Source: a virus (lineage: Duplodnaviria > Caudoviricetes). Taken from it: a DNA stretch of 64,000 bases. The DNA lies in IMG/VR virus record IMGVR_UViG_3300020336_000481, positions 83,341 through 147,340 of that record; one strand, given 5' to 3'. The first letter of the stretch is position 1, and the number at the start of each line of letters is the position of its first letter. The notes under the pieces were generated by a model. The model did not search any database. It saw nothing but the letters and a program-made list of their open reading frames with translations, and was not told the DNA's origin. Position numbers and translations under genes: made by a program. Shown here one piece after another: positions 1 to 64,000 of this stretch.

Positions 1-1665
1 GGTGTAAGTAGATTTGTAATTATTAATCCGCAAACTACAAACGTAATTACTTCAGATGACGGAGGAGCAAGTTGGATATTAAGGTCAGGTGCATTACCAA
101 GCACAGGACATGCACATATTACTTACGGCCAAGGACGTTTTGTTGCAGTAAAAGATAATGCATCAGCGGCTACAGATACATGCTGGAGTACAGATGGTGT
201 TACTTGGACTCAAGGTGCATCACTTCCAACAGGTAACTCCTATAAAGATTTAGCTTATGGTAATAACTTGTTTATTGCAATAAGTAGCACAAACAATAAA
301 GCAGCAATAAGTAGTGACGGTAAAACTTGGAGAGAAGTTAGTGTTCCAAGTATAGATGGATCGTCAACATCTAACTATACAAGTATTGCTTACGGACACG
401 GTGTATTTGTTGCGGCAGCAGATAACAACGCTACTGTACAAGATTATAACAGTGTAGTTTATACCGAAGACGGTATACACTGGTATACACAAGGAGTAAC
501 AGTAGGTGGCAATATTCAAGGATTTGGCACAATAGCATTTGGTAATCCAAATAGAGTAGGTGGATTTGTTGCTATTGACAATGCAGGTTCTACAAATATA
601 GCTACACTTGCAAAAATTGGTGCAAGAGCAAGAGGTAGAGCAAACATTGCTAGTGAAAAGATATTTGAAATTAAAATGGAAGAACCAGGTTCGGGATACA
701 CAACACCGCCAACTATGACAGTTACAGATCCAAGTAATATTTACGATATTAACTTTACTGTAAGAACAGGTAAAGGTGTAAGTTCTCAACCAAGTTTTGA
801 ACATAGAGGCGCAGGCTTCCTTACTGCTACGGCAACAGTTGATGCAGTAGAGTATAATGGTGGTGCTGACTTCTTCCAAACAGGAAACTTTATTGCAGCA
901 AGACGTTTAACTAAACGACCAGTTGCAGGGTCAAACGTAGTATTTGATAGTTTACCAAATAAAACATTTAAATTAGTTGATGTGATTACGTTCTTAGGTA
1001 CCAACGATGGATCATACACAGGATTTTTACAAATCAGTCCAAACATGACTGTTACAGATGCAGTCGTAGACGGTGATCCAATAACAATGCGTATACGTTA
1101 CTCACAAGTACGTTTAACTGGACATGATTTCTTAGATATTGGTACAGGTAACTTTACTAAATCAAACTATCCTGGTGTTCCTACAGTAGCACCAGACCAA
1201 ACTAAAGAAACACAAGAGTCAAACGGCGGAAGAGTGTTCTTTACTGCAACTGACCAAGATGGTAACTTTAGAGTTGGTAATTTGTTTAGTGTTGAACAAG
1301 CAACTGGTGTTGCGACATTGAATGCTGATGCATTTAATATTGCAGGTCTACAAGAACTTACACTAGGTGAAGTTACACTAGGTGGTAATTCAGCAAGTAT
1401 TACTGAATTTAGTACAGATCCGTTTTTTACAGCAAACTCGGATACTGTTGTACCAACACAAAGAGCTGTAAAAGCATATATTGAAGCACAAATTGGTGGA
1501 GGTGGTGCTTCACTAAATGTTAATAGTGTAACTGCTGGTGATATATTTGTTGGAAGTAATATTATTACCAACGTAACCAGCGGAGTGATAAATATAAACG
1601 CAAGAATGAACTTTATAGGCGGAGTTACAGGCATACCAATTGCTTTTAACTACTTCCTAAGGTAA
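1..1665 (+). CDS. Virion structural/tail fibre protein, 5'-truncated by window edge
   Basis: Frame open from base 1 (GVSRFVII...) into ORF 268-1665; BNR-like S-x-D-G-x-T-W repeats; G/T/S-rich; in fibre cluster. Confidence 0.7.
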   Translation, partial: GVSRFVIINPQTTNVITSDDGGASWILRSGALPSTGHAHITYGQGRFVAVKDNASAATDTCWSTDGVTWTQGASLPTGNSYKDLAYGNNLFIAISSTNNKAAISSDGKTWREVSVPSIDGSSTSNYTSIAYGHGVFVAAADNNATVQDYNSVVYTEDGIHWYTQGVTVGGNIQGFGTIAFGNPNRVGGFVAIDNAGSTNIATLAKIGARARGRANIASEKIFEIKMEEPGSGYTTPPTMTVTDPSNIYDINFTVRTGKGVSSQPSFEHRGAGFLTATATVDAVEYNGGADFFQTGNFIAARRLTKRPVAGSNVVFDSLPNKTFKLVDVITFLGTNDGSYTGFLQISPNMTVTDAVVDGDPITMRIRYSQVRLTGHDFLDIGTGNFTKSNYPGVPTVAPDQTKETQESNGGRVFFTATDQDGNFRVGNLFSVEQATGVATLNADAFNIAGLQELTLGEVTLGGNSASITEFSTDPFFTANSDTVVPTQRAVKAYIEAQIGGGGASLNVNSVTAGDIFVGSNIITNVTSGVININARMNFIGGVTGIPIAFNYFLR

Positions 1666-1686
1666 AAATAAACGGAGAAAAAAGAA

Positions 1687-2007
1687 ATGGCAAATGGAGT
1701 ATTAGGAACAGCAGACCTAACAGCTACAACACTTACAACAGTGTATACAGTACCAGCAAATACTTTTGCAGTAGTAAGTGTAAATGTTTGTAACCGTAGT
1801 TCGGCAGATGTAACAGTAAGAATTGCAACATCAGCAACAGCTACACCCACAAACGCTGAATATATAGAATACGATGTGACCTTAGTAGGTAACGGTGCAG
1901 TTGAAAGAACTGGCGTTGTGTTACAGACAGGACAAAACGTTGTTGTATACGGATCAACCGGAGATATTTCAGCACAAGTTTTTGGCTTAGAAACATCAAC
2001 AGTTTAA
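1687..2007 (+). CDS. Small beta-rich virion structural protein
   Basis: 106 aa T/V/A-rich ORF with upstream GGAG, between fibre genes. Confidence 0.55.
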   Translation: MANGVLGTADLTATTLTTVYTVPANTFAVVSVNVCNRSSADVTVRIATSATATPTNAEYIEYDVTLVGNGAVERTGVVLQTGQNVVVYGSTGDISAQVFGLETSTV

Positions 2008-2017
2008 GGAAAATAAA

Positions 2018-2968
2018 ATGGCACGTAAAGTAACAACAGGAATAGTCGGAGCTCCGATATTAGGTAACTTAAATGTTAGAGGAAATCTTATTACCACAAT
2101 TGGTACTAACGCTAATCTAACAATAAATCCAAACGGAAGTGGTACAACATTGTTTAGTGGGAATGCATCTGTTCAATCTGCTGGTAGTTTAAAACTAAAT
2201 GACTCAGATAATTCAAACTTTATAGGACTTAAGGCTCCAGGAACTTTAAGTGGCGACTATACACTTACATGGCCTAATGGTTACGGAAGTGCTAACTCAT
2301 TTTTGCAAACAGATGGCGCAGGAAACTTGACGTGGGGAACTGCAGCAATATCAATTACAAATGACACAACAACAAACGCAAATCGTTATGTAACTTTTGT
2401 ATCAACTGATAGTGGTAGCTTTACAGGAGTAAATGTAACAAGTAGTAAACTTTTATTTAATCCATCAACTGGTGCATTAACAATTACTGGACCAATAACA
2501 GGTGGAACAGCTGCAAGTGATCAATTAATTTTAAGAAGTACTACTAGTGGATCAAAAGGATATGTATACATTGATGAAACTACAGCAAGTTCGAGTACTA
2601 CATCAGGCGCATTAAGAGTGGGCGGCGGCGTAGGTATTGGCGGAGCATGTTACGTTGGCGGAGCCTTATCAGCACAAAGTTTAACAGAAACATCAAGTAT
2701 AGCACTTAAAGAAAACATTAATCCAATTGAGTCAGCTTTAGAAAAGTTGCAACAACTAACAGGTGTAACATACGATAGAAAAAACGGTAGTACAAAAAAT
2801 GAAGCAGGGTTAATTGCTGAACATGTAAATAACGTTTTACCTAATATTGTTACTAAAGATATGCAGGGAAATCCAGAAGGAATTAATTATACAAAATTAA
2901 CAGCATATTTAGTTGAAGCAGTTAAGACACTCAAGAAGGAATTAGATGATTTAAAAGGGAGAAAGTAA
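2018..2968 (+). CDS. Tail fibre with C-terminal intramolecular chaperone (peptidase S74-like)
   Basis: C-terminal SSIALKENI...GVTY...GLIAE...INYTKLTAYLVEAVK plus coiled coil. Confidence 0.8.
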   Translation: MARKVTTGIVGAPILGNLNVRGNLITTIGTNANLTINPNGSGTTLFSGNASVQSAGSLKLNDSDNSNFIGLKAPGTLSGDYTLTWPNGYGSANSFLQTDGAGNLTWGTAAISITNDTTTNANRYVTFVSTDSGSFTGVNVTSSKLLFNPSTGALTITGPITGGTAASDQLILRSTTSGSKGYVYIDETTASSSTTSGALRVGGGVGIGGACYVGGALSAQSLTETSSIALKENINPIESALEKLQQLTGVTYDRKNGSTKNEAGLIAEHVNNVLPNIVTKDMQGNPEGINYTKLTAYLVEAVKTLKKELDDLKGRK

Positions 2969-2972
2969 TAAA

Positions 2973-3836
2973 ATGGCAACGCTTAAGAATACAGCCATAA
3001 GCGGATCATTAACACTCCCATCAGGCACTACCGCACAAAGACCTGTTAATCCACCAAACGGCGCATTACGTTTTAATACTACCCTTGGATATGCAGAAAT
3101 ATATTTACATGGATTTTGGGGAGACATAGTTTCAGGAACAGATCTTCCAGTAGGTAGAGACTGTGTGTGTTGGTTAGATGCAAATGTACCTGAAAGTAAT
3201 ACAGGATCAGGAACAACTTGGTATGATTTATCAGGTAACAATCATCACGGAACATTAAACTCTATTACAAGAACAACAAATGGCAGTTTAAGTACAAATA
3301 ATCAAAATGTAATGCAGTGCAACGCTAGTAGTAGTAGCTACATTAATGTTGTACATGGCGGACTAGATTTGCGTACAGTTAATACAGGTTATACAGTTAT
3401 GCATGTTACACGTTATAGCGGTGGATCTAGAGGAAGAACATGGAATGCAGCTTCAAACAATTGGCTCTTAGGCCATTGGAGTTCAGGGGCTACAAATCAC
3501 TACGCAGAAGGATGGGTGTATGGCTCCTCAGGTGGCGGCCAAGTTGTTAATGACGAAAATTGGCGATGTTATGCGGCCACTGGTAAAATAGATAGAGATC
3601 ATTATTCTTTTTGGATAGACGGACAAAGAGTAGCGTTTGAAGATACAGGCGGATCAAATGGTCCTAACAGTTTTAGATTTGGCACTTATACTAATTTTGG
3701 TGAAGTTTCAAATGCTCAAACTGCATTGTTTATGGCTTGGAACAGAGCACTATCAAGTGACGAAGTAAAACAAACACAAAATGCAATTCAAACTAGATTT
3801 GGACTTACACACAATCAGGTTTACTCTCAAGGATAA
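2973..3836 (+). CDS. Adhesin/fibre protein with ConA/LamG-like domain
   Basis: N-terminal LPSGTTAQRP..GALRFNT; WLDA..GTTWYDLSGN and WNRALSSDEV LamG-like signatures. Confidence 0.65.
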   Translation: MATLKNTAISGSLTLPSGTTAQRPVNPPNGALRFNTTLGYAEIYLHGFWGDIVSGTDLPVGRDCVCWLDANVPESNTGSGTTWYDLSGNNHHGTLNSITRTTNGSLSTNNQNVMQCNASSSSYINVVHGGLDLRTVNTGYTVMHVTRYSGGSRGRTWNAASNNWLLGHWSSGATNHYAEGWVYGSSGGGQVVNDENWRCYAATGKIDRDHYSFWIDGQRVAFEDTGGSNGPNSFRFGTYTNFGEVSNAQTALFMAWNRALSSDEVKQTQNAIQTRFGLTHNQVYSQG

Positions 3837-3862
3837 ATATGGTAGTTAGGGAAACAACATAA

Positions 3863-5767
3863 ATGGCAAGACTTAATAGCACAACAATTAATGATACAGG
3901 TTACCTATCTATCCCTGTAGGAACAGAAGCACAACGAATAGCAACAGTTTCAGGCACTACTGTATTTTTTACAAGTGCAGGTAATACTTCTTGGACTGTT
4001 CCTGCTAACGTTTACAACGTAGAAGTTTTAGTTGTAGGCGGTGGTGGAGGTGGTGGTTCAGACATGGGTGGCGGTGGAGGCGGCGGTGGAGTCGTTTATG
4101 ACGGTACCTATGGCGTTACTCCTGGAGCCTCAATAAGTATTACAGTTGCTAGTGGCGGATCAGGTGGTCCAGCAGGAGCTAACCAATCACGTGGTAGTAA
4201 CGGTGGAAACTCAGTTTTTGGAAATATCACAGCATATGGCGGTGGTGGAGGTGCTAGTAGACATTCATCAAACGGAGCACCGGCAAGTGACGGCGCAAGT
4301 GGTGGAGGCGGATCAGGCGGTAGAGGTAGCGGTACAACAAGTTACGGCGGTACTCCAGGTAAAGCAATTTATGACCAAGGTTATGAAGGTTCTCCATCAG
4401 GAACTACTTGGTATCCAGGCGGTGGCGGCGGTGCCGGCGGCGTAGGAAGACATTCACCAGGTGATGGCGGTCAAGGTGTTGTAAATAATATTACAGGATC
4501 AGACATATTCTGGGGTGGCGGTGGAGGCGGCTCTGGATATAGTGCTAGAGGCGGCAACGGCGGTATTGGTGGAGGCGGCGGTGGCGCCGTTCTCACTACA
4601 TATGGTGGTATTGGTTACAATAATGGAGCCGGAGGTGGTGGCGGTGGTATAAACACTTGGGCACAAACTCCAGGCGGTGCCGGAGGTGCAAACACTGGTG
4701 GCGGTGGAGGTGGTGGAGCACACTACAACTCCAACAACGCTGGTGGTACTGGCGGATCAGGTATTGTTGTTGTAAAATATAACACAACTTCACAAGATGC
4801 TAATCCAGTTACTGGCGGAATACGTATTAATAGCGATAATCAAGAAGTTGAAGTTCTTTCAGGTACAGGAGATTGGCAAACACTTACAACTCCTTATAAA
4901 GCAAGACAAGTTATTACAACATCTTATATGATGGGCGGATATAAAAGTTCAGCTGCATGGAACAATGTTAATAGGACATCTCATGCAACAGACACTACAC
5001 AAAATTTAGGTGACGGATCTTTAGAACGTTCATTTAATTATCAATCTGGTGCAACTGGCAAAGATATTGGTTACGTATTTGGAGCAGGTAATGGTCATGC
5101 TATACCTAGTAACTATATTATAGGTTATAACATGCGTACAGAATCTCAATATACAGGTATGCAATCAAGAACATTATCAGGTAATAGTTATAATTCAGGA
5201 ACTATACAAAAAGAATTTTATATGGCTTGGCACTCCGGCGGACAAAGTAGTAATACTGTACACAAATATAATTTAATGAATGAAGTTATGGTTACTGAAA
5301 CTGCTGGATTTTACACAGGCAACACATGGGGAATGTATTGGGAAAATGAAGGATCACTATATTGGGAAAATGATTCACGTTTAATGAATTTTTCAACAGG
5401 TGCATGGACATCATGGAGCGGTACACAACCTAGTAATCATCACCAACAAAAATCTTTAATGGGGAAATTAAACTTTTGTTGGGCAGGTAATCAAGGTTCT
5501 TATAACGGTGGTAATAGCTTCCGTAGAACAAGTTTTGTTACAAGGCAAACTTCTGGTACATATAGCAAGCCTCGAGCAAACTGTGGAGAAGAAAATTTTG
5601 CATGTGGTCAAGATTGGGGTTACATGATAGGTAATTATGATGGTGCTCAAAACAATGGATCATTTAAATGGTATTACTATACGGAAACAGGTGTTAACGG
5701 AGGCACAACTATGGAGCCAAAAGGTAAGGCAGGAGCAAGTTCAGGCTTCTGTACATGGAGAGATTAA
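3863..5767 (+). CDS. Glycine-rich adhesin with probable C-terminal beta-propeller
   Basis: EVLVVGGGGGG...GGSGIVVVKY glycine-rich domain; C-terminal domain paralogous to 5768-6793. Confidence 0.65.
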   Translation: MARLNSTTINDTGYLSIPVGTEAQRIATVSGTTVFFTSAGNTSWTVPANVYNVEVLVVGGGGGGGSDMGGGGGGGGVVYDGTYGVTPGASISITVASGGSGGPAGANQSRGSNGGNSVFGNITAYGGGGGASRHSSNGAPASDGASGGGGSGGRGSGTTSYGGTPGKAIYDQGYEGSPSGTTWYPGGGGGAGGVGRHSPGDGGQGVVNNITGSDIFWGGGGGGSGYSARGGNGGIGGGGGGAVLTTYGGIGYNNGAGGGGGGINTWAQTPGGAGGANTGGGGGGGAHYNSNNAGGTGGSGIVVVKYNTTSQDANPVTGGIRINSDNQEVEVLSGTGDWQTLTTPYKARQVITTSYMMGGYKSSAAWNNVNRTSHATDTTQNLGDGSLERSFNYQSGATGKDIGYVFGAGNGHAIPSNYIIGYNMRTESQYTGMQSRTLSGNSYNSGTIQKEFYMAWHSGGQSSNTVHKYNLMNEVMVTETAGFYTGNTWGMYWENEGSLYWENDSRLMNFSTGAWTSWSGTQPSNHHQQKSLMGKLNFCWAGNQGSYNGGNSFRRTSFVTRQTSGTYSKPRANCGEENFACGQDWGYMIGNYDGAQNNGSFKWYYYTETGVNGGTTMEPKGKAGASSGFCTWRD

Positions 5768-6793
5768 ATGGCTAATTTAAAAAATACCAATATTAATGAT
5801 ACAGGACATTTAAATTTACCAGCTGGCAATGTTACAGGTAACGGCGTAATTAGATATAGTGCAACAGAAGGTAAGTTACAAGTTTTTAATACTCAAACTG
5901 CAGGCGGAACTTGGGGTGATGCAACTCAACCATATTTAACAAGACAAATTATTACCACAGGTTATATTCACGGAGGGTATGCTTCGTCAGTTGTTTGGTC
6001 AAGAACAAACAAAAGTGAATTTGCTACAGACACAACAATAGATTTAGGTAATACACAGGAAGGTGCTCATAACTATAAAGCAAGTATGTGGGATAACACT
6101 ACAAACTATACGTTTGGAGGACTTGCTAACGCTCACTGTGCTTCTAACAACACAGTAACAGCATATAATATGCGAACTGAAATAAGTTATACATCTGGAT
6201 ACACTAGATCAATGCCTTGGAGTACTAACAATCCTGCATGTTTCCAACATGAACACTATAGAGGATGGTTTACAGGCGGAGGAAGTGCTGCAACATATGA
6301 AATGGATTTTTCTACAGCAACATTATCTAATTTAGGTGTAAATTCAGGTACAAGTGGAGGTAGTTGGGGTATATCACACGAAAAATATAGCATCTATATG
6401 CCTGCTAACCAAGGGTTTATGCATTCAACAAAAAATTATTATTCAAGATCAGGTAGCAATCCACAAGGTGATAAACATCAACACTGCGGACAATTTAAAC
6501 ACGCTTACCACATTGGAGGCCGCGAAAGTAATCCAAGTACTAACTGGCGTGAAACCAATATGCTTACTGATGTAACAGCAGATACTATTGGAGCAAAACC
6601 AGCATACAGCGGTGAAGAAAATTCAATAGTTGGACAAGATTGGTTTTACGGAGTTGGATGGTATCAAGGATCACACGTTAATACTGCTTTCAAATTTGTA
6701 TATGCTACTAGACAATCAACTAGTGGATATTCAAGTTTAGCTGCTAAAGGAGTAAACGGGCAAAGTTCAGCAACGATGTCTTGGAGAGACTAG
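5768..6793 (+). CDS. Adhesin paralog (shared N-module plus probable beta-propeller)
   Basis: MANLKNTNINDTG start, RQIITTGYIHGGY, ends SWRD like the preceding gene (TWRD). Confidence 0.6.
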   Translation: MANLKNTNINDTGHLNLPAGNVTGNGVIRYSATEGKLQVFNTQTAGGTWGDATQPYLTRQIITTGYIHGGYASSVVWSRTNKSEFATDTTIDLGNTQEGAHNYKASMWDNTTNYTFGGLANAHCASNNTVTAYNMRTEISYTSGYTRSMPWSTNNPACFQHEHYRGWFTGGGSAATYEMDFSTATLSNLGVNSGTSGGSWGISHEKYSIYMPANQGFMHSTKNYYSRSGSNPQGDKHQHCGQFKHAYHIGGRESNPSTNWRETNMLTDVTADTIGAKPAYSGEENSIVGQDWFYGVGWYQGSHVNTAFKFVYATRQSTSGYSSLAAKGVNGQSSATMSWRD

Positions 6794-6836
6794 GTATGGT
6801 AAATATTTGCACGTTAAAAACTATAGGAGTTAACAC

Positions 6837-7712
6837 ATGACCAATGACAGACTAGTACAATATCATTCAGAAAAATTCAACAGTCAAATAAATTCTGATG
6901 TAAGTATGCTAAATGACCAAGATAAAGATGTTGTTAGCAGATCAATTAATAAAGAATGGACAAATCCTAAATTTAAATTAAAATGGTTTGTAGGTAATGC
7001 ACAAATTACTCCGTATGCAAAATTTAGACAGTGGTTATTAGAAATTAAATCTAAAGAAGAGTCAATTGAAAATATGGAATATGAGATTGCTAAACATAAT
7101 GTTGAAATTGAAAGATTTAAACGTATTGAAGAAGAGTCGCATGATGAATTAGATAAAAAGATGGCTGGCATTGAAAAATGGAACAGTGAAAGACTTTTTT
7201 ATACATCTAGAAGAAGATTACAAGATTGGTACTTAGAGCGTCAACAACTAATTGATCTTATCAACGAATTTATGGAGTCAGAAGAAGGTACAGTTCCAGA
7301 CGGTTCAGGCAGAACTTGGTGGGATATAATTGACACCGAAGAAGAAGATATATGGGAAAAAGAATATTGGACAAATAGGCTAGGAAAACAAGCAGCAACT
7401 GATATGATTTTTTACGGTAGAATTAACAGTGGTAACATGGATGCTATTTTACAATTACCACCAGAACAACAAGCAGAAACATTATCACTAGCAGTTAACT
7501 TTAGTACTAAGTTACAAAGTTATCAAAATACGTTAGAAAATAAAGCACAAGAAGCAATGAAGATCGGCATAAATACAGATGATAAAGAATTATTATCACC
7601 AAAAGAAATGGCAGAGCAAATCGCATCACAGCCTGACAGAAAAACTGCTCAAAAAGAACTTGGTAATGATAAAAAACAAGGAGATTTATTAGATGAAGTA
7701 TATGATATATGA
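6837..7712 (+). CDS. Hypothetical acidic coiled-coil protein
   Basis: 291 aa ORF; AGGAG RBS; TAAATA at 6800-6805. Confidence 0.6.
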   Translation: MTNDRLVQYHSEKFNSQINSDVSMLNDQDKDVVSRSINKEWTNPKFKLKWFVGNAQITPYAKFRQWLLEIKSKEESIENMEYEIAKHNVEIERFKRIEEESHDELDKKMAGIEKWNSERLFYTSRRRLQDWYLERQQLIDLINEFMESEEGTVPDGSGRTWWDIIDTEEEDIWEKEYWTNRLGKQAATDMIFYGRINSGNMDAILQLPPEQQAETLSLAVNFSTKLQSYQNTLENKAQEAMKIGINTDDKELLSPKEMAEQIASQPDRKTAQKELGNDKKQGDLLDEVYDI

Positions 7713-8238
7713 GACCATTGGTAGCGATGACGTTAGAAATGATCCATCAAAAATTAAAATCATAGATTATTTCTGGCTTTACACCATCTCCGAAGTATCT
7801 GATGATTTCCCACATGAATGGTTAAAAGGTGAAGAAATAACTAGGCAAGTTGCTCATTCTTACTATTTTCCTGGAGCAGTAGAGAACGAAATTAGTATTA
7901 TGCGTAGTACTACTAACCCAGAAGACATGATGGAACCTACAAGTTTAGGTGATAATGACTACGAAAAAGTAAATTATGCACTTACTGTAGACGATAGATT
8001 AAATGCTGTTAATCTTATGAAAGCAACAATGCGTTTACATGCAACACATTACTGTAAAAATGAAGCAGAACGTAATAGATTAATTGCAGCTCTAAATACA
8101 TTATCACAGTTATCTGAAACACAGATGTTTATGGCAACATATTTTGATTGGGACTGTGCATATACGTACAATAAGACTAAAACTAAAGAATTTGATTTTA
8201 GTGTTACTGAGCCCTGGGCAGCTACTCCAATAGAATAA
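7693..8238 (+). CDS. Hypothetical protein
   Basis: 181 aa ORF overlapping upstream gene, GGAG RBS. Confidence 0.55.
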   Translation: MKYMIYETIGSDDVRNDPSKIKIIDYFWLYTISEVSDDFPHEWLKGEEITRQVAHSYYFPGAVENEISIMRSTTNPEDMMEPTSLGDNDYEKVNYALTVDDRLNAVNLMKATMRLHATHYCKNEAERNRLIAALNTLSQLSETQMFMATYFDWDCAYTYNKTKTKEFDFSVTEPWAATPIE

Positions 8239-8245
8239 AAATCAC

Positions 8246-8274
8246 TTGCATTGATATATTACCTGTGCTATAAT
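8246..8274 (+). promoter_or_regulatory. sigma70-like promoter
   Basis: TTGCAT-17 nt-TATAAT with TG extended -10. Confidence 0.6.
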
Positions 8275-8296
8275 AAGTATAGTATAGGAGATACAT

Positions 8297-9970
8297 TTGC
8301 CAAAAAATATTTTTAGTGTTCCGTTAAATCCAAAATTAACGCCTGAGCAATTTATTACATTTTATAACTTTTTATTAGAACATAAAGAGTATATTAGAGA
8401 TGTATATTTTACCTGCAGGATTGCGCCTTTTATGAAAGATGCAATGGGTGATATTTTTGTTAATGATGATGATTACGATCATGCTATTGAACAAGCATTA
8501 GTAATTCAAAACAATCTTGGTATTCCGATAAGTGCAACATTTAATAATATACAGGTCCCTCCTAGCCAAAAAAACTTAGATATTTTTATTAAGAATTTTA
8601 AACCTCTTTATGATAGAGGTATTAAGGTTGCTACAATTCCACACACGCATTGGATGGCAACTGGTCAAATTAAACGTGCTTTTCCAGAACTATATGTAAA
8701 AAATACAATTCTTAGAGATGTTAGAGTTGCTGCAGAAATTGTAAATTTAGCAAAATACGGATTTGATTACATTAACTTAGACAGAGACTTAATGCGTGAC
8801 AGGGATACATTGTTAAGGTTAGTTGAAGCTAAAAAATGGATTAAAGACAATTTAAATAAAGAAGTACATTATAGCTTACTAGCCAATGAAGGATGCAAGG
8901 GCAACTGTCCTATGATGGTTGAACACTTTGAATATAATAATACAAGAGAAGGCAATAGTCCTCAATATTTTAATGAACCTATTAGTAGGGTAAGTTGTCC
9001 TAAGTGGGATGTAGACGATCCTAGTGTACACTTAAAAACAGCAAATATTCCGCCTTGGAGAGAAGATTGGCAAGAGCTGTTAGATGACTTAGGAGTTGAT
9101 GTATTTAAAATGCATGGTCGAGAAGCTGTTAGTAGATTATTTGAAACATTAGATATTATTAAGCGTTGGGCAAATAACGAAGATATATTATTTGATAATT
9201 TTGAAGAATACTTAAATGATAATAATTTAAAAGATAAACCTATTAATGCTTGGCGTAAAAAAATTAAAAACTGTAAGTTTGATTGTTGGGAATGTCATTT
9301 TTGTGATGACATTTATAAAATTAAATCAAAGAATGATCATACAGACTTAGTTAAGCATGTAGCACAAGCTATACTTGATAGCGGAGTTCCTAGTGTAAAT
9401 ATTAAAATACCAGGCTTGACATCTAGAAGAGTACAGACATTATTAAATTTAATTGCTAAAAAAAGTAATCTGTATATGGAACTTGGAAGTGGACTAGGTG
9501 CAACTTTGTGTAGTGTTCTTTACAAAAATAATATAAATGCTATTGCTATTGACAACTGGGAACAAAATATACAACCTGCTAGGAAAGACTTACCTAATTT
9601 ACCAGATAATCAATTTGATATGTTTTATAAAAATGTTCAAGATAGTAAAGGTCCTAATGATGTACAAATAATAAATGAAGATTTATTTTATGTTGATCCT
9701 TCTAAGTATAGTAATGTAGACTTCTGGTTTTATGACGGACCACATGATCAAGAAAGCACTGCAAAAGCTATTATAAGATATGCACCATGTTTAGCAGATC
9801 AATCTGTATTAATATTTGACGATGCTAATTGGCAAGGAGTAGTTGACGGTGCTAGAGAAGGTGTTAATCAAGCAGGTTTAGTGGTTAATTATGAAAAAAT
9901 TGTGTTAGGAGACGAAGAAGACCCTAACGGATGGTGGAACGGTTTGTATATAATGGTGGTAGAAAAATGA
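8297..9970 (+). CDS. U32-peptidase-like (Fe-S) domain fused to class I SAM methyltransferase
   Basis: NEGCKGNC, SCPKW, VDVFKMHGRE (cf. KIEGR); C-terminal MELGSGLG, FYDGPH, LIFDDANW; TTG start with AGGAG. Confidence 0.65.
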   Translation: MPKNIFSVPLNPKLTPEQFITFYNFLLEHKEYIRDVYFTCRIAPFMKDAMGDIFVNDDDYDHAIEQALVIQNNLGIPISATFNNIQVPPSQKNLDIFIKNFKPLYDRGIKVATIPHTHWMATGQIKRAFPELYVKNTILRDVRVAAEIVNLAKYGFDYINLDRDLMRDRDTLLRLVEAKKWIKDNLNKEVHYSLLANEGCKGNCPMMVEHFEYNNTREGNSPQYFNEPISRVSCPKWDVDDPSVHLKTANIPPWREDWQELLDDLGVDVFKMHGREAVSRLFETLDIIKRWANNEDILFDNFEEYLNDNNLKDKPINAWRKKIKNCKFDCWECHFCDDIYKIKSKNDHTDLVKHVAQAILDSGVPSVNIKIPGLTSRRVQTLLNLIAKKSNLYMELGSGLGATLCSVLYKNNINAIAIDNWEQNIQPARKDLPNLPDNQFDMFYKNVQDSKGPNDVQIINEDLFYVDPSKYSNVDFWFYDGPHDQESTAKAIIRYAPCLADQSVLIFDDANWQGVVDGAREGVNQAGLVVNYEKIVLGDEEDPNGWWNGLYIMVVEK

Positions 9971-11490
9971 ATAAACAAATAAAAGAATTAATTATTTTTG
10001 GTGGCGGAACCAGTGGTTGGTTGACAGCGTCATACTTGGTAAAAAATTTACAGTCTCCTTGTAAAATTACACTTATAGAAGACGTGTCAGCAGGACCTAT
10101 TGGTGTAGGAGAAGGCACACAGCCTCTTACTGCAAAGTTTTTATTTGAATGTGGCATTGATCCTAAAAGGTGGATGAAGCCAAGTAATGCAGCATTCAAA
10201 TACGGAGTTGAGCTAACGGGCTGGAACGATATACCTTATTTTGTAGACAATGATACTCCTACTAACTATATGGCTTCACAAATTGATTTTATTAATAGAT
10301 ATTTTCATAACCAACCTTACGAAGAATATGCAAAATGGCATCCTGCATATAGATTAGCTAAGAAAAATGTAAGTCCTAAATTAGAAACAAACTTAGATGT
10401 TAGTTTTGGAATAGGACCAGAGGGGTTTGGTGCTGTACATTTTAGTGCATATGATATTATAGATACTCTTAAAAAAATAGTAGGTCCAAAAATTATTCAT
10501 GTAGATGCTAAAATAGTACAAGCAAAAACTAACTCCGAAGGCATAAGTGATCTTATAGACGATAAGGGTAACACATATACTGCAGATTTATTTTTAGATT
10601 GTAGTGGATTTAAAAGTGCATTGTTAGGCAAAGGAGTAAAAAGCGAATTTGTATCATATAAAGAACAAGGTTGGTTATTAAATGATAGTGCAGTAGCAAT
10701 GCCAACACAATATACTAATCCTCAAGAAGAGTGCCATCCGTATACAAAAGCTACTACAATGACAAGTGGTTGGCGTTGGACTATCCCAACATATAAAAGA
10801 ATTGGAAACGGATACGTTTATAGTAGTGATTTCTTAAGTGAAGAAGAAGCTGAAAAAGAATTAAGAGAATCAGTAAATGATTTTGAAACCCCTGTAAAAC
10901 ATTTAAAAATGAGATGTGGATCGCATAAAGAAGTTGCAAAGAAAAATGTAGTGGGCATTGGATTAGCGGCTGGATTTATTGAACCACTAGAAGCAACCGG
11001 CATAACATTTACAACATCTTTAGCTAAAAGTGTTACAGACTTATTAAATCTAAATGGAATGAATTGGGACGATAAAGTACGTGATTTTATTAATCAAGGC
11101 TTTTACGAAATGTCAACAGAAATACTTGCATTTGTATGGAGTCATTATCACTTTAGCAAAAAAGATGATACTCCTTATTGGAAAGCAATAAGAGAACAAA
11201 AACTTACAGATTTGCCTTCCGACGCTCAACATATTATTTCACAGTATTGGCCAAAGCCTAAACCGTTTTTATTCTTTAGTCAGCAATCTATGTTTACTAG
11301 TATTCAATGGTGGTCAATGATTCATGCAGGAGGAGGTTATAATACTTCTATTAGTTTAAGTGAAAAAGAAAAAGATTATTTTGAGTATTTTATAAAAAAT
11401 ACTAACAACAGAATAGAAATGGCTGAGGAGTTATTTCCCAATCATTATGAATTTTTAAAGGAGTGGTATGACGAATGGAAAATAAGTTAG
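9967..11490 (+). CDS. Flavin-dependent halogenase, tryptophan halogenase (PrnA/RebH) family
   Basis: GGGTSGW FAD motif, IGVGEGT, AFKYGV lysine, GWRWTIP, FIEPLEATG; ATGA overlap with upstream stop. Confidence 0.88.
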   Translation: MNKQIKELIIFGGGTSGWLTASYLVKNLQSPCKITLIEDVSAGPIGVGEGTQPLTAKFLFECGIDPKRWMKPSNAAFKYGVELTGWNDIPYFVDNDTPTNYMASQIDFINRYFHNQPYEEYAKWHPAYRLAKKNVSPKLETNLDVSFGIGPEGFGAVHFSAYDIIDTLKKIVGPKIIHVDAKIVQAKTNSEGISDLIDDKGNTYTADLFLDCSGFKSALLGKGVKSEFVSYKEQGWLLNDSAVAMPTQYTNPQEECHPYTKATTMTSGWRWTIPTYKRIGNGYVYSSDFLSEEEAEKELRESVNDFETPVKHLKMRCGSHKEVAKKNVVGIGLAAGFIEPLEATGITFTTSLAKSVTDLLNLNGMNWDDKVRDFINQGFYEMSTEILAFVWSHYHFSKKDDTPYWKAIREQKLTDLPSDAQHIISQYWPKPKPFLFFSQQSMFTSIQWWSMIHAGGGYNTSISLSEKEKDYFEYFIKNTNNRIEMAEELFPNHYEFLKEWYDEWKIS

Positions 11491-12056
11491 CACTAGTTCA
11501 TGCAGATTTATGGTCAAAAAGTAATGTTGGTACTATAGATCAACGACAAGATTTACTAAAACAAATTCTTGCAGCAAAACAAGAAGGCAGTGTAGAAATT
11601 CAAGAAAGCAATGCAGGATGCTGGAGGTCAAGAGTAGAATATGAAAATTTAGATTGGCTGTTTACAGATCTTAAAACAATAGTTCAAAATGCTAGTGAAT
11701 ATTACTTTGATATTGACGAAGTATTTAGAAGTAGAGTGGTTGACAAACAAGTTAAATTTAGTTATTGGACAAACGTAAACGAATATAATGCATCTAATGT
11801 ATTACATACACATAACAAAGACACGTTTACAGCTACATATTATCTACAAGGTAGTAGCACAGGAACACTTAATTTTGTAAATCCTGCTAACATGACTTTA
11901 GAATGTTCAAACATATCACCAATGACGAGATCTGTTGCTGTTCAACCAGAAGATGGAGATTTATTTGTGTGGCCAGGCTGGGTGCCACATGAAGTTGTAC
12001 CTAATCCTAGTCAAAGGCAACGAATTAATATTGCATTTAGTATACAAGTATCATGA
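11475..12056 (+). CDS. 2OG-Fe(II) oxygenase-like protein
   Basis: WTNVN, HTH, WPGWVPHEV, RINIAF. Confidence 0.75.
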   Translation: MENKLALVHADLWSKSNVGTIDQRQDLLKQILAAKQEGSVEIQESNAGCWRSRVEYENLDWLFTDLKTIVQNASEYYFDIDEVFRSRVVDKQVKFSYWTNVNEYNASNVLHTHNKDTFTATYYLQGSSTGTLNFVNPANMTLECSNISPMTRSVAVQPEDGDLFVWPGWVPHEVVPNPSQRQRINIAFSIQVS

Positions 12057-12799
12057 TTTTTAAAAAGAAAAATAAAATAGAGTTTTTTTCAAAAGTTCCT
12101 GGAGTAGCGGAAACATTTCCAATTATTCCTACATCTAAGTTTAAACCTAAATGGGTAGAAGCATGTAAAAACGACTTTATAAGAAATAAAGGTTCTAAAC
12201 AACCTAGTCACTTACAACTATGCCCTGGTATATTTGAAGTGTACAAATACGGGTACGTAGTTCCAATGTGGCATGATGTTACAATAAAAACTTTTAGAGA
12301 TAGGGAAGATTTTGAAGCTGGAACTCCTAGTAAGCATTTAAATGAAATGTATAACGGAGAAGTAGTAGGTACACATCCTTATGAAATAACAAAATGGCTA
12401 CCAAAAAGACCTTACAGTAAACATGCATTTGTTAAATTAAACACACCTTGGCATGTTATTGCTCCGCCTGGTGTAAAGTTTTTAGTTATACCTATCCCTT
12501 ATGCTGACAATTATGACTATGAAAGTGCTATCGGAATCTTAGACCCTTCAGTAAGTACAGAAGTAAATATCCAAGCATACTGGAATGTAAATGAAGGAGA
12601 AAGAAAAATATTTGCAGGAACACCTATGATGCAACTTGTTCCTATAAGTGAAAAGTCGTTTGATCTAGATGTAAGAGATGCGACAGAGCATGATAAAATA
12701 TGGTTAGACAAACGTACATACATATACATCTTTGGATACAAAGTTGATAAAGCAAAAATGAAAGAAGCATACTTAAAACATTTTGGAGGTAAAAAATGA
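12053..12799 (+). CDS. Hypothetical protein, possible dUTPase-like beta fold; paralog of 13211-13969
   Basis: Shared CPGI, K-x-x-TPW, P-x-PY, GTP-x-x-Q motifs. Confidence 0.5.
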   Translation: MIFKKKNKIEFFSKVPGVAETFPIIPTSKFKPKWVEACKNDFIRNKGSKQPSHLQLCPGIFEVYKYGYVVPMWHDVTIKTFRDREDFEAGTPSKHLNEMYNGEVVGTHPYEITKWLPKRPYSKHAFVKLNTPWHVIAPPGVKFLVIPIPYADNYDYESAIGILDPSVSTEVNIQAYWNVNEGERKIFAGTPMMQLVPISEKSFDLDVRDATEHDKIWLDKRTYIYIFGYKVDKAKMKEAYLKHFGGKK

Positions 12800-13218
12800 T
12801 ACACGAATTAGTTACTAATGAATTAGTAATCTATACACAAGAACTAAGAGACGCAAAAGATGATGTGTACAAACAACGTAAAGTACAGAAAGATAGGAAG
12901 AAAGCGGCAATGTGGTTACGCTTGTGGTTAGATCATCAAGAAATCTATTTAACATGGGAAGATGACAACGGAAATGATGTAAGTTCTATTGCAAGTACTA
13001 CATGTGAATGGGAAGAACCCCCTATGTTTCCCACAACACCAATGTCAATAGAAATTATTCATGGTGAAGAAGTAGAAGAAGATCAGTATATAAGATTTTA
13101 TCAAAAACCTTCTGTTACACCTACAGCAGTACATATTGATAAGATTAAAAATTGGGTAACAACTAATAACGATATTAAAAAACTGTCAGAAATATTTGGT
13201 AAAAATTTATATGCTTAA
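12796..13218 (+). CDS. Hypothetical protein
   Basis: 140 aa ORF, GGAGG RBS, ATGA overlap. Confidence 0.55.
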   Translation: MIHELVTNELVIYTQELRDAKDDVYKQRKVQKDRKKAAMWLRLWLDHQEIYLTWEDDNGNDVSSIASTTCEWEEPPMFPTTPMSIEIIHGEEVEEDQYIRFYQKPSVTPTAVHIDKIKNWVTTNNDIKKLSEIFGKNLYA

Positions 13219-13969
13219 TTTTTTTAGTAAAAAACCTAAATTAGAATTTGTTTCTTTAATGCCAGAAGTTGCAGAATTAATGCCTATCATCCCTGCACGA
13301 GAACAAAATTTTAAATGGACAAAGTCTGCCTTAGATCATTACAAAAAAATTAAAAAAGAAACTCCAGAGCAAGATTCATTTCATCACATAGCAAAGTGCC
13401 CAGGTATTTTAAATGTGATGAAGCAAGGATGGATACATAGAAGCTATCAAGATATATTTGTAAAAATAGAAAATGATCAGTTTGGTTGGAAAACACCTAT
13501 AGACCAAAGTAAAGCAGATGTAGGTCATAAGTGGACATGGCCTTATCTTGGGTTACATGATAAAGATATTATGGGTCCGTATTGTTTAGAAAGAGGAGCA
13601 TATCATTCAATAGTAAAAATACAAACACCGTGGCTTGTTTATGTTCCTAAAGGATATCAATTACTAATTACGCCTTTGCCGTATCCTGATATACATAAGT
13701 TTGAATCAACTACAGGATTTTTAAATGGTGGAGAAGGACCACAGTTTTTAAATGTACAACTGTTTTGGTATGCACATAACGAAGAAGTTTTTATACCAAA
13801 AGGTACTCCGTTATGTCAATACCATTTAATTAAAAAAGAAGAAATAGAAGTTGAACAAAGAGCATACACAGAAAACGATTTAAAAAATTTACGTAAAAGA
13901 AATAATGTTGTAACTAGTAAGTTCAATAAAACATACAGTGATTTAAGGAAGATAACATGGAAAACTTAA
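13211..13969 (+). CDS. Hypothetical protein, paralog of 12053-12799
   Basis: KCPGILNVMKQGW, KIQTPWLVYVPKG, PKGTPLCQY. Confidence 0.5.
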   Translation: MLNFFSKKPKLEFVSLMPEVAELMPIIPAREQNFKWTKSALDHYKKIKKETPEQDSFHHIAKCPGILNVMKQGWIHRSYQDIFVKIENDQFGWKTPIDQSKADVGHKWTWPYLGLHDKDIMGPYCLERGAYHSIVKIQTPWLVYVPKGYQLLITPLPYPDIHKFESTTGFLNGGEGPQFLNVQLFWYAHNEEVFIPKGTPLCQYHLIKKEEIEVEQRAYTENDLKNLRKRNNVVTSKFNKTYSDLRKITWKT

Positions 13970-14550
13970 CTTTAGAAGACTTTATCTTAGTAAAAAAGAA
14001 TGCAATTAGTCCAGCAGATTGCAGAAAAGTTACTAATTATTTTGACGAAATGCAAAAATTAAACTTGACGTTTGATAGGCATCAGTTGCGTGATAGTCCT
14101 GGACATGAAAAGAAAGACGAAACATGTTTTCCAATGGAGCCTGATACATTAGCATTGCCAAAAACACATCCTGTATTACATACTATTGTAACTTCTGTAA
14201 AAGAAGCAATGAGTGACTATATTGTTGAATATAGTATTTTACAAGATACAAGTAGTCACGGAATTAGAAGTTGTAGAATACAAAAAACAGCAAAAGGCGG
14301 CGGATATCATAGATGGCATTTTGAAAGCGAAGGATTACCTTCATGTAATAGATTTTTAGTTTTTTCAATATACTTAAATAATGTTATGCAAGGTGGCGAA
14401 ACAGAATTTTTATATCAGTCTAAAAGAATTGAGCCAGAAGAAGGCACACTACTAATATGGCCTGCTGGTTTTACACACGTACACCGAGGTAATCCTCCAC
14501 TTAGTGGTAATAAATATATAGCAACAGGTTGGATTGAATACTTTGAATAA
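13957..14550 (+). CDS. Prolyl-4-hydroxylase-like 2OG-Fe(II) oxygenase
   Basis: YHRWHFE, IYLN, GGETEF, WPAGFTHVHRG, KYIATGW. Confidence 0.85.
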   Translation: MENLTLEDFILVKKNAISPADCRKVTNYFDEMQKLNLTFDRHQLRDSPGHEKKDETCFPMEPDTLALPKTHPVLHTIVTSVKEAMSDYIVEYSILQDTSSHGIRSCRIQKTAKGGGYHRWHFESEGLPSCNRFLVFSIYLNNVMQGGETEFLYQSKRIEPEEGTLLIWPAGFTHVHRGNPPLSGNKYIATGWIEYFE

Positions 14551-14815
14551 AAAAGAATTATATAATATACTAGGTGTAGATCCTAGTTGTTCTAAAAAAG
14601 AACTTAAAACAGCTTTTCGCAAATTAGCTGCACAACACCATCCTGACAAAGGTGGCGATGTAGAAATATTTAAAAAAATTAAATCAGCATTTGAGTTATT
14701 ATCATTAGATAAAGAGTCTAACTTACCAACTAGACAAAGTAAACCTCAAGATGATTGGTTTAACTCAATGTTTGGTGGAAAAACAGGACCTTATAAACGC
14801 AATGGCATTTCATAA
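14534..14815 (+). CDS. J-domain (DnaJ-like) protein
   Basis: LYNILGV...AFRKLAAQHHPDKGG with HPD motif. Confidence 0.85.
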   Translation: MNTLNKKELYNILGVDPSCSKKELKTAFRKLAAQHHPDKGGDVEIFKKIKSAFELLSLDKESNLPTRQSKPQDDWFNSMFGGKTGPYKRNGIS

Positions 14816-15014
14816 AGCAGAACTTATAATTAATAGCCATAAAGATACGTATTTTAGTAATAAAGCACACGAACATATTTTACAGTTTGAAAAACGATAT
14901 TATTACATAAATTTTAAATTATCACATGATAAAACTTTTGTTACATTTGATAATGACGAATCCTTAGAACAGTTTAAAAAGCACTGGAAACACTACCTTC
15001 GCGTTGTATACTAA
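14751..15014 (+). CDS. Small hypothetical protein
   Basis: ORF fills the gap to the next promoter; start uncertain. Confidence 0.4.
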   Translation: MIGLTQCLVEKQDLINAMAFHKAELIINSHKDTYFSNKAHEHILQFEKRYYYINFKLSHDKTFVTFDNDESLEQFKKHWKHYLRVVY

Positions 15015-15048
15015 TTAACGATAAATACATTAGTTAAAGGATAGATAT

Positions 15049-16566
15049 ATGGCAAGTGATCCAATTGTAAATAGAATTCGTATTATTCCTCGCCCCGACG
15101 GTTTTCTTGATCGTAATGTAGGCTCGAGTGGAGAAGTATTCTATGACAAACAAGCAAATACTTTAAGGCTATATGATGGCAAGTTAGCTGGCGGCTATAC
15201 ATTATTAACATCAGGAAATTTATCACAACAACTTAGTGCATCTGGAGTTGCTGTTTTAGAAAAAACTGTTACTGTAGGAGTTGACACAGTAGCAAGTCAA
15301 GGATCCGGTGTATTTTATATTGACGGTGTAGAAAAACCTCAACTTAATTTAGTTAGAGGATACACGTATGTCTTTGATCAAAGCGATGCAACTAACGAAA
15401 ACTATGCTAGTTTATACCACCCATTAATGTTTAGTACAGTAGAGAACGGTGAACTTGCAGGTGGTGGACATTATAATACAGGTGTTGTTTATTTGTTAGA
15501 TGATGATCCTGTTACAATGGCAAAATATGTGTCAGGATTTCAAGCAGCTACTACAAGAAAAGTTTTACTTACAGTAAAAACTAGCACACCTAATTCACTT
15601 TTTTATTGGTGTCATTTTCATTTAAATCAAGGAAACAGTATTACAGTTGCAGACCCAGGAACAGGCTCTGGCAGCGGTGGAGGCGGTGGATCAGCTAGTG
15701 TAGAAGTTTCTGACACAGTACCAGCTACTCCTACATCAGGTAATATATGGTTTAATAGTTCAAGTGGTAGATTGTATGTATACGCAGGCGACACAGATAG
15801 TAATCAATGGGTGCAACCAACTGTGCCGGTTTTTCCAACATTTAAAACAGTAGCAATTAAAGACAGCGATAGTGCTACAATAGTAGCATCATCAGTAGCT
15901 GATACACTTACCTTTGAACAAGGTACTGGAATAGATTTACAAATTAATAGTGCTACAAATACTCTTACAATTACTTCTGCTTCAAGCAGCAGTGTAGGTA
16001 ATTTTAGTTTTGCATCTAGTATTATTGATACAGATGATAGTAGTAGTATTATAATTACACCCAGTGTTACAGTAAGTAGCGACTTAACTGTAGAAAATGA
16101 TTTAGTTGTAAACAACACATTGTCTGCAAAACAGTTTATTAATACAAGTATAGGAGCACCAATATTAGATAGTGCATCAACACTTTCATTTGTTGCCCCA
16201 GATGGTGTATTAATAAGAGGTGAATTAAAATTAGAAAACAATAACATCACAGGCGTAGGTACAATTAACAATGAACCTACACCTTTTATCATGGGAGTGC
16301 TAGATGGTAGCACAAACGCATGGTCAGGAGGAGGAGTTTCAGGAATAGTTGATAATGCCGTAGGCGATCATACACTAACATTTACTTCAAATCTTGGTAC
16401 CACTGTAGACGATTTCCAAGTACTTGCAACAGTGCAAGATAAAACAGCTGGCCACAGTTGTGTAATATCAAAACCAGCTGTAAATCAAATTAGAGTTAAT
16501 GTAGATAATTTATCAGGAACAGGAGTAGATTCCAAGGTATTTCTTGTAATTTATAAAACAGCATAA
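15049..16566 (+). CDS. Virion fibre protein with cupredoxin-like motif
   Basis: LVRGYTYVFDQS..HPL..YWCHFHLNQG; S/T-rich shaft; TAAATA at 15022-15027. Confidence 0.6.
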   Translation: MASDPIVNRIRIIPRPDGFLDRNVGSSGEVFYDKQANTLRLYDGKLAGGYTLLTSGNLSQQLSASGVAVLEKTVTVGVDTVASQGSGVFYIDGVEKPQLNLVRGYTYVFDQSDATNENYASLYHPLMFSTVENGELAGGGHYNTGVVYLLDDDPVTMAKYVSGFQAATTRKVLLTVKTSTPNSLFYWCHFHLNQGNSITVADPGTGSGSGGGGGSASVEVSDTVPATPTSGNIWFNSSSGRLYVYAGDTDSNQWVQPTVPVFPTFKTVAIKDSDSATIVASSVADTLTFEQGTGIDLQINSATNTLTITSASSSSVGNFSFASSIIDTDDSSSIIITPSVTVSSDLTVENDLVVNNTLSAKQFINTSIGAPILDSASTLSFVAPDGVLIRGELKLENNNITGVGTINNEPTPFIMGVLDGSTNAWSGGGVSGIVDNAVGDHTLTFTSNLGTTVDDFQVLATVQDKTAGHSCVISKPAVNQIRVNVDNLSGTGVDSKVFLVIYKTA

Positions 16567-18167
16567 TGAGTGAAAAAGAATATATTGTAGTAGTAAAAAA
16601 AGGTGTAGACTTAGAAGTATTTGATGCTGATTTAGCATCAGATACTGGTGACAGTACTATTCCTGAAAGAGCTGTTACAGTAGCAAATCCTAGACTAGGA
16701 TCAAAGAGAATGACACACTGGATGCTTACAGACGATGAAGCACAAGCCCTAAAAAACGATCCAAGAGTACTTGATGTAGAAATCCCTGTTGAGCAACGCG
16801 ACGATATAGTTATACACCCACGTGCAATACAAACCGGAACGTTTAACAAAACAAATTCTTCAACAGGCATTAATTGGGGTCTAAACAGATGCGTAAGTGC
16901 TTCTAATAATTGGCCTTCAACTATCACAGAAAAAGTAGCGGCTGAGTATCCTTATGCATTAGACGGTACAGGTGTAGATGTTGTTATACAAGATAGCGGC
17001 ATTGAACCTAATCATCCTGAATGGCAAGACACTAATAGCAATTCAAGATTAAAACAAATTGATTGGTTTACAGAAAGTGGTATCTCAGGAACACAATCTG
17101 CAAGTTTTTATAGTGATACAGACGGACACGGTACTCATTGTGCAGGAATTAGTGCAGGCAAAACTTATGGCTGGGCAAAGAATGCACATATATATGCACA
17201 AAAGGTCTCAGGATTAGAAGGTCCAGCAGATAGCAGTGGTATCAGTACGGCAAACTGCTTTGATACAATACGATTATGGCACTCTGCAAAAACTAACGGC
17301 AGACCTACAGTTGTAAACATGAGTTGGGGATATTCTACAACATTAATTGGAACCCCTGATCCTACTAGCGGTACGCATTATAATGACAACACCGGTGTTA
17401 TGGATACATGGACTTATGGTGATACAGGTTATACTACAGATAACAATATTTGGCAAAATACAGGATTTGTGCCTAATCAAAGAAGCGGTAATAGAACAAT
17501 ACCTGTAAGACTATCAAGTGTAGATGCAGAAATAGATGATATGATTGATGCTGGAATACATGTTATAATTGCAGCTGGAAATGATTACACAGTTAGTGCT
17601 AAAGATACTGCTACTGCCGCAGATCATTTTAATGACAGCATACAAATAGGCGGAGTAACTTATTATTATCATAGAGGCTCTAGTCCAAGATCTACAACTA
17701 ATGAAGGTTTAGTAGTGGGAAGTATAGATGCTGATCTACAAGGTGAGTCAGATAAAATTGCACCATATTCTACAAGAGGCCCAGCAGTTGATATTCTTGC
17801 TCCTGGTTCTAACATAGTTTCAGCTTGTAGTACTGCAAGTATATACACAACGGCAGCTTACCCTCCAGATACAACTTACAAAATTACAAATATTGATGGT
17901 ACGAGTTTTGCAGCTCCACAAGTTGCAGGATTAGCAGCTCTTTATTTACAAGTACTTCCAAACTTAACTACAAGCGAATTAAAAACAAAAATACTTAATG
18001 ATTCATTAAGTGTTGTATATGATAACCCTAATGCATATCAAGGTCCGCCTTTAAATTATTTAAATTATGGTAACGGACTATACGGAACTCCAAATAAAAT
18101 GATGTTTAGTAAATATGGCCGTAATTCATCTTTTGAAATAAAAGGTAGTCTTAATGTTAACATGTAA
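16566..18167 (+). CDS. Subtilisin-like serine protease (S8)
   Basis: Triad motifs VVIQDSG, HGTHCAG, GTSFAAPQVAG; oxyanion AAGN. Confidence 0.92.
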   Translation: MSEKEYIVVVKKGVDLEVFDADLASDTGDSTIPERAVTVANPRLGSKRMTHWMLTDDEAQALKNDPRVLDVEIPVEQRDDIVIHPRAIQTGTFNKTNSSTGINWGLNRCVSASNNWPSTITEKVAAEYPYALDGTGVDVVIQDSGIEPNHPEWQDTNSNSRLKQIDWFTESGISGTQSASFYSDTDGHGTHCAGISAGKTYGWAKNAHIYAQKVSGLEGPADSSGISTANCFDTIRLWHSAKTNGRPTVVNMSWGYSTTLIGTPDPTSGTHYNDNTGVMDTWTYGDTGYTTDNNIWQNTGFVPNQRSGNRTIPVRLSSVDAEIDDMIDAGIHVIIAAGNDYTVSAKDTATAADHFNDSIQIGGVTYYYHRGSSPRSTTNEGLVVGSIDADLQGESDKIAPYSTRGPAVDILAPGSNIVSACSTASIYTTAAYPPDTTYKITNIDGTSFAAPQVAGLAALYLQVLPNLTTSELKTKILNDSLSVVYDNPNAYQGPPLNYLNYGNGLYGTPNKMMFSKYGRNSSFEIKGSLNVNM

Positions 18168-18190
18168 TAAATATACAAAAGAGGTAATCA

Positions 18191-20032
18191 ATGGCTATTA
18201 ATTTTCCAAATACCCCAGTAGTAGATGACATATACACAGAAGGTGGTTCATCTTGGCAATGGGACGGTACTGCGTGGAATGCTTTAGGTGCAGGTATTAC
18301 ACCTCCTAGTGTAGATCAATTTAAAACGTTTAATGCTGATACAGGTACTACTACAGCAAATACACAAAACGATGTGCTTACAGTAGCAGGTGGCACTGAT
18401 GTAACTACTAGTATAACAGGCGATATACTAACTATTAATGCATCAGTATCTGCGGGAGACTCAAATCAAAATGCATTTAGTAATGTAGGTACCGATGCAG
18501 GAACAGTTGTTGCATCAACTACGACAGATACTTTTAATATTCAAGGTGGTACCAAAATAGCTACCCAAGCAAATGATAAAACTATCACTATTGATGTTGA
18601 TAATTTAGGCATAAATGATCTAATAGACGTTGATACAGCATCAAGTGCTCCATCTAGTGGACAAGTGTTAAAATGGAACGGCGTTAATTGGGCTCCTGGA
18701 ACAGATGCAACATCAGGCGGTGGTGGATCAGATGCTGATACCTTAGACGGATTTGATGGAAGTTATTATTTAAATTATAACAATTTAAGTAACAGACCTA
18801 ATATCAATAGTTTTACAACAGTTACAGTAAACGGACAAAATAACGTTGTTGCAGATGCTGCAAGTGATACAATAACTTATGTTGCAGGCTCAGGAATTAG
18901 TCTTACTACAAATGCTGTGACAGACTCTATTACATTTGAAAACTCTGCACCAAACGTTGATCAAAATATTTTTAAGACTTTTAATGCAGACAGTGGCACA
19001 ACAACAGCAAATTCTACAACTGATACACTAACTATAGCAGGCGGTACTGGATTAACTTCAAATCTTGTAGGAGATACACTAACTCTTAATGTAAATTCTT
19101 CGTTAAGTTTTGCAGGCGAAACAACTCTTAATGCTGGTAGTAACAATCTTAATTTAAGTACAACTAATGGCGATGTTATGGTTAGTGCTAACGGCGGAAG
19201 AGTATCAATAGAATCAGCCGTTGGCAACTTAGAAATACTAAACACAGCAGCTAGTCCAGCAAATGTAAAAATACAATCTGCTGGCGGCGTAATTTTTAGT
19301 AACGGAACTACGCAATATATTTTTCCAGTAAATGACGGCACCGCAGACCAAGTGCTACAAACAAATGGTTCAGGTGTATTATCATTTGCAGATGTATCCG
19401 GTGGTGGTGGAGGAGAATCTAATCAAAATGCATTTAGTACTATTGCGGTAGCAGGACAAAGTAATATTGAAGCTGATACTGCAACAGATACATTAAATGT
19501 AGCTGCAGGTGCAGGTATTTCTCTTACTAATACTCCTGGAACAGACACAATAACAATAACAAATACAGTATCGGCAGGTGCGGCAAACTTTATACAATTA
19601 GGTGACATTGCACAGTCATTAGCATCAGGATATGGTAGTAACTTAACACCAGATCAAATATTTGAAAATGCTATTGTTACTTTAAGAGTTGGCGCAACTG
19701 GCAACAACAGTGCATACTTGTTTAACAGTCATTACAGTGGAAACAATCCAACAATATATGCACTAAGCGGAACTACTATTGCATTTGATTTAACAGGTAG
19801 TGCAGGACATCCTTTCGAAATTCAAGATGGTACTGGCACAGCTTACAACATAGGATTAGTACACGTTGGTGGTGACGGTTCAGTTAATACAGGGTCAAAT
19901 GCTCAAAATAAAGAGTTTGGAACATTATATTGGAGAATACCGGAATCAATTTCCGGCGGTTATAGATATCAATGTACAGCTCATGCACCAATGGTTGGTT
20001 CTATACAAGTTAAACGTTTCTCAGCTATTTAG
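18191..20032 (+). CDS. Tail fibre with internal repeats and C-terminal cupredoxin-like motif
   Basis: Repeats FKTFNADxGTTTAN x2 and SNQNAFS x2; GHPF...YQCTAHAPMVG. Confidence 0.65.
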   Translation: MAINFPNTPVVDDIYTEGGSSWQWDGTAWNALGAGITPPSVDQFKTFNADTGTTTANTQNDVLTVAGGTDVTTSITGDILTINASVSAGDSNQNAFSNVGTDAGTVVASTTTDTFNIQGGTKIATQANDKTITIDVDNLGINDLIDVDTASSAPSSGQVLKWNGVNWAPGTDATSGGGGSDADTLDGFDGSYYLNYNNLSNRPNINSFTTVTVNGQNNVVADAASDTITYVAGSGISLTTNAVTDSITFENSAPNVDQNIFKTFNADSGTTTANSTTDTLTIAGGTGLTSNLVGDTLTLNVNSSLSFAGETTLNAGSNNLNLSTTNGDVMVSANGGRVSIESAVGNLEILNTAASPANVKIQSAGGVIFSNGTTQYIFPVNDGTADQVLQTNGSGVLSFADVSGGGGGESNQNAFSTIAVAGQSNIEADTATDTLNVAAGAGISLTNTPGTDTITITNTVSAGAANFIQLGDIAQSLASGYGSNLTPDQIFENAIVTLRVGATGNNSAYLFNSHYSGNNPTIYALSGTTIAFDLTGSAGHPFEIQDGTGTAYNIGLVHVGGDGSVNTGSNAQNKEFGTLYWRIPESISGGYRYQCTAHAPMVGSIQVKRFSAI

Positions 20033-20288
20033 AATCTTTAATTATTTTTTCAATTTCAGCAACACAATCGTGAATTTTAATTCTAGTGTCACGCAAATTT
20101 TGCGGTTTAATATAACCGTTTAGTGTTGTATCGTGTACAGTATTAACTTCGGTAGCATGTTCTTGTAGTTCAGATACTAAGTTCATTACCATGATTTTTG
20201 CTTTAGGATTATGAGTATTTTGAATAAATCTATTAAAACGTTTTAAATCGTATACAAATTTTTCTTCTTTAAATAAATCGTAAATCAT
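20025..20288 (-). CDS. Hypothetical protein
   Basis: 87 aa ORF in minus-strand operon. Confidence 0.5.
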   Translation of the reverse strand: MIYDLFKEEKFVYDLKRFNRFIQNTHNPKAKIMVMNLVSELQEHATEVNTVHDTTLNGYIKPQNLRDTRIKIHDCVAEIEKIIKDSK

Positions 20289-20641
20289 TTAATATTATTT
20301 GCACTAATTACTGTAAAAACATCAGTTGGCAAAAAACTATTAGATACTTCATTAATGCTTCCTGTTGTTTCTAAACATTCCCAACTATGTGGATGTAATG
20401 GCGGAGCGTGATAAACATCTCCTTCTTTTAATTCTTTTTGTAACAATTTTCCAGACTGTGTGTCAATAAACCTTAATAAAAATTTACCATTGTTTATAAA
20501 GAATGTTTTATTAGCATCAGAATGAAAACGTAAATCAGTCTTTGCATTTTTGTTTTCAAATAATAAAATTTTTGCAACATATCCTGGTTGCATTGCCCAA
20601 ACAAGTTCCTTGCCCCATTTATGATTGTTTACTTGACTCAT
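20285..20641 (-). CDS. Cupin-fold protein
   Basis: KWGKELVWA, FH..K, LKEGDVYHAPPLHPH; GGAG RBS. Confidence 0.6.
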   Translation of the reverse strand: MSQVNNHKWGKELVWAMQPGYVAKILLFENKNAKTDLRFHSDANKTFFINNGKFLLRFIDTQSGKLLQKELKEGDVYHAPPLHPHSWECLETTGSINEVSNSFLPTDVFTVISANNIK

Positions 20642-20649
20642 GTTTTCTC

Positions 20650-21078
20650 CTATAATAAATCTATCATTTTAAAGACAGTATCTAATTTTGTAACATTAGT
20701 TTTATTTGATAGTGTTGCTCTAAGACCTTGATGTAATGGCTTAGGCCATTTTCCAAAACTAACCCAAGCATAGCCATCATGTTCTTCATTAAGTACTGGA
20801 ATAAACTCTTTTTCAATAACACAAACATATGTATGAAAAAGAAATTGTGAATCATTGCTTATAAAAGTTTCAAGAGGTATTGTTTTTTTAATAGTAACTT
20901 CACCAATTTCTTCTTTTATTTCACGTTTTAATCCCTGCCAAGCTGATTCAGTACCTTCTGTTGTACCGCCTACAAGACCAAACAAATTTGACTGTTTGCC
21001 TTTTGTTCTATGCAAAAATAGAAAACGTTTTGTATCAAGGGTGTAAAAAAGTGCACCACTACATATAATCTGATCCAT
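20650..21078 (-). CDS. NUDIX hydrolase
   Basis: Nudix box G-TTEGT-E-SAWQGLK-REIKEEIG; start moved to MDQII. Confidence 0.88.
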   Translation of the reverse strand: MDQIICSGALFYTLDTKRFLFLHRTKGKQSNLFGLVGGTTEGTESAWQGLKREIKEEIGEVTIKKTIPLETFISNDSQFLFHTYVCVIEKEFIPVLNEEHDGYAWVSFGKWPKPLHQGLRATLSNKTNVTKLDTVFKMIDLL

Positions 21079-21091
21079 ACAAATAATTATC

Positions 21092-22510
21092 TTAATATTG
21101 GAATAACCAGGAGCCATTTGGATATTCGCCTTCGAAACTTAATATCCATTCATCGTTATCAAATTTGTATTGTACACCGGTATTTAGGTTAGTAGTATAA
21201 ACAATATTTGCAGACGAGTCATCGGTGCTTGAATCAAATACAACGTGCCATTTAGAACCATCCCATTCAATAATATCATTTGCACCAGCTATGAAGTTTG
21301 AATTATCTGCATTTTTCCAAGCATCTGCACCATCAGTATTAGAAGAATCTCCTATAGCATCAAGTAACAATATTCTAACACCTGCAGTTTTTAGACTCTC
21401 AGGATTGCTTTTTTGTGGATCAATTATATAATTTATTTTATTGTTATCACCAGTAGGACCATGTATTATTGTATCAGCTGGAAAAGTATCACTGTCCCAA
21501 TTTATAATTAAACGTCTTTCATCTGTTGTGTCTATTGCAACAGTGCCACTAACAACGGTGTTAATATCTTTTCGTCTTAGTTGTATTTGTGTAACACCTG
21601 CTATGTATTTTTGCGGCACAGCTTCAAACCATGATGTCCATGTAGTTTCACCTGCAACACCATTATTCACAAGTTGTGCAGTATTACCCATTACAAGTAA
21701 GTCAAAGTCGTTGTAATTTGTACCTAATGTTCCTATAGTATTTGGATATGTAATTTTTTTAGTTGTTGTAGTAGTACCGTCTTCACTTGTTAACACTTGT
21801 CGAACTTCAGCCATACCATAATCAGTGTCAACAAGTTGTATTGTTTCGTTAAAAATATTTGTTATAATATTTGTAATTACTCCTAAGCGTTTTACTTTTG
21901 CTGGAGGACTTATATAGATAGGTGTTTTTAATGTTAATGTTGCTACGTCAATTTCGCTCTCTGTACCCATAGGTATACTTCTACTAGTAAAATTAATTCC
22001 TTCTAAATTAACAACAGTTAAACTTGTCCAGTCTATGTAATTGTCTGTAGTTTGTATTTCTAAACTAGGATTAAACAATACTAATACTTGTTCTAGTATT
22101 TGTAATTTTTGTTCAGTATTAGTTGACCATATATCAACATTTACTGATAGCTGATAAGGTGTTGGCATTAAACGTTCTACTGTATAATTTTTACCTTGCT
22201 TGTTTAGATATAATTGTGTGCCATCGTCATAATCTTTTTCACGTACATTAACTTTACTAATATAACTTGCATCAGCAAGACGTGCAGTGTCTAATTCTAA
22301 CTCAGTCATATAAACTGCCATACGCGGAGCACTAGGAATTTTATTCTCTGAATTGTCTCTTATTATACTACCAACTTGACGTGTTAAATCGCCGTATACA
22401 ACAGGAATTTGTGTTAGGGCACCTTTACCATCCTTGTAACTAATATTGCTTACTAGCCTTACTAGTTGCGTTACATAGCGCCTTATTTGTCCGTCATAGA
22501 AATGTTGCAT
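21092..22510 (-). CDS. Tail terminator/sheath stabiliser (T4 gp15-like) with C-terminal extension
   Basis: MQHFYDGQIRRY, IPVVYG, PRM, PTPY, QILEQVLVLFNP. Confidence 0.7.
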   Translation of the reverse strand: MQHFYDGQIRRYVTQLVRLVSNISYKDGKGALTQIPVVYGDLTRQVGSIIRDNSENKIPSAPRMAVYMTELELDTARLADASYISKVNVREKDYDDGTQLYLNKQGKNYTVERLMPTPYQLSVNVDIWSTNTEQKLQILEQVLVLFNPSLEIQTTDNYIDWTSLTVVNLEGINFTSRSIPMGTESEIDVATLTLKTPIYISPPAKVKRLGVITNIITNIFNETIQLVDTDYGMAEVRQVLTSEDGTTTTTKKITYPNTIGTLGTNYNDFDLLVMGNTAQLVNNGVAGETTWTSWFEAVPQKYIAGVTQIQLRRKDINTVVSGTVAIDTTDERRLIINWDSDTFPADTIIHGPTGDNNKINYIIDPQKSNPESLKTAGVRILLLDAIGDSSNTDGADAWKNADNSNFIAGANDIIEWDGSKWHVVFDSSTDDSSANIVYTTNLNTGVQYKFDNDEWILSFEGEYPNGSWLFQY

Positions 22511-23658
22511 TAATTATCTGCCTTTGGTCTAAGTGCTTTTGATAGGCTTTGTCTTTCAGGAACTTGTTTTCCACCTATAGTATTTGTAGCTGTATTATTA
22601 ATAAACGTACCTTTTTGTGTGTTACGATTATCAGTATTAGTAAGAGTCATTCTTACATTATCTTCATATTTAACCCATCTTGTACCATCATATCTAAATA
22701 ACCGGTTTGGAGCAAAATCTGTACGTAGGAAAAAATCACCTGTTGCACTACTTAACGGAAAAGAAATACCGTGTCCAAAGTTACTTCCGTCTGGTACTCC
22801 ACCGTCTCCTAATAAGTAGCCATTATATCCTTCTTTTGCAGGACTTACAGAGCTTGTAGTAACAGTACTACCATCGTCACCAACTGTTTCAGTAAGACTT
22901 GTGTTGCCTTTACTGTCAGTTGAAAGAGTATAATAATGACTTATGTCATAACCACTTTTTGGTGCGTCAGCTTCTGCTTGTAATACAACAGCATCATTAA
23001 TTTCTTTTTCTTTATTATATGTAGATAATACATCACGTAAACTAGGGCCACCACCTAAATCATCTTCTTTAGCTGCTCTATCTAATATATCTTTGTATTC
23101 TTGTGAATCTACTATTTGTTTTAGTTTTAATCTGTATAAATGCGGATACCAAGTTTGTGTAAATCCTTCTGCAGCTCTTGTTACATCTTCTATAACATAA
23201 AATCTTTTAAGAGCTACGTCAAAATCATTTAATGCGTATTCGTCTTTTAAATGTGGTAATTCTATTACATCACCTGACATCAATTTTCTACCAAGAGTTT
23301 TTACACTGCTTCGTATATGTACAGTCATAAACAATGTATCATTACTTAAAAATAAACCAAACTGGCTTAAATCAAAATCAATATCTTGAACATTGTAAAT
23401 ACCACGCATTGAGTAGATGTCGGAATCATATTTTCTATCTCTATTTTCTAAAAATAGTAAATCTTGTATATTTGTTTCATCTAATATATCACGTTTAGGT
23501 TGATCAGCAGTTGCATCCTCTTCACTTGGACTTTCTGGCCCTAAGTATTTGTGGACGTGAATGTCTGTTCCACCTACAGTGAACATTTCGTTAATTTGAC
23601 GATCTAAAAATTCATAGTCGTTACTTTTATTTGGTTTATATAAACTAAGTCTTGGCAT
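22510..23658 (-). CDS. Neck/head-closure protein (T4 gp14-like)
   Basis: LSQFGLFL, GDVIELP; located between gp13- and gp15-like genes. Confidence 0.6.
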   Translation of the reverse strand: MPRLSLYKPNKSNDYEFLDRQINEMFTVGGTDIHVHKYLGPESPSEEDATADQPKRDILDETNIQDLLFLENRDRKYDSDIYSMRGIYNVQDIDFDLSQFGLFLSNDTLFMTVHIRSSVKTLGRKLMSGDVIELPHLKDEYALNDFDVALKRFYVIEDVTRAAEGFTQTWYPHLYRLKLKQIVDSQEYKDILDRAAKEDDLGGGPSLRDVLSTYNKEKEINDAVVLQAEADAPKSGYDISHYYTLSTDSKGNTSLTETVGDDGSTVTTSSVSPAKEGYNGYLLGDGGVPDGSNFGHGISFPLSSATGDFFLRTDFAPNRLFRYDGTRWVKYEDNVRMTLTNTDNRNTQKGTFINNTATNTIGGKQVPERQSLSKALRPKADN

Positions 23659-23663
23659 ATACA

Positions 23664-23684
23664 TATTTATCGTAACGATAAATA
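23664..23684. promoter_or_regulatory. Back-to-back late promoters forming a palindrome
   Basis: TATTTATCGT-A-ACGATAAATA: GATAAATA on each strand between divergent neck genes. Confidence 0.75.
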
Positions 23685-23705
23685 CAATGACGGAGAACTA
23701 TTTAC

Positions 23706-24464
23706 ATGAGTAGCCTAAAAACACAAAAACAAGAAGTATTTGATTATGTCTATGCCCTATTAGGTGGAGGTATGGTTGATGTAGAGCTAGATCCAGTGCA
23801 TTATGAAACTGCATTAGGAAAAGCACTAGGAAAATTTAGACAACGTAGTGATAACAGTGTTGAAGAATCATACATGTTTATGCCAACTGTAATAGATCAA
23901 AATGAGTACACATTACCAAGTGAAGTAGTTGAAGTTAGAAAATTATTTCGTAGAAGTGTAGGATCAAGAACAGGTGGTGGCGATGGCGGAACACTATTTG
24001 AACCTTTTAACTTAGCATATACTAATACTTACTTACTATCAAGTAGTAATATGGGCGGACTAGCTACATATGATATGTTTAGTCAGTATCAAGAACTAGT
24101 AGGACGTATGTTTGGATCATTTATAGAATTTAAATGGAATACACAAACTAAAAAATTAACACTACTGCAACGCCCAAGAACAGAAGAAGATTTATTATTG
24201 TATTGCTACAATTACAGAGGTGACGACCAATTACTAGACGATTACTTAGCAAAGCAGTGGATTAAAGATTATACACTAGCTAATTGTAAATATATGTTAG
24301 GTGAAGCACGTTCAAAATTTGCTACTATATCAGGGCCGCAAGGAGGTTCAACTCTAAACGGTGATGCACTTAAAGCCGAAGGTACAGCTGAAATGGAAAA
24401 ATTAGAAGAAGAACTTAAAACAGCAGTAGCTGGCGGTGTTGGATACGGCTTCACAATTGGTTAA
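23706..24464 (+). CDS. Neck protein (T4 gp13-like)
   Basis: LGGGMVDVEL, WIKDYTLA, GEARSKF, GGSTLNGDAL. Confidence 0.75.
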   Translation: MSSLKTQKQEVFDYVYALLGGGMVDVELDPVHYETALGKALGKFRQRSDNSVEESYMFMPTVIDQNEYTLPSEVVEVRKLFRRSVGSRTGGGDGGTLFEPFNLAYTNTYLLSSSNMGGLATYDMFSQYQELVGRMFGSFIEFKWNTQTKKLTLLQRPRTEEDLLLYCYNYRGDDQLLDDYLAKQWIKDYTLANCKYMLGEARSKFATISGPQGGSTLNGDALKAEGTAEMEKLEEELKTAVAGGVGYGFTIG

Positions 24465-24471
24465 AAAACAC

Positions 24472-24500
24472 TTGACATTAGATAAGTTTTAAAGTATAAT
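24472..24500 (+). promoter_or_regulatory. sigma70 consensus promoter
   Basis: TTGACA-17 nt-TATAAT. Confidence 0.8.
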
Positions 24501-24526
24501 AATAAAATTATATGGAGAAACAACAA

Positions 24527-25138
24527 ATGATTGTAGGTGTATGCGGCTTAATTGGCAGTGGCAAAGATACTATTGCTTCTTATCTTATTGAAGAACACGG
24601 ATATCAAAAAATAAGTTTTGCAGACAAATTAAAAGATTCTGTTGCAGAGCTATTTGATTGGGATCGTGAAATGCTTGAAGGTCAAACAGACGATTCGAGA
24701 GAGTGGCGAGAACAACCAGATAAATTTTGGACACAAGAAACAGGTAGAACAATTACACCAAGATTAGTATTACAAGAATTTGGTACTGAGTGTATGCGTA
24801 ACGGTTTCTTTGATGGTATTTGGGTTAGCTCTACTAAACGTATACTAATTAATAATCCTCATAAAAACTTTGTTATTCCAGATGTAAGATTTCCTAATGA
24901 AGCATTAATGTTGCAAAAAGTAGGAGGTCAAGTTTGGAGAGTAAGAAGAGGCACAGATCCTGTTTGGTTTAGAATGTATCAAGACATTGGAGTAGAACCT
25001 AAAGATATTCATCCTAGTGAATGGGCTTGGGCTAATACAAATTTTACAACAATATTTGATAATAACAGTACAATTGAAGATCTTAAAAATCAGGTACAAG
25101 GTCACCTTGCTTCCACTTTACACCCTGTTTCTGCATAA
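24527..25138 (+). CDS. Deoxynucleoside monophosphate kinase (T4 gp1-like)
   Basis: GLIGSGKDT P-loop, SFADKLK, RLVLQEFGTE, DVRFPNE, HPSE. Confidence 0.88.
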   Translation: MIVGVCGLIGSGKDTIASYLIEEHGYQKISFADKLKDSVAELFDWDREMLEGQTDDSREWREQPDKFWTQETGRTITPRLVLQEFGTECMRNGFFDGIWVSSTKRILINNPHKNFVIPDVRFPNEALMLQKVGGQVWRVRRGTDPVWFRMYQDIGVEPKDIHPSEWAWANTNFTTIFDNNSTIEDLKNQVQGHLASTLHPVSA

Positions 25139-25418
25139 TACGCTGACAGTTAGCACATACAGTTTTTAAGTTATTAAATCTACAATTATTTAAATCACCG
25201 TCAATATGGTAAACATTAAACTGTTCAGTGTGTTTACTTTTAAATCCGCAACGTTCACATTCTTGTTTCTTTTCATACCCTTTTTGTTTCCATTTAGGTA
25301 TGCCGTGATTTAATCCATTGCGTAAACATTTCTCGCACAAACTTCTATAAAAGGTTTTAGTTCCTTTTTTATAATTTATAGCAGCAGGTCGTTGTCCGCA
25401 CTTGCATAAAGGTCTCAT
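25083..25418 (-). CDS. Small zinc-binding HNH-like protein
   Basis: CxC/CxxC pairs; HIDGDLNNCRFNNLKTVCANCQ. Confidence 0.6.
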   Translation of the reverse strand: MRPLCKCGQRPAAINYKKGTKTFYRSLCEKCLRNGLNHGIPKWKQKGYEKKQECERCGFKSKHTEQFNVYHIDGDLNNCRFNNLKTVCANCQRIMQKQGVKWKQGDLVPDF

Positions 25419-25527
25419 ATTGTATTTACCTCACCTTTTCGGTGCCTTTTTATGGGGGTATATTATAGGGTTTTTGAAAATAAATGCTAAATAGTTATAA
25501 CAAATCGTATCCAATAGGAGAAATATA

Positions 25528-28500
25528 ATGGCATTAACATCACCAGGTGTACAAGTAAGTGTAATAGACGAAAGCTTCTACACCCCAGCAGAACCGGGAA
25601 CAGTCCCAATGGTTTTTGTTGCATCGGCAGAGAACAGATTAAACAGTTCGGGCACAGGTACAGCAACAGGAACATTAAAAGCAAACGCAGGTAAGCCTTT
25701 CTTACTTACTTCGCAGAGAGATCTTTCAGAAACTTTTGGAGATCCAGTATTTAAAACAGATTCAAATAACAACCCAATACACGCAGGCGAGCTTAACGAG
25801 TATGGTTTACAATCTGCATATTCATTCTTAGGAGTGAGCAACAGAGCATACGTTGTAAGAGCAGACTTAGATACAGCTCAATTAGAGCCAACTGCAATAG
25901 CACCAGCGGCAAATCCAGCAGCAGGAACATATTGGTTTGATACACAAGTATCACTATTTGGTATTCAACAATGGAACGGTAGCGCCATTACTACTACTGG
26001 TGGACAAAGTTTCACTAATAAAGTTCCTAGAATGATTACAGCAGCTAGTGACACTGATTCAGGCTCGTTAGTTACAAACGGATACGAAGGCATGAAACCT
26101 AAGAGCAGCATTGGTGCTGTTGGTGATTATGCTATTGTAGCAACAAGCACATTAAACAGATTATACTACAGAAACACAAGCGGTACATGGGTATTAGTAG
26201 GTAGTGATCCTTGGTCAAAGAGTTGGCCAACAGTTAAAGGCACACTTGTTAATCCTTCATTTAGCGGATCGAGTTCGTTTACAATTAACGGTACTGTTGT
26301 TTCTGTTTCAGGTTCAGATACAGTAACTGATGTTGCAGCAACAATTAACGGATTGTTAATTTCAGGTGTAACAGCTAGTGCTGTTGACGGAAGATTAGAA
26401 ATTTACAGTGATGGAACAGGATCGGCTGCAGGTGATTCAACTGCCGGCGGTAACATTGATGTTGTTCAAAGTTCAGGAACTGCTTTAGGATTATTAGGTA
26501 TTACAGCAGGAACTTACTATCCACCAGCATTACAAATTTCAGGACATACATCAGTTCCAGAATTTAAGTCAAGCGACACTTATTCAAGACCAACAGGTAG
26601 TGTATGGTTTAAAACTACACAACCTAACTTAGGTGCAAGAATAAGAATTAAAGAATGGAACGATCAAACACTTTTATGGGACGCTGTGGAAGCTCCAATT
26701 TACGACACTAACGAAGCAGCACTTTACGGTTTAGATAAAGCTAACGGTGGAAGCGGTATTGCAGTAGGCGATGTATTTGCTAAATCAAATACAGCAGGTG
26801 ACACACAACCTCTTGCAACGTTTACTTTATACCGTAGATCAAACAGTGGTGTTACAAGTATTACTAGTAGCAAAGTAATTGCAGGAAGCCTAGGTTCAGG
26901 ATCTAAGAGTTTTAATATTAAAGCAACAGATGCTGGGCAAACTTCTTGGGGTACAACTAGTACAGTAACATTTACAGCTGGCGGTGTTGCAGGTGATGCA
27001 AGTTTACTTGCAGGTGCAATCAATGATAAAAATATTGAAAACGTAAGTGCATCAGTAGATACGCAGAATAGAGTTGTAATTAGTCACTCACAAGGTGGCG
27101 ATATACACCTAACAGACACAAGTGGTGCATTAGCTGGTATAGGTTACGCACCATATGTTAGTGCAACTAGTGGTACTGTTGGCTTATCATATGCAGACGG
27201 AACTAACTCTAGCACAAGTCCAAATCAATTTATTGCAAGTAACTGGGCAGTGTTAACTTACACAGCATCAGACAATGCACCTACAGCAACAGCAACTAAC
27301 GGCCAACTTTGGTATAGTTCAGTTGTTGATGAAGTAGATTTACTTGTACACAACGGTACAACATGGGTAGGTTACTTATATAACGGTGGCACATCAGGAA
27401 TAACAGCAAGTCCATATTACAACGCTGATGCATCATTAACACCAGACCCAAGTGGTCCAATTGTTAGTGCATCAGAACCAACTGTACAGTCAGACGGTAC
27501 TGCACTTAAAACAGGTGATATTTGGATTAGCACAGCAGACTTAGAAAACTATCCAACAATGTATAGATATAATGCGGCACTTGCTTCAGGATTAAGATGG
27601 GTACTATTAGATAGCAGTGATCAAACATCAGAAGATGGTATACTATTTGCTGATGCAAGATATGCTACATCAGGTGGTACTGCTTCTTTATTAGAAGCTT
27701 CAAGCATTGAAGATTTACTTAACAGTGCTTACTTAGACACTGATGCTCCAGATCCAGCACTATATCCAAAAGGTATGTTGTTATGGAATACTAGACGTTC
27801 AGGATTTAACGTTAAGAAATTTGTAAGAAACTATGTTGATGTTTCTACAGACAACACAAGATATGCACCAGGTGGAAGCGATGAGAGCATGGACAGTTAC
27901 TATCCACACAGATGGGTAACTGAGTCAGGTAATCAAGAGAACGGCGCAGGTAGCTTTGGACGTAAAGCACAACGTAAAGTTGTTGTACAAGCGTTACAAG
28001 CAGTAGTTAATAAAAACGATGACATTAGAGATGATGAGTCAAGATTATTCAACTTAATGGCAACACCAGGATATCCAGAACTAATTGGTGAAATGATTAG
28101 CTTGAATAACGATAGAGGATTAACAGCATTTATCGTAGGTGATAGTCCGTTTAGACTAACACCAGATGCAACATCACTTAATAACTGGGCAACTAACGTA
28201 AACAAAGCAGTAGAAGATAACGACAATGGATTAGTAAGTAGAGATGAATACTTAGGTGTATTTTATCCAGCAGGATTCACAAGTGATAACTTTGGTAGAA
28301 ATGTTGTAGTTCCAGCTTCGCACATGATGTTAAGAACTATTGCATTAAGTGATCAAGTTAGCTATCCATGGTTTGCACCAGCAGGCACAAGACGTGGCGG
28401 AATCAGCAATGCAAGTTCAACAGGTTATATTAATAGCGAAGGCGAATTTACAGCAGTAGCACTTAATGAAGGACAAAGAGATACATTATACAGCAATAAC

Positions 28501-28899
28501 ATAAACCCAATTACGTTTATTACAGGTGCTGGACTTGTTAACTTTGGACAGAAAACTCGTGCAAGAGCAGCTAGTTCTTTAGATAGAATTAACGTAGCAC
28601 GTTTGGTTATCTACTTACGTAGTCAACTTAATCAACTTGCTAAGCCTTACATCTTTGAGCCAAATGATAAAATCACACGTGATGAGATTAAACAAGCGGC
28701 TGAAAGTTTAATGCTTGAATTAGTAGGTCAAAGAGCGTTATATGACTTCTTAGTAGTATGTGATGAATCAAACAACACTGCATCTAGGATTGACAAGAAC
28801 GAACTATATTTAGATATTGCAATAGAACCAGTAAAAGCAGTGGAGTTCATTTACATTCCATTAAGACTTAAAAATACTGGAGAAATAGCAGGACTTTAA
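25528..28899 (+). CDS. Contractile tail sheath protein (gp18-like) with insertion domains
   Basis: MALTSPGVQVSVIDES, PWFAPAGTRRG, RINVARL, FEPND, IEPVKAVEFIYIP. Confidence 0.95.
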   Translation: MALTSPGVQVSVIDESFYTPAEPGTVPMVFVASAENRLNSSGTGTATGTLKANAGKPFLLTSQRDLSETFGDPVFKTDSNNNPIHAGELNEYGLQSAYSFLGVSNRAYVVRADLDTAQLEPTAIAPAANPAAGTYWFDTQVSLFGIQQWNGSAITTTGGQSFTNKVPRMITAASDTDSGSLVTNGYEGMKPKSSIGAVGDYAIVATSTLNRLYYRNTSGTWVLVGSDPWSKSWPTVKGTLVNPSFSGSSSFTINGTVVSVSGSDTVTDVAATINGLLISGVTASAVDGRLEIYSDGTGSAAGDSTAGGNIDVVQSSGTALGLLGITAGTYYPPALQISGHTSVPEFKSSDTYSRPTGSVWFKTTQPNLGARIRIKEWNDQTLLWDAVEAPIYDTNEAALYGLDKANGGSGIAVGDVFAKSNTAGDTQPLATFTLYRRSNSGVTSITSSKVIAGSLGSGSKSFNIKATDAGQTSWGTTSTVTFTAGGVAGDASLLAGAINDKNIENVSASVDTQNRVVISHSQGGDIHLTDTSGALAGIGYAPYVSATSGTVGLSYADGTNSSTSPNQFIASNWAVLTYTASDNAPTATATNGQLWYSSVVDEVDLLVHNGTTWVGYLYNGGTSGITASPYYNADASLTPDPSGPIVSASEPTVQSDGTALKTGDIWISTADLENYPTMYRYNAALASGLRWVLLDSSDQTSEDGILFADARYATSGGTASLLEASSIEDLLNSAYLDTDAPDPALYPKGMLLWNTRRSGFNVKKFVRNYVDVSTDNTRYAPGGSDESMDSYYPHRWVTESGNQENGAGSFGRKAQRKVVVQALQAVVNKNDDIRDDESRLFNLMATPGYPELIGEMISLNNDRGLTAFIVGDSPFRLTPDATSLNNWATNVNKAVEDNDNGLVSRDEYLGVFYPAGFTSDNFGRNVVVPASHMMLRTIALSDQVSYPWFAPAGTRRGGISNASSTGYINSEGEFTAVALNEGQRDTLYSNNINPITFITGAGLVNFGQKTRARAASSLDRINVARLVIYLRSQLNQLAKPYIFEPNDKITRDEIKQAAESLMLELVGQRALYDFLVVCDESNNTASRIDKNELYLDIAIEPVKAVEFIYIPLRLKNTGEIAGL

Positions 28900-28933
28900 A
28901 TTGATAAATAATACTACAATAGGAGCAAATTAA

Positions 28934-29560
28934 ATGGCAGTTTCAACATTATCAAATATTACAGTACCTTTAGCAGGGGGGCAAAGTGCAACTACTCAAG
29001 GTTTGTTGATGCCGAAGCTTCAATATCGCTTTAGGGTGTCACTTGAAAACTTTGGTGTTAGTACACCAACTACAGAACTTACAAAACAAGTTATTGATGT
29101 GACTCGTCCTACGGTAGCGTTTGAACCAATACAAATTGATGTATACAACTCAAAAGCATACTTAGCAGGTAAACATACTTGGTCACCAATTACACTAAAC
29201 TTACGTGAAGACGTAAACCGTGAAGTTCAAAAACTTGTTGGTGAGCAGTTGCAGAAACAATTCGACTTTTTCGAACAGTCAAGTGCAGCATCAGGACAAG
29301 ATTATAAATTTACAACACGTATTGAAATCTTAGACGGTGCAAATGGAAACACAACTCCAACAGTACTTGAAACGTTTGAATTATATGGTTGCTTTGTTAC
29401 AAATGCAAACTACAATACATTAGCATATGCTAACAATGAGCCAGTAACAATTACACTAGAAATGCAGTATGATAACGCTATTCAGACAGATGCTGAAGGC
29501 GGAATTGGTACAGCAGTAGGTAGAGCCGGTGGATCTTTGATCACAGGCGGCGGATCTTAA
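28934..29560 (+). CDS. Tail tube protein (gp19-like)
   Basis: Follows sheath; YRFRV, AGKHTWSPITL, LYGCF, MQYDNA. Confidence 0.85.
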   Translation: MAVSTLSNITVPLAGGQSATTQGLLMPKLQYRFRVSLENFGVSTPTTELTKQVIDVTRPTVAFEPIQIDVYNSKAYLAGKHTWSPITLNLREDVNREVQKLVGEQLQKQFDFFEQSSAASGQDYKFTTRIEILDGANGNTTPTVLETFELYGCFVTNANYNTLAYANNEPVTITLEMQYDNAIQTDAEGGIGTAVGRAGGSLITGGGS

Positions 29561-29583
29561 ACTAGGTATTATAACATTACACA

Positions 29584-29616
29584 ATAAAGGGGCTTTTATA
29601 GCCCCTTTATTTTTAT
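29584..29616 (+). terminator. Rho-independent terminator
   Basis: ATAAAGGGGC-TTTTATA-GCCCCTTTAT followed by T-run. Confidence 0.8.
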
Positions 29617-29649
29617 CTACGTACTTTATTATTTCGGATAAATATTAGT

Positions 29650-30945
29650 ATGGGAAAGTTCAACGGATTTTTAGATAACATAGCAGACGGCCTTACTAAT
29701 CCTAAGGGCAACTTAGGAGATTGGGCACACGCTAGACGCCTTTATGTAGATGATAATCTACGATTAGCACCTAAGCAAAAATTCTTATATCACTGTCATT
29801 TTACATTAGATCCTGTAGTTAGATCTATTATTCCTGATCTTGTTGACAAACATAACTTAGAAATAGGTATGCTTGTAAAGTCTGCAGAGTTACCTAAGTA
29901 TTCAGCGGCAGTAGAAACAAAAAACAAGTATAATAGAAAAAAGAATATACAAACAAATATACAGTACGAACCAATTACTATTACATTCCATGATGATAAC
30001 TTTGGTGTTACTACTGCATTATTAGAAGCGTATTATAGATATTATTTTGCTGATGCAAACTATGGTACTATGCCTGGAGCATACAGTAAAACAGCAGGAG
30101 GAATGGACAACACATACTTAGGTAGTGGAAGAAATCAAGATAAATTTGGTTTAGATAATAATATAAGTGTTCCATTTTTTCAAAATATACAAATTTCACA
30201 AATGGCTAGAAAGTCATTTACTACACATACTTTAGTAAATCCAATTATTACTAACTGGCAACATGATTCATTAGATAACGGTGATGGTAGTACGACACTA
30301 GTTAATACCATAACACTCTTATATGAAGCAGTTTGGTATGATCGAGGTGAAGTACAAGCCGGTGCAAACGGAAGTCCAAAAGGATTTGGATCACCAGATC
30401 ATTACGATAGAGTACCTAGTCCAATTACAATTATTGGCGGCGGCCAATTAGGGTTAGGCGGTATCTTTGGTACTGCAATAGATTTATATGATTATATAAT
30501 GAAGGGTAAAAACTTTAGTAATCCGTTACAAGCAGGATTAGCTGCTGTAAACTTAATAGGTAATATACGTAACTTATCTAAAGAAGGACTACGCCAAGAA
30601 GGATTTAATTTACTTACAAAAGCAATAGGCAGTGCAGCAGGAGTAGATGTATCAGGAGTACAACGTACATTTTTTCCAAAGTCTAGTAATGGCGGAGGTA
30701 AAGCAAAAGACTTAGCAATAGCAACAGCAGTTGTAGCAGGTGGATCGTTTGCTGTTAATGCATTTCAAAAAAATCAAGCACGTAACGGAAATGCAAAAGT
30801 TGCAGATAGTCTTGGATTTAAAAGTTATCAAAAAACATATCAAACAGCCGGGGGCACAGGTGGAGTTAACGGAGCAAAAACATCTTGGGAAAATTTAAAC
30901 TCATCTGACAAACAAACATATATAAACGAAGCAATAGGAACTTAA
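29650..30945 (+). CDS. Tail-tube-fold protein (tube initiator/baseplate) with Gly/Ala-rich C-terminus
   Basis: VKSAELPK...YEPITITFHDD tube-like motif; follows the tube gene. Confidence 0.55.
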   Translation: MGKFNGFLDNIADGLTNPKGNLGDWAHARRLYVDDNLRLAPKQKFLYHCHFTLDPVVRSIIPDLVDKHNLEIGMLVKSAELPKYSAAVETKNKYNRKKNIQTNIQYEPITITFHDDNFGVTTALLEAYYRYYFADANYGTMPGAYSKTAGGMDNTYLGSGRNQDKFGLDNNISVPFFQNIQISQMARKSFTTHTLVNPIITNWQHDSLDNGDGSTTLVNTITLLYEAVWYDRGEVQAGANGSPKGFGSPDHYDRVPSPITIIGGGQLGLGGIFGTAIDLYDYIMKGKNFSNPLQAGLAAVNLIGNIRNLSKEGLRQEGFNLLTKAIGSAAGVDVSGVQRTFFPKSSNGGGKAKDLAIATAVVAGGSFAVNAFQKNQARNGNAKVADSLGFKSYQKTYQTAGGTGGVNGAKTSWENLNSSDKQTYINEAIGT

Positions 30946-30946
30946 T

Positions 30947-31321
30947 ATGGCGCAAACAAACTTACCAGTAACTCCAGCAAAGAAAGGAAGCGATAGTGAT
31001 GTAAAGAATTTCTTTAATCAATACTTTACAGAAAAACTTTCATTTCCATCTAATGATGTAGATGCAGTTATAGGATTTTTTGAGTCAAGAGATTTTGAAC
31101 GGACTGCGGCAATTAGTGTTGCTACAGCATTATTAGAACAAGCAAAAATAGACGATGTAAAAGTATTTAAATTACTTGATACGCTTAAAGGATTAGACAA
31201 TGTACAACTTAGCGTAGTAGTAGGAGAAGTTTTAAACTTTAATAGATCTAAAACATCTACATTAGGTTTTAAACGTGATAGTAATGTATCTAAACTTGAG
31301 CAACGTAATGTAAAGGTATAA
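30947..31321 (+). CDS. Hypothetical morphogenesis-cluster protein
   Basis: 124 aa ORF tightly packed in the operon. Confidence 0.55.
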   Translation: MAQTNLPVTPAKKGSDSDVKNFFNQYFTEKLSFPSNDVDAVIGFFESRDFERTAAISVATALLEQAKIDDVKVFKLLDTLKGLDNVQLSVVVGEVLNFNRSKTSTLGFKRDSNVSKLEQRNVKV

Positions 31322-31322
31322 G

Positions 31323-31757
31323 ATGTCTCGTTTTGCTCAAGGCAAGTATACCTTAAAAAATCCCGAAAAATATTCTGGAACTAAAACTCCTACTTACCGT
31401 AGTAGTTGGGAATTTGCCTTTATGCGTTTCTGTGACGAGCATCCTAGTGTAAGTCAATGGGCTAGTGAAGCAGTACGCATACCATATAAAAATCCACTTA
31501 CAGGTAAGCACACTATATATGTGCCAGACTTTTTTATTGTATACTCAGATCAAAAAGGCAAACAACGAGTAGAACTAATAGAAGTTAAACCTGCAAATCA
31601 AACAATTAAAGAAAAACTAGGAAGATCAAGACACAATCAAGCGGCATGGGTAGTCAATCAAGTTAAGTGGGAAGCGGCTAGAGCATGGTGCAGACAAAAG
31701 AAAATATTTTTTCGTGTAGTAACGGAAACTGATATTTTCCATCAAGGAAGTAGATAA
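31323..31757 (+). CDS. Head completion nuclease (T4 gp4-like, TnsA-type)
   Basis: YRSSWE, WASE, YVPDF, IEVKP, KWEAA. Confidence 0.85.
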   Translation: MSRFAQGKYTLKNPEKYSGTKTPTYRSSWEFAFMRFCDEHPSVSQWASEAVRIPYKNPLTGKHTIYVPDFFIVYSDQKGKQRVELIEVKPANQTIKEKLGRSRHNQAAWVVNQVKWEAARAWCRQKKIFFRVVTETDIFHQGSR

Positions 31758-32359
31758 TGTTAGATTATGAAACATATAAAGAAAAAATGTTAACTATTGC
31801 AAACCAATACGATAAAAGAGCTCGAGGAGGAAAGTATATCCGTAAGTGGGATTATCATTGGTTAGAAAAAAAGTTTTTTTATGACTACGGAGATTTTAGT
31901 AATATGAAAACAGTTATTGACATAGGAACAGGAGTCGGTATGCTACCGTACTTGCTTATGTCAAAAGGCCACCAAGTTGAAGCTACAGATATAGCAGAAG
32001 ATATTTCAGGACCTATGTTTACACAATGTTGTGATTTAATTGGTCTTAAAAGACATTCATTGTTTATAAATGATAGTAAGCCAATGGACTTTCCAGGAAA
32101 ATACGATATGCTTGTTGCTACTAGAACTGAGTTTGATAGAGAGTGTTTAACACCCGGTGATATATTTAATTGGAAGTTCTTTTTAGATGATGCGTTTAAA
32201 TACGTAAAAAGAGTATATATAAAAACAAATTTTGCTGGAAGTGGTAACCATTTTCCTGATTATATACGTCCTTTTGTAAGTAATCCCGGCGGTCCAGGAA
32301 CTGGATTAGGTAAACCTTATAGAGCATATTACATAAAAGTAGATAAAGACCAATGGTAA
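31757..32359 (+). CDS. Class I SAM-dependent methyltransferase
   Basis: VIDIGTGVGML motif I. Confidence 0.65.
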   Translation: MLDYETYKEKMLTIANQYDKRARGGKYIRKWDYHWLEKKFFYDYGDFSNMKTVIDIGTGVGMLPYLLMSKGHQVEATDIAEDISGPMFTQCCDLIGLKRHSLFINDSKPMDFPGKYDMLVATRTEFDRECLTPGDIFNWKFFLDDAFKYVKRVYIKTNFAGSGNHFPDYIRPFVSNPGGPGTGLGKPYRAYYIKVDKDQW

Positions 32360-32394
32360 GGATAAATAATAGTAGCAGTTAATAGGAATATACT

Positions 32395-32886
32395 ATGACT
32401 AAAAAACTTGAAGAAATGTTAAACTTGCCTGATTCTAAAGAACTTATCGAAAAAGCTAAGAATAAAGATAAAGCAGAAACAGCAGTAATAGAACAAAAAG
32501 AAACAATGCGTGATATTGCTGAGTTTGACAAAATAGCGGCCGCATTACCAGCTGTAAAAGGCTTAGGTGAAATGGCGGATAAGGAACTAAACGAAGTTGC
32601 TCAAAAAGCAATGGATGCCTATGACGATTTAATGGATTTAGGTATGAACGTTGAAAGCCGTTATAGTGGCCGAGTATTTGAAGTTGCTGGCGGAATGCTT
32701 AAAACTAGTTTAGATGCTAAAGTTGCAAAAATGGATAAGAAACTTAAAATGATAGAATTACAACTTAAGAAAGAAAAACTTGATAACGACTCTGGACCAA
32801 ATGAAGACGGCATAGTAAATGGCGAAGGTTACGTAGTATCAGATCGTAATACTTTGCTAGAGAAACTGCGTAATATTGATAAATAA
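32395..32886 (+). CDS. Probable terminase small subunit (gp16-like)
   Basis: Helical; GRVFEVAGGMLK and DRNTLL resemble gp16; upstream of TerL. Confidence 0.5.
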   Translation: MTKKLEEMLNLPDSKELIEKAKNKDKAETAVIEQKETMRDIAEFDKIAAALPAVKGLGEMADKELNEVAQKAMDAYDDLMDLGMNVESRYSGRVFEVAGGMLKTSLDAKVAKMDKKLKMIELQLKKEKLDNDSGPNEDGIVNGEGYVVSDRNTLLEKLRNIDK

Positions 32887-32905
32887 TGTATAAGGAATAG
32901 GTAAT

Positions 32906-33475
32906 ATGAAAAATTTTATAGATATACTTACAGAGTCTGCAAAAACTTATAAGTTCAAAATTAGAATAGCTGGCGAAATGCCAGAAGGTTTCCAAGACAC
33001 AATGGAAACAGCATTACAAAAATATGAACTTATAAATTGTAGTGCAGGTAAGCGTACACCTATTCAGGAAAAACCTTTAGATTTTCCACAACTACAAAAT
33101 ATGGAAGTACACAACTTTGAATGCGAAGTAAAGTATCCTACAACTCCGCATGTACTAGAACATTATCTAGTAAATGCATGTGGTGTAACACACAGCCATA
33201 TTATTGTTAGAGGTGAAAATGATCCTATTGAAACTCAACAGGATGGAATTGCTTCTTCGGAAACATATCAATCTATGCTAGATACAGAAGAAATGAGTAA
33301 ACCAGATCCAGAAGCTCACAAACAAGTTGGCGGTGGTAGAGTTATGGAATTACTTAAAGAACTGGAAAAAGCATCTAAAGAAAAAGAAATAGATCCTATT
33401 GCAGATATAAAACCTGGCGATAGTAAAGATATTTCACCAGAACAAAATAATACAAGTCCAATAGGGAGCAAATAA
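32906..33475 (+). CDS. Hypothetical, probable internal head protein
   Basis: N-terminus MKNFIDILTES resembles the T4 capsid-targeting sequence. Confidence 0.45.
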   Translation: MKNFIDILTESAKTYKFKIRIAGEMPEGFQDTMETALQKYELINCSAGKRTPIQEKPLDFPQLQNMEVHNFECEVKYPTTPHVLEHYLVNACGVTHSHIIVRGENDPIETQQDGIASSETYQSMLDTEEMSKPDPEAHKQVGGGRVMELLKELEKASKEKEIDPIADIKPGDSKDISPEQNNTSPIGSK

Positions 33476-34278
33476 TGAAATTAGTGGATCTTAAAGATTT
33501 ATATAAAGAAATAGTTCTAATCGACGAGGGTAAAGATAAGTTACCTTCAAAAGCACACGTAATGAAGATGTGTAAAGATGGAATGACAAAAGCAGAAATG
33601 TGCAAGATGCATCCAAACTGTGATCAAGACAAACTTAAAGCTATGATCGATGATTGTAAAAAAGAAATGAAAGAAAACGTTAACGAAGCTTCGTCAATGA
33701 ATATTTCAATGTCAGGTGAAACATCGTCAGAAGTTGCAGAGTTAATGAACATGCTTAAAAATGCAGGAATGCCTGATGCTAAACCAGTAGGTCCAGTATC
33801 GCTTCCGATGGACGGACCAATGGACGGACCAATGGACAGACCAAATGACGGTCATGATGACATGGTATCTAAATTAAAAATGCTTGGCAAACAAGGACCA
33901 GCATCAAGTCCATGTGAAGATGATGTTGAAGAAGATGATAGATATTCAGCAAGTACAGAACCTGATCCAGAATATAAAGATGATGATTATATGATTCATG
34001 ACTTAGCAGGTGGTTTAAATAGAAGTAAAAAACAATACACTAAAGCACAAGATGGCGACAATCCAATAGCTGTAGAAAATAGCATTTATGAAGAATTAAA
34101 AGCTAGATACGAAGCAGCTAAAGCAGAAGCTAAATTTGACGAAATGGGCTGTAAAAAAGAAATGATGAAACTTAACGCAAGTGGTTGTACAAAAGAATCT
34201 ATGTATAAAAAAGTTAACGCAGAATATAATTGCGGAAGAGAAAAGTTTGAAAAGTTATACGCAAGTAATTGTGGTTAA
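33475..34278 (+). CDS. Hypothetical, probable internal head/core protein with Cys/Met-rich modules
   Basis: Acidic, low complexity, several hydrophobic-x-E sites. Confidence 0.45.
   Translation: MKLVDLKDLYKEIVLIDEGKDKLPSKAHVMKMCKDGMTKAEMCKMHPNCDQDKLKAMIDDCKKEMKENVNEASSMNISMSGETSSEVAELMNMLKNAGMPDAKPVGPVSLPMDGPMDGPMDRPNDGHDDMVSKLKMLGKQGPASSPCEDDVEEDDRYSASTEPDPEYKDDDYMIHDLAGGLNRSKKQYTKAQDGDNPIAVENSIYEELKARYEAAKAEAKFDEMGCKKEMMKLNASGCTKESMYKKVNAEYNCGREKFEKLYASNCG
33808..33843 (+). repeat. 12-bp tandem repeat x3 (coding MDGP/MDRP)
   Basis: ATGGACGGACCA ATGGACGGACCA ATGGACAGACCA. Confidence 0.85.
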
Positions 34279-34302
34279 TAATAATTAACTCCCTCCAGAC
34301 TC

Positions 34303-34329
34303 AATAGGGCCTACGGGCCCTATTTTTTT
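34303..34329 (+). terminator. Rho-independent terminator with UACG tetraloop
   Basis: AATAGGGCC-TACG-GGCCCTATT then T-run. Confidence 0.85.
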
Positions 34330-34343
34330 GGTTAAATACTTAT

Positions 34344-35924
34344 ATGAGCAAAAGTTTAGACGGCGTTTTAACAAAAAAAGCCAATCAAAAAGAAACATTT
34401 ACAGAAGATCAAATACAAGACCTTGCTAAATGCATGGATCCTAAAGAAGGATACTTATATTTTGCACGTAAGTTTGCGTATATACAGCATCCTGTAAAAG
34501 GTAAGTTACTGTTTGATCCTTACATATATCAAGAAGGTCTAATGCTTAGTTACCATAACCATCGTTTTAATATAAACATGTTACCAAGGCAAACAGGTAA
34601 AACTACATGCGCCGGCATTTACTTGTTATGGTACGCTATGTTTAATCCAGACCAAACAATACTTATTGCCGCACACAAGTATGCAGGTGCTCAAGAGATT
34701 ATGCAACGTATTAGATACGCATATGAACTATGTCCTGATCATGTTAGAGCAGGTGTTACAAACTACAACAAAGGTAGTATGGAGTTTGAAAACGGATCAC
34801 GTATTGTTAGTGCTACTACAACAGGAAACACAGGACGTGGTATGAGTATTTCATTATTATACTGTGACGAGTTTGCATTTGTTAATCCGGGTATTGCACA
34901 AGAGTTTTGGACTTCGATATCACCTACACTAGCAACAGGTGGTCGTGCTATTATTACTAGTACACCTAATTCAGATGAAGATACATTTGCTACTATTTGG
35001 AAACAAGCCGAAGAGAAGTTTGACGAACACGGTAATGAGCAAGAGATAGGCATAAATGGATTCCACAGTTTTACATGTTCGTGGGACGAACATCCTGACA
35101 GAGACGACGAATGGAAAGTAGAAGAAATTGGTCGAATTGGTGAAGAAAGATTTAGGCGTGAATATGGTTGTGAATTTTTAGTATATGATGAAACATTAAT
35201 TAACAGTATTCATTTAGCAAACATGGAAGGATCACAACCTTTAATGAATATGGGTCAGACACGCTGGTATAAAAAGATAATGAAAAATCAAACATATTGC
35301 ATAGCACTAGATCCTGCAATGGGTACTGGGGGCGACTTTGCTGCAATACAAGTATTTGAAGTACCTAGTTATGAACAAGTTGCAGAATGGCGACACAACA
35401 CTTCTCCTATTCCTACACAAATACGAATATTAAAAGATATATGTGATTATATTCAAGAACAACAAGATTCGTCTAGTGGTATATATTGGAGTGTTGAAAA
35501 TAACTCAATAGGTGAAGCCGCACTAATTGTTATTAATGATTTTGGTGAAGAAAATATCCCTGGTATGTTTGTAAGTGAACCTATACGTAAAGGACATGTA
35601 CGTAAGTTTCGAAAAGGATTCAATACAACACACGGTACAAAAATCAGTGCATGTGCTAGACTAAAAACTATGATAGAAAATAACAAAATGAAATTACATT
35701 CTGGGGCTTTATTAAGTGAACTTAAAGGTTATATTGCAACAGGAAATAGTTTTAAAGCTAAAACAGGCGATACTGATGATCTTGTAAGTGCAGTGCTTCT
35801 AGTCATTAGAATGATGGTTGTATTAAAGGATTGGGATCCAAGAGTATACAATACCTTTGTAACTATAGAAAATGAGGAAGATTATGAACCGCCAATGCCT
35901 ATATTTGTTTCTACCAATTATTGA
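34344..35924 (+). CDS. Terminase large subunit (gp17-like)
   Basis: PRQTGKTT Walker A, LLYCDEFAF Walker B, ITSTPN, ALDPAMG, DDLV. Confidence 0.95.
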   Translation: MSKSLDGVLTKKANQKETFTEDQIQDLAKCMDPKEGYLYFARKFAYIQHPVKGKLLFDPYIYQEGLMLSYHNHRFNINMLPRQTGKTTCAGIYLLWYAMFNPDQTILIAAHKYAGAQEIMQRIRYAYELCPDHVRAGVTNYNKGSMEFENGSRIVSATTTGNTGRGMSISLLYCDEFAFVNPGIAQEFWTSISPTLATGGRAIITSTPNSDEDTFATIWKQAEEKFDEHGNEQEIGINGFHSFTCSWDEHPDRDDEWKVEEIGRIGEERFRREYGCEFLVYDETLINSIHLANMEGSQPLMNMGQTRWYKKIMKNQTYCIALDPAMGTGGDFAAIQVFEVPSYEQVAEWRHNTSPIPTQIRILKDICDYIQEQQDSSSGIYWSVENNSIGEAALIVINDFGEENIPGMFVSEPIRKGHVRKFRKGFNTTHGTKISACARLKTMIENNKMKLHSGALLSELKGYIATGNSFKAKTGDTDDLVSAVLLVIRMMVVLKDWDPRVYNTFVTIENEEDYEPPMPIFVSTNY

Positions 35925-35938
35925 TAAATACTTGCAAC

Positions 35939-37981
35939 ATGGATAAGAACTTAAACGTAATAGCAGAAGAGCTTTTTAATAAAATCAGGGGAAGATTCCC
36001 ATCTGTAACAATTGGTAACGACGAAGGTAAAGTTACTAATGTACCTACCGAAGCTAGATTTTTTGATTTTAACTTTACAGAAGGGGCTAATGACTTAGGT
36101 AAAGTAAGTATTAGTTTAGAAGACAAAGCGATTGCTATAATGTATAGTAACAGTTTTATCACAGCAGAAGATACTTTAACAAAAAACAAATGGTACGATT
36201 TTTTAAAAGAGATAAGATTTTTTGCTAAGAAAAGATTACTTAACTTTGATACAAGAGACATAACTAAGAGTAACTTAAACAAAAGAGATTATAAGTTTTT
36301 AGCATCAAATACCGGAGAGCAAACAATGTCAGAATCGAAATTATACGGAACAAGCCGTATTAGCTATCAGGATGTTGATTCAGCAAGAATAAACATTAGG
36401 CATAATAGATCAGTAAACCCTGATTTACCAGCAGGTAGAACACAATACATCGAAACAATTTACATAGAAAGTTCAGACGGTGAACGCTTTAAATATCCAT
36501 ACAAACATCTAAGTGGTGCAAGAGCAATGGCAAGACACGTTGCTGAAGGTGGCAAACCATACGATAAATTTGGAACACAAATTGTAGGTCTTAGTGAAGA
36601 ATTAGCAAAACTTAAAAAATTTAAAATGGCATTAGGTCGTAATAACATTATGGCTGAAGGATTATCAGAATATACTAGTATTGTTACAGATCGTATTGAA
36701 GAAATTAAAGAAGGTATTCTTGCTTTACAAACTAAAGAAGCATATGAAATTACAAAAGAAACATTTGAACATATTTCTGTAGAAGAGAAGACAACCATGC
36801 CTGATGAGACTGCTGCTAATTGGATTGATCAACTAACAGTAAAACAATTTAACGAAGAACTTAAAGATACTTTTCCTTTTGTATATAGATTAGTAAAAGA
36901 AAAAACAACACCTAAAGAACTTAATAACATGGAAGATTTGTTAGGTGAAAATCAAATTGATGAAATTGCTGGTCCGGTAATAAAGGTTGCAAAAGAACTT
37001 TTTACAGCGGCAGGTTTTTCAAAAAAGATTGTAGCTGCACTTGCAACAGTAGGAGGTCTATTTGGACTTAAAAAGTTATTAGAAATTACAAGTCTAAAAA
37101 ATAGCCCATTAGGTAAAGCAATAAAAGCAAAATGTGATTCTGGAGACCCAACAACAATAGTTGACAGTAATGGTAAAGAATTAGGGTGGTGTGAGCACTA
37201 TGATCTATTAGACTTATATGCAGAAGCAGATAACTTATCTATTTGGACATTACACTCAATAGTATATGATGACAGTCCTTATAAAAATAATCCATATGTA
37301 ATACGTAGACTGAATAAAGGTCAGTCAGATGAATCAAATGATACTATCGATGTAAAGTTTGGCAAAGACGGAAGTATGGAAAAAGCAGATGATAAACCTA
37401 AAATTCCAGTAAGTGAATTTATTTTATCATTGTTTGATAGAAACAAAGGTACTTTTCCAAAAGGTGAAACAGCAGTATTAACAGCAGTAGAAAAAGATTA
37501 TGGCGAACAGTATATCAACCCTGCTAAACAGTTTATTGAAAAAATTACTACAAAGTTTGAAGAGTTAAACACAGAAGGCAATGCATACGCACACGCTGTA
37601 AGAAAAGCCAAAATGAATGGCAAGAAAAAAGGTGATGTAGTTGACGGCCCAGACGGCGACAAAATTGAATTAGAAAAGTTTGACCCAAGACAAGAACAAA
37701 GCCGTGAAGCTCAAGCAATGGAAGAACTAATGACAGCATATGAGCAAGGTGGCGAAGAATCCCTAGCAAAAGAAATGGGAATAACTACGCAAGAACTTGA
37801 TCAAGAAATCAATGAAATGGGTAGAGAACATAACTTACACCCAGACGATGATAGAGATGAAATTATCGAACGTGTTGTTGAAGCAACAGTTGACAATGCT
37901 GATTGGGAAGAACAGTTTGAAGCTATGCAACGATTAGCTGGTTTAGACAGTCAAAAAAAAAGACTAACGAATCAAAGTTAG
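35939..37981 (+). CDS. Large hypothetical, probable head/internal protein
   Basis: Acidic modular ORF after TAAATA (35925-35930); possible internal start MSESKLYG with GGAG; ends RLAGLDSQKKRLTNQS. Confidence 0.55.
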   Translation: MDKNLNVIAEELFNKIRGRFPSVTIGNDEGKVTNVPTEARFFDFNFTEGANDLGKVSISLEDKAIAIMYSNSFITAEDTLTKNKWYDFLKEIRFFAKKRLLNFDTRDITKSNLNKRDYKFLASNTGEQTMSESKLYGTSRISYQDVDSARINIRHNRSVNPDLPAGRTQYIETIYIESSDGERFKYPYKHLSGARAMARHVAEGGKPYDKFGTQIVGLSEELAKLKKFKMALGRNNIMAEGLSEYTSIVTDRIEEIKEGILALQTKEAYEITKETFEHISVEEKTTMPDETAANWIDQLTVKQFNEELKDTFPFVYRLVKEKTTPKELNNMEDLLGENQIDEIAGPVIKVAKELFTAAGFSKKIVAALATVGGLFGLKKLLEITSLKNSPLGKAIKAKCDSGDPTTIVDSNGKELGWCEHYDLLDLYAEADNLSIWTLHSIVYDDSPYKNNPYVIRRLNKGQSDESNDTIDVKFGKDGSMEKADDKPKIPVSEFILSLFDRNKGTFPKGETAVLTAVEKDYGEQYINPAKQFIEKITTKFEELNTEGNAYAHAVRKAKMNGKKKGDVVDGPDGDKIELEKFDPRQEQSREAQAMEELMTAYEQGGEESLAKEMGITTQELDQEINEMGREHNLHPDDDRDEIIERVVEATVDNADWEEQFEAMQRLAGLDSQKKRLTNQS

Positions 37982-38037
37982 CACCAAAATCCCCCGATTG
38001 GAAAACTGTTAAACTTTTAGGTGAAACCCTTTATATA

Positions 38038-38394
38038 ATGGGAGACGATATAGAGCACGTTATTGCTGCAGACGGTTTACCAATATACAATGGTTCTCGC
38101 ACACAACTAATACGTTACGGTCAAACCAATATAGAAAAAGCAGGATACGGATATCCAACAGATTACACTCAAATAATGGACACTTGGATTAATAAAAATC
38201 AATATGATGAATTTCGAAAACTAAGAAGTTTATCAAACCCTAGTGATCGTATGCAGCTTGAGTATCTTAAACTATTACGTCCAAAGTTAAAAAATGTGTC
38301 AGGGATTGGACAAAAAATAGATAAATTATTAACATCAGCACCTTTTAAAGGATTTGATGTAGAAATTGATGATCCTACCTACGGTAACGCATAG
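38038..38394 (+). CDS. Hypothetical; possibly the -1 frameshift extension of the upstream gene
   Basis: No RBS; frame is open back through the A9 run at 37953-37961. Confidence 0.5.
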   Translation: MGDDIEHVIAADGLPIYNGSRTQLIRYGQTNIEKAGYGYPTDYTQIMDTWINKNQYDEFRKLRSLSNPSDRMQLEYLKLLRPKLKNVSGIGQKIDKLLTSAPFKGFDVEIDDPTYGNA

Positions 38395-38419
38395 ATTACC
38401 AAAAAAGATAAAAAATAGG

Positions 38420-38448
38420 TTGACTTTTACTAAATAATATCGTATAGT
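38420..38448 (+). promoter_or_regulatory. sigma70-like promoter with nested TAAATA
   Basis: TTGACT-17 nt-TATAGT upstream of the SSB gene. Confidence 0.65.
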
Positions 38449-38527
38449 ATATATTGTGCTGTACATATAAAGGCACAAGTAGCAATGTAGCTACTGCACA
38501 TAGGCATAACAAATAGGAGGCATAACT

Positions 38528-39511
38528 ATGGCATCATTGGCAGAAATCAGAGCAAAACTGAAAGAACAAGAATCACGCACAGGTGGTTCTCAAAGCGGCG
38601 GCGGCGATAACGCAATTTACCCATTTTGGAATATCAAAGAAGGCGAGTCGGCAACGATGCGTTTCTTACCAGATGGAGATGACACAAACACTTTCTTTTG
38701 GAAAGAACGTTTGATGATCAAACTTCCATTTGCAGGAGTTAAAGGTCAAACTGACTCACGTCCTGTACAAGTACAAGTTCCTTGTATGGAAATGTACGGA
38801 GAAGCATGTCCGGTACTACAAGAAGTACGTCCTTGGTTTAAAGATCCAAGTCTAGAAGATATGGGTCGTAAGTATTGGAAAAAGCGTTCATACGTATTCC
38901 AAGGGTTTGTAACGGAAAATCCACTTGCAGAAGATAGTGCTCCGGAGAATCCAATTCGAAGGTTTATTATTGGGCCACAAATTTTCCAAATTATTAAAGC
39001 GGCTCTTATGGATCCAGACATGGAAGAATTACCAACAGATTATACTGCTGGTGTAGACTTCCGTCTTAACAAAACAACCAAAGGTGGTTATGCAGATTAT
39101 TCAACATCTACTTGGGCTCGTAGAGAGCGTCCATTAAGTGATGCTGAAATGAATGCAGTAAACACACATGGTTTGTTTAACATGAGCGACTTTTTGCCTA
39201 AGAAGCCAGACGAAGTGGCTGTAAAAGTCATTAAAGAAATGTTTGAAGCATCAGTTGATGGTGAAGCATATGACATGGATCGTTTTGGTCAATATTTCCG
39301 TCCAGCGGGAATGTCGGCAAGAACGGGTGATCCACAAAATAGAACACCCGAAGCAAGTACTCCTGCTCCGACGTCAGCACCTGAGACAGCTACTACTCCA
39401 GCAGTAGAAACTGCAACGGCTCCTGAAGCACCAGCGGCTGAAGCGGCACCTGAAACAGGCAGTGGCGAAGCAAAAGATATCCTTGCAATGATTAGAGCAA
39501 GACAGTCTTAA
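38528..39511 (+). CDS. Single-stranded DNA-binding protein (gp32-like)
   Basis: RFLPDG, C...CPV, YWKKRSY, GYADYSTS, low-complexity tail; AGGAGG RBS. Confidence 0.85.
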   Translation: MASLAEIRAKLKEQESRTGGSQSGGGDNAIYPFWNIKEGESATMRFLPDGDDTNTFFWKERLMIKLPFAGVKGQTDSRPVQVQVPCMEMYGEACPVLQEVRPWFKDPSLEDMGRKYWKKRSYVFQGFVTENPLAEDSAPENPIRRFIIGPQIFQIIKAALMDPDMEELPTDYTAGVDFRLNKTTKGGYADYSTSTWARRERPLSDAEMNAVNTHGLFNMSDFLPKKPDEVAVKVIKEMFEASVDGEAYDMDRFGQYFRPAGMSARTGDPQNRTPEASTPAPTSAPETATTPAVETATAPEAPAAEAAPETGSGEAKDILAMIRARQS

Positions 39512-39525
39512 TATAAACAAGATTC

Positions 39526-39545
39526 GTAGGGGAGCAATCCCCTAC
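39526..39545 (+). other. GNRA-tetraloop hairpin between SSB and recombinase genes
   Basis: GTAGGGGA-GCAA-TCCCCTAC; no adjacent poly-T, so terminator role uncertain. Confidence 0.6.
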
Positions 39546-39566
39546 TAGCTTTAACAAGGAGAAAAT

Positions 39567-40646
39567 ATGGCTAAATCATTCGATGTAAGTAAATTTAGAA
39601 AAGACTTAACAAAGTCTATTCAAGGTATGAGTACAGGATTTAATGACCCAACTGATTGGGTTAGTACTGGCTCATATGCACTAAACTATCTTATTAGTGG
39701 TGACTTTCACAAAGGTGTTCCACTAGGTAAGGTAACAGTTTTTGCAGGAGAATCTGGCGCAGGCAAAAGTTATTTTGCGGCAGGTAATATTGTAAGAAAC
39801 GCACAAGAACAAGGCATCTACGTAGTTTTAATTGACTCAGAGAATGCACTTGACCAAGCATGGCTAGAAGCACTTGGTGTTGATTGTGACGAATCAAAAC
39901 TACTCAAGTTAAGTATGAGTATGATTGATGATGTTGCAAAAACTATCTCAACGTTTATGACAGACTATAAAGCAATGGACGAAACAGATCGTCCTAAAGT
40001 GTTGTTTGTAATTGATTCGTTGGGTATGTTGCTAACACCAACTGATGTTGATCAGTTTAACAAAGGTGATATGAAAGGTGATATGGGTCGTAAGCCTAAA
40101 GCACTAACATCACTTGTACGTAACACTGTTAACATGATTGGTGCTCATAACGTAGGTCTAGTATGTACTAACCACACATATGCATCACAAGATATGTTTG
40201 ATCCAGATGATAAAATCAGTGGCGGTCAAGGCTTTATCTATGCATCATCTATTGTAGTAGCAATGAAAAAATTGAAACTAAAAGAAGATGAAGACGGTAA
40301 TAAAACTAGTGAAGTGCATGGCATTAGAGCAGGTTGTAAAGTAATGAAAACTCGTTATGCAAAACCGTTCGAAGGCGTACAAGTAAAAATTCCATATTCA
40401 ACTGGTATGGATCCGTATAGCGGTATTGTAGATCTTTTTGAAAAGAAAGGCGTTATTGAAAAAACTGGTAATAGGTTAAAATACGTAATGTCCGACGGAA
40501 CAGAGATCCTAGAGTATCGTAAAAATTGGACAGGCGACAAATTAAAAGATGTTATGTCTGATTATCTTAAAAAAGAATCTTCTGTGGTAAATACCTCTGA
40601 TGTAGTTGAAGAAACTACTGAAGAATTATCTACAGAGGAGATTTAA
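39567..40646 (+). CDS. uvsX: RecA/UvsX recombinase
   Basis: GESGAGKS Walker A, IDSENA, VIDSLG, NHTY, SGGQG. Confidence 0.9.
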   Translation: MAKSFDVSKFRKDLTKSIQGMSTGFNDPTDWVSTGSYALNYLISGDFHKGVPLGKVTVFAGESGAGKSYFAAGNIVRNAQEQGIYVVLIDSENALDQAWLEALGVDCDESKLLKLSMSMIDDVAKTISTFMTDYKAMDETDRPKVLFVIDSLGMLLTPTDVDQFNKGDMKGDMGRKPKALTSLVRNTVNMIGAHNVGLVCTNHTYASQDMFDPDDKISGGQGFIYASSIVVAMKKLKLKEDEDGNKTSEVHGIRAGCKVMKTRYAKPFEGVQVKIPYSTGMDPYSGIVDLFEKKGVIEKTGNRLKYVMSDGTEILEYRKNWTGDKLKDVMSDYLKKESSVVNTSDVVEETTEELSTEEI

Positions 40647-40648
40647 AT

Positions 40649-40882
40649 ATGGACGAAGGTCAAATTACAGATAGCTGGAATTTGTTTAAAGAATATCTAG
40701 ATAAAAAGCAAATTGAACTTGTTGCTGAAAAATATGTAGATCTTTTAGCAGATTACGGTGTAGAAGACCAAACGTTAATAGCAACACTTGGTAGTTGCCC
40801 ACATCTTGATAATGCAATTAACTATTATTTAGATATGGATGATGAACTTGTTGCTGACGACGAAGTTGATTGGGATGAATAA
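40649..40882 (+). CDS. Small acidic hypothetical protein
   Basis: 77 aa ORF with GAGGAG RBS. Confidence 0.55.
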   Translation: MDEGQITDSWNLFKEYLDKKQIELVAEKYVDLLADYGVEDQTLIATLGSCPHLDNAINYYLDMDDELVADDEVDWDE

Positions 40883-41337
40883 TGGGTTGGTATAGCGAGA
40901 TATCTCGAAACATTGGTAAGATACCTGATGCAATTAAATTCTTTGAATCAGAATTACAAGACGCACGGGTTGAGGTAAAACTAAAAGGCAATGTTGAAAA
41001 GGCTGCGGCAAATATGCCCGGCATTGTTGAACACAGGTTTAACCAACTACAAGAGATTGAAGCTATACTCAACTACATGAATATTGAACTTCGACGTTTA
41101 CGTAGTTCGTATTTCAAAAAATATCTTGAAAACTATCAACGAGCTCTGTCAAGCCGTGACGTTGAAAAATACGTTGACGGTGAGGCAGACGTTGTTGATT
41201 ATGAAAAGATTATTAATGAGTTTGCCTTACTTAGAAATAAATGGTTAGGATTATTAAAAGGACTTGATCAAAAACAGTGGCAGATAACAAATGTAGTTAA
41301 ATTAAGAGTTGCTGGAATGGAAGATGCATCAGTCTAA
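40882..41337 (+). CDS. uvsY: Recombination mediator (UvsY-like)
   Basis: Coiled coil; YVDGEADV; KQWQITNVVKLRVAG; near uvsX. Confidence 0.75.
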   Translation: MGWYSEISRNIGKIPDAIKFFESELQDARVEVKLKGNVEKAAANMPGIVEHRFNQLQEIEAILNYMNIELRRLRSSYFKKYLENYQRALSSRDVEKYVDGEADVVDYEKIINEFALLRNKWLGLLKGLDQKQWQITNVVKLRVAGMEDASV

Positions 41338-42163
41338 ATATAATGTAATATCAAGTGCAAATCAAAAATATTGGGAATCGGGTTCAAGGATCAATACGTT
41401 AACATGGGATCTAAATCTTGCTTCATATATTAATATACACACATATGCTGAAGATAAACTAGATACAACGGGGTTTAGCACACGTTGCCATTGGTATGAT
41501 CTATATAATGAATGTCCTGATATATTAGAGTTTAAAGAAAAATACAAAGACGATCCTCATTACAACGGAACAAAAGAAACAGGCTTACAAGCATACAAGT
41601 TCAATGCAATTAAGTTTGCACATAAAACATTTCCAATATTTGATCTAGCAAAAAAATTAAATACAGGTTGGCTTATGTGGGTTGATAGTGATGTTATAAT
41701 TTATAAAACATTAGAAAAAGATTTCTTAAATCAAATTTGTCCTCAAAGTAAAGCAATTACATACTTAGGCAGACCGTCAATGTATAGTGAATGCGGCTTT
41801 ATAGGATTTAATTTAGACATGCCAGAAACTAAAATATTCTTAGAACGTTTTAAAGACTTTTATACTAGCGGCAATCTTAGTAATATTAGAGAAACACACG
41901 ACTCATTTGTATTTGATCAAGTTATGGAATCATTCTCGGACAAAACAAAATTTTATAACTTAAATACATATGCAAAGACTAACAAGCATCCGTTTTTACA
42001 ATCTGTTTTAAAAGAACGTATGACACATGCTAAGGGTTTAGAAAAATTAAGAGTACAAAGAAAATATTTAAAACGTTTTAAGATGCATAAATTTTTAGAA
42101 GAACATGATCGAATGATGGAGTTTCTACATAAAAAATATGGTCATCTTGGCGCTATAAAATAG
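41309..42163 (+). CDS. GT-A fold glycosyltransferase, paralog of 47025-47873
   Basis: AIKFAHK, WVDSD (DxD), ECGFIGFNL, HDSFVF. Confidence 0.6.
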   Translation: MLEWKMHQSKYNVISSANQKYWESGSRINTLTWDLNLASYINIHTYAEDKLDTTGFSTRCHWYDLYNECPDILEFKEKYKDDPHYNGTKETGLQAYKFNAIKFAHKTFPIFDLAKKLNTGWLMWVDSDVIIYKTLEKDFLNQICPQSKAITYLGRPSMYSECGFIGFNLDMPETKIFLERFKDFYTSGNLSNIRETHDSFVFDQVMESFSDKTKFYNLNTYAKTNKHPFLQSVLKERMTHAKGLEKLRVQRKYLKRFKMHKFLEEHDRMMEFLHKKYGHLGAIK

Positions 42164-42175
42164 AAAGAGAGATTA

Positions 42176-42745
42176 ATGTTGCAAGAACATTTAGGCGGAC
42201 ATGCCGGCAAAACACATTTAGATAAAATGGCGATAGCCTGGATTAAAGAAAAATTTTTAGCAAAAAGTTTTTTAGATATAGGATGTGGTCCTGGAGGCAT
42301 GGTCGAATATGCAACTTCGCAAGGCTTAGATGCAGTGGGCATCGATGGCGATCATACTCTTAAAAGATTTGACGATAGTAAATTTATATTACACGACTTT
42401 ACTAACGGTCCTTGTCCATTGTCTAAACAGTATGACTTTGGTTGGAGTTGTGAGTTTGTAGAACATGTATATGAAAAATATATTCCTAACTATATTCAAT
42501 CTTTTCAAAATTGTAAAGTAGTAATGATTACATATGCTCCACCAGGTTGGGTAGGACATCATCATGTTAACTGTCAAGAAGAATATTATTGGATCGATAA
42601 ATTTAAAGGATACGGATTAGAATATAGAAAAGATTGGACTGAAGAATTGCGTAAAATTAGCTCTATGAATACTAAAAAAGGCAACGCTACGAAAAAATCT
42701 TTTGTAAAAAATAGAGGATTAATTTTTCAGAATGTCGCAAGATAA
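42176..42745 (+). CDS. Class I SAM methyltransferase
   Basis: LDIGCGPG, GIDG, EFVEH. Confidence 0.8.
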   Translation: MLQEHLGGHAGKTHLDKMAIAWIKEKFLAKSFLDIGCGPGGMVEYATSQGLDAVGIDGDHTLKRFDDSKFILHDFTNGPCPLSKQYDFGWSCEFVEHVYEKYIPNYIQSFQNCKVVMITYAPPGWVGHHHVNCQEEYYWIDKFKGYGLEYRKDWTEELRKISSMNTKKGNATKKSFVKNRGLIFQNVAR

Positions 42746-43673
42746 AGAACCTTTAGTTTTAGGAATAGAAGAAATGTATAGGAATCATCCTATACCTAAT
42801 CTACCAAATTTTAAAATTGTACCTTTTAACGATCCTTTATTAGAACAAGCAGACATATACATACAAAATAATATTATAGATCAAAAAAGAAAAAAATTTA
42901 AAAAATATTATCAATATATTATTGACAGCGGTAAGCCTTATATATGTGTTGAGTCTGCTGTATTTAGACGCAACATGAAACAGCCTCCACACCCAAAAGC
43001 ATATCATAGATACAGTTGGTTTAGTTATTTTAGAGACGAAGGCTTATATAATAATTTAAATTCAAGTGGAGATCGTTGGAAAAAAATACAACAAGATCAA
43101 AATATAGAAATAAAAGATTGGCGACACGAAGGCGAATATATATTATTGATTATGCAACGCCCTGGAGATAGTAGTTTAAAAAACTTAATGGCTAAGCATG
43201 GCGACTACGAATCTTTTATTACTAATGTATTAAACGAAATAAGAACATATACTGATAGAAAAATACGTATAAGATTACATCCGTTAAGACAAGAAATACA
43301 ACACGAAATCTTAAAAAAAATAAATGCACCTAATATTGAAATTAGTACAAATATACAAGGAGCAGGTTTACTAGAAGGTGGAAATGGATTATACGAAGAC
43401 TTTAAACATGCAAGAGTAGTTGTAGGATTTAATTCAAATGCACTAACAGAAAGTGTATGTGAAGGCATACCTACTTTTAGTTTATGCCCAAGTTCAATGG
43501 CTTGGGAGTGTTCAAACCACGATTTAAAATATATAGAAACTCCTGTTATAGATTTAGATAGGACATACTGGTTGCGTAATTTAGGTTATTGTCAATGGAG
43601 TGAAGAAGAAATAGAAAGGGGCGATCCTTGGTATCATCTCAGATCATTGTATCCAGATAACTTGGCTCGATAA
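42732..43673 (+). CDS. KpsC/KpsS-like (Capsule_synth) GT-B glycosyltransferase
   Basis: MQRPGD (QxxxD), IRLHP, GFNSNALTESVCEGIP. Confidence 0.6.
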   Translation: MSQDKEPLVLGIEEMYRNHPIPNLPNFKIVPFNDPLLEQADIYIQNNIIDQKRKKFKKYYQYIIDSGKPYICVESAVFRRNMKQPPHPKAYHRYSWFSYFRDEGLYNNLNSSGDRWKKIQQDQNIEIKDWRHEGEYILLIMQRPGDSSLKNLMAKHGDYESFITNVLNEIRTYTDRKIRIRLHPLRQEIQHEILKKINAPNIEISTNIQGAGLLEGGNGLYEDFKHARVVVGFNSNALTESVCEGIPTFSLCPSSMAWECSNHDLKYIETPVIDLDRTYWLRNLGYCQWSEEEIERGDPWYHLRSLYPDNLAR

Positions 43674-43681
43674 GTATTACT

Positions 43682-44458
43682 ATGGAACAAGTTGTATTAG
43701 TTACAGGTGGTTTTGACCCCTTACACTCAGGACACATTGAGTACTTTAAAGAAGCAAAAAAACTTGGCACTAAACTAATTGTTGGTGTTAATTCGGACGA
43801 TTGGCTTACACGTAAAAAAGGCAGACCATTTATGCCATTTACAGAACGTGTTGCACTTATAGAAGAAATGAAAGTAGTTGATAAAGTTATCGGCTTTGAT
43901 GATAGCGATGACAGTGCATGTCATGCTATATTCCATACTATGAGTACACACGGATCTGGAACTAAAGTTATCTTTGCTAACGGCGGAGATAGGACTAATA
44001 CTACTACACCTGAATACAAAACATATAGTAGCTATCCACATGTAGATTTTGTATTTGGAGTTGGCGGCGAACATAAAATGAATTCTAGTAGTTGGATACT
44101 AGAGGAATGGAAAGCCCCAAAGACAGAGCGTACATGGGGATATTACAGAGTGATACATGAATACGATAAACACACTAAAGTAAAAGAGTTAGCAGTACCG
44201 CCCGGCGGCAAACTGTCAATGCAACGCCACAAAGAACGTGCAGAGCATTGGTTTATTGCAGAAGGTACAGCAACAGTATATACAATAAACAATAAGACAG
44301 ATATAGAAACATTAGGAGTATATCAACAGCATAAGTCATTACACATACCTGTAGGCACTTGGCATCAACTTGCTAATGAGCATGACACTGATTTAAAATT
44401 AGTAGAAATACAATATGGTACTAAATGCGTGGAGGAAGACATTGAACGAAGATCTTAA
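43682..44458 (+). CDS. Cytidylyltransferase-like domain fused to MPI type II-like cupin
   Basis: TGGFDPLHSGH, NGGDR; ERTWGYY, LSMQRH, EHW, VEIQYG. Confidence 0.8.
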   Translation: MEQVVLVTGGFDPLHSGHIEYFKEAKKLGTKLIVGVNSDDWLTRKKGRPFMPFTERVALIEEMKVVDKVIGFDDSDDSACHAIFHTMSTHGSGTKVIFANGGDRTNTTTPEYKTYSSYPHVDFVFGVGGEHKMNSSSWILEEWKAPKTERTWGYYRVIHEYDKHTKVKELAVPPGGKLSMQRHKERAEHWFIAEGTATVYTINNKTDIETLGVYQQHKSLHIPVGTWHQLANEHDTDLKLVEIQYGTKCVEEDIERRS

Positions 44459-46154
44459 AGTATTTGTAGGATACGATAGTCGAGAAGATATTGCATATCA
44501 AGTATGTAAACACTCATTAGAACAAAATAACAAAAAGAAAAATATAAAAATTGAACCTATCGCGTTGAGTCAATTACAAGAAGATTTAATCTATACAAGA
44601 GATGTAGACCCGTTAGCAAGTACCGAGTTTACGTTCAGCAGATTCTTAGTTCCGTATCTTATGGAATATAAAGGCTGGGCAGTGTTTTGTGATTGTGATT
44701 TTTTATGGTTAGATGATATACAAAAATTATTTGATAAAATGGATCCACGGTATGCAGTTATGTGTGTACACCATGACTATAATCCTCATGGTAGAGTAAA
44801 AATGGACGGTAAACAACAAACTATTTACCCACGAAAAAATTGGAGTAGTTTAGTTTTATGGAACTGTGGACATCCAAGTAACCAACAAGTAACAAAAGAA
44901 TTAGTTAATAATCCTGAAACAACAGGACAATACATGCATAGATTTAGTTGGCTCAAAGATGAAGAAATTGGACAACTATCACATGAATGGAACTGGTTAA
45001 CTGATTGGTATAAAGAACCACAAGATGGCAAACCAAGAGCATTACATTATACAGAAGGTGGTCCTTGGTTTAAAGATTATGAAAGATGTGATTACGCAGT
45101 TGACTGGTTACTTGCAGAAAAAAGTTACATTAGTCACAAGCGTAAAGGTGAAAAGAAAGATAAAAAGCTCGGACCGTTTGAAGGGTTTAAACCAGAGTTA
45201 AATGAATATATTCAAAAAGCAATAAATTATAGTATCGATCCTAAAGGACTTTATTTAAAAAATAGTTCAATAGAGGATCTAAAGGAGTGTGTTAAGAAAA
45301 TGGGAGATAAGGTAGCAGCAATTGATAGTAGTGGCCCTGGCGGCATCGACTATGCAACAAAAGGACATGAGTACGATCCGTTACTTGTAGATTTTATATC
45401 AGGCAGTGGTGGAATATTAAGTTCATGGGATAGAGAAAAGCCTACAAACAACACACTAGTTATTAGAGGTTTAGGCGGCGGAAGTCAAAAAGCATTACGT
45501 AATTGTAAAGAAAATGATAGAGAATTTTTTGCAATTGATACAGGATACTTTGGCAACGGCAAACTTAAAAAAATACACAGAGTCACAAGAAATAATTTAC
45601 AAGAACTTGGGCCTATTAAAGTCCGTGATTTAGATCGTGCTAGAGCAATGGGTTACAAATATAGAAAGTTTAAAAAAGAAGGAACTAAAATTTTAATCTG
45701 TCCTCCAAGTATAAAAGTAATGAAGTTTTTTGATCAAGGTACTCCTGAAGAATGGGTAGAAAAAACTCTTAAACAAATTAAAGTTTTTACTAATAGACCA
45801 ATTGAAATACGTATGAAGCCTACAAGAACAGACAGGGTAACAATTAATACTATTCAAGATGCATTAGAAGATGATGTATTTTGCTTAGTAACTTATAATA
45901 GCATTGCAGCATTAGAAGCATTAATGGTAGGTAAACCCGCAATAGCATTAGGTCCTAATGCGGCACAACAAATATGTGAAACAGAGTTAAGAAACATTGA
46001 CACTCCTAAAATTCCTAGTAGGGAAGAAATGGATGCACTAATGGCATATCTTGCGTACTGTCAATTTACTCAACCTGAAATGCGTTCAGGCCATGCATGG
46101 AGAATTATAAATGAAAATAGTCAGTTACCTGAGTGGCATCCCGGTAAAGAATAA
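44442..46154 (+). CDS. Two-domain glycosyltransferase: GT8/CDI-like GT-A plus KpsC/S-like GT-B
   Basis: STEFTFSRFLVP, DCDFL, YPRKNWSS, HYTEGGPW; C-terminal VTYNSIAALEALMVGKP; TTG start after GGAGG. Confidence 0.7.
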   Translation: MNEDLKVFVGYDSREDIAYQVCKHSLEQNNKKKNIKIEPIALSQLQEDLIYTRDVDPLASTEFTFSRFLVPYLMEYKGWAVFCDCDFLWLDDIQKLFDKMDPRYAVMCVHHDYNPHGRVKMDGKQQTIYPRKNWSSLVLWNCGHPSNQQVTKELVNNPETTGQYMHRFSWLKDEEIGQLSHEWNWLTDWYKEPQDGKPRALHYTEGGPWFKDYERCDYAVDWLLAEKSYISHKRKGEKKDKKLGPFEGFKPELNEYIQKAINYSIDPKGLYLKNSSIEDLKECVKKMGDKVAAIDSSGPGGIDYATKGHEYDPLLVDFISGSGGILSSWDREKPTNNTLVIRGLGGGSQKALRNCKENDREFFAIDTGYFGNGKLKKIHRVTRNNLQELGPIKVRDLDRARAMGYKYRKFKKEGTKILICPPSIKVMKFFDQGTPEEWVEKTLKQIKVFTNRPIEIRMKPTRTDRVTINTIQDALEDDVFCLVTYNSIAALEALMVGKPAIALGPNAAQQICETELRNIDTPKIPSREEMDALMAYLAYCQFTQPEMRSGHAWRIINENSQLPEWHPGKE

Positions 46155-47028
46155 TAATCTACAAAAACCTGCTATACTTAATAATTTTATACAAGGGTGT
46201 AATGTTGTAGGAGACCAGGGTATTCCGTATGTAGGATTTGACATGCAAGAATGTGATGTTGGAGTAATACAAGGATTTACACATGTTGACGGTAAGCATC
46301 TTCCTCATTTACAATTACGATCAAAAGTAATTCAACATCAAATAAGTCGTGGCAAACATACTGTTATTGCAGATAGTAATTTATTCTTATATGCAGATCC
46401 TGCCCAACAACATAACTATTTAAGATTTAGTTTTGATGGAGTCTTTCCTAATACAGGTTTTTACTTTGATAAAGATATTGATGCTGAGCGTTGGAAAAAG
46501 ATATCTAAAAATTTAGGTATTCCTCTCAAAGACTATAGACAACAAGGCAATCATATCTTAATTTGTTTACAACGTAACGGTGGATGGAGTATGCGTGGTT
46601 TACCTGTAATGGATTGGTTAAGAAATACTATACAAGAGATTAGAAAATATAGTGACAGACCAATCATTGTTAGGGGACATCCTGGCGATAAAAAGAAAGA
46701 AATTTATCTAAAAATAAATGAGCCTAATGTACATGTAAGTGACTTTAGAAGACATATTACACAAGACTTAGATAATGCATGGGCAACTGTAACTTATAAT
46801 TCTAGCCCAGGTGTTGCTAGTTTAATTGAAGGTATACCTGTGTTTATGACTGACCCAGATCCTAATTACAGTCAATATTCAGAAGTTGCTAATCATAATT
46901 TTAAAAGATTAGAAGATCCTAAAATGTATAATAGACAAGAATGGATTGAAAAGATATCAATGTGTCATTGGAATTTTCAAGAACTTCAAAGCGGAGAAGC
47001 TTGGAGTTTTATGCGTCAATACGTTTAG
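46111..47028 (+). CDS. KpsC/KpsS-like GT-B glycosyltransferase
   Basis: ILICLQR, VRGHP, VTYNSSPGVASLIEGIP. Confidence 0.55.
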   Translation: MKIVSYLSGIPVKNNNLQKPAILNNFIQGCNVVGDQGIPYVGFDMQECDVGVIQGFTHVDGKHLPHLQLRSKVIQHQISRGKHTVIADSNLFLYADPAQQHNYLRFSFDGVFPNTGFYFDKDIDAERWKKISKNLGIPLKDYRQQGNHILICLQRNGGWSMRGLPVMDWLRNTIQEIRKYSDRPIIVRGHPGDKKKEIYLKINEPNVHVSDFRRHITQDLDNAWATVTYNSSPGVASLIEGIPVFMTDPDPNYSQYSEVANHNFKRLEDPKMYNRQEWIEKISMCHWNFQELQSGEAWSFMRQYV

Positions 47029-47873
47029 CCTTGCCAATATTGCTCAGCTCTACCTTGCATTAAATCTTTAGCACGGCTTTTGCCTTCTTCTTTACGTACA
47101 CCTTTCATATGATCAAAGTAGTCACCTAAGATACTATTAATGAAAGGATGTCCTCCTCCACCAGTCTTTGCAGTTCTTACATAAATGCTTTCAGAATAGT
47201 CATGTTCTGCATTAAACTCTTTATATTTCTTAAGTACTTCTCCAAATACATAACTATCATGCCATTCGTCTAAAGTAAACATTCCGTTATCAGCATCTTC
47301 GTACATACGTTCAAACTCTTTTAAGAATTCATATGCAACAGGATGATTTAGATTGAATCCGTAAAACCCGCACTCTGGCCAAGTCTGTGATCCTTTACCT
47401 CTACCAACGTAAGTAATATATTTGTTGTCTGGTAATAGTTCTTTAAACTTATCATAGGTAACAATACTGTGAACAAAAATATCAGCGTCCATCCATACTA
47501 CCCAATCACTACCATTTTGCTTTGCACGTTCTACACCGTCAAATACAGCATAAGTTTTATTAGCAAATCTAATAGCGTCCCATTTAAACTTCTTATGATG
47601 ATCTCTTGGACGTCTTTCAGGAAACGGACAAATACCATTTGCTTTAGGTACGTCTTTCCAACGATCCTTAAATGCATTTAATTTTGGTAATACTTCTTTT
47701 GAATTTAATATTGTAATTTGTTCTGAATTAGGATTTACAGGTTCGCAGTCTTCTGCATATACAATTAATTTTACGTTGTCATCTATTTCTTTTGCAAAAC
47801 TATCTAAAAATCTCTGTCCGTATAAATCTAATCCCGGCTTATGGAATGTGGTAACCACAGTTATTGGTTTCAT
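47025..47873 (-). CDS. GT-A fold glycosyltransferase, paralog of 41309-42163
   Basis: AIRFANK, WMDAD, ECGFYGFNL, WHDSYVF. Confidence 0.6.
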   Translation of the reverse strand: MKPITVVTTFHKPGLDLYGQRFLDSFAKEIDDNVKLIVYAEDCEPVNPNSEQITILNSKEVLPKLNAFKDRWKDVPKANGICPFPERRPRDHHKKFKWDAIRFANKTYAVFDGVERAKQNGSDWVVWMDADIFVHSIVTYDKFKELLPDNKYITYVGRGKGSQTWPECGFYGFNLNHPVAYEFLKEFERMYEDADNGMFTLDEWHDSYVFGEVLKKYKEFNAEHDYSESIYVRTAKTGGGGHPFINSILGDYFDHMKGVRKEEGKSRAKDLMQGRAEQYWQG

Positions 47874-47914
47874 ATTGTTTCCTTTGTAAATATACTACTA
47901 GGAGTATTTAACAG

Positions 47915-48757
47915 ATGATATTCAGTTTATGGACACATTATGGCGCACTTAATAGCAAACCAGTTTTTGAAGCTTTTGCAAATAGTCTTCTTAATAATGG
48001 GCATAGTGTTCTTTATAACAATGACACTGCCGATGTTAATGTTATTTGGAGCGTGTTGTTTAACGGAAGAATGGCTGGAAACAAAGCAGTCTGGGAACAA
48101 CATAAACCAACAATAGTATTAGAAGTTGGCGGCATACAACGAGGAACAACATGGAAGGTGGGACTAAATGGTATCAACCGTGATGGGGATTATTTTTCTA
48201 CTGGCAATAATAACGATCGTGCTAGGCTTTTGGGATTAGAATTAAAACCTTGGCGCACTGATGGTGAGTATATTTTAATAGCAGGACAACATGATAAAAG
48301 TTTACAATGGCAAAATATGCCTAGTATGAGTAATTGGTTTTTAGATACATATGATACTATACGACAACATACTGATCGTCCTATTATCTTTAGACCGCAT
48401 CCACGTTGCAGATTAGAACATATTGAACGTGGGTTACGCAATGTAATTAGGCACGAGCCGCAACATATTAATGGTACTTACGATGATTTTGATATGGTGT
48501 TTGATAACGTGCATTGTACTATTAGTTACAGTAGCAATCCTGGGATTCATTCTATCATCAACGGTGTTCCTGCTTTTGTTGGTCCTAGCAGTCTTGCTTA
48601 TCCTGTAGCAAATGACATAAATCACTTAGAGGATATTGAAGAACTACACACAGGTGCTAGGCAACAATGGCTAAATGATTATGCATGGACTGAATTTACT
48701 GTGGAAGAAATTTCACAGGGACTACCACTTTCTCTCTTGACTTCTGCGTTAATTTAA
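47915..48757 (+). CDS. KpsC/KpsS-like GT-B glycosyltransferase
   Basis: ILIAGQ, FRPHP, SYSSNPGIHSIINGVP. Confidence 0.55.
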   Translation: MIFSLWTHYGALNSKPVFEAFANSLLNNGHSVLYNNDTADVNVIWSVLFNGRMAGNKAVWEQHKPTIVLEVGGIQRGTTWKVGLNGINRDGDYFSTGNNNDRARLLGLELKPWRTDGEYILIAGQHDKSLQWQNMPSMSNWFLDTYDTIRQHTDRPIIFRPHPRCRLEHIERGLRNVIRHEPQHINGTYDDFDMVFDNVHCTISYSSNPGIHSIINGVPAFVGPSSLAYPVANDINHLEDIEELHTGARQQWLNDYAWTEFTVEEISQGLPLSLLTSALI

Positions 48758-48765
48758 AGTATAAT
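48737..48765 (+). promoter_or_regulatory. sigma70 promoter, leaderless geometry
   Basis: TTGACT-17 nt-TATAAT-6 nt-ATG(48772). Confidence 0.75.
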
Positions 48766-48771
48766 GTACAC

Positions 48772-49983
48772 ATGCTTACTAACACTCATACTATAGAAGA
48801 TTGCCTTGAAGTAGCTTGTGGACTTACAACAAGTCCTGCTATTAAACTACAACAAGACGATACACATATTATTTCATCACTTGCTAGGCAAGTATTTAAA
48901 GGCACAGGCTTAACAGATAAACAGTTAGATCTTAGTGTTGAAAAACTTAAAACATATGCAGATCAATTATTTGAATTAGGATATGATTTAAATCAAGCAC
49001 AGTCTAATTTACGTATTCCTTTACGTAAGATTGATAGATCTAAATGGATTAAACTTTTGCAAAAAGAAGACCTTTTGTATATTGGTATTAGATTTACTTT
49101 TAACAAAAAGTATCTAAAATACATCGAGCCATTAAATCAAAAAATAAAAAATAAACACTATGACAGAGCAAGAAAAACACATTACTTTCCTTACAGCGAA
49201 AGAAACTTATTTGATGTAATGTCATGTTTTGAAAAAAGCAACTTTGAAGTAGAAGAACAATTATTAACAGTTTACAAGGAAATTTTAAACATGAGCGAAA
49301 ACAGTAAAGACTATGTCCCTGGTGTATACGGATTTAGTTTAAAAAATTTAAATGACAATGCAATAGATTATATGATAAGCTCTGTAGGTCAGCCGTCAGC
49401 TAAAACATTACACATTTATAAAGATAGAGATCACTTGTTTGGATTAGATCATTTTGATTCAGACGACTTAGAAGAAGCACTGAATAATTTATTACCACTA
49501 ACACGTAAAGTAATTTTAAGAGAAACAAATCAAATTTTAATTGATAGTAAAGAATATAATTTTGAAGAAGTAGCATCAACACTTGTTGAGTTGCAAAGAT
49601 TCCCGTTATTAATTATATTGCCAAAAGAAGATCCATTATATCATTTAGAATATGCACACGAATGTTTTAGCAAAGTAATATCAGATGAAAGTACGTCTGT
49701 GTTATTTAGATTAGAAAATAAAGGTGAAGGTTTAGACTTTAATCAATACATAAAAGATAATAATTTAAACAAACCTCTTGACAATACAACAAAAATAGTG
49801 TATATTAGTAACAATAAACTACCTAAAACTTTGTTTAAAGTAGACTGGCAACCTGTCGCTACTTTACAATTAGATAGTGAAAGACTAGGAACTTATATTA
49901 GTACATATGTTGATGCCCATGATTTGGTAATACATTATGACACTGATGTAACTCCTTTTAACCGGAAGGTGCAAAAAATTTGA
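48772..49983 (+). CDS. Hypothetical protein upstream of UvsW
   Basis: 403 aa ORF; weak HARP-like segment. Confidence 0.55.
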   Translation: MLTNTHTIEDCLEVACGLTTSPAIKLQQDDTHIISSLARQVFKGTGLTDKQLDLSVEKLKTYADQLFELGYDLNQAQSNLRIPLRKIDRSKWIKLLQKEDLLYIGIRFTFNKKYLKYIEPLNQKIKNKHYDRARKTHYFPYSERNLFDVMSCFEKSNFEVEEQLLTVYKEILNMSENSKDYVPGVYGFSLKNLNDNAIDYMISSVGQPSAKTLHIYKDRDHLFGLDHFDSDDLEEALNNLLPLTRKVILRETNQILIDSKEYNFEEVASTLVELQRFPLLIILPKEDPLYHLEYAHECFSKVISDESTSVLFRLENKGEGLDFNQYIKDNNLNKPLDNTTKIVYISNNKLPKTLFKVDWQPVATLQLDSERLGTYISTYVDAHDLVIHYDTDVTPFNRKVQKI

Positions 49984-51443
49984 ACAGTTGTAGGTTAATA
50001 ATTCAGGATGAAGTAAACATTAAACTAGAAGGACTAGAGGTTGACGTACGACGAAAAATTGCTAATGCATTAAAGTTTGAAGTTCCGTATGCACGTTATA
50101 TGCCACAATATAAACTAGGACGTTGGGATGGCAAAGTTGCTTTCTTTGGTATTGGTGGCACTGGTTATGTTAATCATCTTGATACTGTTGTTGACATTCT
50201 ACAAAAAAATAATATTGAAATAACTGATATTGTAGATCATAGACAACATGTGGATTTACAATTTAACTCAGTTACAGAACGCTACTGGGCTGATCAAGGA
50301 GTACGTTGGCCTAAAGGTCATCCAGCAGAAGGCGAAGAGATTATTCTGCGTGACTATCAAGTAGAATCAATTAATAACTTTCTTAAGCACCCACAGAGCT
50401 TACAAGAAATTGCAACAGGCGCAGGTAAAACAATTACTACTGCAACACTTTCCCATATAACAGAAACATATGGGCGTAGTTTAATTGTTGTGCCTAACAA
50501 ATCATTAGTTACACAAACAGAAGAAGATTATATAAATTGTGGTCTTGATGTAGGTGTATACTTTGGCGACAGAAAAGAGCTAGGTAAGACTCATACTATA
50601 TGCACTTGGCAAAGTTTGAATATACTTGACAAGAAGCATAAGGATGGCTCAGCAGTATTATCACTAGCAGAGTTTCTAGATGGTGTAAGCACAATTATTG
50701 TTGACGAAGTACACCAAGCTAAAGCAGAAGTACTTAAAAACTTACTAACACGTAATTTAAAAAATGCTCCAATACGTTGGGGACTAACTGGTACTATACC
50801 AAAAGAAAGTTTTGAATTTGAAAGTATTCATGCAAGTCTAGGCCCAGTAATTGGAAACATTACTGCAAAAGAATTACAAGACAAAGGTGTACTATCACAA
50901 TGTCATGTTAATATTTGTCAACTAATAGATACAGTTGAACATAGAAACTATCAAGAAGAATTAAAGTATCTTGTTACGGATAAAAAAAGAATTGAGTATA
51001 TAGGAAAACTTTTAAACAATGTAAAACAAACAGGCAATACATTAATACTAGTAGACAGAATATCTGCAGGTGAGTTATTAGCAGAGCTTATACCTGGATC
51101 AACATTTGTTAAAGGAGATGTAAAACTAAAAGATAGAAAAGAAGCATATGATGAAATCAACGAAGGGACTAACCATGTAGTAATTGCTACATACGGAGTC
51201 GCGGCTGTTGGTATTAATATACCGCGTATTTTTAATCTTGTTCTCATTGAGCCTGGGAAAAGTTTTGTCCGGGTAATACAAAGTATAGGCAGAGGCGTAA
51301 GAAAGGCAAAAGACAAAGACTTCGTTCAAATTTGGGACTTAACATCAACGTGTAAGTTTGCGAAGCGACATCTAACTCAACGTAAAAAGTTTTACAAAGA
51401 GGCAGAGTATCCATTTACAATAGAAAAAATAAATTGGAATTAA
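49980..51443 (+). CDS. uvsW: SF2 DNA helicase (UvsW-like)
   Basis: LRDYQ, ATGAGKT, VDEVH, LTGT, QSIGRGVR. Confidence 0.88.
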   Translation: MNSCRLIIQDEVNIKLEGLEVDVRRKIANALKFEVPYARYMPQYKLGRWDGKVAFFGIGGTGYVNHLDTVVDILQKNNIEITDIVDHRQHVDLQFNSVTERYWADQGVRWPKGHPAEGEEIILRDYQVESINNFLKHPQSLQEIATGAGKTITTATLSHITETYGRSLIVVPNKSLVTQTEEDYINCGLDVGVYFGDRKELGKTHTICTWQSLNILDKKHKDGSAVLSLAEFLDGVSTIIVDEVHQAKAEVLKNLLTRNLKNAPIRWGLTGTIPKESFEFESIHASLGPVIGNITAKELQDKGVLSQCHVNICQLIDTVEHRNYQEELKYLVTDKKRIEYIGKLLNNVKQTGNTLILVDRISAGELLAELIPGSTFVKGDVKLKDRKEAYDEINEGTNHVVIATYGVAAVGINIPRIFNLVLIEPGKSFVRVIQSIGRGVRKAKDKDFVQIWDLTSTCKFAKRHLTQRKKFYKEAEYPFTIEKINWN

Positions 51444-51444
51444 T

Positions 51445-51951
51445 ATGAGGATATTAACGTTAGAAAATAAATGCTTTTCTTTAAATAATCTTCCAGAAGA
51501 AATAACTGAAGATGTTAGATTTAGTGTACTAGATAATTCGGATGCAAATGATCCAGACTTCTTTTTTATGCCTTTAATTTTTGTAGAGAGCTTTAACAGT
51601 CCTGCAATGGTTATGGAGATTAAAGGACAAGAGATAACAATGCCTATTGATTGGAGTATAGCAATAGGAGATCAATGGAGTGGCGGCGACTGTGAAGTGT
51701 TACCACTTACAAGTATAAATGATAGAGGCTTTGAAGCTTTATTGTTTAATCCACTGTCCAGCTATAAGTTGGATTTTGCGGATATTAAGATAACTAATTT
51801 TTATAATGATGTTAAATGGTATTTCCCTAAAATGAAACCAGGACATCTTTTGTCTGTGCCTATCACCGAAGGTAATAAACCCGAGTGTGCATTTTTTGTT
51901 AAAGATATAAGCAGACAAAGCGAACTAATTGACTATTCTAAACTGTTATAA
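51445..51951 (+). CDS. Hypothetical beta-rich protein
   Basis: 168 aa ORF directly after uvsW. Confidence 0.55.
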   Translation: MRILTLENKCFSLNNLPEEITEDVRFSVLDNSDANDPDFFFMPLIFVESFNSPAMVMEIKGQEITMPIDWSIAIGDQWSGGDCEVLPLTSINDRGFEALLFNPLSSYKLDFADIKITNFYNDVKWYFPKMKPGHLLSVPITEGNKPECAFFVKDISRQSELIDYSKLL

Positions 51952-51964
51952 CAAGGAGTAAACA

Positions 51965-52321
51965 ATGACATTAAAAGCAGGAAAGATTTGGGGTCAGACG
52001 GAACTGATCCATGCAAACGGAGTATTAGAATTTCACCGTATTGAATATAAAGGTGGGTTCAAATGTTCAGAACACGAGCATAAATTTAAATGGAACGGAT
52101 TCTTTGTTGAATCAGGAAAGATGCTTGTTCGAGTTTGGCAAGATGACCAAGAAGGTCTTGTTGACGAAACAATTTTATTACCGGGTGACTTTATGCAAGT
52201 TAAGCCTGGAAAGGTACATCAGTTTGAAGGTTTAGAAGACGGTGTAGCATTTGAACTATACTGGGCTGAATTTAACCATGACGATATTGTTAGACGTACA
52301 GTAGGTACTTCGGTAAAATAA
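51965..52321 (+). CDS. Cupin-fold protein
   Basis: KIWG, CSEHEH, VKPGKVHQF; AAGGAG RBS. Confidence 0.7.
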   Translation: MTLKAGKIWGQTELIHANGVLEFHRIEYKGGFKCSEHEHKFKWNGFFVESGKMLVRVWQDDQEGLVDETILLPGDFMQVKPGKVHQFEGLEDGVAFELYWAEFNHDDIVRRTVGTSVK

Positions 52322-52861
52322 ATGCTAACATCAGGATGGTATTTAAAACAACTTCAAGCATTACATAACGATCCAAAAAGGCCACAAGGCTTTGGAGGCA
52401 AGGTAAAAAAGTTAGGTGTATTAGAAAGTTGTATGCTAGACTGGTCAGTTACTGAAGCCTTAGACTACGGTTGTGGTAAAGGACTTATGCTACAGCATTT
52501 ACAACAAAAGTATCCTAGCATACAATTTACAGGATATGATCCTGCTGTAGAAAAATACGAGACTATGCCTGTAAGAAACTTTCAAATGTTATACAGTGTT
52601 GATGTATTAGAACATATAGAACCAGAGTACTTAGACGGTGTTCTTGATAACATGAATCATTTATCAAACGAATATCTTTGGCTACGTATTGATACATTGC
52701 CTGCACGTAAAAGTTTACCAGACGGACGGAATGCACACTTAATATTAGAAACTCCAGACTGGTGGATTGATAAGTTAAATATTTTTAATGGAGATATAAT
52801 TTATCAAAATTATAAGAAAGGAAAATTTGATGTTGCAATCAGAAAAACTAATTCCAGGTGA
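52322..52861 (+). CDS. Class I SAM methyltransferase
   Basis: LDYGCGKG, GYDP, DVLEH. Confidence 0.8.
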   Translation: MLTSGWYLKQLQALHNDPKRPQGFGGKVKKLGVLESCMLDWSVTEALDYGCGKGLMLQHLQQKYPSIQFTGYDPAVEKYETMPVRNFQMLYSVDVLEHIEPEYLDGVLDNMNHLSNEYLWLRIDTLPARKSLPDGRNAHLILETPDWWIDKLNIFNGDIIYQNYKKGKFDVAIRKTNSR

Positions 52862-53102
52862 AGCACTGATATACGAAAGAGCTAACGGTGTTGTATATGC
52901 ACGATATAGAGATGCTCCACATAATAAAATACCAAGATGGGTAATAGGTGGTGATCCGGGTGCTGTTGCAAGAGCACAAGGCAAACTATTAGACTACTCT
53001 GAATGGCAAGATCTATGTGACCTAACAGAACAAAACACTACATTAAAAAAAATAATGAATAAATTAATAACAACTTATTATATAATGAAGGAAGAAAAAT
53101 GA
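52827..53102 (+). CDS. Hypothetical protein
   Basis: 91 aa ORF, ATGA-coupled to kdsA. Confidence 0.5.
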   Translation: MMLQSEKLIPGEALIYERANGVVYARYRDAPHNKIPRWVIGGDPGAVARAQGKLLDYSEWQDLCDLTEQNTTLKKIMNKLITTYYIMKEEK

Positions 53103-53881
53103 GGATTATCGCAGGACCGTGTCAACACGAAACACTAGAAAAAAGTTTAGAAATTGCTATGGAGTGTCAAGGAGTTTGTGACAAATACGGCATCGACTAT
53201 TATTTTAAAGCATCATACGACAAAGCTAATAGGTCTAATCTAAAAGGAATTAGAGGACAAGGCTTAGCAACTACAATGGAAGCATTTGCTGAATTAAAAG
53301 AACGCATTCCTGGCTTAAAAATTATTACTGATGTTCACAACCAAAATGAAATATTAAAGATAGGTGCATACTATAATGACATTGTTGATGCACTTCAAAT
53401 ACCTGCATTTTTGTGTAGACAAACTGACTTAGTACAAGCGGCTTGTAAAACAAATAAAATTGTCAATATTAAAAAAGGCCAGTTTCTAGCACCGTGGGAT
53501 GTAGAAAACATATTGTCAAAAACAGAAGGTGCTAAAGAAGTATGGATAACTGAGAGAGGAACAAGTTTTGGATATAATACACTTGTTGTTGACTTTACCG
53601 GCCTGGACTACATGCTTAATAATATTAATGCTCCTGTGGTGCTTGATGCCACACACGCAGTTCAGAAACCAGGCGGCAATGGAAGTAGTAGCGGCGGCAA
53701 CCGCGATTACGTTCCTGGCTTATGTCGTGCAGGTAGTGCTTTGGGTATTACAAATTTCTTTTTAGAAGTACACCACGACCCAGACAATGCTCCAAGTGAT
53801 GGACCTAATGCATTACACTTAACAGACTTTAAAAAAGTAGTAAAGGAAATACATGAATACAGCTATACTAATACCCGCTAG
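53099..53881 (+). CDS. kdsA: Kdo-8-phosphate synthase
   Basis: IAGPC, KASYDKANRS, QIPAFLCRQTDL, NIKKGQF, ERGTSFGY, DATHAVQ, PSDG. Confidence 0.95.
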   Translation: MRIIAGPCQHETLEKSLEIAMECQGVCDKYGIDYYFKASYDKANRSNLKGIRGQGLATTMEAFAELKERIPGLKIITDVHNQNEILKIGAYYNDIVDALQIPAFLCRQTDLVQAACKTNKIVNIKKGQFLAPWDVENILSKTEGAKEVWITERGTSFGYNTLVVDFTGLDYMLNNINAPVVLDATHAVQKPGGNGSSSGGNRDYVPGLCRAGSALGITNFFLEVHHDPDNAPSDGPNALHLTDFKKVVKEIHEYSYTNTR

Positions 53882-54545
53882 ATACGGTAGCACACGCTTC
53901 GATGGAAAGCCACTATGTATGTTAGATGGTGTTCCTATGATAAAACGTGTGTATGACGCTTGTACTGCGTCTAAGATACCAACATACATACTTACTGATG
54001 ATATGCGTATCTTTAATATGTTTGGTGCAGACAAGTGTTGGATAGAAGAAGAACATGTTGCACCATATGCTAATGGTACTGAACGATGCTCTGGTGCTAT
54101 TACAAAGTGGCATGAACTAAAACAATACAACCAATTTGTTAATGTACAAGGTGATATGCCAGATGTTACACTGCAAATGATTGAACGTTGTGTAGAATGG
54201 TTACAGTATTATCCTATTAGCACAGTGTACACACAAATGCCTAAAGAAATGCAGAACGATCCTAACAGTGTAAAAATGGTTAGAGCGGGCGATCAAGCAT
54301 TATGGTTTGGTAGAGGTTTGACTGGATATGGCGAATGGCATTTGGGAATATACGGTTATAAAAGAAATGCATTAGAATTATATAATAGTCTTGAAATTAC
54401 TATTGAAGAAGAAACGGAAAAATTAGAACAACTAAGATGGTTAAAAAGTGGTTGGAATTTAGGCTGTTCGAGTGTATACTTTAAAGGTACTGAGATAAAT
54501 TCACCAGAGGATGTAGATATATGGCACAACCAAAACTCCCATTAA
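53853..54545 (+). CDS. kdsB: CMP-Kdo synthetase
   Basis: IPARYGSTRFDGKPL, GTER, VNVQGD, HLGIYGY, EKLEQLRWL. Confidence 0.93.
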   Translation: MNTAILIPARYGSTRFDGKPLCMLDGVPMIKRVYDACTASKIPTYILTDDMRIFNMFGADKCWIEEEHVAPYANGTERCSGAITKWHELKQYNQFVNVQGDMPDVTLQMIERCVEWLQYYPISTVYTQMPKEMQNDPNSVKMVRAGDQALWFGRGLTGYGEWHLGIYGYKRNALELYNSLEITIEEETEKLEQLRWLKSGWNLGCSSVYFKGTEINSPEDVDIWHNQNSH

Positions 54546-54979
54546 AAGACATACTTGCAGCCATTGATATGGGTGCAAAAGATGTATGGAATGAAATCAC
54601 TGAAGAAGAACGTAAGCAGATCAGCTTTTGGTTACTAAACAGATATGTAAGTAGTGTACAAGGTAATAGAGAAAAACAAGAATTAGCAGTATTCAAAACA
54701 AACGAATACTACAATAAAAATTATATGAATGTTAGTAAACATCAAACTTTGTTATGGCAGTTACTTTGCATCTCAGGTAATACTGGTAAGATTGAATTCC
54801 ATAAATGGATTGGACACAAAAAGAAAAACGGAGATATTGCAGACAAAGGTGCAAAACTACTAACAAGTTTATTTCCTAATATGAAACAAGAAGAGGCAGA
54901 TATACTTGCTAGAATATCTACAAAAAAAGAACTCAAACAATTGGCTGAAGAACATGGAGTTGAAAATTTCAAAATCTGA
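54521..54979 (+). CDS. Hypothetical, possibly clamp-loader small subunit (gp62-like)
   Basis: Helical; WLLNRYVS and FHKWI resemble gp62-type proteins. Confidence 0.4.
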   Translation: MAQPKLPLKDILAAIDMGAKDVWNEITEEERKQISFWLLNRYVSSVQGNREKQELAVFKTNEYYNKNYMNVSKHQTLLWQLLCISGNTGKIEFHKWIGHKKKNGDIADKGAKLLTSLFPNMKQEEADILARISTKKELKQLAEEHGVENFKI

Positions 54980-55658
54980 TAAACCATATATGTGTGAATA
55001 CTGCGGAGCCTCTTTTACTAGAGAAAAAACTTTGGCAGTTCATATGTGTGAGCCAAAACGTAGAAAATTACAAAAGAATGAGAAACGTGTACAACTAGGT
55101 ATGTATGCATTCAATCAGTTCTATAAACTTAGTGCAGGTGCAAAGAAAAACAAAACATACGAAGAGTTTTGTAAGAGTCCATACTACAACGCATTTGTAA
55201 AGTTTGGAAGTTTTGTATCAAATGTAAAACCTTTATACCCAGAGAAGTATATTGATTATGTTGTTACTTCAAGAGTTAAACTTGATCATTGGTGCAGAGA
55301 CGAGATGTACGAGAAGTATGCAACGGAGTTAATTTTAAAAGAGGGTGTTGAAACGGCATTAGAGCGTAGTGTACAAACTATGTTAGAATGGGCTAGTGAT
55401 AACGAGCCAGCACCATGGAATCATTATTTTAAATATGTAAGTTTAAATAGAGCAGTATGGCATATTAAAGATGGAAAGATATCACCCTGGCTTGTACTTA
55501 ATTGTAAAAGCGGTAAAGAAATGTTAAGTAAATTTAATAACGAACAATTAGAAATGATATATCATATTGTGAATCCTGAACATTGGGCATTACGTTTTAA
55601 ACGACAACATCGTGATATAGAACTTGTAAAAGAAATTGTTAAAGAGAGTAATTTATAA
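54906..55658 (+). CDS. Zinc-finger protein (true start probably about 54955)
   Basis: KPYMCEYCGASFTREKTLAVHMC. Confidence 0.6.
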   Translation: MLEYLQKKNSNNWLKNMELKISKSDKPYMCEYCGASFTREKTLAVHMCEPKRRKLQKNEKRVQLGMYAFNQFYKLSAGAKKNKTYEEFCKSPYYNAFVKFGSFVSNVKPLYPEKYIDYVVTSRVKLDHWCRDEMYEKYATELILKEGVETALERSVQTMLEWASDNEPAPWNHYFKYVSLNRAVWHIKDGKISPWLVLNCKSGKEMLSKFNNEQLEMIYHIVNPEHWALRFKRQHRDIELVKEIVKESNL

Positions 55659-56218
55659 TGCCTGATATTGATATTGATTTTGCAGATAGAGAAGCTATAC
55701 TAAGTAAACTTACACACAGAGTTGCAAAACTTGATACAGGTAAGAAACATAATACTGGTGTATATGTAAACGAAATTCCACACAATCCTGTAGATAAACT
55801 ATCTACACTTGACTACAAGATAGCAGAAGAACGCGGATATTTTAAACTAGATTTTTTAAATGTGTCTATATACAGAGATGTAAAAGATGAGGCACATCTA
55901 CAAACTCTATTAGAAAGGAAACCAATATGGCAACTACTGGAGCACAAAGACTTCGTCGACAAAGTATTTCATCTATCAGGGCACGACACACTCTTAAAAC
56001 AATTGAAGCCTACTTCGGTCGAGCAATTGGCTGCAACATTAGCAGTGATACGTCCGGCCAAGAGATATCTAGCAAACAAAGGTTGGAGCGAGATATTAAA
56101 TTGGGTATGGGTAAAACCAACAAACGGTGAATACTACTTTAAGAAAGCACACGCTGTATCATATGCCATGGCGTGTGTAGTACATATGAACTTATTGTGT
56201 GAACAATTACAAGAATAA
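55658..56218 (+). CDS. Miniature DnaE (C-family polymerase) catalytic-core protein
   Basis: PDIDIDF, HNTGV, KLDFL, IRP, FKKAHAVSY in DnaE order. Confidence 0.75.
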   Translation: MPDIDIDFADREAILSKLTHRVAKLDTGKKHNTGVYVNEIPHNPVDKLSTLDYKIAEERGYFKLDFLNVSIYRDVKDEAHLQTLLERKPIWQLLEHKDFVDKVFHLSGHDTLLKQLKPTSVEQLAATLAVIRPAKRYLANKGWSEILNWVWVKPTNGEYYFKKAHAVSYAMACVVHMNLLCEQLQE

Positions 56219-56219
56219 T

Positions 56220-56594
56220 TTATTTCTTTTTTTCTCGGCGGACTAGCTGAATACTTTTTCTTTTTACTCTTTTAACCGACAAATTACTTAGACTTACAGT
56301 TGGACCAATACTTACTTTTACGTCTTTACTGTTCATAGTCATTTGACTATACTTAAAAATATTCATCTCTGAAGGTAAAAAGATATTAATGGGTATCATT
56401 CTATTTGACTCCCACCACCATACTGCACCTAGCTCTAGAAAGGCCTGTTGTTCTTTTTCGGAATGTAATCGTGTGTAAACGTACATTGAAGTTACGTTTT
56501 GGTCTTGATTAGAGATTATACCGACGTATTCGTTGCCGCCGTAGCTTACAACACTTAAAAATGGAAAGTTTGTTTCGATGTCTTTTGTTAGCAT
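56220..56594 (-). CDS. Hypothetical protein
   Basis: WWWESNRMIPINIF; basic C-terminus; start moved to MLTKD. Confidence 0.55.
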   Translation of the reverse strand: MLTKDIETNFPFLSVVSYGGNEYVGIISNQDQNVTSMYVYTRLHSEKEQQAFLELGAVWWWESNRMIPINIFLPSEMNIFKYSQMTMNSKDVKVSIGPTVSLSNLSVKRVKRKSIQLVRREKKK

Positions 56595-56615
56595 GTGTTC
56601 CCGATAAATATACTT

Positions 56616-57401
56616 ATGCAATACGTACCTAGATATTTATTAAATAATAGAACTTCCATTATCGCAAATGATAGCGGATTTATAACGGAGTATAGACCAG
56701 TGTATCAAAATCAATTACAAATATATAAAGGCATAGACAATGTCTTACAATTTAGATTATTAAATGCAGATCAGAAACCAATAGACACCTCAGACTACAC
56801 ACCAAAGTTTCAAGCATTTGATGAAAACAAAAAATTAATTATATCACATGACGGAGTGAACTTAGACGACGGTAGTAGTCAAAGCAGAGGATTGTTTACT
56901 GTAACTGTTACAGAAAGTGATTTGTTAAATGTTTTAGATCAATACCTAAGTTATAGTATACACTTAGTTGATGCTAATGGTAAGAAAAAAGTTTCATATA
57001 CTGATACACACTTTAATAATAGTGGAACAATAAACATTAGTAGTAGTGCATTTCCTGGTCCAAATCCTACTTACAGTGTTACATCGTTTACACAAGTTAC
57101 TGAAAACACACCGTATTGGGTTACTGAAAGTTTGGACGCAGAGCCAGGAATAAATGGTAACGAAGCACTACACACAATAACAGTATACACTGATAACTAT
57201 ATTGGTGATGTAATTGTACAAGGTACTTTGGATAATCAAATAGCAGATAATACTAATTGGGCTGATATTACATCTTTATCGTTTACAGGATCAGAAACTG
57301 AACCAGTACCTGCTAACTTTAACGGAGTATTTACAAACTTACGATTTAAAGCCTCAGTAGATCCTGCATCAAAAATAAGTAAAATACTTGTTCGAAACTG
57401 A
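56616..57401 (+). CDS. Probable virion structural protein
   Basis: Beta-rich; TAAATA-N5-ATG late promoter. Confidence 0.5.
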   Translation: MQYVPRYLLNNRTSIIANDSGFITEYRPVYQNQLQIYKGIDNVLQFRLLNADQKPIDTSDYTPKFQAFDENKKLIISHDGVNLDDGSSQSRGLFTVTVTESDLLNVLDQYLSYSIHLVDANGKKKVSYTDTHFNNSGTINISSSAFPGPNPTYSVTSFTQVTENTPYWVTESLDAEPGINGNEALHTITVYTDNYIGDVIVQGTLDNQIADNTNWADITSLSFTGSETEPVPANFNGVFTNLRFKASVDPASKISKILVRN

Positions 57402-57430
57402 TTGACATACACTAATACTGATGCTATAAT
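57402..57430 (+). promoter_or_regulatory. sigma70 consensus promoter, leaderless geometry
   Basis: TTGACA-17 nt-TATAAT-6 nt-ATG(57437). Confidence 0.8.
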
Positions 57431-57436
57431 AATAGT

Positions 57437-58441
57437 ATGAGTGTAGTCAATGATATAGTTCTGACATATTTGCCGCCTAAGCGTAAGACAACGCCTAGTG
57501 GGTGGACTTCATTCAATGCACCCTGTTGCCATCATAACGGCGAATCCGCTGATACTAGACAACGTGGAGGACTTATAAGCAATCCCGATGGCGGTCTAAG
57601 TTTCCATTGTTTTAATTGCGGGTTTAAATGCAGCTGGCAACCGGGTCGCAACCTAAGTCATAAAATGCGTAAGTTCTTACAATGGAATAGTGCTCCTGAC
57701 GATGTCATCAACAAACTTGCACTACAAGTTATGCAAGAAAATGAAGGCATAGCAATTAAAAATAAGATTGCAGAGTTACCAACATTTCATACAACACCAA
57801 TGCCTCAAAGTGCTAAGCCTATACCAGAATGGGCAGACTACTGTGCTTTAGAACCAGGTGGAGTTGACAAGAACTTATTAGCAGTAATTGACTATATGAA
57901 AGAACGTAGTTTGTATATAGACGACTTTACGTTTTACTGGACACCTGAACTAGGTTACAGAGATAGACTAATTATTCCGTTTATGTTTGAAGGTAGGATA
58001 GTAGGTTGGACTGCTAGGAAAATTAAAAATGGCAATCCAAAGTACCTTAGTGAACAACAGCCCGGTTATGTGTTTAACTTAGACGAACAGCGACAACAAA
58101 AGATATTTGTTATTGTATGCGAAGGTCCAATTGATGCTATACATGTAGAAGGTGTAGCGTTACTTGGTAGCGAACTAAAAGATCAACAAGCAATGCTAAT
58201 AAACAGACTAGGCAAAGATGTTATTGTTGTTCCTGATAGAGATGATGCAGGTAGTAAACTTGTAGAAGAAGCAATACAACAAGGATGGCAAGTTAGTATG
58301 CCAAATTGGGATCAAGATGTCAACGACATAGGTGATGCTGTTAATAAGTATGGTAAACTATTTACTTTATACAACATTGTAGGTTGTGCAGAAAATAGTG
58401 CATTAAAAATAAGACTGAGAGCAAAAAGATGGTTTGGTTAA
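57437..58441 (+). CDS. DNA primase (Zn ribbon + TOPRIM)
   Basis: HCFNC, RLIIP, PKYL, VCEGPIDA, PDRDDAG. Confidence 0.85.
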   Translation: MSVVNDIVLTYLPPKRKTTPSGWTSFNAPCCHHNGESADTRQRGGLISNPDGGLSFHCFNCGFKCSWQPGRNLSHKMRKFLQWNSAPDDVINKLALQVMQENEGIAIKNKIAELPTFHTTPMPQSAKPIPEWADYCALEPGGVDKNLLAVIDYMKERSLYIDDFTFYWTPELGYRDRLIIPFMFEGRIVGWTARKIKNGNPKYLSEQQPGYVFNLDEQRQQKIFVIVCEGPIDAIHVEGVALLGSELKDQQAMLINRLGKDVIVVPDRDDAGSKLVEEAIQQGWQVSMPNWDQDVNDIGDAVNKYGKLFTLYNIVGCAENSALKIRLRAKRWFG

Positions 58442-58551
58442 AAAAGATATGGAACTTTGTTACGTGGCCTTATAGGTACATACGTGACGAAATTAAGTAT
58501 AGAAAAAAACTTAAAGAACTAAAGGAAAAGGATCCGTTTATATACAAGTGA
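58429..58551 (+). CDS. 40-aa small protein absent from the ORF track
   Basis: MVWLKKIWNFVTWPYRYIRDEIKYRKKLKELKEKDPFIYK fills the gap between primase and the next gene. Confidence 0.6.
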   Translation: MVWLKKIWNFVTWPYRYIRDEIKYRKKLKELKEKDPFIYK

Positions 58552-58552
58552 C

Positions 58553-58810
58553 ATGGTAGAAAGGATATTAACAATGAAGAACGAATTTCAAGTAGGAATA
58601 TTTGAAGTACTCAAAAAATTACTAAAAGGCAATAGTGCTTTCTTAGCAGTTATATATACGCTAGGACATATTATTATTGCTCTTAATGTAGTATATTGGA
58701 TAACTGGAGCCAGCCTGTTTGAAGCAGGATTAGTTGCTCTTCTTGAACCTGCTATTAATGGAGTTTGGTTTTATATTTTACATAGTTTGTGGAGAAAGTC
58801 TAACGCATGA
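58553..58810 (+). CDS. Small membrane protein (DUF2061-like)
   Basis: Two hydrophobic segments; EP..N..FY..H..W. Confidence 0.55.
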   Translation: MVERILTMKNEFQVGIFEVLKKLLKGNSAFLAVIYTLGHIIIALNVVYWITGASLFEAGLVALLEPAINGVWFYILHSLWRKSNA

Positions 58811-60297
58811 AGACTGTTTGGGGTATAAGTGCAAATAGCCACGATGCCGGCTTAGCAGTTTTAAAGCACGGATTTAAAGGACTAACAGATAAACCTAATC
58901 TTACTTTATTGTTTGCAAGTCACAGTGAAAGATTTTCTAAGATAAAGAACGACCCACATCTAAGTCAAGATATGGTAGACTATGCACTAGAAAAATTTGG
59001 ATACCCTAGAGAAATTGTTTGGTATGAAAAACCTTTTAAGAAAACACTACGTCAATACTTTGCAGGTCAAGGTTGGAATAGTAACGAAAACAATATTAAA
59101 GAATACTTAAATAGGTATGGTATTGATGCTCCAATATCTTATGTAGACCATCATAGGTCTCATGCCGCTGGCGGGTTTTATACAAGTCCATACAGAGATG
59201 CTACTGTAGTAGTTATTGATGCTATTGGTGAGTTTGCCACAACTACAATTTGGCAAGCCGAAGGTACTAGTTTAACAAAACGTTTTACAAAAAGATTCCC
59301 TCATAGCCTAGGTTTGTTTTACAGTGCTATGACTCAAAGGGTAGGACTTACACCAAACGAAGACGAATATATTCTTATGGGTATGGCCGCATATGGTAAC
59401 CCTAATAGATTATATTATGAGATGCACAACGATTTTTTTAAAGACAAGTCTAAAGTATTTGCACTAACACAAAATTTACACAGAGGGTGCAAGGGGTGGA
59501 GACCGGACCTCACAACAGAACAAGACATGTATGACATTGCAGCCGCGACCCAGAAGATATACGAAATGTATTTTGCTGAAATATTAATCAAGGCCAAGTA
59601 TACGTTACCTAGTAACAATCTTGTGATCAGTGGTGGGTGTGCATTAAATTGTAGTGCCAACGCCAAGGCTCTGTATCATTATGACAATATATGGATTATG
59701 CCCAACCCAGGTGATGCTGGTTCGGCACTAGGGTCAGTACTTGCAAAACATAATATGCATATAAAATGGAATGGGCCATACTTAGGGTATAACATTCCAG
59801 GACCATACCCTGTGAAAGAAATTATTGATGAACTGTTAAAAACGGGCATATGTGGAGTAGCAAATGGACCAGCTGAGTATGGGCCTAGAGCATTAGGCAA
59901 TAGAAGTTTATTGGCTGATCCAAGACGTGCTGATATCAAAGACAAGGTAAATGAAATCAAACGTAGACAGCGTTTTAGACCTTTTGCACCAGCAGTGCTA
60001 TCAGAGTATACCCAGGACCTGTTTAGTGCTTATACGGGCCCTTATATGCAGTTTACGGCACCATGTACACAAGCAGATAAGTATCCTGCTATTGTGCATG
60101 TAGATGGTACTAGTAGGGTTCAAACTGTGGGTGTAAATGATAATCCAGGATTTCGATTGTTGCTAGAAGAATGGCATAAACAAACAGGGTGTCCAATGTT
60201 GTTAAATACTTCGCTCAATATCAAAGGACAACCCATAGTAAATAACTTGACAGACGCTGAAAAATTTGCTACAATGTATAATGTAAAGGTATATTAA
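58807..60297 (+). CDS. Carbamoyltransferase (NodU/CmcH family)
   Basis: SHD, HHRSHAA, DAIGE, MGMAAYG, GGCALN, EYGPRALGNRS, FRPFAP, LNTSLN. Confidence 0.92.
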   Translation: MKTVWGISANSHDAGLAVLKHGFKGLTDKPNLTLLFASHSERFSKIKNDPHLSQDMVDYALEKFGYPREIVWYEKPFKKTLRQYFAGQGWNSNENNIKEYLNRYGIDAPISYVDHHRSHAAGGFYTSPYRDATVVVIDAIGEFATTTIWQAEGTSLTKRFTKRFPHSLGLFYSAMTQRVGLTPNEDEYILMGMAAYGNPNRLYYEMHNDFFKDKSKVFALTQNLHRGCKGWRPDLTTEQDMYDIAAATQKIYEMYFAEILIKAKYTLPSNNLVISGGCALNCSANAKALYHYDNIWIMPNPGDAGSALGSVLAKHNMHIKWNGPYLGYNIPGPYPVKEIIDELLKTGICGVANGPAEYGPRALGNRSLLADPRRADIKDKVNEIKRRQRFRPFAPAVLSEYTQDLFSAYTGPYMQFTAPCTQADKYPAIVHVDGTSRVQTVGVNDNPGFRLLLEEWHKQTGCPMLLNTSLNIKGQPIVNNLTDAEKFATMYNVKVY

Positions 60298-60300
60298 ATA

Positions 60301-61737
60301 ATGACAACAAGACAGAACACAGACTACGGATATGATATACAGAAGGTATATCTTGAAATGATGATGACAGATGCTGAGAGCTTTGTTAGATGTCAGGCTG
60401 TGTTTGATCCAGAAGCTTTTGATAGACGTTTGCATTCAACTGCAAAGTTCTTAAATGATTATGTAGTTGAACACAATGCATTGCCTACGTTTGATATAAT
60501 AAATGCGGCATGTCCTAGTGTTAAATTAGAGCATCCAGGTGACCTAGCAGAGAATCATTATGATTGGCTACTGCAAGACTTTGAAACATTTTCAAAACAC
60601 AAAGCATTAGAAAAAGCAATTCTCACAAGTGCTGACTTACTTGAAAAAGGCGAGTATGGTGCATGTGAAGATCTAGTCAAGAAAGCAGTACAGATTGGTC
60701 TACAAAAAGACTTGGGTACAGATTACTTTGCTGATCCAAGACAGCGACTAGAAAGCATCAAAGACAAGAACGGACAGATATCTACAGGGTGGCCGGTGTT
60801 GGATAGAAAATTATTTGGTGGGTTCAACAGAGGCGAGCTTAATATCTTTGCAGGTGGCTCAGGCAGTGGTAAGAGTTTGTTCTTGGCCAACTTGGGTGTT
60901 AACTTTGCACTAACAGGGTTGAACGTTGTGTACTTGACGTTTGAACTTTCAGAAGCACTTGTTAGTATGCGTGTTGACTCAATGACTACAGATATTCCAA
61001 GCAGAGACATTTTTAAAAGCATCGATGATGTTGAAATGAAAGTTAAAATGATTGGCAAGAAGAGTGGTGCATTCCAAGTCAAGTATATGCCCACAGGCAA
61101 GAACGCAAATGACATTAGAAGTTATTTGAAAGAGTATGAAATCAAAACAGGCAAGAAGATAGATGTGTTACTGGTAGACTATCTAGATCTAATGCATCCA
61201 ATTGCAACTAAGATATCAGCTGAGAACTTGTTTGTCAAAGACAAGTATGTGTCAGAAGAACTGCGTAACCTAGCCATGGAGCTCAACACAATCTTTGTAA
61301 CAGCGGCACAGTTGAATAGAAGCTCAGTAGAAGAAATTGAATTTGATCACTCGCACATATCGGGTGGTATAAGTAAGATCAATACAGCAGACAACTTGAT
61401 TGGTATCTTTACTAGTAGAGCTATGCGTGAGCGTGGTAGATATCAAATACAGTTGATGAAGACTAGAAGTAGTTCAGGTGTAGGACAAAAGATTGATCTA
61501 GAGTTTGATGTAGACAGCCTACGTATTAGAGATCTAGCTGAAGATGATGACGACACCAACAGTTATGGAACACGTACAAACAAAGTGTTTGATCAAATCA
61601 AACGTGGCAGCAGCACACCAGACCCGCAAGACAGTGTACATGATGATCCCAGCACAGGTGATACTGTGGGCAAGATTAGAGCAGAAACTGATTCAACCAA
61701 GTTGAAAAACTTTATCAATAATCTAGGAAGTGACTAA
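60301..61737 (+). CDS. Replicative DnaB-like helicase (gp41-like)
   Basis: GGSGSGKS, FEL, VDYLDLM, AQLNR, KTR. Confidence 0.9.
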   Translation: MTTRQNTDYGYDIQKVYLEMMMTDAESFVRCQAVFDPEAFDRRLHSTAKFLNDYVVEHNALPTFDIINAACPSVKLEHPGDLAENHYDWLLQDFETFSKHKALEKAILTSADLLEKGEYGACEDLVKKAVQIGLQKDLGTDYFADPRQRLESIKDKNGQISTGWPVLDRKLFGGFNRGELNIFAGGSGSGKSLFLANLGVNFALTGLNVVYLTFELSEALVSMRVDSMTTDIPSRDIFKSIDDVEMKVKMIGKKSGAFQVKYMPTGKNANDIRSYLKEYEIKTGKKIDVLLVDYLDLMHPIATKISAENLFVKDKYVSEELRNLAMELNTIFVTAAQLNRSSVEEIEFDHSHISGGISKINTADNLIGIFTSRAMRERGRYQIQLMKTRSSSGVGQKIDLEFDVDSLRIRDLAEDDDDTNSYGTRTNKVFDQIKRGSSTPDPQDSVHDDPSTGDTVGKIRAETDSTKLKNFINNLGSD

Positions 61738-61804
61738 ACCACTTTTTATTCGTTGACAACAAACACAGTCATAAATATTTCTAACACAACGGGAAAGGCC
61801 ATGT

Positions 61805-62227
61805 ATGTTAAGATCAATACAAACATTCGAACAACATCTAATTGAAGATGATCCTGTACGGCCACATATACCATACCAAGACAGAGTAGCACCCGGACGA
61901 AGCGTAGTAGTACTAGAACAATCAGGCACGCCTGCAGCAGTTCTATGTCTTGCTCTTTGTTCGCAAGTTCCTACCACAGAACAAGAACTCTATGACTATG
62001 CAGACACTAGAGGTGATGTACTGGTTGCATACACAGTGTGGAGTTATGTGCGAGGAGCAGGCAGAGAAATCATCAATCTAGCACGTGAAGCAGCAAGAGA
62101 CGAACACTGTGCTAGGTTGGTTACACTATCACCACTTACTGAAATGGCAGAGCGTTTTCATATTCGCAATGGTGCTAGGTTTGTGGCCAAGTATGAACAC
62201 TGTCAAAACTTTGAGTATGACATATGA
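61805..62227 (+). CDS. GNAT-fold protein with malonyl-CoA decarboxylase-like motifs
   Basis: YTVWS, RGAG, VTLSP, ERFHIRNGA. Confidence 0.55.
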   Translation: MLRSIQTFEQHLIEDDPVRPHIPYQDRVAPGRSVVVLEQSGTPAAVLCLALCSQVPTTEQELYDYADTRGDVLVAYTVWSYVRGAGREIINLAREAARDEHCARLVTLSPLTEMAERFHIRNGARFVAKYEHCQNFEYDI

Positions 62228-62475
62228 GAAAGCTTCTAGGATCATGCGAGTACAAGTGGACTCACGCTGAGACCAAAATGGAACACATGTGGGTCATGCG
62301 AGAACTAGGACAGGACCTATACAAGCAGTGCATAGCAGAGGGTTTTGAAATAGAACTAGAAAGAGCAGAGTCACCTACTCTGCCCGGGGACACCTACTGT
62401 AAAACACAAATATGGGTAACTGTACCCAATACCTATCAAGGCACACTGTTTGCACTCACTGTGGACACTGTTTAA
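62224..62475 (+). CDS. Hypothetical protein
   Basis: 83 aa ORF, ATGA overlap. Confidence 0.5.
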   Translation: MRKLLGSCEYKWTHAETKMEHMWVMRELGQDLYKQCIAEGFEIELERAESPTLPGDTYCKTQIWVTVPNTYQGTLFALTVDTV

Positions 62476-63040
62476 CAGCGTCTGTGATCACTGAATAGTT
62501 GTTGTACACTGCTACACCAGTTATCCATGTGGCGGTGTTGATTTCTTGAACAGTTATGTCTACTTGGCCATCTAGATTTTGATCCAGTTGTAACCAACCC
62601 ACGAGACTCTTCAGCAACAACATTTCTTCTAGACTGGGTTTAGGACTCAACAGAGGATTTAGTTCTACTACACAAGGATATGATGTGCCTTCCATTGTGG
62701 TGTACACATCAAGTGCATTCATCAGCACAAACAAACTTAGATGCTTTAGACTCAAAGGTTCGTTGATCTTAAGTCCATAAAAAGGATTGTCGCGAATCGC
62801 GTGAGCTTGTATCATCTGACTATCACGTGCCATTAGATCGTAATCAAACACTCGTTCAAGTGCATACTGTGGATTAAGTTGTGCTAGTTCTAGTCTAACA
62901 TCAACAGGTGGTATGTATGGTATGTATGGTGAAGGCACTTTAAGTGGTTGATCAAGTTCTAGCGTAAGTGGATCTGTTTCAAGAGTGTCTGCAAGTACTA
63001 TACTAGCACACACGAACCAACACACCATTAACAGTCTCAT
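62456..63040 (-). CDS. Hypothetical exported/membrane protein
   Basis: N-terminal signal-peptide-like segment; ELNP motif; TAAATA-N5-ATG. Confidence 0.55.
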   Translation of the reverse strand: MRLLMVCWFVCASIVLADTLETDPLTLELDQPLKVPSPYIPYIPPVDVRLELAQLNPQYALERVFDYDLMARDSQMIQAHAIRDNPFYGLKINEPLSLKHLSLFVLMNALDVYTTMEGTSYPCVVELNPLLSPKPSLEEMLLLKSLVGWLQLDQNLDGQVDITVQEINTATWITGVAVYNNYSVITDAVKQCPQ

Positions 63041-63050
63041 GCAAGTATTT

Positions 63051-63120
63051 AGCGGCGAAGCCGTCAGCGGCCCGCAACAGAAGCCGCGAAGCGGTAAGCA
63101 ATAGTGCGTAGCACTAGCGG
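63051..63120 (+). repeat. Cluster of GC-GNA-GC mini-hairpins and AGCGG repeats
   Basis: CGGC-GAA-GCCG, CCGC-GAA-GCGG, TAGTGC-GTA-GCACTA; AGCGG x4. Confidence 0.75.
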
Positions 63121-63262
63121 TTTAAGCAAAAATTTAAGTCTCGCACACAACTATACATATCACCGCATACAAGTTCAGTTCTTGTTGACCCATAACGACA
63201 CACCAGTTGCAATGCTATGCATTAGTCCTTAAACAATGATTAGCAAAAAGATGGTTCTCTTG

Positions 63263-63481
63263 TTAGGTTGTTGAGTCTACAATAAGTGTATACAGTGGTG
63301 AGTTGCTGAGTGCTAGTAGTGCATACTCTCTATCCCTCTCTGACTCAAACACTAGCACATCGCATGAAGGTTGTGTAGTGTTTATATTGCGTAACAACAA
63401 CAATGATCCTGCACAATGAGTGTGTATGTCTTGTATCTGTTCACTTTCTCGCTTGTAAACAAATCGTAATGGATAGCTCAT
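63263..63481 (-). CDS. Small hypothetical protein
   Basis: Start moved to MSYPLRF (TAAGTA-N5-ATG). Confidence 0.45.
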   Translation of the reverse strand: MSYPLRFVYKRESEQIQDIHTHCAGSLLLLRNINTTQPSCDVLVFESERDREYALLALSNSPLYTLIVDSTT

Positions 63482-63511
63482 ACTATTACTTACGTTCAAA
63501 TAAATATGTGT

Positions 63512-63859
63512 ATGAGTAAACTGGCACATGTTAAAAAATATATAGGTGTATACCTAACTCTATTGATTTTGCCTTTTATGTTTGGATGGGGCGTTGATGA
63601 AGATCATCCAATATGGGTATGGTGGATAGCATTTGGTCTTATTGTATTGAAAACTCCTCCTTATAGCGTTAGTGATCGTTTTTGGGGAGCCTACACAAGA
63701 TTATTAGAATGGATATTGGGACCACTACTCGCTAGTATAAAGAAGTGGCCTTGGTGGGCTAGAAGCATATTTGCTGTAGTTGTGTTCTACTGTACTGAAA
63801 CGTATATACTCGCGCCATTAGGTTATACTATGTTGCCATGGAGAATGGACTTCGGTTAG
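63512..63859 (+). CDS. Trp-rich membrane protein
   Basis: Several hydrophobic segments; TAAATA-N5-ATG. Confidence 0.55.
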   Translation: MSKLAHVKKYIGVYLTLLILPFMFGWGVDEDHPIWVWWIAFGLIVLKTPPYSVSDRFWGAYTRLLEWILGPLLASIKKWPWWARSIFAVVVFYCTETYILAPLGYTMLPWRMDFG

Positions 63860-64000
63860 AGCTAAAGCTCTACACACTCGCTAGTCGCTTGTGTGTGCCG
63901 CTTACGCGAAATGGGTTCTAGGACCAAAAAAAATAGATTACAAAAAATTTAGGTGAAGTACTTACAGATCCGTGGTGGTGATTTTGCCTCTATGGAGTTT

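Follow-up and report, generated by a model that had tools for sequence, protein, structure and literature searches.

We describe a gene cassette that is best explained, with a probability of roughly 0.55, as a self-contained cytoplasmic glycan-building module combining CMP-Kdo supply, Kdo transfer and glycan elaboration. It lies in the analysed stretch of 64,000 nucleotides (the window), which forms the 3'-terminal part of a 147 kb IMG/VR fragment of an uncultured marine jumbo phage. Its seven sugar-transferase domains, four KpsC-like GT-B and three GT-A, form a conserved set, and no membrane segment occurs in any module protein. Every sequence feature named in a preliminary description of this DNA was recovered in place, with the sole exception of late promoters. 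Its interpretation stood in part: the KpsC/WbbB-like fold and profile and the CMP-Kdo steps held, the late promoters found no support, and a strict link between cassette and kdsAB was weakened. The genes concerned are listed below.

41309..42163, + strand (o41309): GT-A glycosyltransferase of the GT6-like fold family; DxD = DSD; paralogue of o47025
42176..42745, + strand (o42176): class I SAM-dependent methyltransferase, candidate sugar O-methylase; Methyltransf_23/11
42732..43673, + strand (o42732): D-type KpsC-like GT-B, candidate retaining beta-Kdo transferase; Q142-R-P-G-D146, H183-P184, E74
43682..44458, + strand (o43682): HIGH-type nucleotidyltransferase (HldE domain II / TagD-like) fused to a PMI-type cupin; PF01467 1.1e-15, PF01050 2.2e-22
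44415..46154, + strand (o44415): two-domain protein, GT8-like GT-A plus P-type KpsC-like domain; phrog_28018 4e-50, weak GT8 match, structural neighbours
46111..47028, + strand (o46111): G-type KpsC-like GT-B; QRNGG, HP, D74; Gln and HP kept, Asp nucleophile absent
47025..47873, - strand (o47025): GT-A glycosyltransferase, closest folds GT6 retaining alpha-Gal/GalNAc transferases; DxD = DAD
47915..48757, + strand (o47915): S-type KpsC-like GT-B; QHDKS, HP, E74; Gln and HP kept, Ser replacing the Asp nucleophile
51965..52321, + strand (o51965): small metal-type cupin; Cupin_2, phrog_7851
52322..52861, + strand (o52322): second methyltransferase of class I SAM type; weakly matches a Pse-associated methylase
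53099..53881, + strand (o53099): KdsA, 3-deoxy-8-phosphooctulonate (Kdo-8-P) synthase; NCBIfam equivalog cut-offs passed
53853..54545, + strand (o53853): divergent KdsB-like CMP-Kdo synthetase; PF02348 7.9e-19 and NCBIfam KdsB models
58807..60297, + strand (o58807): NodU/TobZ-type O-carbamoyltransferase; Carbam_trans_N 6.5e-38, Carbam_trans_C 1.1e-50

The adjacent kdsA and kdsB of the preliminary description are both present. KdsA exceeds two NCBIfam KDO8P-synthase equivalog cut-offs (NF003543, 328.7 bits against 242; TIGR01362, 316 against 314); its relatives occur on 136 viral contigs, and the best 80 of the 136 are 67-85% identical. For o53853, KdsB models make up five of six NCBIfam matches (best E 1.5e-44; the sixth is PseF, E 2.6e-4), with scores under every NCBIfam KdsB cut-off (152 against 193). 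The committed and the activating step of the proposed phage-made CMP-Kdo are both encoded. KdsC and KdsD, already reported as missing from the window, were found neither there nor in the whole 147 kb contig. NeuB and WaaA are absent and the contig carries no other ulosonate synthase, so that KdsA/KdsB form the sole ulosonate pathway seen and the KpsC-like family is the sole candidate CMP-sugar transferase.

The family of the four GT-B domains has no Pfam, NCBIfam or CAZy name, comprises 4885 clusters at 50% identity and was found on phage and viral contigs. The predicted structure of o42732 (pLDDT 95) has KpsC (GT107), WbbB (GT99) and KrkA (GT140), all retaining beta-Kdo transferases, as its only matches across both domains, and retaining Kdo transferases fill the first 18 of the Foldseek rows listed (ranks 1-27). 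A deep family profile searched against PDB sequences agrees with the fold on the KpsC/KpsS-like nature claimed for the domains: KpsC (E 0.015) and WbbB (E 0.024) score best, with Q, D, HP and S..G.P aligned, at marginal sequence-level significance (E 0.015-0.03). PF05159 is weakly matched by 12 of 127 relatives. Compared with KpsC/KpsS (CAZy GT107, Pfam PF05159) and the N-modules of WbbB (GT99) and KrkA (GT140), the window proteins match no model at any Pfam or NCBIfam threshold. Their family is very large and phage or viral, and has four subtypes, three without the "absolutely conserved" Asp and one fused to a GT8-like domain; export genes are absent nearby.

Pairwise BLASTP (E 1e-35 to 3e-9) identifies o42732, o46111, o47915 and residues ~340-579 of o44415 as true paralogues, and their common columns (I137, L138, R181, P184, S235, G245, P247, E293, G297) agree with the shared motifs described earlier. 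The literature likewise gives QxxxD and HP as defining: the conserved elements of the three Kdo-transferase families are the Asp and Gln of QXXXD plus an HP motif (PMC12887879), and the catalytic triad of retaining beta-Kdo transferases consists of an Asp nucleophile, a His and a Glu base (PMC10148158). Among the four domains, the full signature (QxxxD, HP, N-domain Glu) is kept only in o42732, whose intact QxxxD reads QRPGD against QRNGG, QHDKS and PPSIK in the others. By its motifs o42732 is a candidate Kdo transferase; three of the four domains lack the Asp nucleophile, and the P-type domain has lost Gln, Asp and His alike (PPSIK...KP). Q142, H183, P184, R181, E293 and G245 are each conserved in at least 120 of 127 aligned sequences, Gln and HP are almost invariant within three subtypes, and position E74 is Glu or Asp in all D-, S- and G-type members. 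The ordered D/P/G/S set is kept across the clade (33 QDHP, 34 QGHP, 37 QSHP and ~38 P-type), every subtype having conserved residues of its own. Given this fixed order throughout the clade, the four subtypes are specialised, not decayed. The related family GT118 transfers pseudaminic acid (PMC12887879), so the donor is not fixed by fold and motifs.

The two GT-A enzymes previously described as paralogous share the GT-A fold and match each other at BLASTP E 1e-32. The AF2 model of o47025 (pLDDT 91.5) has alpha3GalT, ABO GTA/GTB and BoGT6a as top Foldseek matches (E ~1e-7); the protein has 3107 homologues, almost none matching Pfam, and is 30% identical to Mosig_189. A separate counterpart of o41309 is absent from the 33 loci carrying an o42732 homologue, which makes this gene specific to the window. 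Residues ~14-240 of o44415 (DxD = DCD), earlier called a CDI/GT8-like domain, are a GT8-like GT-A by a weak GT8 match and by their structural neighbours in the Atlas (TM 0.85-0.90), where 57% of the members of the top cluster carry GT8. This N-half is 50% identical to ORF261 of phage S-SCSM2R, 45% to Mosig_188 and 34% to CcrColossus gp129, and the two halves of o44415 are separate adjoining genes in Mosig (188, 187).

The claimed cytidylyltransferase-cupin fusion, o43682, combines CTP_transf_like with a MannoseP_isomer cupin (phrog_7851). Its transferase half resembles HldE domain II in matching heptose-1-P adenylyltransferase models (rfaE_dom_II 1.1e-18; phrog_7878 1.9e-29), and also matches PDB cytidylyltransferases. 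The pairing of PMI-type cupin and sugar-1-phosphate nucleotidyltransferase, which catalyse non-consecutive steps, also occurs in type II PMI-GMP enzymes (ManC/AlgA/XanB), but GMP has a GlmU-like fold, whereas the transferase half here is N-terminal and of the HIGH-motif fold. The fusion may supply a donor sugar, NDP-heptose or NDP-mannose; the window contains no kinase or mutase. The two methyltransferases are both class I SAM enzymes, as described; o42176 has a homologue in most syntenic loci (52-63% identity), and o52322 is restricted to part of the clade. The o51965 cupin shares phrog_7851 with o43682, and cupins of its type lie directly 3' of kdsB in five group-B loci. Its membership of the module is uncertain because it is very widespread in marine phages (1725 homologue clusters; 78-99% identity among the 120 matches listed). 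Judged by its domains, o58807, placed between primase and helicase, may be a further sugar-tailoring enzyme of the module.

The analysis establishes gene identities, fold, motifs, paralogy and conserved order; for donor, chemistry and product we infer the following scheme. KdsA would condense PEP with arabinose-5-P from the host, Kdo would be freed by a phosphatase of the host (or by an unseen one of the phage), and the KdsB-like enzyme would form the labile donor CMP-Kdo, while the o43682 fusion would provide a heptose- or mannose-type nucleotide sugar as a second donor. Kdo would then be transferred by o42732 in the same way as by KpsC, WbbB and KrkA: Gln142 would hold the carboxylate, His183 of HP would assist CMP departure, Asp146 of QRPGD would form a covalent Kdo adduct and the N-domain Glu (E74) would activate the acceptor hydroxyl, resulting in a beta-Kdo linkage. 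In the G-type o46111 and S-type o47915 the nucleophile is missing, but the Gln that binds the carboxylate and the HP that binds CMP remain; their donor would most likely still be a CMP-ulosonic acid, with transfer by direct displacement or some other changed chemistry. Probably without catalysis of its own, the P-type domain of o44415 may position the acceptor for its fused GT8-like domain. The three DxD GT-A domains would add hexoses, and the methyltransferases would cap them.

The proposed co-occurrence of cassette and kdsAB is complete within the clade, but outside it either can occur without the other. Synteny extends over the whole module in 23 of the 37 kdsA loci having a full upstream flank, and also in the longer loci among those carrying an o42732 orthologue. 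Cassettes without kdsA occur in Pelagibacter phage Mosig, Caulobacter phage CcrColossus and one contig lineage (L119-122); tblastn found no KdsA in the complete Mosig and CcrColossus genomes, and no kdsA lies within 10 kb of the L119-122 cassette. Conversely, 38 of 80 kdsA loci, one of them a complete 157 kb genome (second phage group), have no KpsC-like family member. In group B and S-SCSM2R, kdsA is paired with a GT8-like protein instead, and a PMM-like mutase adjoins kdsA in the other phage group. Synechococcus phage S-SCSM2R, reported in December 2025 as the first cyanophage with kdsA/kdsB (PMC12801897), resembles the window in having these genes adjacent (39% and 28% identical to ours) beside the GT8-like ORF261. 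No KpsC-like member was found among the four proteins beside kdsAB tested (ORFs 261-263 and KdsB), and its authors interpret the pair as modifying the host cell wall, without proposing a Kdo transferase (PMC12801897). As cassette and kdsAB are separable outside the clade, we regard a donor-transferase link between them as plausible only.

The same separability could mean that no functional link exists: the family would then use not CMP-Kdo but a different CMP-ulosonic acid, or no donor in its Asp-less types, and kdsAB would lie nearby merely as cargo of the same variable region in the clade. The nucleophile missing from three domains, the GT8-like partner of kdsA in group B and S-SCSM2R, and the ability of GT118, with the same fold, to use CMP-Pse (PMC12887879) point the same way. 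We nevertheless consider this unlikely. The kdsA-less phages have Gram-negative hosts that make CMP-Kdo, so separability is expected under the glycan-building module too. The near-invariant Gln and HP of three subtypes, the lack of another ulosonate synthase in the contig and the kdsAB/cassette linkage maintained throughout the clade also argue against it.

The module lies among replication genes: UvsY (phrog_231) and UvsW flank the cassette, and gp32, UvsX, primase and helicase are neighbours. From the uvsY/uvsW position DNA had been considered as an acceptor; the flanking position is right, but a route to a modified base was not found. Kdo, heptose or hexose would be put on a hydroxymethylated phage base, allowing escape from host nucleases. 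There is precedent in a phage GT94 that appears to install Kdo on 5hmC, where the T4 beta-GT-like enzyme is accompanied by a methyltransferase and a TET enzyme, and in related clusters that install heptose through a pathway containing a cytidylyltransferase (bioRxiv 10.1101/2023.12.21.572611). The likeness is that of a phage enzyme with a Kdo donor; the published DNA enzymes, however, are T4 beta-GT-like and come with genes for a TET-type dioxygenase and a cytosine methyltransferase. None of these was found here, where the best matches are glycolipid-pathway Kdo transferases. No ThyA-type hydroxymethylase, TET/JBP dioxygenase, C5 cytosine methyltransferase or T4 beta-GT-like enzyme was found in the 147 kb contig and ten clade fragments; all are incomplete records, which makes the absence weak evidence. 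Both module methyltransferases are small-molecule rather than DNA C5 types, and DNA hypermodification appears very unlikely.

Late promoters had been placed at 43671, 47887 and 47905, but these sites are near-misses only: TATAAATA has no copy in the window. The motif enriched upstream of window genes is (G)ATAAATA, with no copy between 35925 and 56603. The lack of a late-type motif and the position among replication genes do not favour a virion acceptor. A position among early or middle replication genes would suit remodelling of the host envelope, a possible, if tentative, reading. Here kdsA and kdsB would be auxiliary metabolic genes sustaining the Kdo supply of host LPS or capsule. On the cytoplasmic side of the inner membrane, the soluble transferases would modify lipid-linked intermediates of the inner core or capsule anchor, and export of the altered glycolipid by the host would change receptors, with superinfection exclusion and reduced adsorption to debris as consequences. 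The characterised relatives (KpsC/KpsS, WbbB, KrkA) are all soluble or peripheral with lipid-linked acceptors (PMC10148158, PMC9587256, PMC12887879), and the sole published report of phage kdsAB interprets the genes as cell-wall-modifying (PMC12801897). LPS inner-core sugars include Kdo and heptose, o43682 carries a heptose-type nucleotidyltransferase, and the very different Gram-negative hosts of cassette-bearing phages all have lipid A-Kdo. The module nevertheless contains no flippase, ABC transporter, ligase, polyprenyl-phosphate transferase or membrane segment, and seven transferase domains with tailoring enzymes would be costly for a lytic phage merely altering the surface of a doomed cell. 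Furthermore, a family member adjoins structural genes in MW202713 and in CcrColossus, whose cassette lies between tail and lysis genes.

Virus-encoded virion glycosylation machineries are known in chloroviruses, other giant viruses and some mycobacteriophages. Like the proposed glycan-building module, these machineries encode several soluble transferases, sugar-nucleotide synthesis and sugar methyltransferases together and are cytoplasmic, without host export machinery; they differ in enzyme families and sugars. PBCV-1 A075L appeared among the search matches of this analysis. As acceptor of the module, a phage or virion protein has somewhat less than an even chance, a host inner-membrane glycolipid (LPS inner core or capsule-type anchor) is a tentative candidate, some other acceptor is doubtful and DNA is improbable. 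Because the CMP-Kdo genes adjoin the conserved seven-domain transferase set, this marine jumbo phage probably builds its own acidic sugar chain.

The open reading frames of the preliminary description were confirmed at their coordinates. UvsY (phrog_231), UvsX and gp32 are encoded upstream of the transferase gene set (the cassette, 41309-48757), and UvsW is encoded within the stretch between the cassette and kdsAB. Genes are named here by the window coordinate of their start:

o41309: GT-A glycosyltransferase
o42176: methyltransferase
o42732: KpsC-like GT-B domain, D-type
o43682: nucleotidyltransferase-cupin fusion
o44415: GT8-like N-half fused to a KpsC-like GT-B C-half, P-type
o46111: KpsC-like GT-B domain, G-type
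o47025, minus strand: GT-A glycosyltransferase
o47915: KpsC-like GT-B domain, S-type
o51965 (51965-52321): small cupin
o52322: methyltransferase
o53099 (53099-53881): kdsA
o53853 (53853-54545): kdsB-like gene

The four GT-B domains, described earlier as paralogous, were mutually related, with pairwise BLASTP E-values from 1e-35 to 3e-9. By sequence, none of them matched Pfam, NCBIfam, PHROGs or the PDB, and PF05159 (Capsule_synth, GT107) matched no window protein even at E 10. Among 127 family relatives, 12 matched PF05159 weakly (best E 9.4e-5) and 16 matched DUF6716. A word-indexed search returned 1086 matches, and an exhaustive profile search returned 4885 cluster representatives at 50% identity, of which 500 had E-values below 1e-30. 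We found no name for this family in Pfam, NCBIfam or CAZy.

The AlphaFold model of o42732, built from an alignment of 127 sequences (A2), had a mean pLDDT of 95 and a pTM of 0.92. In the Foldseek search against the PDB, KpsC, WbbB and KrkA filled the first 18 rows listed (ranks 1-27, E 1.9e-9 to 3e-5), and generic GT-B structures appeared only after them. T4 beta-glucosyltransferase was absent among the fold matches listed, an absence that does not exclude likeness. The A2 profile gave KpsC (E 0.015) and WbbB (0.024) as its best matches among PDB sequences, and the family consensus aligned with QVESD, HP and S..G.E..G.P of KpsC. Of the comparisons that the preliminary description had proposed, the fold search favoured KpsC, WbbB and KrkA and the profile search KpsC and WbbB, and the global modified GT-B architecture special to GT99, GT107 and GT140 enzymes was present. 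To the three known sequence families with the fold of retaining Kdo transferases, these domains in our view add a fourth, which is borne by phages and includes natural nucleophile-less subtypes. The literature found on phage or viral Kdo transferases comprised only bacterial enzymology papers and a DNA-glycosylation preprint (bioRxiv 10.1101/2023.12.21.572611).

Conserved elements of GT99, GT107 and GT140 are the Asp and Gln of a QXXXD motif and an HP motif (PMC12887879), and catalysis by retaining Kdo transferases relies on an Asp acting as nucleophile, a His, and a Glu acting as base (PMC10148158). The QXXXD Asp is described as 'absolutely conserved' in retaining beta-Kdo transferases (PMC12887879, PMC10148158). 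The Gln binds the Kdo carboxylate, and HP binds CMP and provides the general acid. Variants of the equivalent Asp in WbbB, KpsC and KrkA are reported to carry a +220 Da adduct. In A2 (127 sequences, o42732 numbering), Q142 was retained in 124, R181 in 125, H183 in 121 and P184 in 120, and S235, G245, P247 and E293 were nearly invariant. At position 146, 57 sequences have Asp, 42 Ser and 20 Gly.

The proposed KpsC/KpsS likeness of the four window domains stood for the fold, whereas the Asp nucleophile was confined to o42732, whose motif, earlier called intact, reads QRPGD; by this residue o42732 alone qualifies as a retaining Kdo transferase, and the other three domains do not. The same column reads QRNGG in o46111, QHDKS in o47915 and PPSIK in the C-half of o44415. 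The Gln and HP were present in o42732, o46111 and o47915, while the C-half of o44415 has P and KP instead. The N-domain residue E74, always acidic among D-, S- and G-type members (Asp in the G-type), is a candidate counterpart of the N-domain Glu base (KpsC Glu66, the WbbB catalytic Glu, KrkA Glu102). No alternative conserved acid was seen in the loop of the nucleophile-less types. Each type had conserved residues of its own, for example W149 and D216 (S-type) or W147 and D223 (G-type).

Across 113 related loci, the subtypes followed a fixed order of D, P (GT8-fused), G, sometimes a second P, and then S, with counts of 33 QDHP, 34 QGHP, 37 QSHP and approximately 38 P-type. In the clade syntenic with the window, the D-type gene was regularly located directly downstream of uvsY or the methyltransferase gene. 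Because the order is fixed across loci and conserved residues are type-specific, the four subtypes are maintained functions rather than products of decay.

The assignments of the other cassette enzymes were also upheld. The GT-A enzymes o41309 and o47025 are paralogous (BLASTP E 1e-32). The nearest folds to the o47025 model (pLDDT 91.5) were GT6 retaining alpha-Gal/GalNAc transferases (E ~1e-7), and a profile of the pair matched nothing among PDB sequences. The GT8-like domain is the N-half of o44415, whose structural neighbours at TM 0.85-0.90 include GT8-bearing clusters and whose Pfam GT8 match was under threshold (E 0.067). A GT-A fold with a DxD motif of the GT6/GT8 type was found, the translations reading DAD in o47025, DSD in o41309 and DCD in the N-half of o44415. 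The supposed cytidylyltransferase-cupin fusion, o43682, consists of a CTP_transf_like nucleotidyltransferase and a PMI-type cupin, and its transferase half matched heptose-1-phosphate adenylyltransferase models (rfaE_dom_II, 1.1e-18; phrog_7878, 1.9e-29). It shares the PMI cupin with type II PMI-GMP enzymes (PF01050, 79.9 bits vs 23.6) but falls outside that class, since its CTP_transf_like domain (PF01467) differs in fold from the GlmU-type NTP_transferase. Both methyltransferases, o42176 and o52322, are SAM-dependent. No module protein contained a hydrophobic segment of transmembrane strength.

Downstream, KdsA exceeded the equivalog cut-offs (NF003543, 328.7 against 242; TIGR01362, 316 against 314), with DAHP-synthase models far lower. 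Its neighbour, previously called kdsB, encodes a divergent KdsB-like protein, because KdsB models dominate its NCBIfam matches (five of six; best E 1.5e-44, 152 bits) but all lie under their cut-offs of 193 or higher. The next NCBIfam family was PseF (E 2.6e-4), and PF02348 was passed. The reported lack of KdsC and KdsD in the window extended to the 147 kb contig, where no SIS/KdsD, KdsC, HAD, PMM, NeuB or WaaA was found; these absences are weak evidence because the record holds about 42% of the genome.

The co-occurrence of the cassette with kdsAB held inside the syntenic clade and failed outside it, where each was found without the other. KdsA relatives were encoded by 136 viral contigs, the best 80 of which were 67-85% identical. 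Upstream flanks were complete over 10 kb in 37 kdsA loci, and 23 of these shared the window's synteny, starting at o43682 or o44415 and running via uvsW to kdsA and kdsB. Longer loci around o42732 orthologues had the complete gp32-to-kdsB order, and o41309 was the sole gene peculiar to the window within the syntenic block.

Other kdsA-bearing marine phages (group B) accounted for 38 of the best 80 kdsA loci, and none of these 38 had a KpsC-like family member; nor did the remainder of five group-B records, including a complete 157 kb genome. Group B carries kdsA (70-85% identical) in its own conserved block (L006:9974-13011; L077:10001-14504; 38 of loci L006-L085), often with no recognisable kdsB, together with a eukaryotic-type PMM-like HAD protein and a protein of ~290 aa for which family searches gave only a weak GT8 hint. 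In L077 and four other group-B loci, the small cupin and a separate HIGH-type nucleotidyltransferase were also encoded. Such a set would form an isomerase-mutase-nucleotidyltransferase route to NDP-mannose or NDP-heptose beside CMP-Kdo synthesis.

There were three instances of a cassette apart from kdsA: Pelagibacter phage Mosig, Caulobacter phage CcrColossus and the lineage of viral loci L119-122. The Mosig cassette contains two methyltransferases, an o47025-like GT-A enzyme, a sulfotransferase and another KpsC-like family member, and its GT8-like and P-type genes are adjacent and unfused. CcrColossus gp127-129 are located between tail proteins and lysis genes. Synechococcus phage S-SCSM2R encodes, two genes away from kdsA and kdsB, a protein that shares 50% identity with the N-half of o44415. 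Its description from December 2025, the only report found on phage kdsA and kdsB together, treats them as cell-wall-modification genes (PMC12801897).

Because the cassette occurs without kdsA and vice versa, the transferase cassette is the conserved unit and kdsAB an accessory in some lineages. This pattern fits a Gram-negative host that normally provides CMP-Kdo, with large phages adding their own supply. The same separability is equally expected if the cassette and kdsAB have no link.

Exclusive tracking of kdsA by the D-type was considered and rejected, since L119-122, which encode the D-type query protein (P0221), lack a kdsA up to 10 kb away, and two D-type genes occur on a 52 kb contig that has no kdsA. 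Two divergent D-type queries retrieved no viral loci. A more distant clade branch (L113, L115, L116) has two D-type genes and an inverted methyltransferase and GT-A gene; the 52 kb on hand for one of the three contained no kdsA.

The small cupin o51965, a 118-aa metal-type protein, was likewise rejected as a KdsD substitute: it has no specific link to kdsA because it is an abundant marine-phage cupin much commoner than kdsA (1725 clusters at 90% identity, some with >1000 members). No gene of the module is better conserved, the 120 matches listed being 78-99% identical to the query, and it directly follows kdsB in some group-B loci. It shares a PHROG with the cupin half of o43682 and is termed 'mannose-6-phosphate isomerase-like' in some sources; a cupin search against PDB sequences gave weak quercetinase matches only.

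The window spans bases 83341-147340 of a 147,340-base IMG/VR record that CheckV rated 42% complete, which puts the phage genome at roughly 350 kb. The window UvsW shared at most 55% identity with its counterparts in Sinorhizobium phage Phosso, Agrobacterium phage Atu_ph07 and the PA5oct group, and megablast of the region against 50,697 phage records gave no nucleotide-level match. A 6 kb stretch of the region recurred in marine metagenomes from at least eight studies (2013-2025), with 99-100% of its sampled words present, which amounts to a recurrence of this very genotype.

Several neighbouring genes also stood out. Between the last transferase and uvsW, every clade member encodes a protein (48772-49983, 403 aa) with no family match, which is fast-evolving (30-44% identity vs 73-90% for the neighbouring UvsW). 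A 186-aa protein (55658-56218) matches the phage DNA-polymerase family phrog_11778 (3e-59) and has the N-terminal PDIDIDF motif of DnaE-type polymerases. The gene preceding it (54906-55658) encodes a C2H2-like zinc finger, and both are syntenic with kdsAB across the clade.

The late promoters proposed at the cassette were not borne out. The canonical T4 late promoter, TATAAATA, is absent from the 64 kb window, where 11.3 ± 3.3 copies were expected, and the cited sites actually read GATAAGTA (43671) and TAAATATA (47887). Contig-wide, the top enriched 7-mer within 60 bases upstream of genes was ATAAATA (22 of 123 genes vs 0.7 expected), usually occurring as GATAAATA. It is probably the late promoter of the clade, with G replacing the first T. 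The 7-mer has 17 copies in the window and none between 35925 and 56603. Given this gap and the mismatch of the cited sites, the module seems to belong with the early or middle replication genes. Scans for sigma-70 promoters and terminators yielded sites no more numerous than in shuffles.

Metatranscriptomic contigs from two libraries of one study matched parts of o42732, o43682/o44415, o46111, o47915 and kdsB at 95-100% identity (most at least 99%), uncovered stretches carrying no meaning. Cover was deeper on gp32, UvsX and UvsY than on the cassette. This is weak evidence of transcription because such libraries may contain DNA.

As to the acceptor, a phage or virion protein is tentatively favoured, at somewhat short of even odds. 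The module is soluble and self-contained and combines many transferases with donor synthesis and methylases, a combination likewise found in giant-virus virion glycosylation systems; moreover, structural genes adjoin a family member in two phages, CcrColossus and MW202713 (42.7 kb). Transfer to a host glycolipid is possible, if rather unlikely. It agrees with the missing late motif, with the place of Kdo and heptose as inner-core sugars, with the presence of lipid A-Kdo in all the diverse hosts and with the lipid-linked acceptors of all characterised relatives (PMC10148158, PMC9587256, PMC12887879). Kdo and heptose have been reported on 5hmC (bioRxiv 10.1101/2023.12.21.572611), yet DNA is a quite improbable acceptor here: that precedent uses different enzymes and a methyltransferase-TET pair, and no ThyA, TET, C5-methylase or hydroxymethyl-base route was found in the contig or in ten clade fragments, all incomplete. 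An acceptor of some other kind is unlikely.

Some proteins on the contig could be connected with such a glycan, although no threonine-rich protein is encoded next to the module. The most mucin-like is a 1171-aa ORF (contig 33060-36572, minus strand, ~47-50 kb upstream of the window start) with 70% S+T over 40 residues; it is the S/T-rich ORF nearest to the module and, should a fibre protein be the target, a candidate glycan acceptor. The gp32-like single-strand-binding protein (38528-39511) has a C-terminal low-complexity tail of ~60 residues rich in Pro, Thr, Ala and Glu, which is atypical for gp32. This tail may serve as a flexible linker or, more speculatively, be a substrate for glycosylation. 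A NodU/TobZ-type O-carbamoyltransferase (58807-60297), encoded between primase (57437-58441) and a DnaB-like helicase (60301-61737), might modify this glycan or a different substrate.

The boldest reading, to which we assign a probability of about 20%, is that a phage-specific family of thousands of clusters, distantly descended from Kdo transferases, forms an assembly line of four subtypes. It would comprise one classical Asp-nucleophile enzyme, two nucleophile-less enzymes using CMP-ulosonic donors with new chemistry and a GT8-fused pseudo-enzyme. Supplied with phage-made CMP-Kdo and NDP-heptose or NDP-mannose, it would coat virion proteins with a methylated glycan resembling the LPS inner core.

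Kdo is considered a hallmark sugar of Gram-negative envelopes. Only three families of enzymes are known to form beta-Kdo linkages, each of them bacterial and active on glycolipids; abundant ocean phages carry a fourth family, which is very large and shares this rare fold. The question is open to bench testing because culturable phages carry the cassette (CcrColossus and relatives, Mosig) or kdsAB alone (S-SCSM2R). If active, the family would be a new one at the CAZy level and would supply natural variants, Asp-to-Ser and Asp-to-Gly, with which the double-displacement mechanism could be studied. If the virion-coat assembly line is true, this would be a virus bearing a bacterial-type acidic sugar coat. 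An active family would also mean that an unrecognised glycan is produced while major marine bacteria are infected.

Follow-up and report, generated by a model that had tools for sequence, protein, structure and literature searches.

A probable C-terminal subunit of a split, minimal Pol III alpha-type polymerase encoded by an uncultured phage

Phages of group 2.2 among the T4-related jumbo phages have been described to encode, beside a family B replicase, a minimal Pol III alpha that is split over two polypeptides (Iyer et al. 2021, Viruses 13:63; PMC7824862). This description is a computational prediction with examples such as 121Q gp16 plus gp56 or Paride_0017 plus Paride_0087, and its authors suggested that the split enzyme might cooperate with the family B polymerase (PolB), either to make one of the two strands or to carry out repair (PMC7824862). 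A truncated N-terminal unit of 172 aa had already been noted in phage CBB by Buttimer et al. 2017 (PMC5259590). Our literature search found no biochemical data on any member of this split mini-Pol III.

The window that we analysed is a stretch of 64,000 nucleotides within IMG/VR record IMGVR_UViG_3300020336_000481, a 147-kb fragment judged 42% complete that comes from an uncultured phage with Tara Oceans homologues and for which megablast with 10 kb of sequence returned no near-identical phage genomes. An earlier note on this window had singled out the ORF at 55658..56218 (plus strand, 8 kb from the end of the 147-kb record) as a miniature DnaE. The concept is already published (PMC7824862), and what is new here is an environmental copy with a partner gene that presumably lies outside the fragment. 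Very probably, the product of the ORF is the C-terminal subunit of a minimal Pol III alpha-type polymerase made of two polypeptides, as in group 2.2; its 186 aa comprise the palm's second half and reduced fingers (hereafter the C-unit; the partner is called the N-unit).

The protein starts with MPDIDIDF, and DnaE is the only match that phmmer returned for it from all PDB sequences. Three colinear pieces of Mycobacterium tuberculosis DnaE1 align to it, with residues 413-424 corresponding to C-unit residues 1-12 (MPDIDIDF being identical), 567-665 to 51-136, and 770-788 to 153-172. For numbering by Escherichia coli DnaE (read from NC_000913.3), we compared it to a family profile from an alignment of 74 homologues with 30-91% identity. 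In this comparison, the metal ligands of the DxDxD strand, D3, D5 and D7 (codons at 55664..55678, plus strand), correspond to D401, D403 and D405; K63-L64-D65 (55844..55852, plus strand) to K553-F554-D555; R132-P133 (56051..56056, plus strand) to R639-P640 of the fingers; and the fingers motif F161-K-K-A-H165-A-V-S-Y169 (56138..56164, plus strand) to F756...H760...Y764. D65 is the third catalytic aspartate beside D3 and D5; in E. coli DnaE, the catalytic role of D401, D403 and D555 is well established. The protein further matches the "DNA polymerase" family PHROG 11778 (ca. 197 aa) almost end to end (E 3.1e-59; residues 3-183 cover positions 8-194 of the 197 in the profile), well outside what chance would give, and its sole Pfam match is the finger domain PF17657 at a sub-threshold 14.7 bits against a cut-off of 22 bits.

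Compared to the 1160 residues of E. coli DnaE, a great deal is missing. The C-unit starts at the equivalent of M399, i.e., at the DxD strand, which is strand two of the Pol-beta-like palm, so that the ORF lacks what E. coli has in residues 271-392, namely the first palm strand, the helix and, with R362-G363-S364, the GRGS triphosphate loop. The thumb is missing, with ca. 45 aa in place of E. coli residues 407-538; the fingers are cut down to ca. 12 aa in place of the ca. 97 residues 642-738; and the protein ends around the equivalent of residue 781, leaving out the clamp-binding, HhH, OB and tau-binding regions. The Pfam search found no PHP domain within the ORF. The reading in the earlier note of DnaE motifs in E. 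coli order, of all three catalytic aspartates, of large internal deletions and of lost PHP, thumb, clamp-binding and OB domains is therefore borne out, and its HNTGV, with the nearly invariant H31 and G34, would be a candidate counterpart of HAGG.

The AlphaFold2 (AF2) model of the C-unit (pLDDT 96.1) is readily recognized as a piece of a C-family polymerase, as the note had proposed to check for the DnaE palm. The first 14 Foldseek matches in the PDB are all Pol III alpha, and the top 14 of a VIA-align search are all DnaE or PolC with Z scores of 9.9 to 6.5, compared to 3.3 for the best unrelated chain. The best match is Thermus aquaticus Pol III alpha (3e0d; Z 9.9), onto which 184 of the 186 residues align with an rmsd of 3.7, and the structural alignment spans E. 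coli residues 400..781 and T. aquaticus residues 461..838. Residues D3, D5, D7, K63, D65, R132 and P133 are invariant across all 74 homologues, and H31, G34, K135, K162 and H165 are conserved in at least 90% of them. Across 795 pairs drawn from 77 environmental copies, the median dN/dS is 0.14 and no value exceeds 0.30, indicating purifying selection on the C-unit. The ORF is a strongly reduced, intact derivative of C-family polymerases that is under selection and not debris.

Relatives of the C-unit are widespread and nearly always small. By tblastn, 96 isolate phages were seen to encode it, each one a jumbo phage, with the highest identity to any isolate of the collection being the 53% shared with PA5oct-like Pseudomonas phages, followed by 49% for Atu_ph07 and Phosso and ca. 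37% for the 121Q/RaK2/GAP32 group; SCTP-2 carries it, too. At least 546 IMG/VR stretches encode relatives, and a search of clusters at 90% identity gave at least 8000 matches (all of the candidates that were scored), some of them from Tara Oceans records. At 50% identity there are 408 matching clusters, and nearly all of their members have ca. 185-200 aa. The boundaries of the protein are the same in phages of Pseudomonas, E. coli and Agrobacterium as in metagenomic contigs.

The missing part of the palm is encoded by a separate gene in these relatives. When the complete genomes of Paride and 121Q were searched with the profile of full-length phage DnaE (phrog_405), a second small ORF in each matched profile positions 360-429, and these directly precede the positions matched by the C-unit, making the ORFs candidates for the N-unit. 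They encode proteins of 169 and 180 aa that end in ...GVGRGSS...EFLK and belong to PHROG 11127 (phrog_11127). G002 and G003, two large relatives from metagenomes with C-units that share 71-72% identity with that of the window, encode N-units of 185 aa as well, and the C-terminal signature among relatives reads ...GVGRGSS...EFL(K/R). Residues 72-184 of the N-unit correspond to E. coli DnaE 271-392, a segment that begins with the palm and runs to the split; R-G-S aligns with R362-G363-S364, and the protein passes the Pfam cut-off for PF07733 (38.1 versus 23.9 bits). Ahead of the palm, the N-units of the relatives have no PHP domain and only ca. 71 unrelated residues. The split between the two units thus falls within the palm, at around E. 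coli residues 393-398.

Several observations argue that N- and C-unit belong together. The numbers of isolate phages that encode them are equal genus by genus (Escherichia 34 and 34, Pseudomonas 11 and 11, Erwinia 8 and 8, Xanthomonas 4 and 4, Yersinia 4 and 4), and an exhaustive search of cluster representatives uncovered a 375-aa protein on a single 2.4-kb ENA contig (P0202) that joins both halves in one chain via a short linker, with its PF07733 match crossing the junction; a word search had returned no longer or fused homologues. The two genes are far apart in every relative with enough sequence, with 30-224 kb between them (121Q, ca. 31 kb; Paride and PA5oct, 44 kb; SCTP-2, 116 kb; G002, 122 kb; Atu_ph07, 182 kb; Phosso, 224 kb). 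In isolates, the N-unit gene adjoins those for a conserved small protein, a GroES-like protein and a gp44-type clamp loader.

In the 147-kb record itself, neither the Paride N-unit protein nor PHROG 11127 detected an N-unit, and searches with PF07733, PF17657 and PHROG 405 returned the C-unit ORF alone. The pairing for the phage of the window consequently rests on relatives with C-units of 71-72% identity and on isolates, and its own partner gene would, by analogy to G002, lie beyond the end of the record. The claim of the earlier note that no other DnaE pieces flank the ORF thus holds for the window and the whole record and fails for the relatives with their distant N-unit genes. Among the roles that the note had offered, that of a purposely minimised nucleotidyltransferase, if taken as self-sufficient, is very unlikely for a protein with half a palm and the GRGS loop on a separate gene in relatives, and that of one subunit in a multi-gene enzyme is supported by co-occurrence and the fused form, with the N-unit as the partner.

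Structure prediction suggests that the two halves can associate. A complex of the non-cognate N-unit of G002 with the C-unit of the window, each with its own alignment, was modelled with an ipSAE of 0.92 in three of three runs compared to 0.00 for the best of three controls; 58 of 80 solved complexes attained this mark, as did 2 of 110 mismatched pairs. The runs share at least 98% of contacts, the partner has a pLDDT of 92, and the palm sheet is rebuilt in the model by packing N-unit residues 148-159 (strand and GRGS loop) onto C-unit residues 2-9 such that D3, D5 and D7 touch the N-unit strand 148-152. Since both halves are pieces of a fold that has been solved many times as one chain, this result may reflect the model's memory of full-length DnaE structures rather than binding. 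If N- and C-unit do form a heterodimer as modelled, the chains would pair non-covalently via the strand next to the DxD strand and create one Pol-beta-like palm of ca. 370 aa. To this palm, the C-unit would bring the metal-binding D3, D5 and D65, the lysine K63 and the cut-down fingers (R132, K162/K163 and H165), and the N-unit of ca. 185 aa, encoded far off, would contribute the first palm strand, the helix and the triphosphate-binding GRGS loop. The assembly would lack a PHP domain, thumb, clamp-binding region and OB domain.

The most likely function of such a mini-enzyme would be that of an accessory, low-processivity, template-directed DNA polymerase in a module for replication and recombination, because the PHP, thumb, clamp-binding and OB parts are missing and because the main replicase of the phage would be a family B polymerase. 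Both G002 and G003 encode a family B polymerase of 892-899 aa, the PA5oct-like phage MIJ3 has a PolB, too (PMC6892783), and no such gene was found in the 42% of the genome that the 147-kb record is judged to cover. Candidate roles would be primer extension, gap filling or repair, though templated synthesis is not assured for an enzyme that has no thumb and retains only ca. 12 residues in the place of ca. 97 in its fingers. A DnaQ-type exonuclease was not found in the 147-kb record either; a DnaQ-like gene is part of the same module in 121Q and in CBB (PMC5259590), which makes it possible that a trans-acting proofreader is encoded elsewhere in the lineage of the window.

The ORF is surrounded by genes for gp32, a RecA/UvsX homologue, a primase of the DnaG/T4 gp61 type (57437..58441, plus strand; Toprim_2 E 6e-7, PHROG 47 E 2e-36) and a replicative helicase of the DnaB/gp41 type (60301..61737, plus strand; DnaB_C E 2.6e-19). 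A Kdo-synthesis cluster and a carbamoyltransferase gene are interleaved with the replication genes of this record. Directly upstream of the C-unit, the window encodes a 152-aa protein (54521..54979, plus strand; PHROG 11758, E 9e-19) and an all-helical protein of 234 aa with an N-terminal C2H2-like zinc finger (54954..55658, plus strand; PHROG 11058, E 3e-58; zf-C2H2 E 2.6e-4, below the Pfam cut-off; AF2 pLDDT 89), whose true start is, judging from 47 homologues, likely the ATG at 54954 and not the TTG at 54906. Convergent with the C-unit follows a gene for a protein of ca. 120-133 aa on the opposite strand (56220..56621, minus strand; PHROG 11637, E 2e-34) that is present at 79 of 82 loci and annotated in Paride and 121Q. 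The earlier note had considered the ORFs starting at 54521 and 54906 as possible further subunits and had proposed to look at synteny in relatives, which turned out to be strong: the zinc-finger gene lies upstream of the C-unit at 82 of 82 loci and the 152-aa gene at 81 of 82. Essentially all 80 IMG/VR loci and Paride share the order of 152-aa gene, zinc-finger gene, C-unit, opposite-strand gene, virion protein and primase, and 121Q keeps it minus the homologues of the 152-aa and virion proteins.

It is conceivable on these grounds that the zinc-finger and 152-aa proteins are obligate subunits that supply the thumb, DNA-binding or clamp-binding functions with or instead of the N-unit, and we regard this as unlikely. 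Besides the conserved gene order, which includes Paride and 121Q, the idea gains from zinc-finger homologues occurring in the same genera as the C-unit (93 versus 96 phage records), from the overlap of the C-unit's ATG with the zinc-finger gene's TAA by one base (TAATG at 55655-55660) and from a weak lead that the 152-aa protein is a small clamp-loader subunit of the T4 gp62 type, based on an atlas feature match of 0.93 to a cluster with PF16790 in 13% of its members. However, the carriers are all related to one another, which leaves little weight to a common distribution or synteny, and the TAATG overlap, taken in the note as a meaningful coupling, is real in the window but not conserved, since many relatives have 0.2-3.8 kb between the two genes with inserts that include serine hydroxymethyltransferase (SHMT), peptide deformylase and a P-loop kinase-like protein. 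The zinc-finger protein moreover has neither DnaE-like sequence nor a recognisable fold: Foldseek against the PDB gave E values above 1, the best hit of a wide VIA-align search was a partial helical match of Z 4.9, and no T4 gp59-like loader was among its fold matches. The two proteins are conserved neighbours that may work in the same replisome, and neither shows DnaE-like sequence or fold.

A related reading would make the two-chain polymerase itself a dedicated replisome part of PolB-using jumbo phages, acting in primer extension or hand-off together with the neighbouring primase, much as DnaE does for PolC in Bacillus. In that case the neighbours might grip DNA and link the clamp as replacements for the functions of the missing thumb and C-terminus, giving an enzyme of three to four subunits; this is again an improbable scenario.

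Unlikely, too, is the proposal that the heterodimer is real and acts as a template-independent transferase or as a synthase of nucleotide signals or modifications. The loss of the thumb and of most duplex-binding surfaces would fit such an activity, and the Pol-beta fold is shared by many transferases that are not polymerases. Its weak point is the at least 90% conservation of R132-P133 and F161...H165...Y169, whose DnaE counterparts are located close to the nascent base pair and the incoming dNTP and include H760, which acts in sugar discrimination. Furthermore, both genes reside in replication modules, with primase and helicase by the C-unit and a clamp loader by the N-unit.

That the 186-aa protein is complete on its own, as a mini-nucleotidyltransferase for priming, tailing or signal synthesis, seems very unlikely to us. 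It does fold confidently alone, keeps all three acidic residues and has no partner gene in the 147-kb record, but a protein beginning at the equivalent of M399 does not have the first strand, helix and G-S loop on which a Pol-beta-like fold depends; a gene for exactly this segment co-occurs in relatives, one fused form exists, and a partner 122 kb away as in G002 could escape a record of this completeness. The idea of a functionless, decaying remnant of a full-length phage dnaE, which the large deletions, the truncation and the sub-threshold Pfam match might suggest, is hardly credible for a protein with thousands of relatives of near-constant length and boundaries, invariant catalytic residues and a dN/dS of ca. 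0.14.

We thus favor the split polymerase, and the following would hold if it is active. At ca. 370 aa, the heterodimer would be far smaller than any other C-family polymerase. It would define, by natural example, how little the catalytic core of the bacterial replicase fold can consist of, and it would be a rare case of an active site built from two gene products. Through its coexistence with PolB, the enzyme is relevant to the division of labour among the polymerases of large phages, and also to the view of Iyer et al. 2021 that forms of this kind are similar to ancestral polymerases (PMC7824862).

Among known systems, the copy in the window is closest to the group 2.2 enzymes, with which it shares the boundaries, the split point before DxD, the context of a replication module and, as seen in its relatives, the coexistence with PolB. 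It differs from the described examples in coming from an uncultured lineage with no more than 53% identity to isolates of the collection, in having no N-unit on the fragment and in the Kdo-synthesis and carbamoyltransferase genes among its replication genes. Its half of the palm and the core of its fingers superpose on those of full-length DnaE (2hnh of E. coli, 3e0d of T. aquaticus and 5lew of M. tuberculosis) and PolC at the Z scores given above, and it keeps the acidic triad, the counterpart of K553 and the R-P and F-x-K-S-H motifs of DnaE. Unlike E. coli DnaE, it has ca. 186 aa, or ca. 370 aa with its partner, and distributes the catalytic domain over two genes.

A C-family polymerase made from two distant genes is also known from cyanobacteria, where DnaE of Synechocystis is split by a natural split intein into DnaE-n and DnaE-c. 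In contrast to these proteins, the phage halves have no intein and are split at a different site that lies within the palm. We considered intein trans-splicing and rejected it for the phage proteins, since 184 of the 186 C-unit residues align to DnaE and the N-units of relatives end in the DnaE helix ...EFL(K/R); as stated in the earlier note, no intein is involved, and with no room for intein halves in either piece, the two chains would need to form a non-covalent heterodimer. Two further polymerases compare by function. B. subtilis DnaE is a full-length and poorly processive enzyme that extends RNA primers for PolC, and Pol X of ASFV is a family X repair polymerase of 174 aa with a minimal architecture of palm plus one subdomain. 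As a second Pol-beta-fold polymerase and as a minimal repair polymerase, respectively, they are functional analogies to the phage enzyme and imply no membership in a common group.

The N-unit, the separate partner half of the split mini-Pol III alpha, opens with a segment of about 71 residues (residues 1-71, L093:1486-1698 on a contig of a relative) that occupies the place corresponding to the PHP domain of DnaE. This segment is strongly conserved, with many positions invariant across an alignment of 46 close homologues (at least 71% identical), and a comparison of residues 1-71 with PDB sequences returned zero matches. In the predicted assembly of an N-unit with the C-unit of the window, the same residues would contact the C-unit. 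Directly 3' of the N-unit, the metagenomic relatives as well as the isolate jumbo phages Paride and 121Q encode a conserved protein of 113-127 aa (L093:2071-2454, L092:2068-2451, L007:1738-2079, and L008:1801-2145) with the motif N-A-(R/K)-G-D-x-(L/I)-G-(P/S)-G-G and no match in Pfam, which may be another partner of the polymerase, or else of the clamp loader encoded nearby. Both halves are joined in a single example, the 375-aa fused protein P0202 on an ENA contig of 2.4 kb (L094:1066-2193), which could be the ancestral unsplit form or else a secondary fusion.

Upstream of the C-unit, the window encodes a zinc-finger protein of 234 aa (PHROG 11058; 54954-55658, + strand) with an N-terminal C-x2-C...H-x-C zinc finger. 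The TTG at 54906 that had been listed as the start of this gene is probably wrong; the starts of its homologues line up with the ATG at 54954. The protein is conserved in 93 isolate jumbo phages of the same genera that carry mini-Pol III; its model is confident and all-helical, and structure comparison found no recognisable fold match (top Z 4.9). Its 5' neighbour, a 152-aa protein of PHROG 11758 (54521-54979, + strand), lies upstream of the zinc-finger gene at 81 of 82 loci. A search with language-model features linked this protein, at 0.93, to a cluster where 13% of the proteins have PF16790, the T4 gp62 clamp-loader subunit, a weak lead toward a subunit of that type.

In relatives, the site where the zinc-finger gene meets the C-unit (equivalent to window position ca. 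55658) is a hotspot of auxiliary metabolic genes, with insertions that encode serine hydroxymethyltransferase, peptide deformylase, and a P-loop protein resembling APS kinase (L013:6831-10019 and L066:8432-10008). On the other side of the C-unit, a small gene of PHROG 11637 (56220-56621, - strand) is convergent with it, the two stops lying two bases apart, and this inverted placement is kept across metagenomic contigs, Paride, and 121Q. Further downstream, the genes of the primase and the DnaB helicase are separated by an inserted gene for a NodU/CmcH-type carbamoyltransferase (58807-60297, + strand; Carbam_trans_N and Carbam_trans_C, E 1e-50). In Paride and 121Q the helicase gene comes straight after that of the primase.
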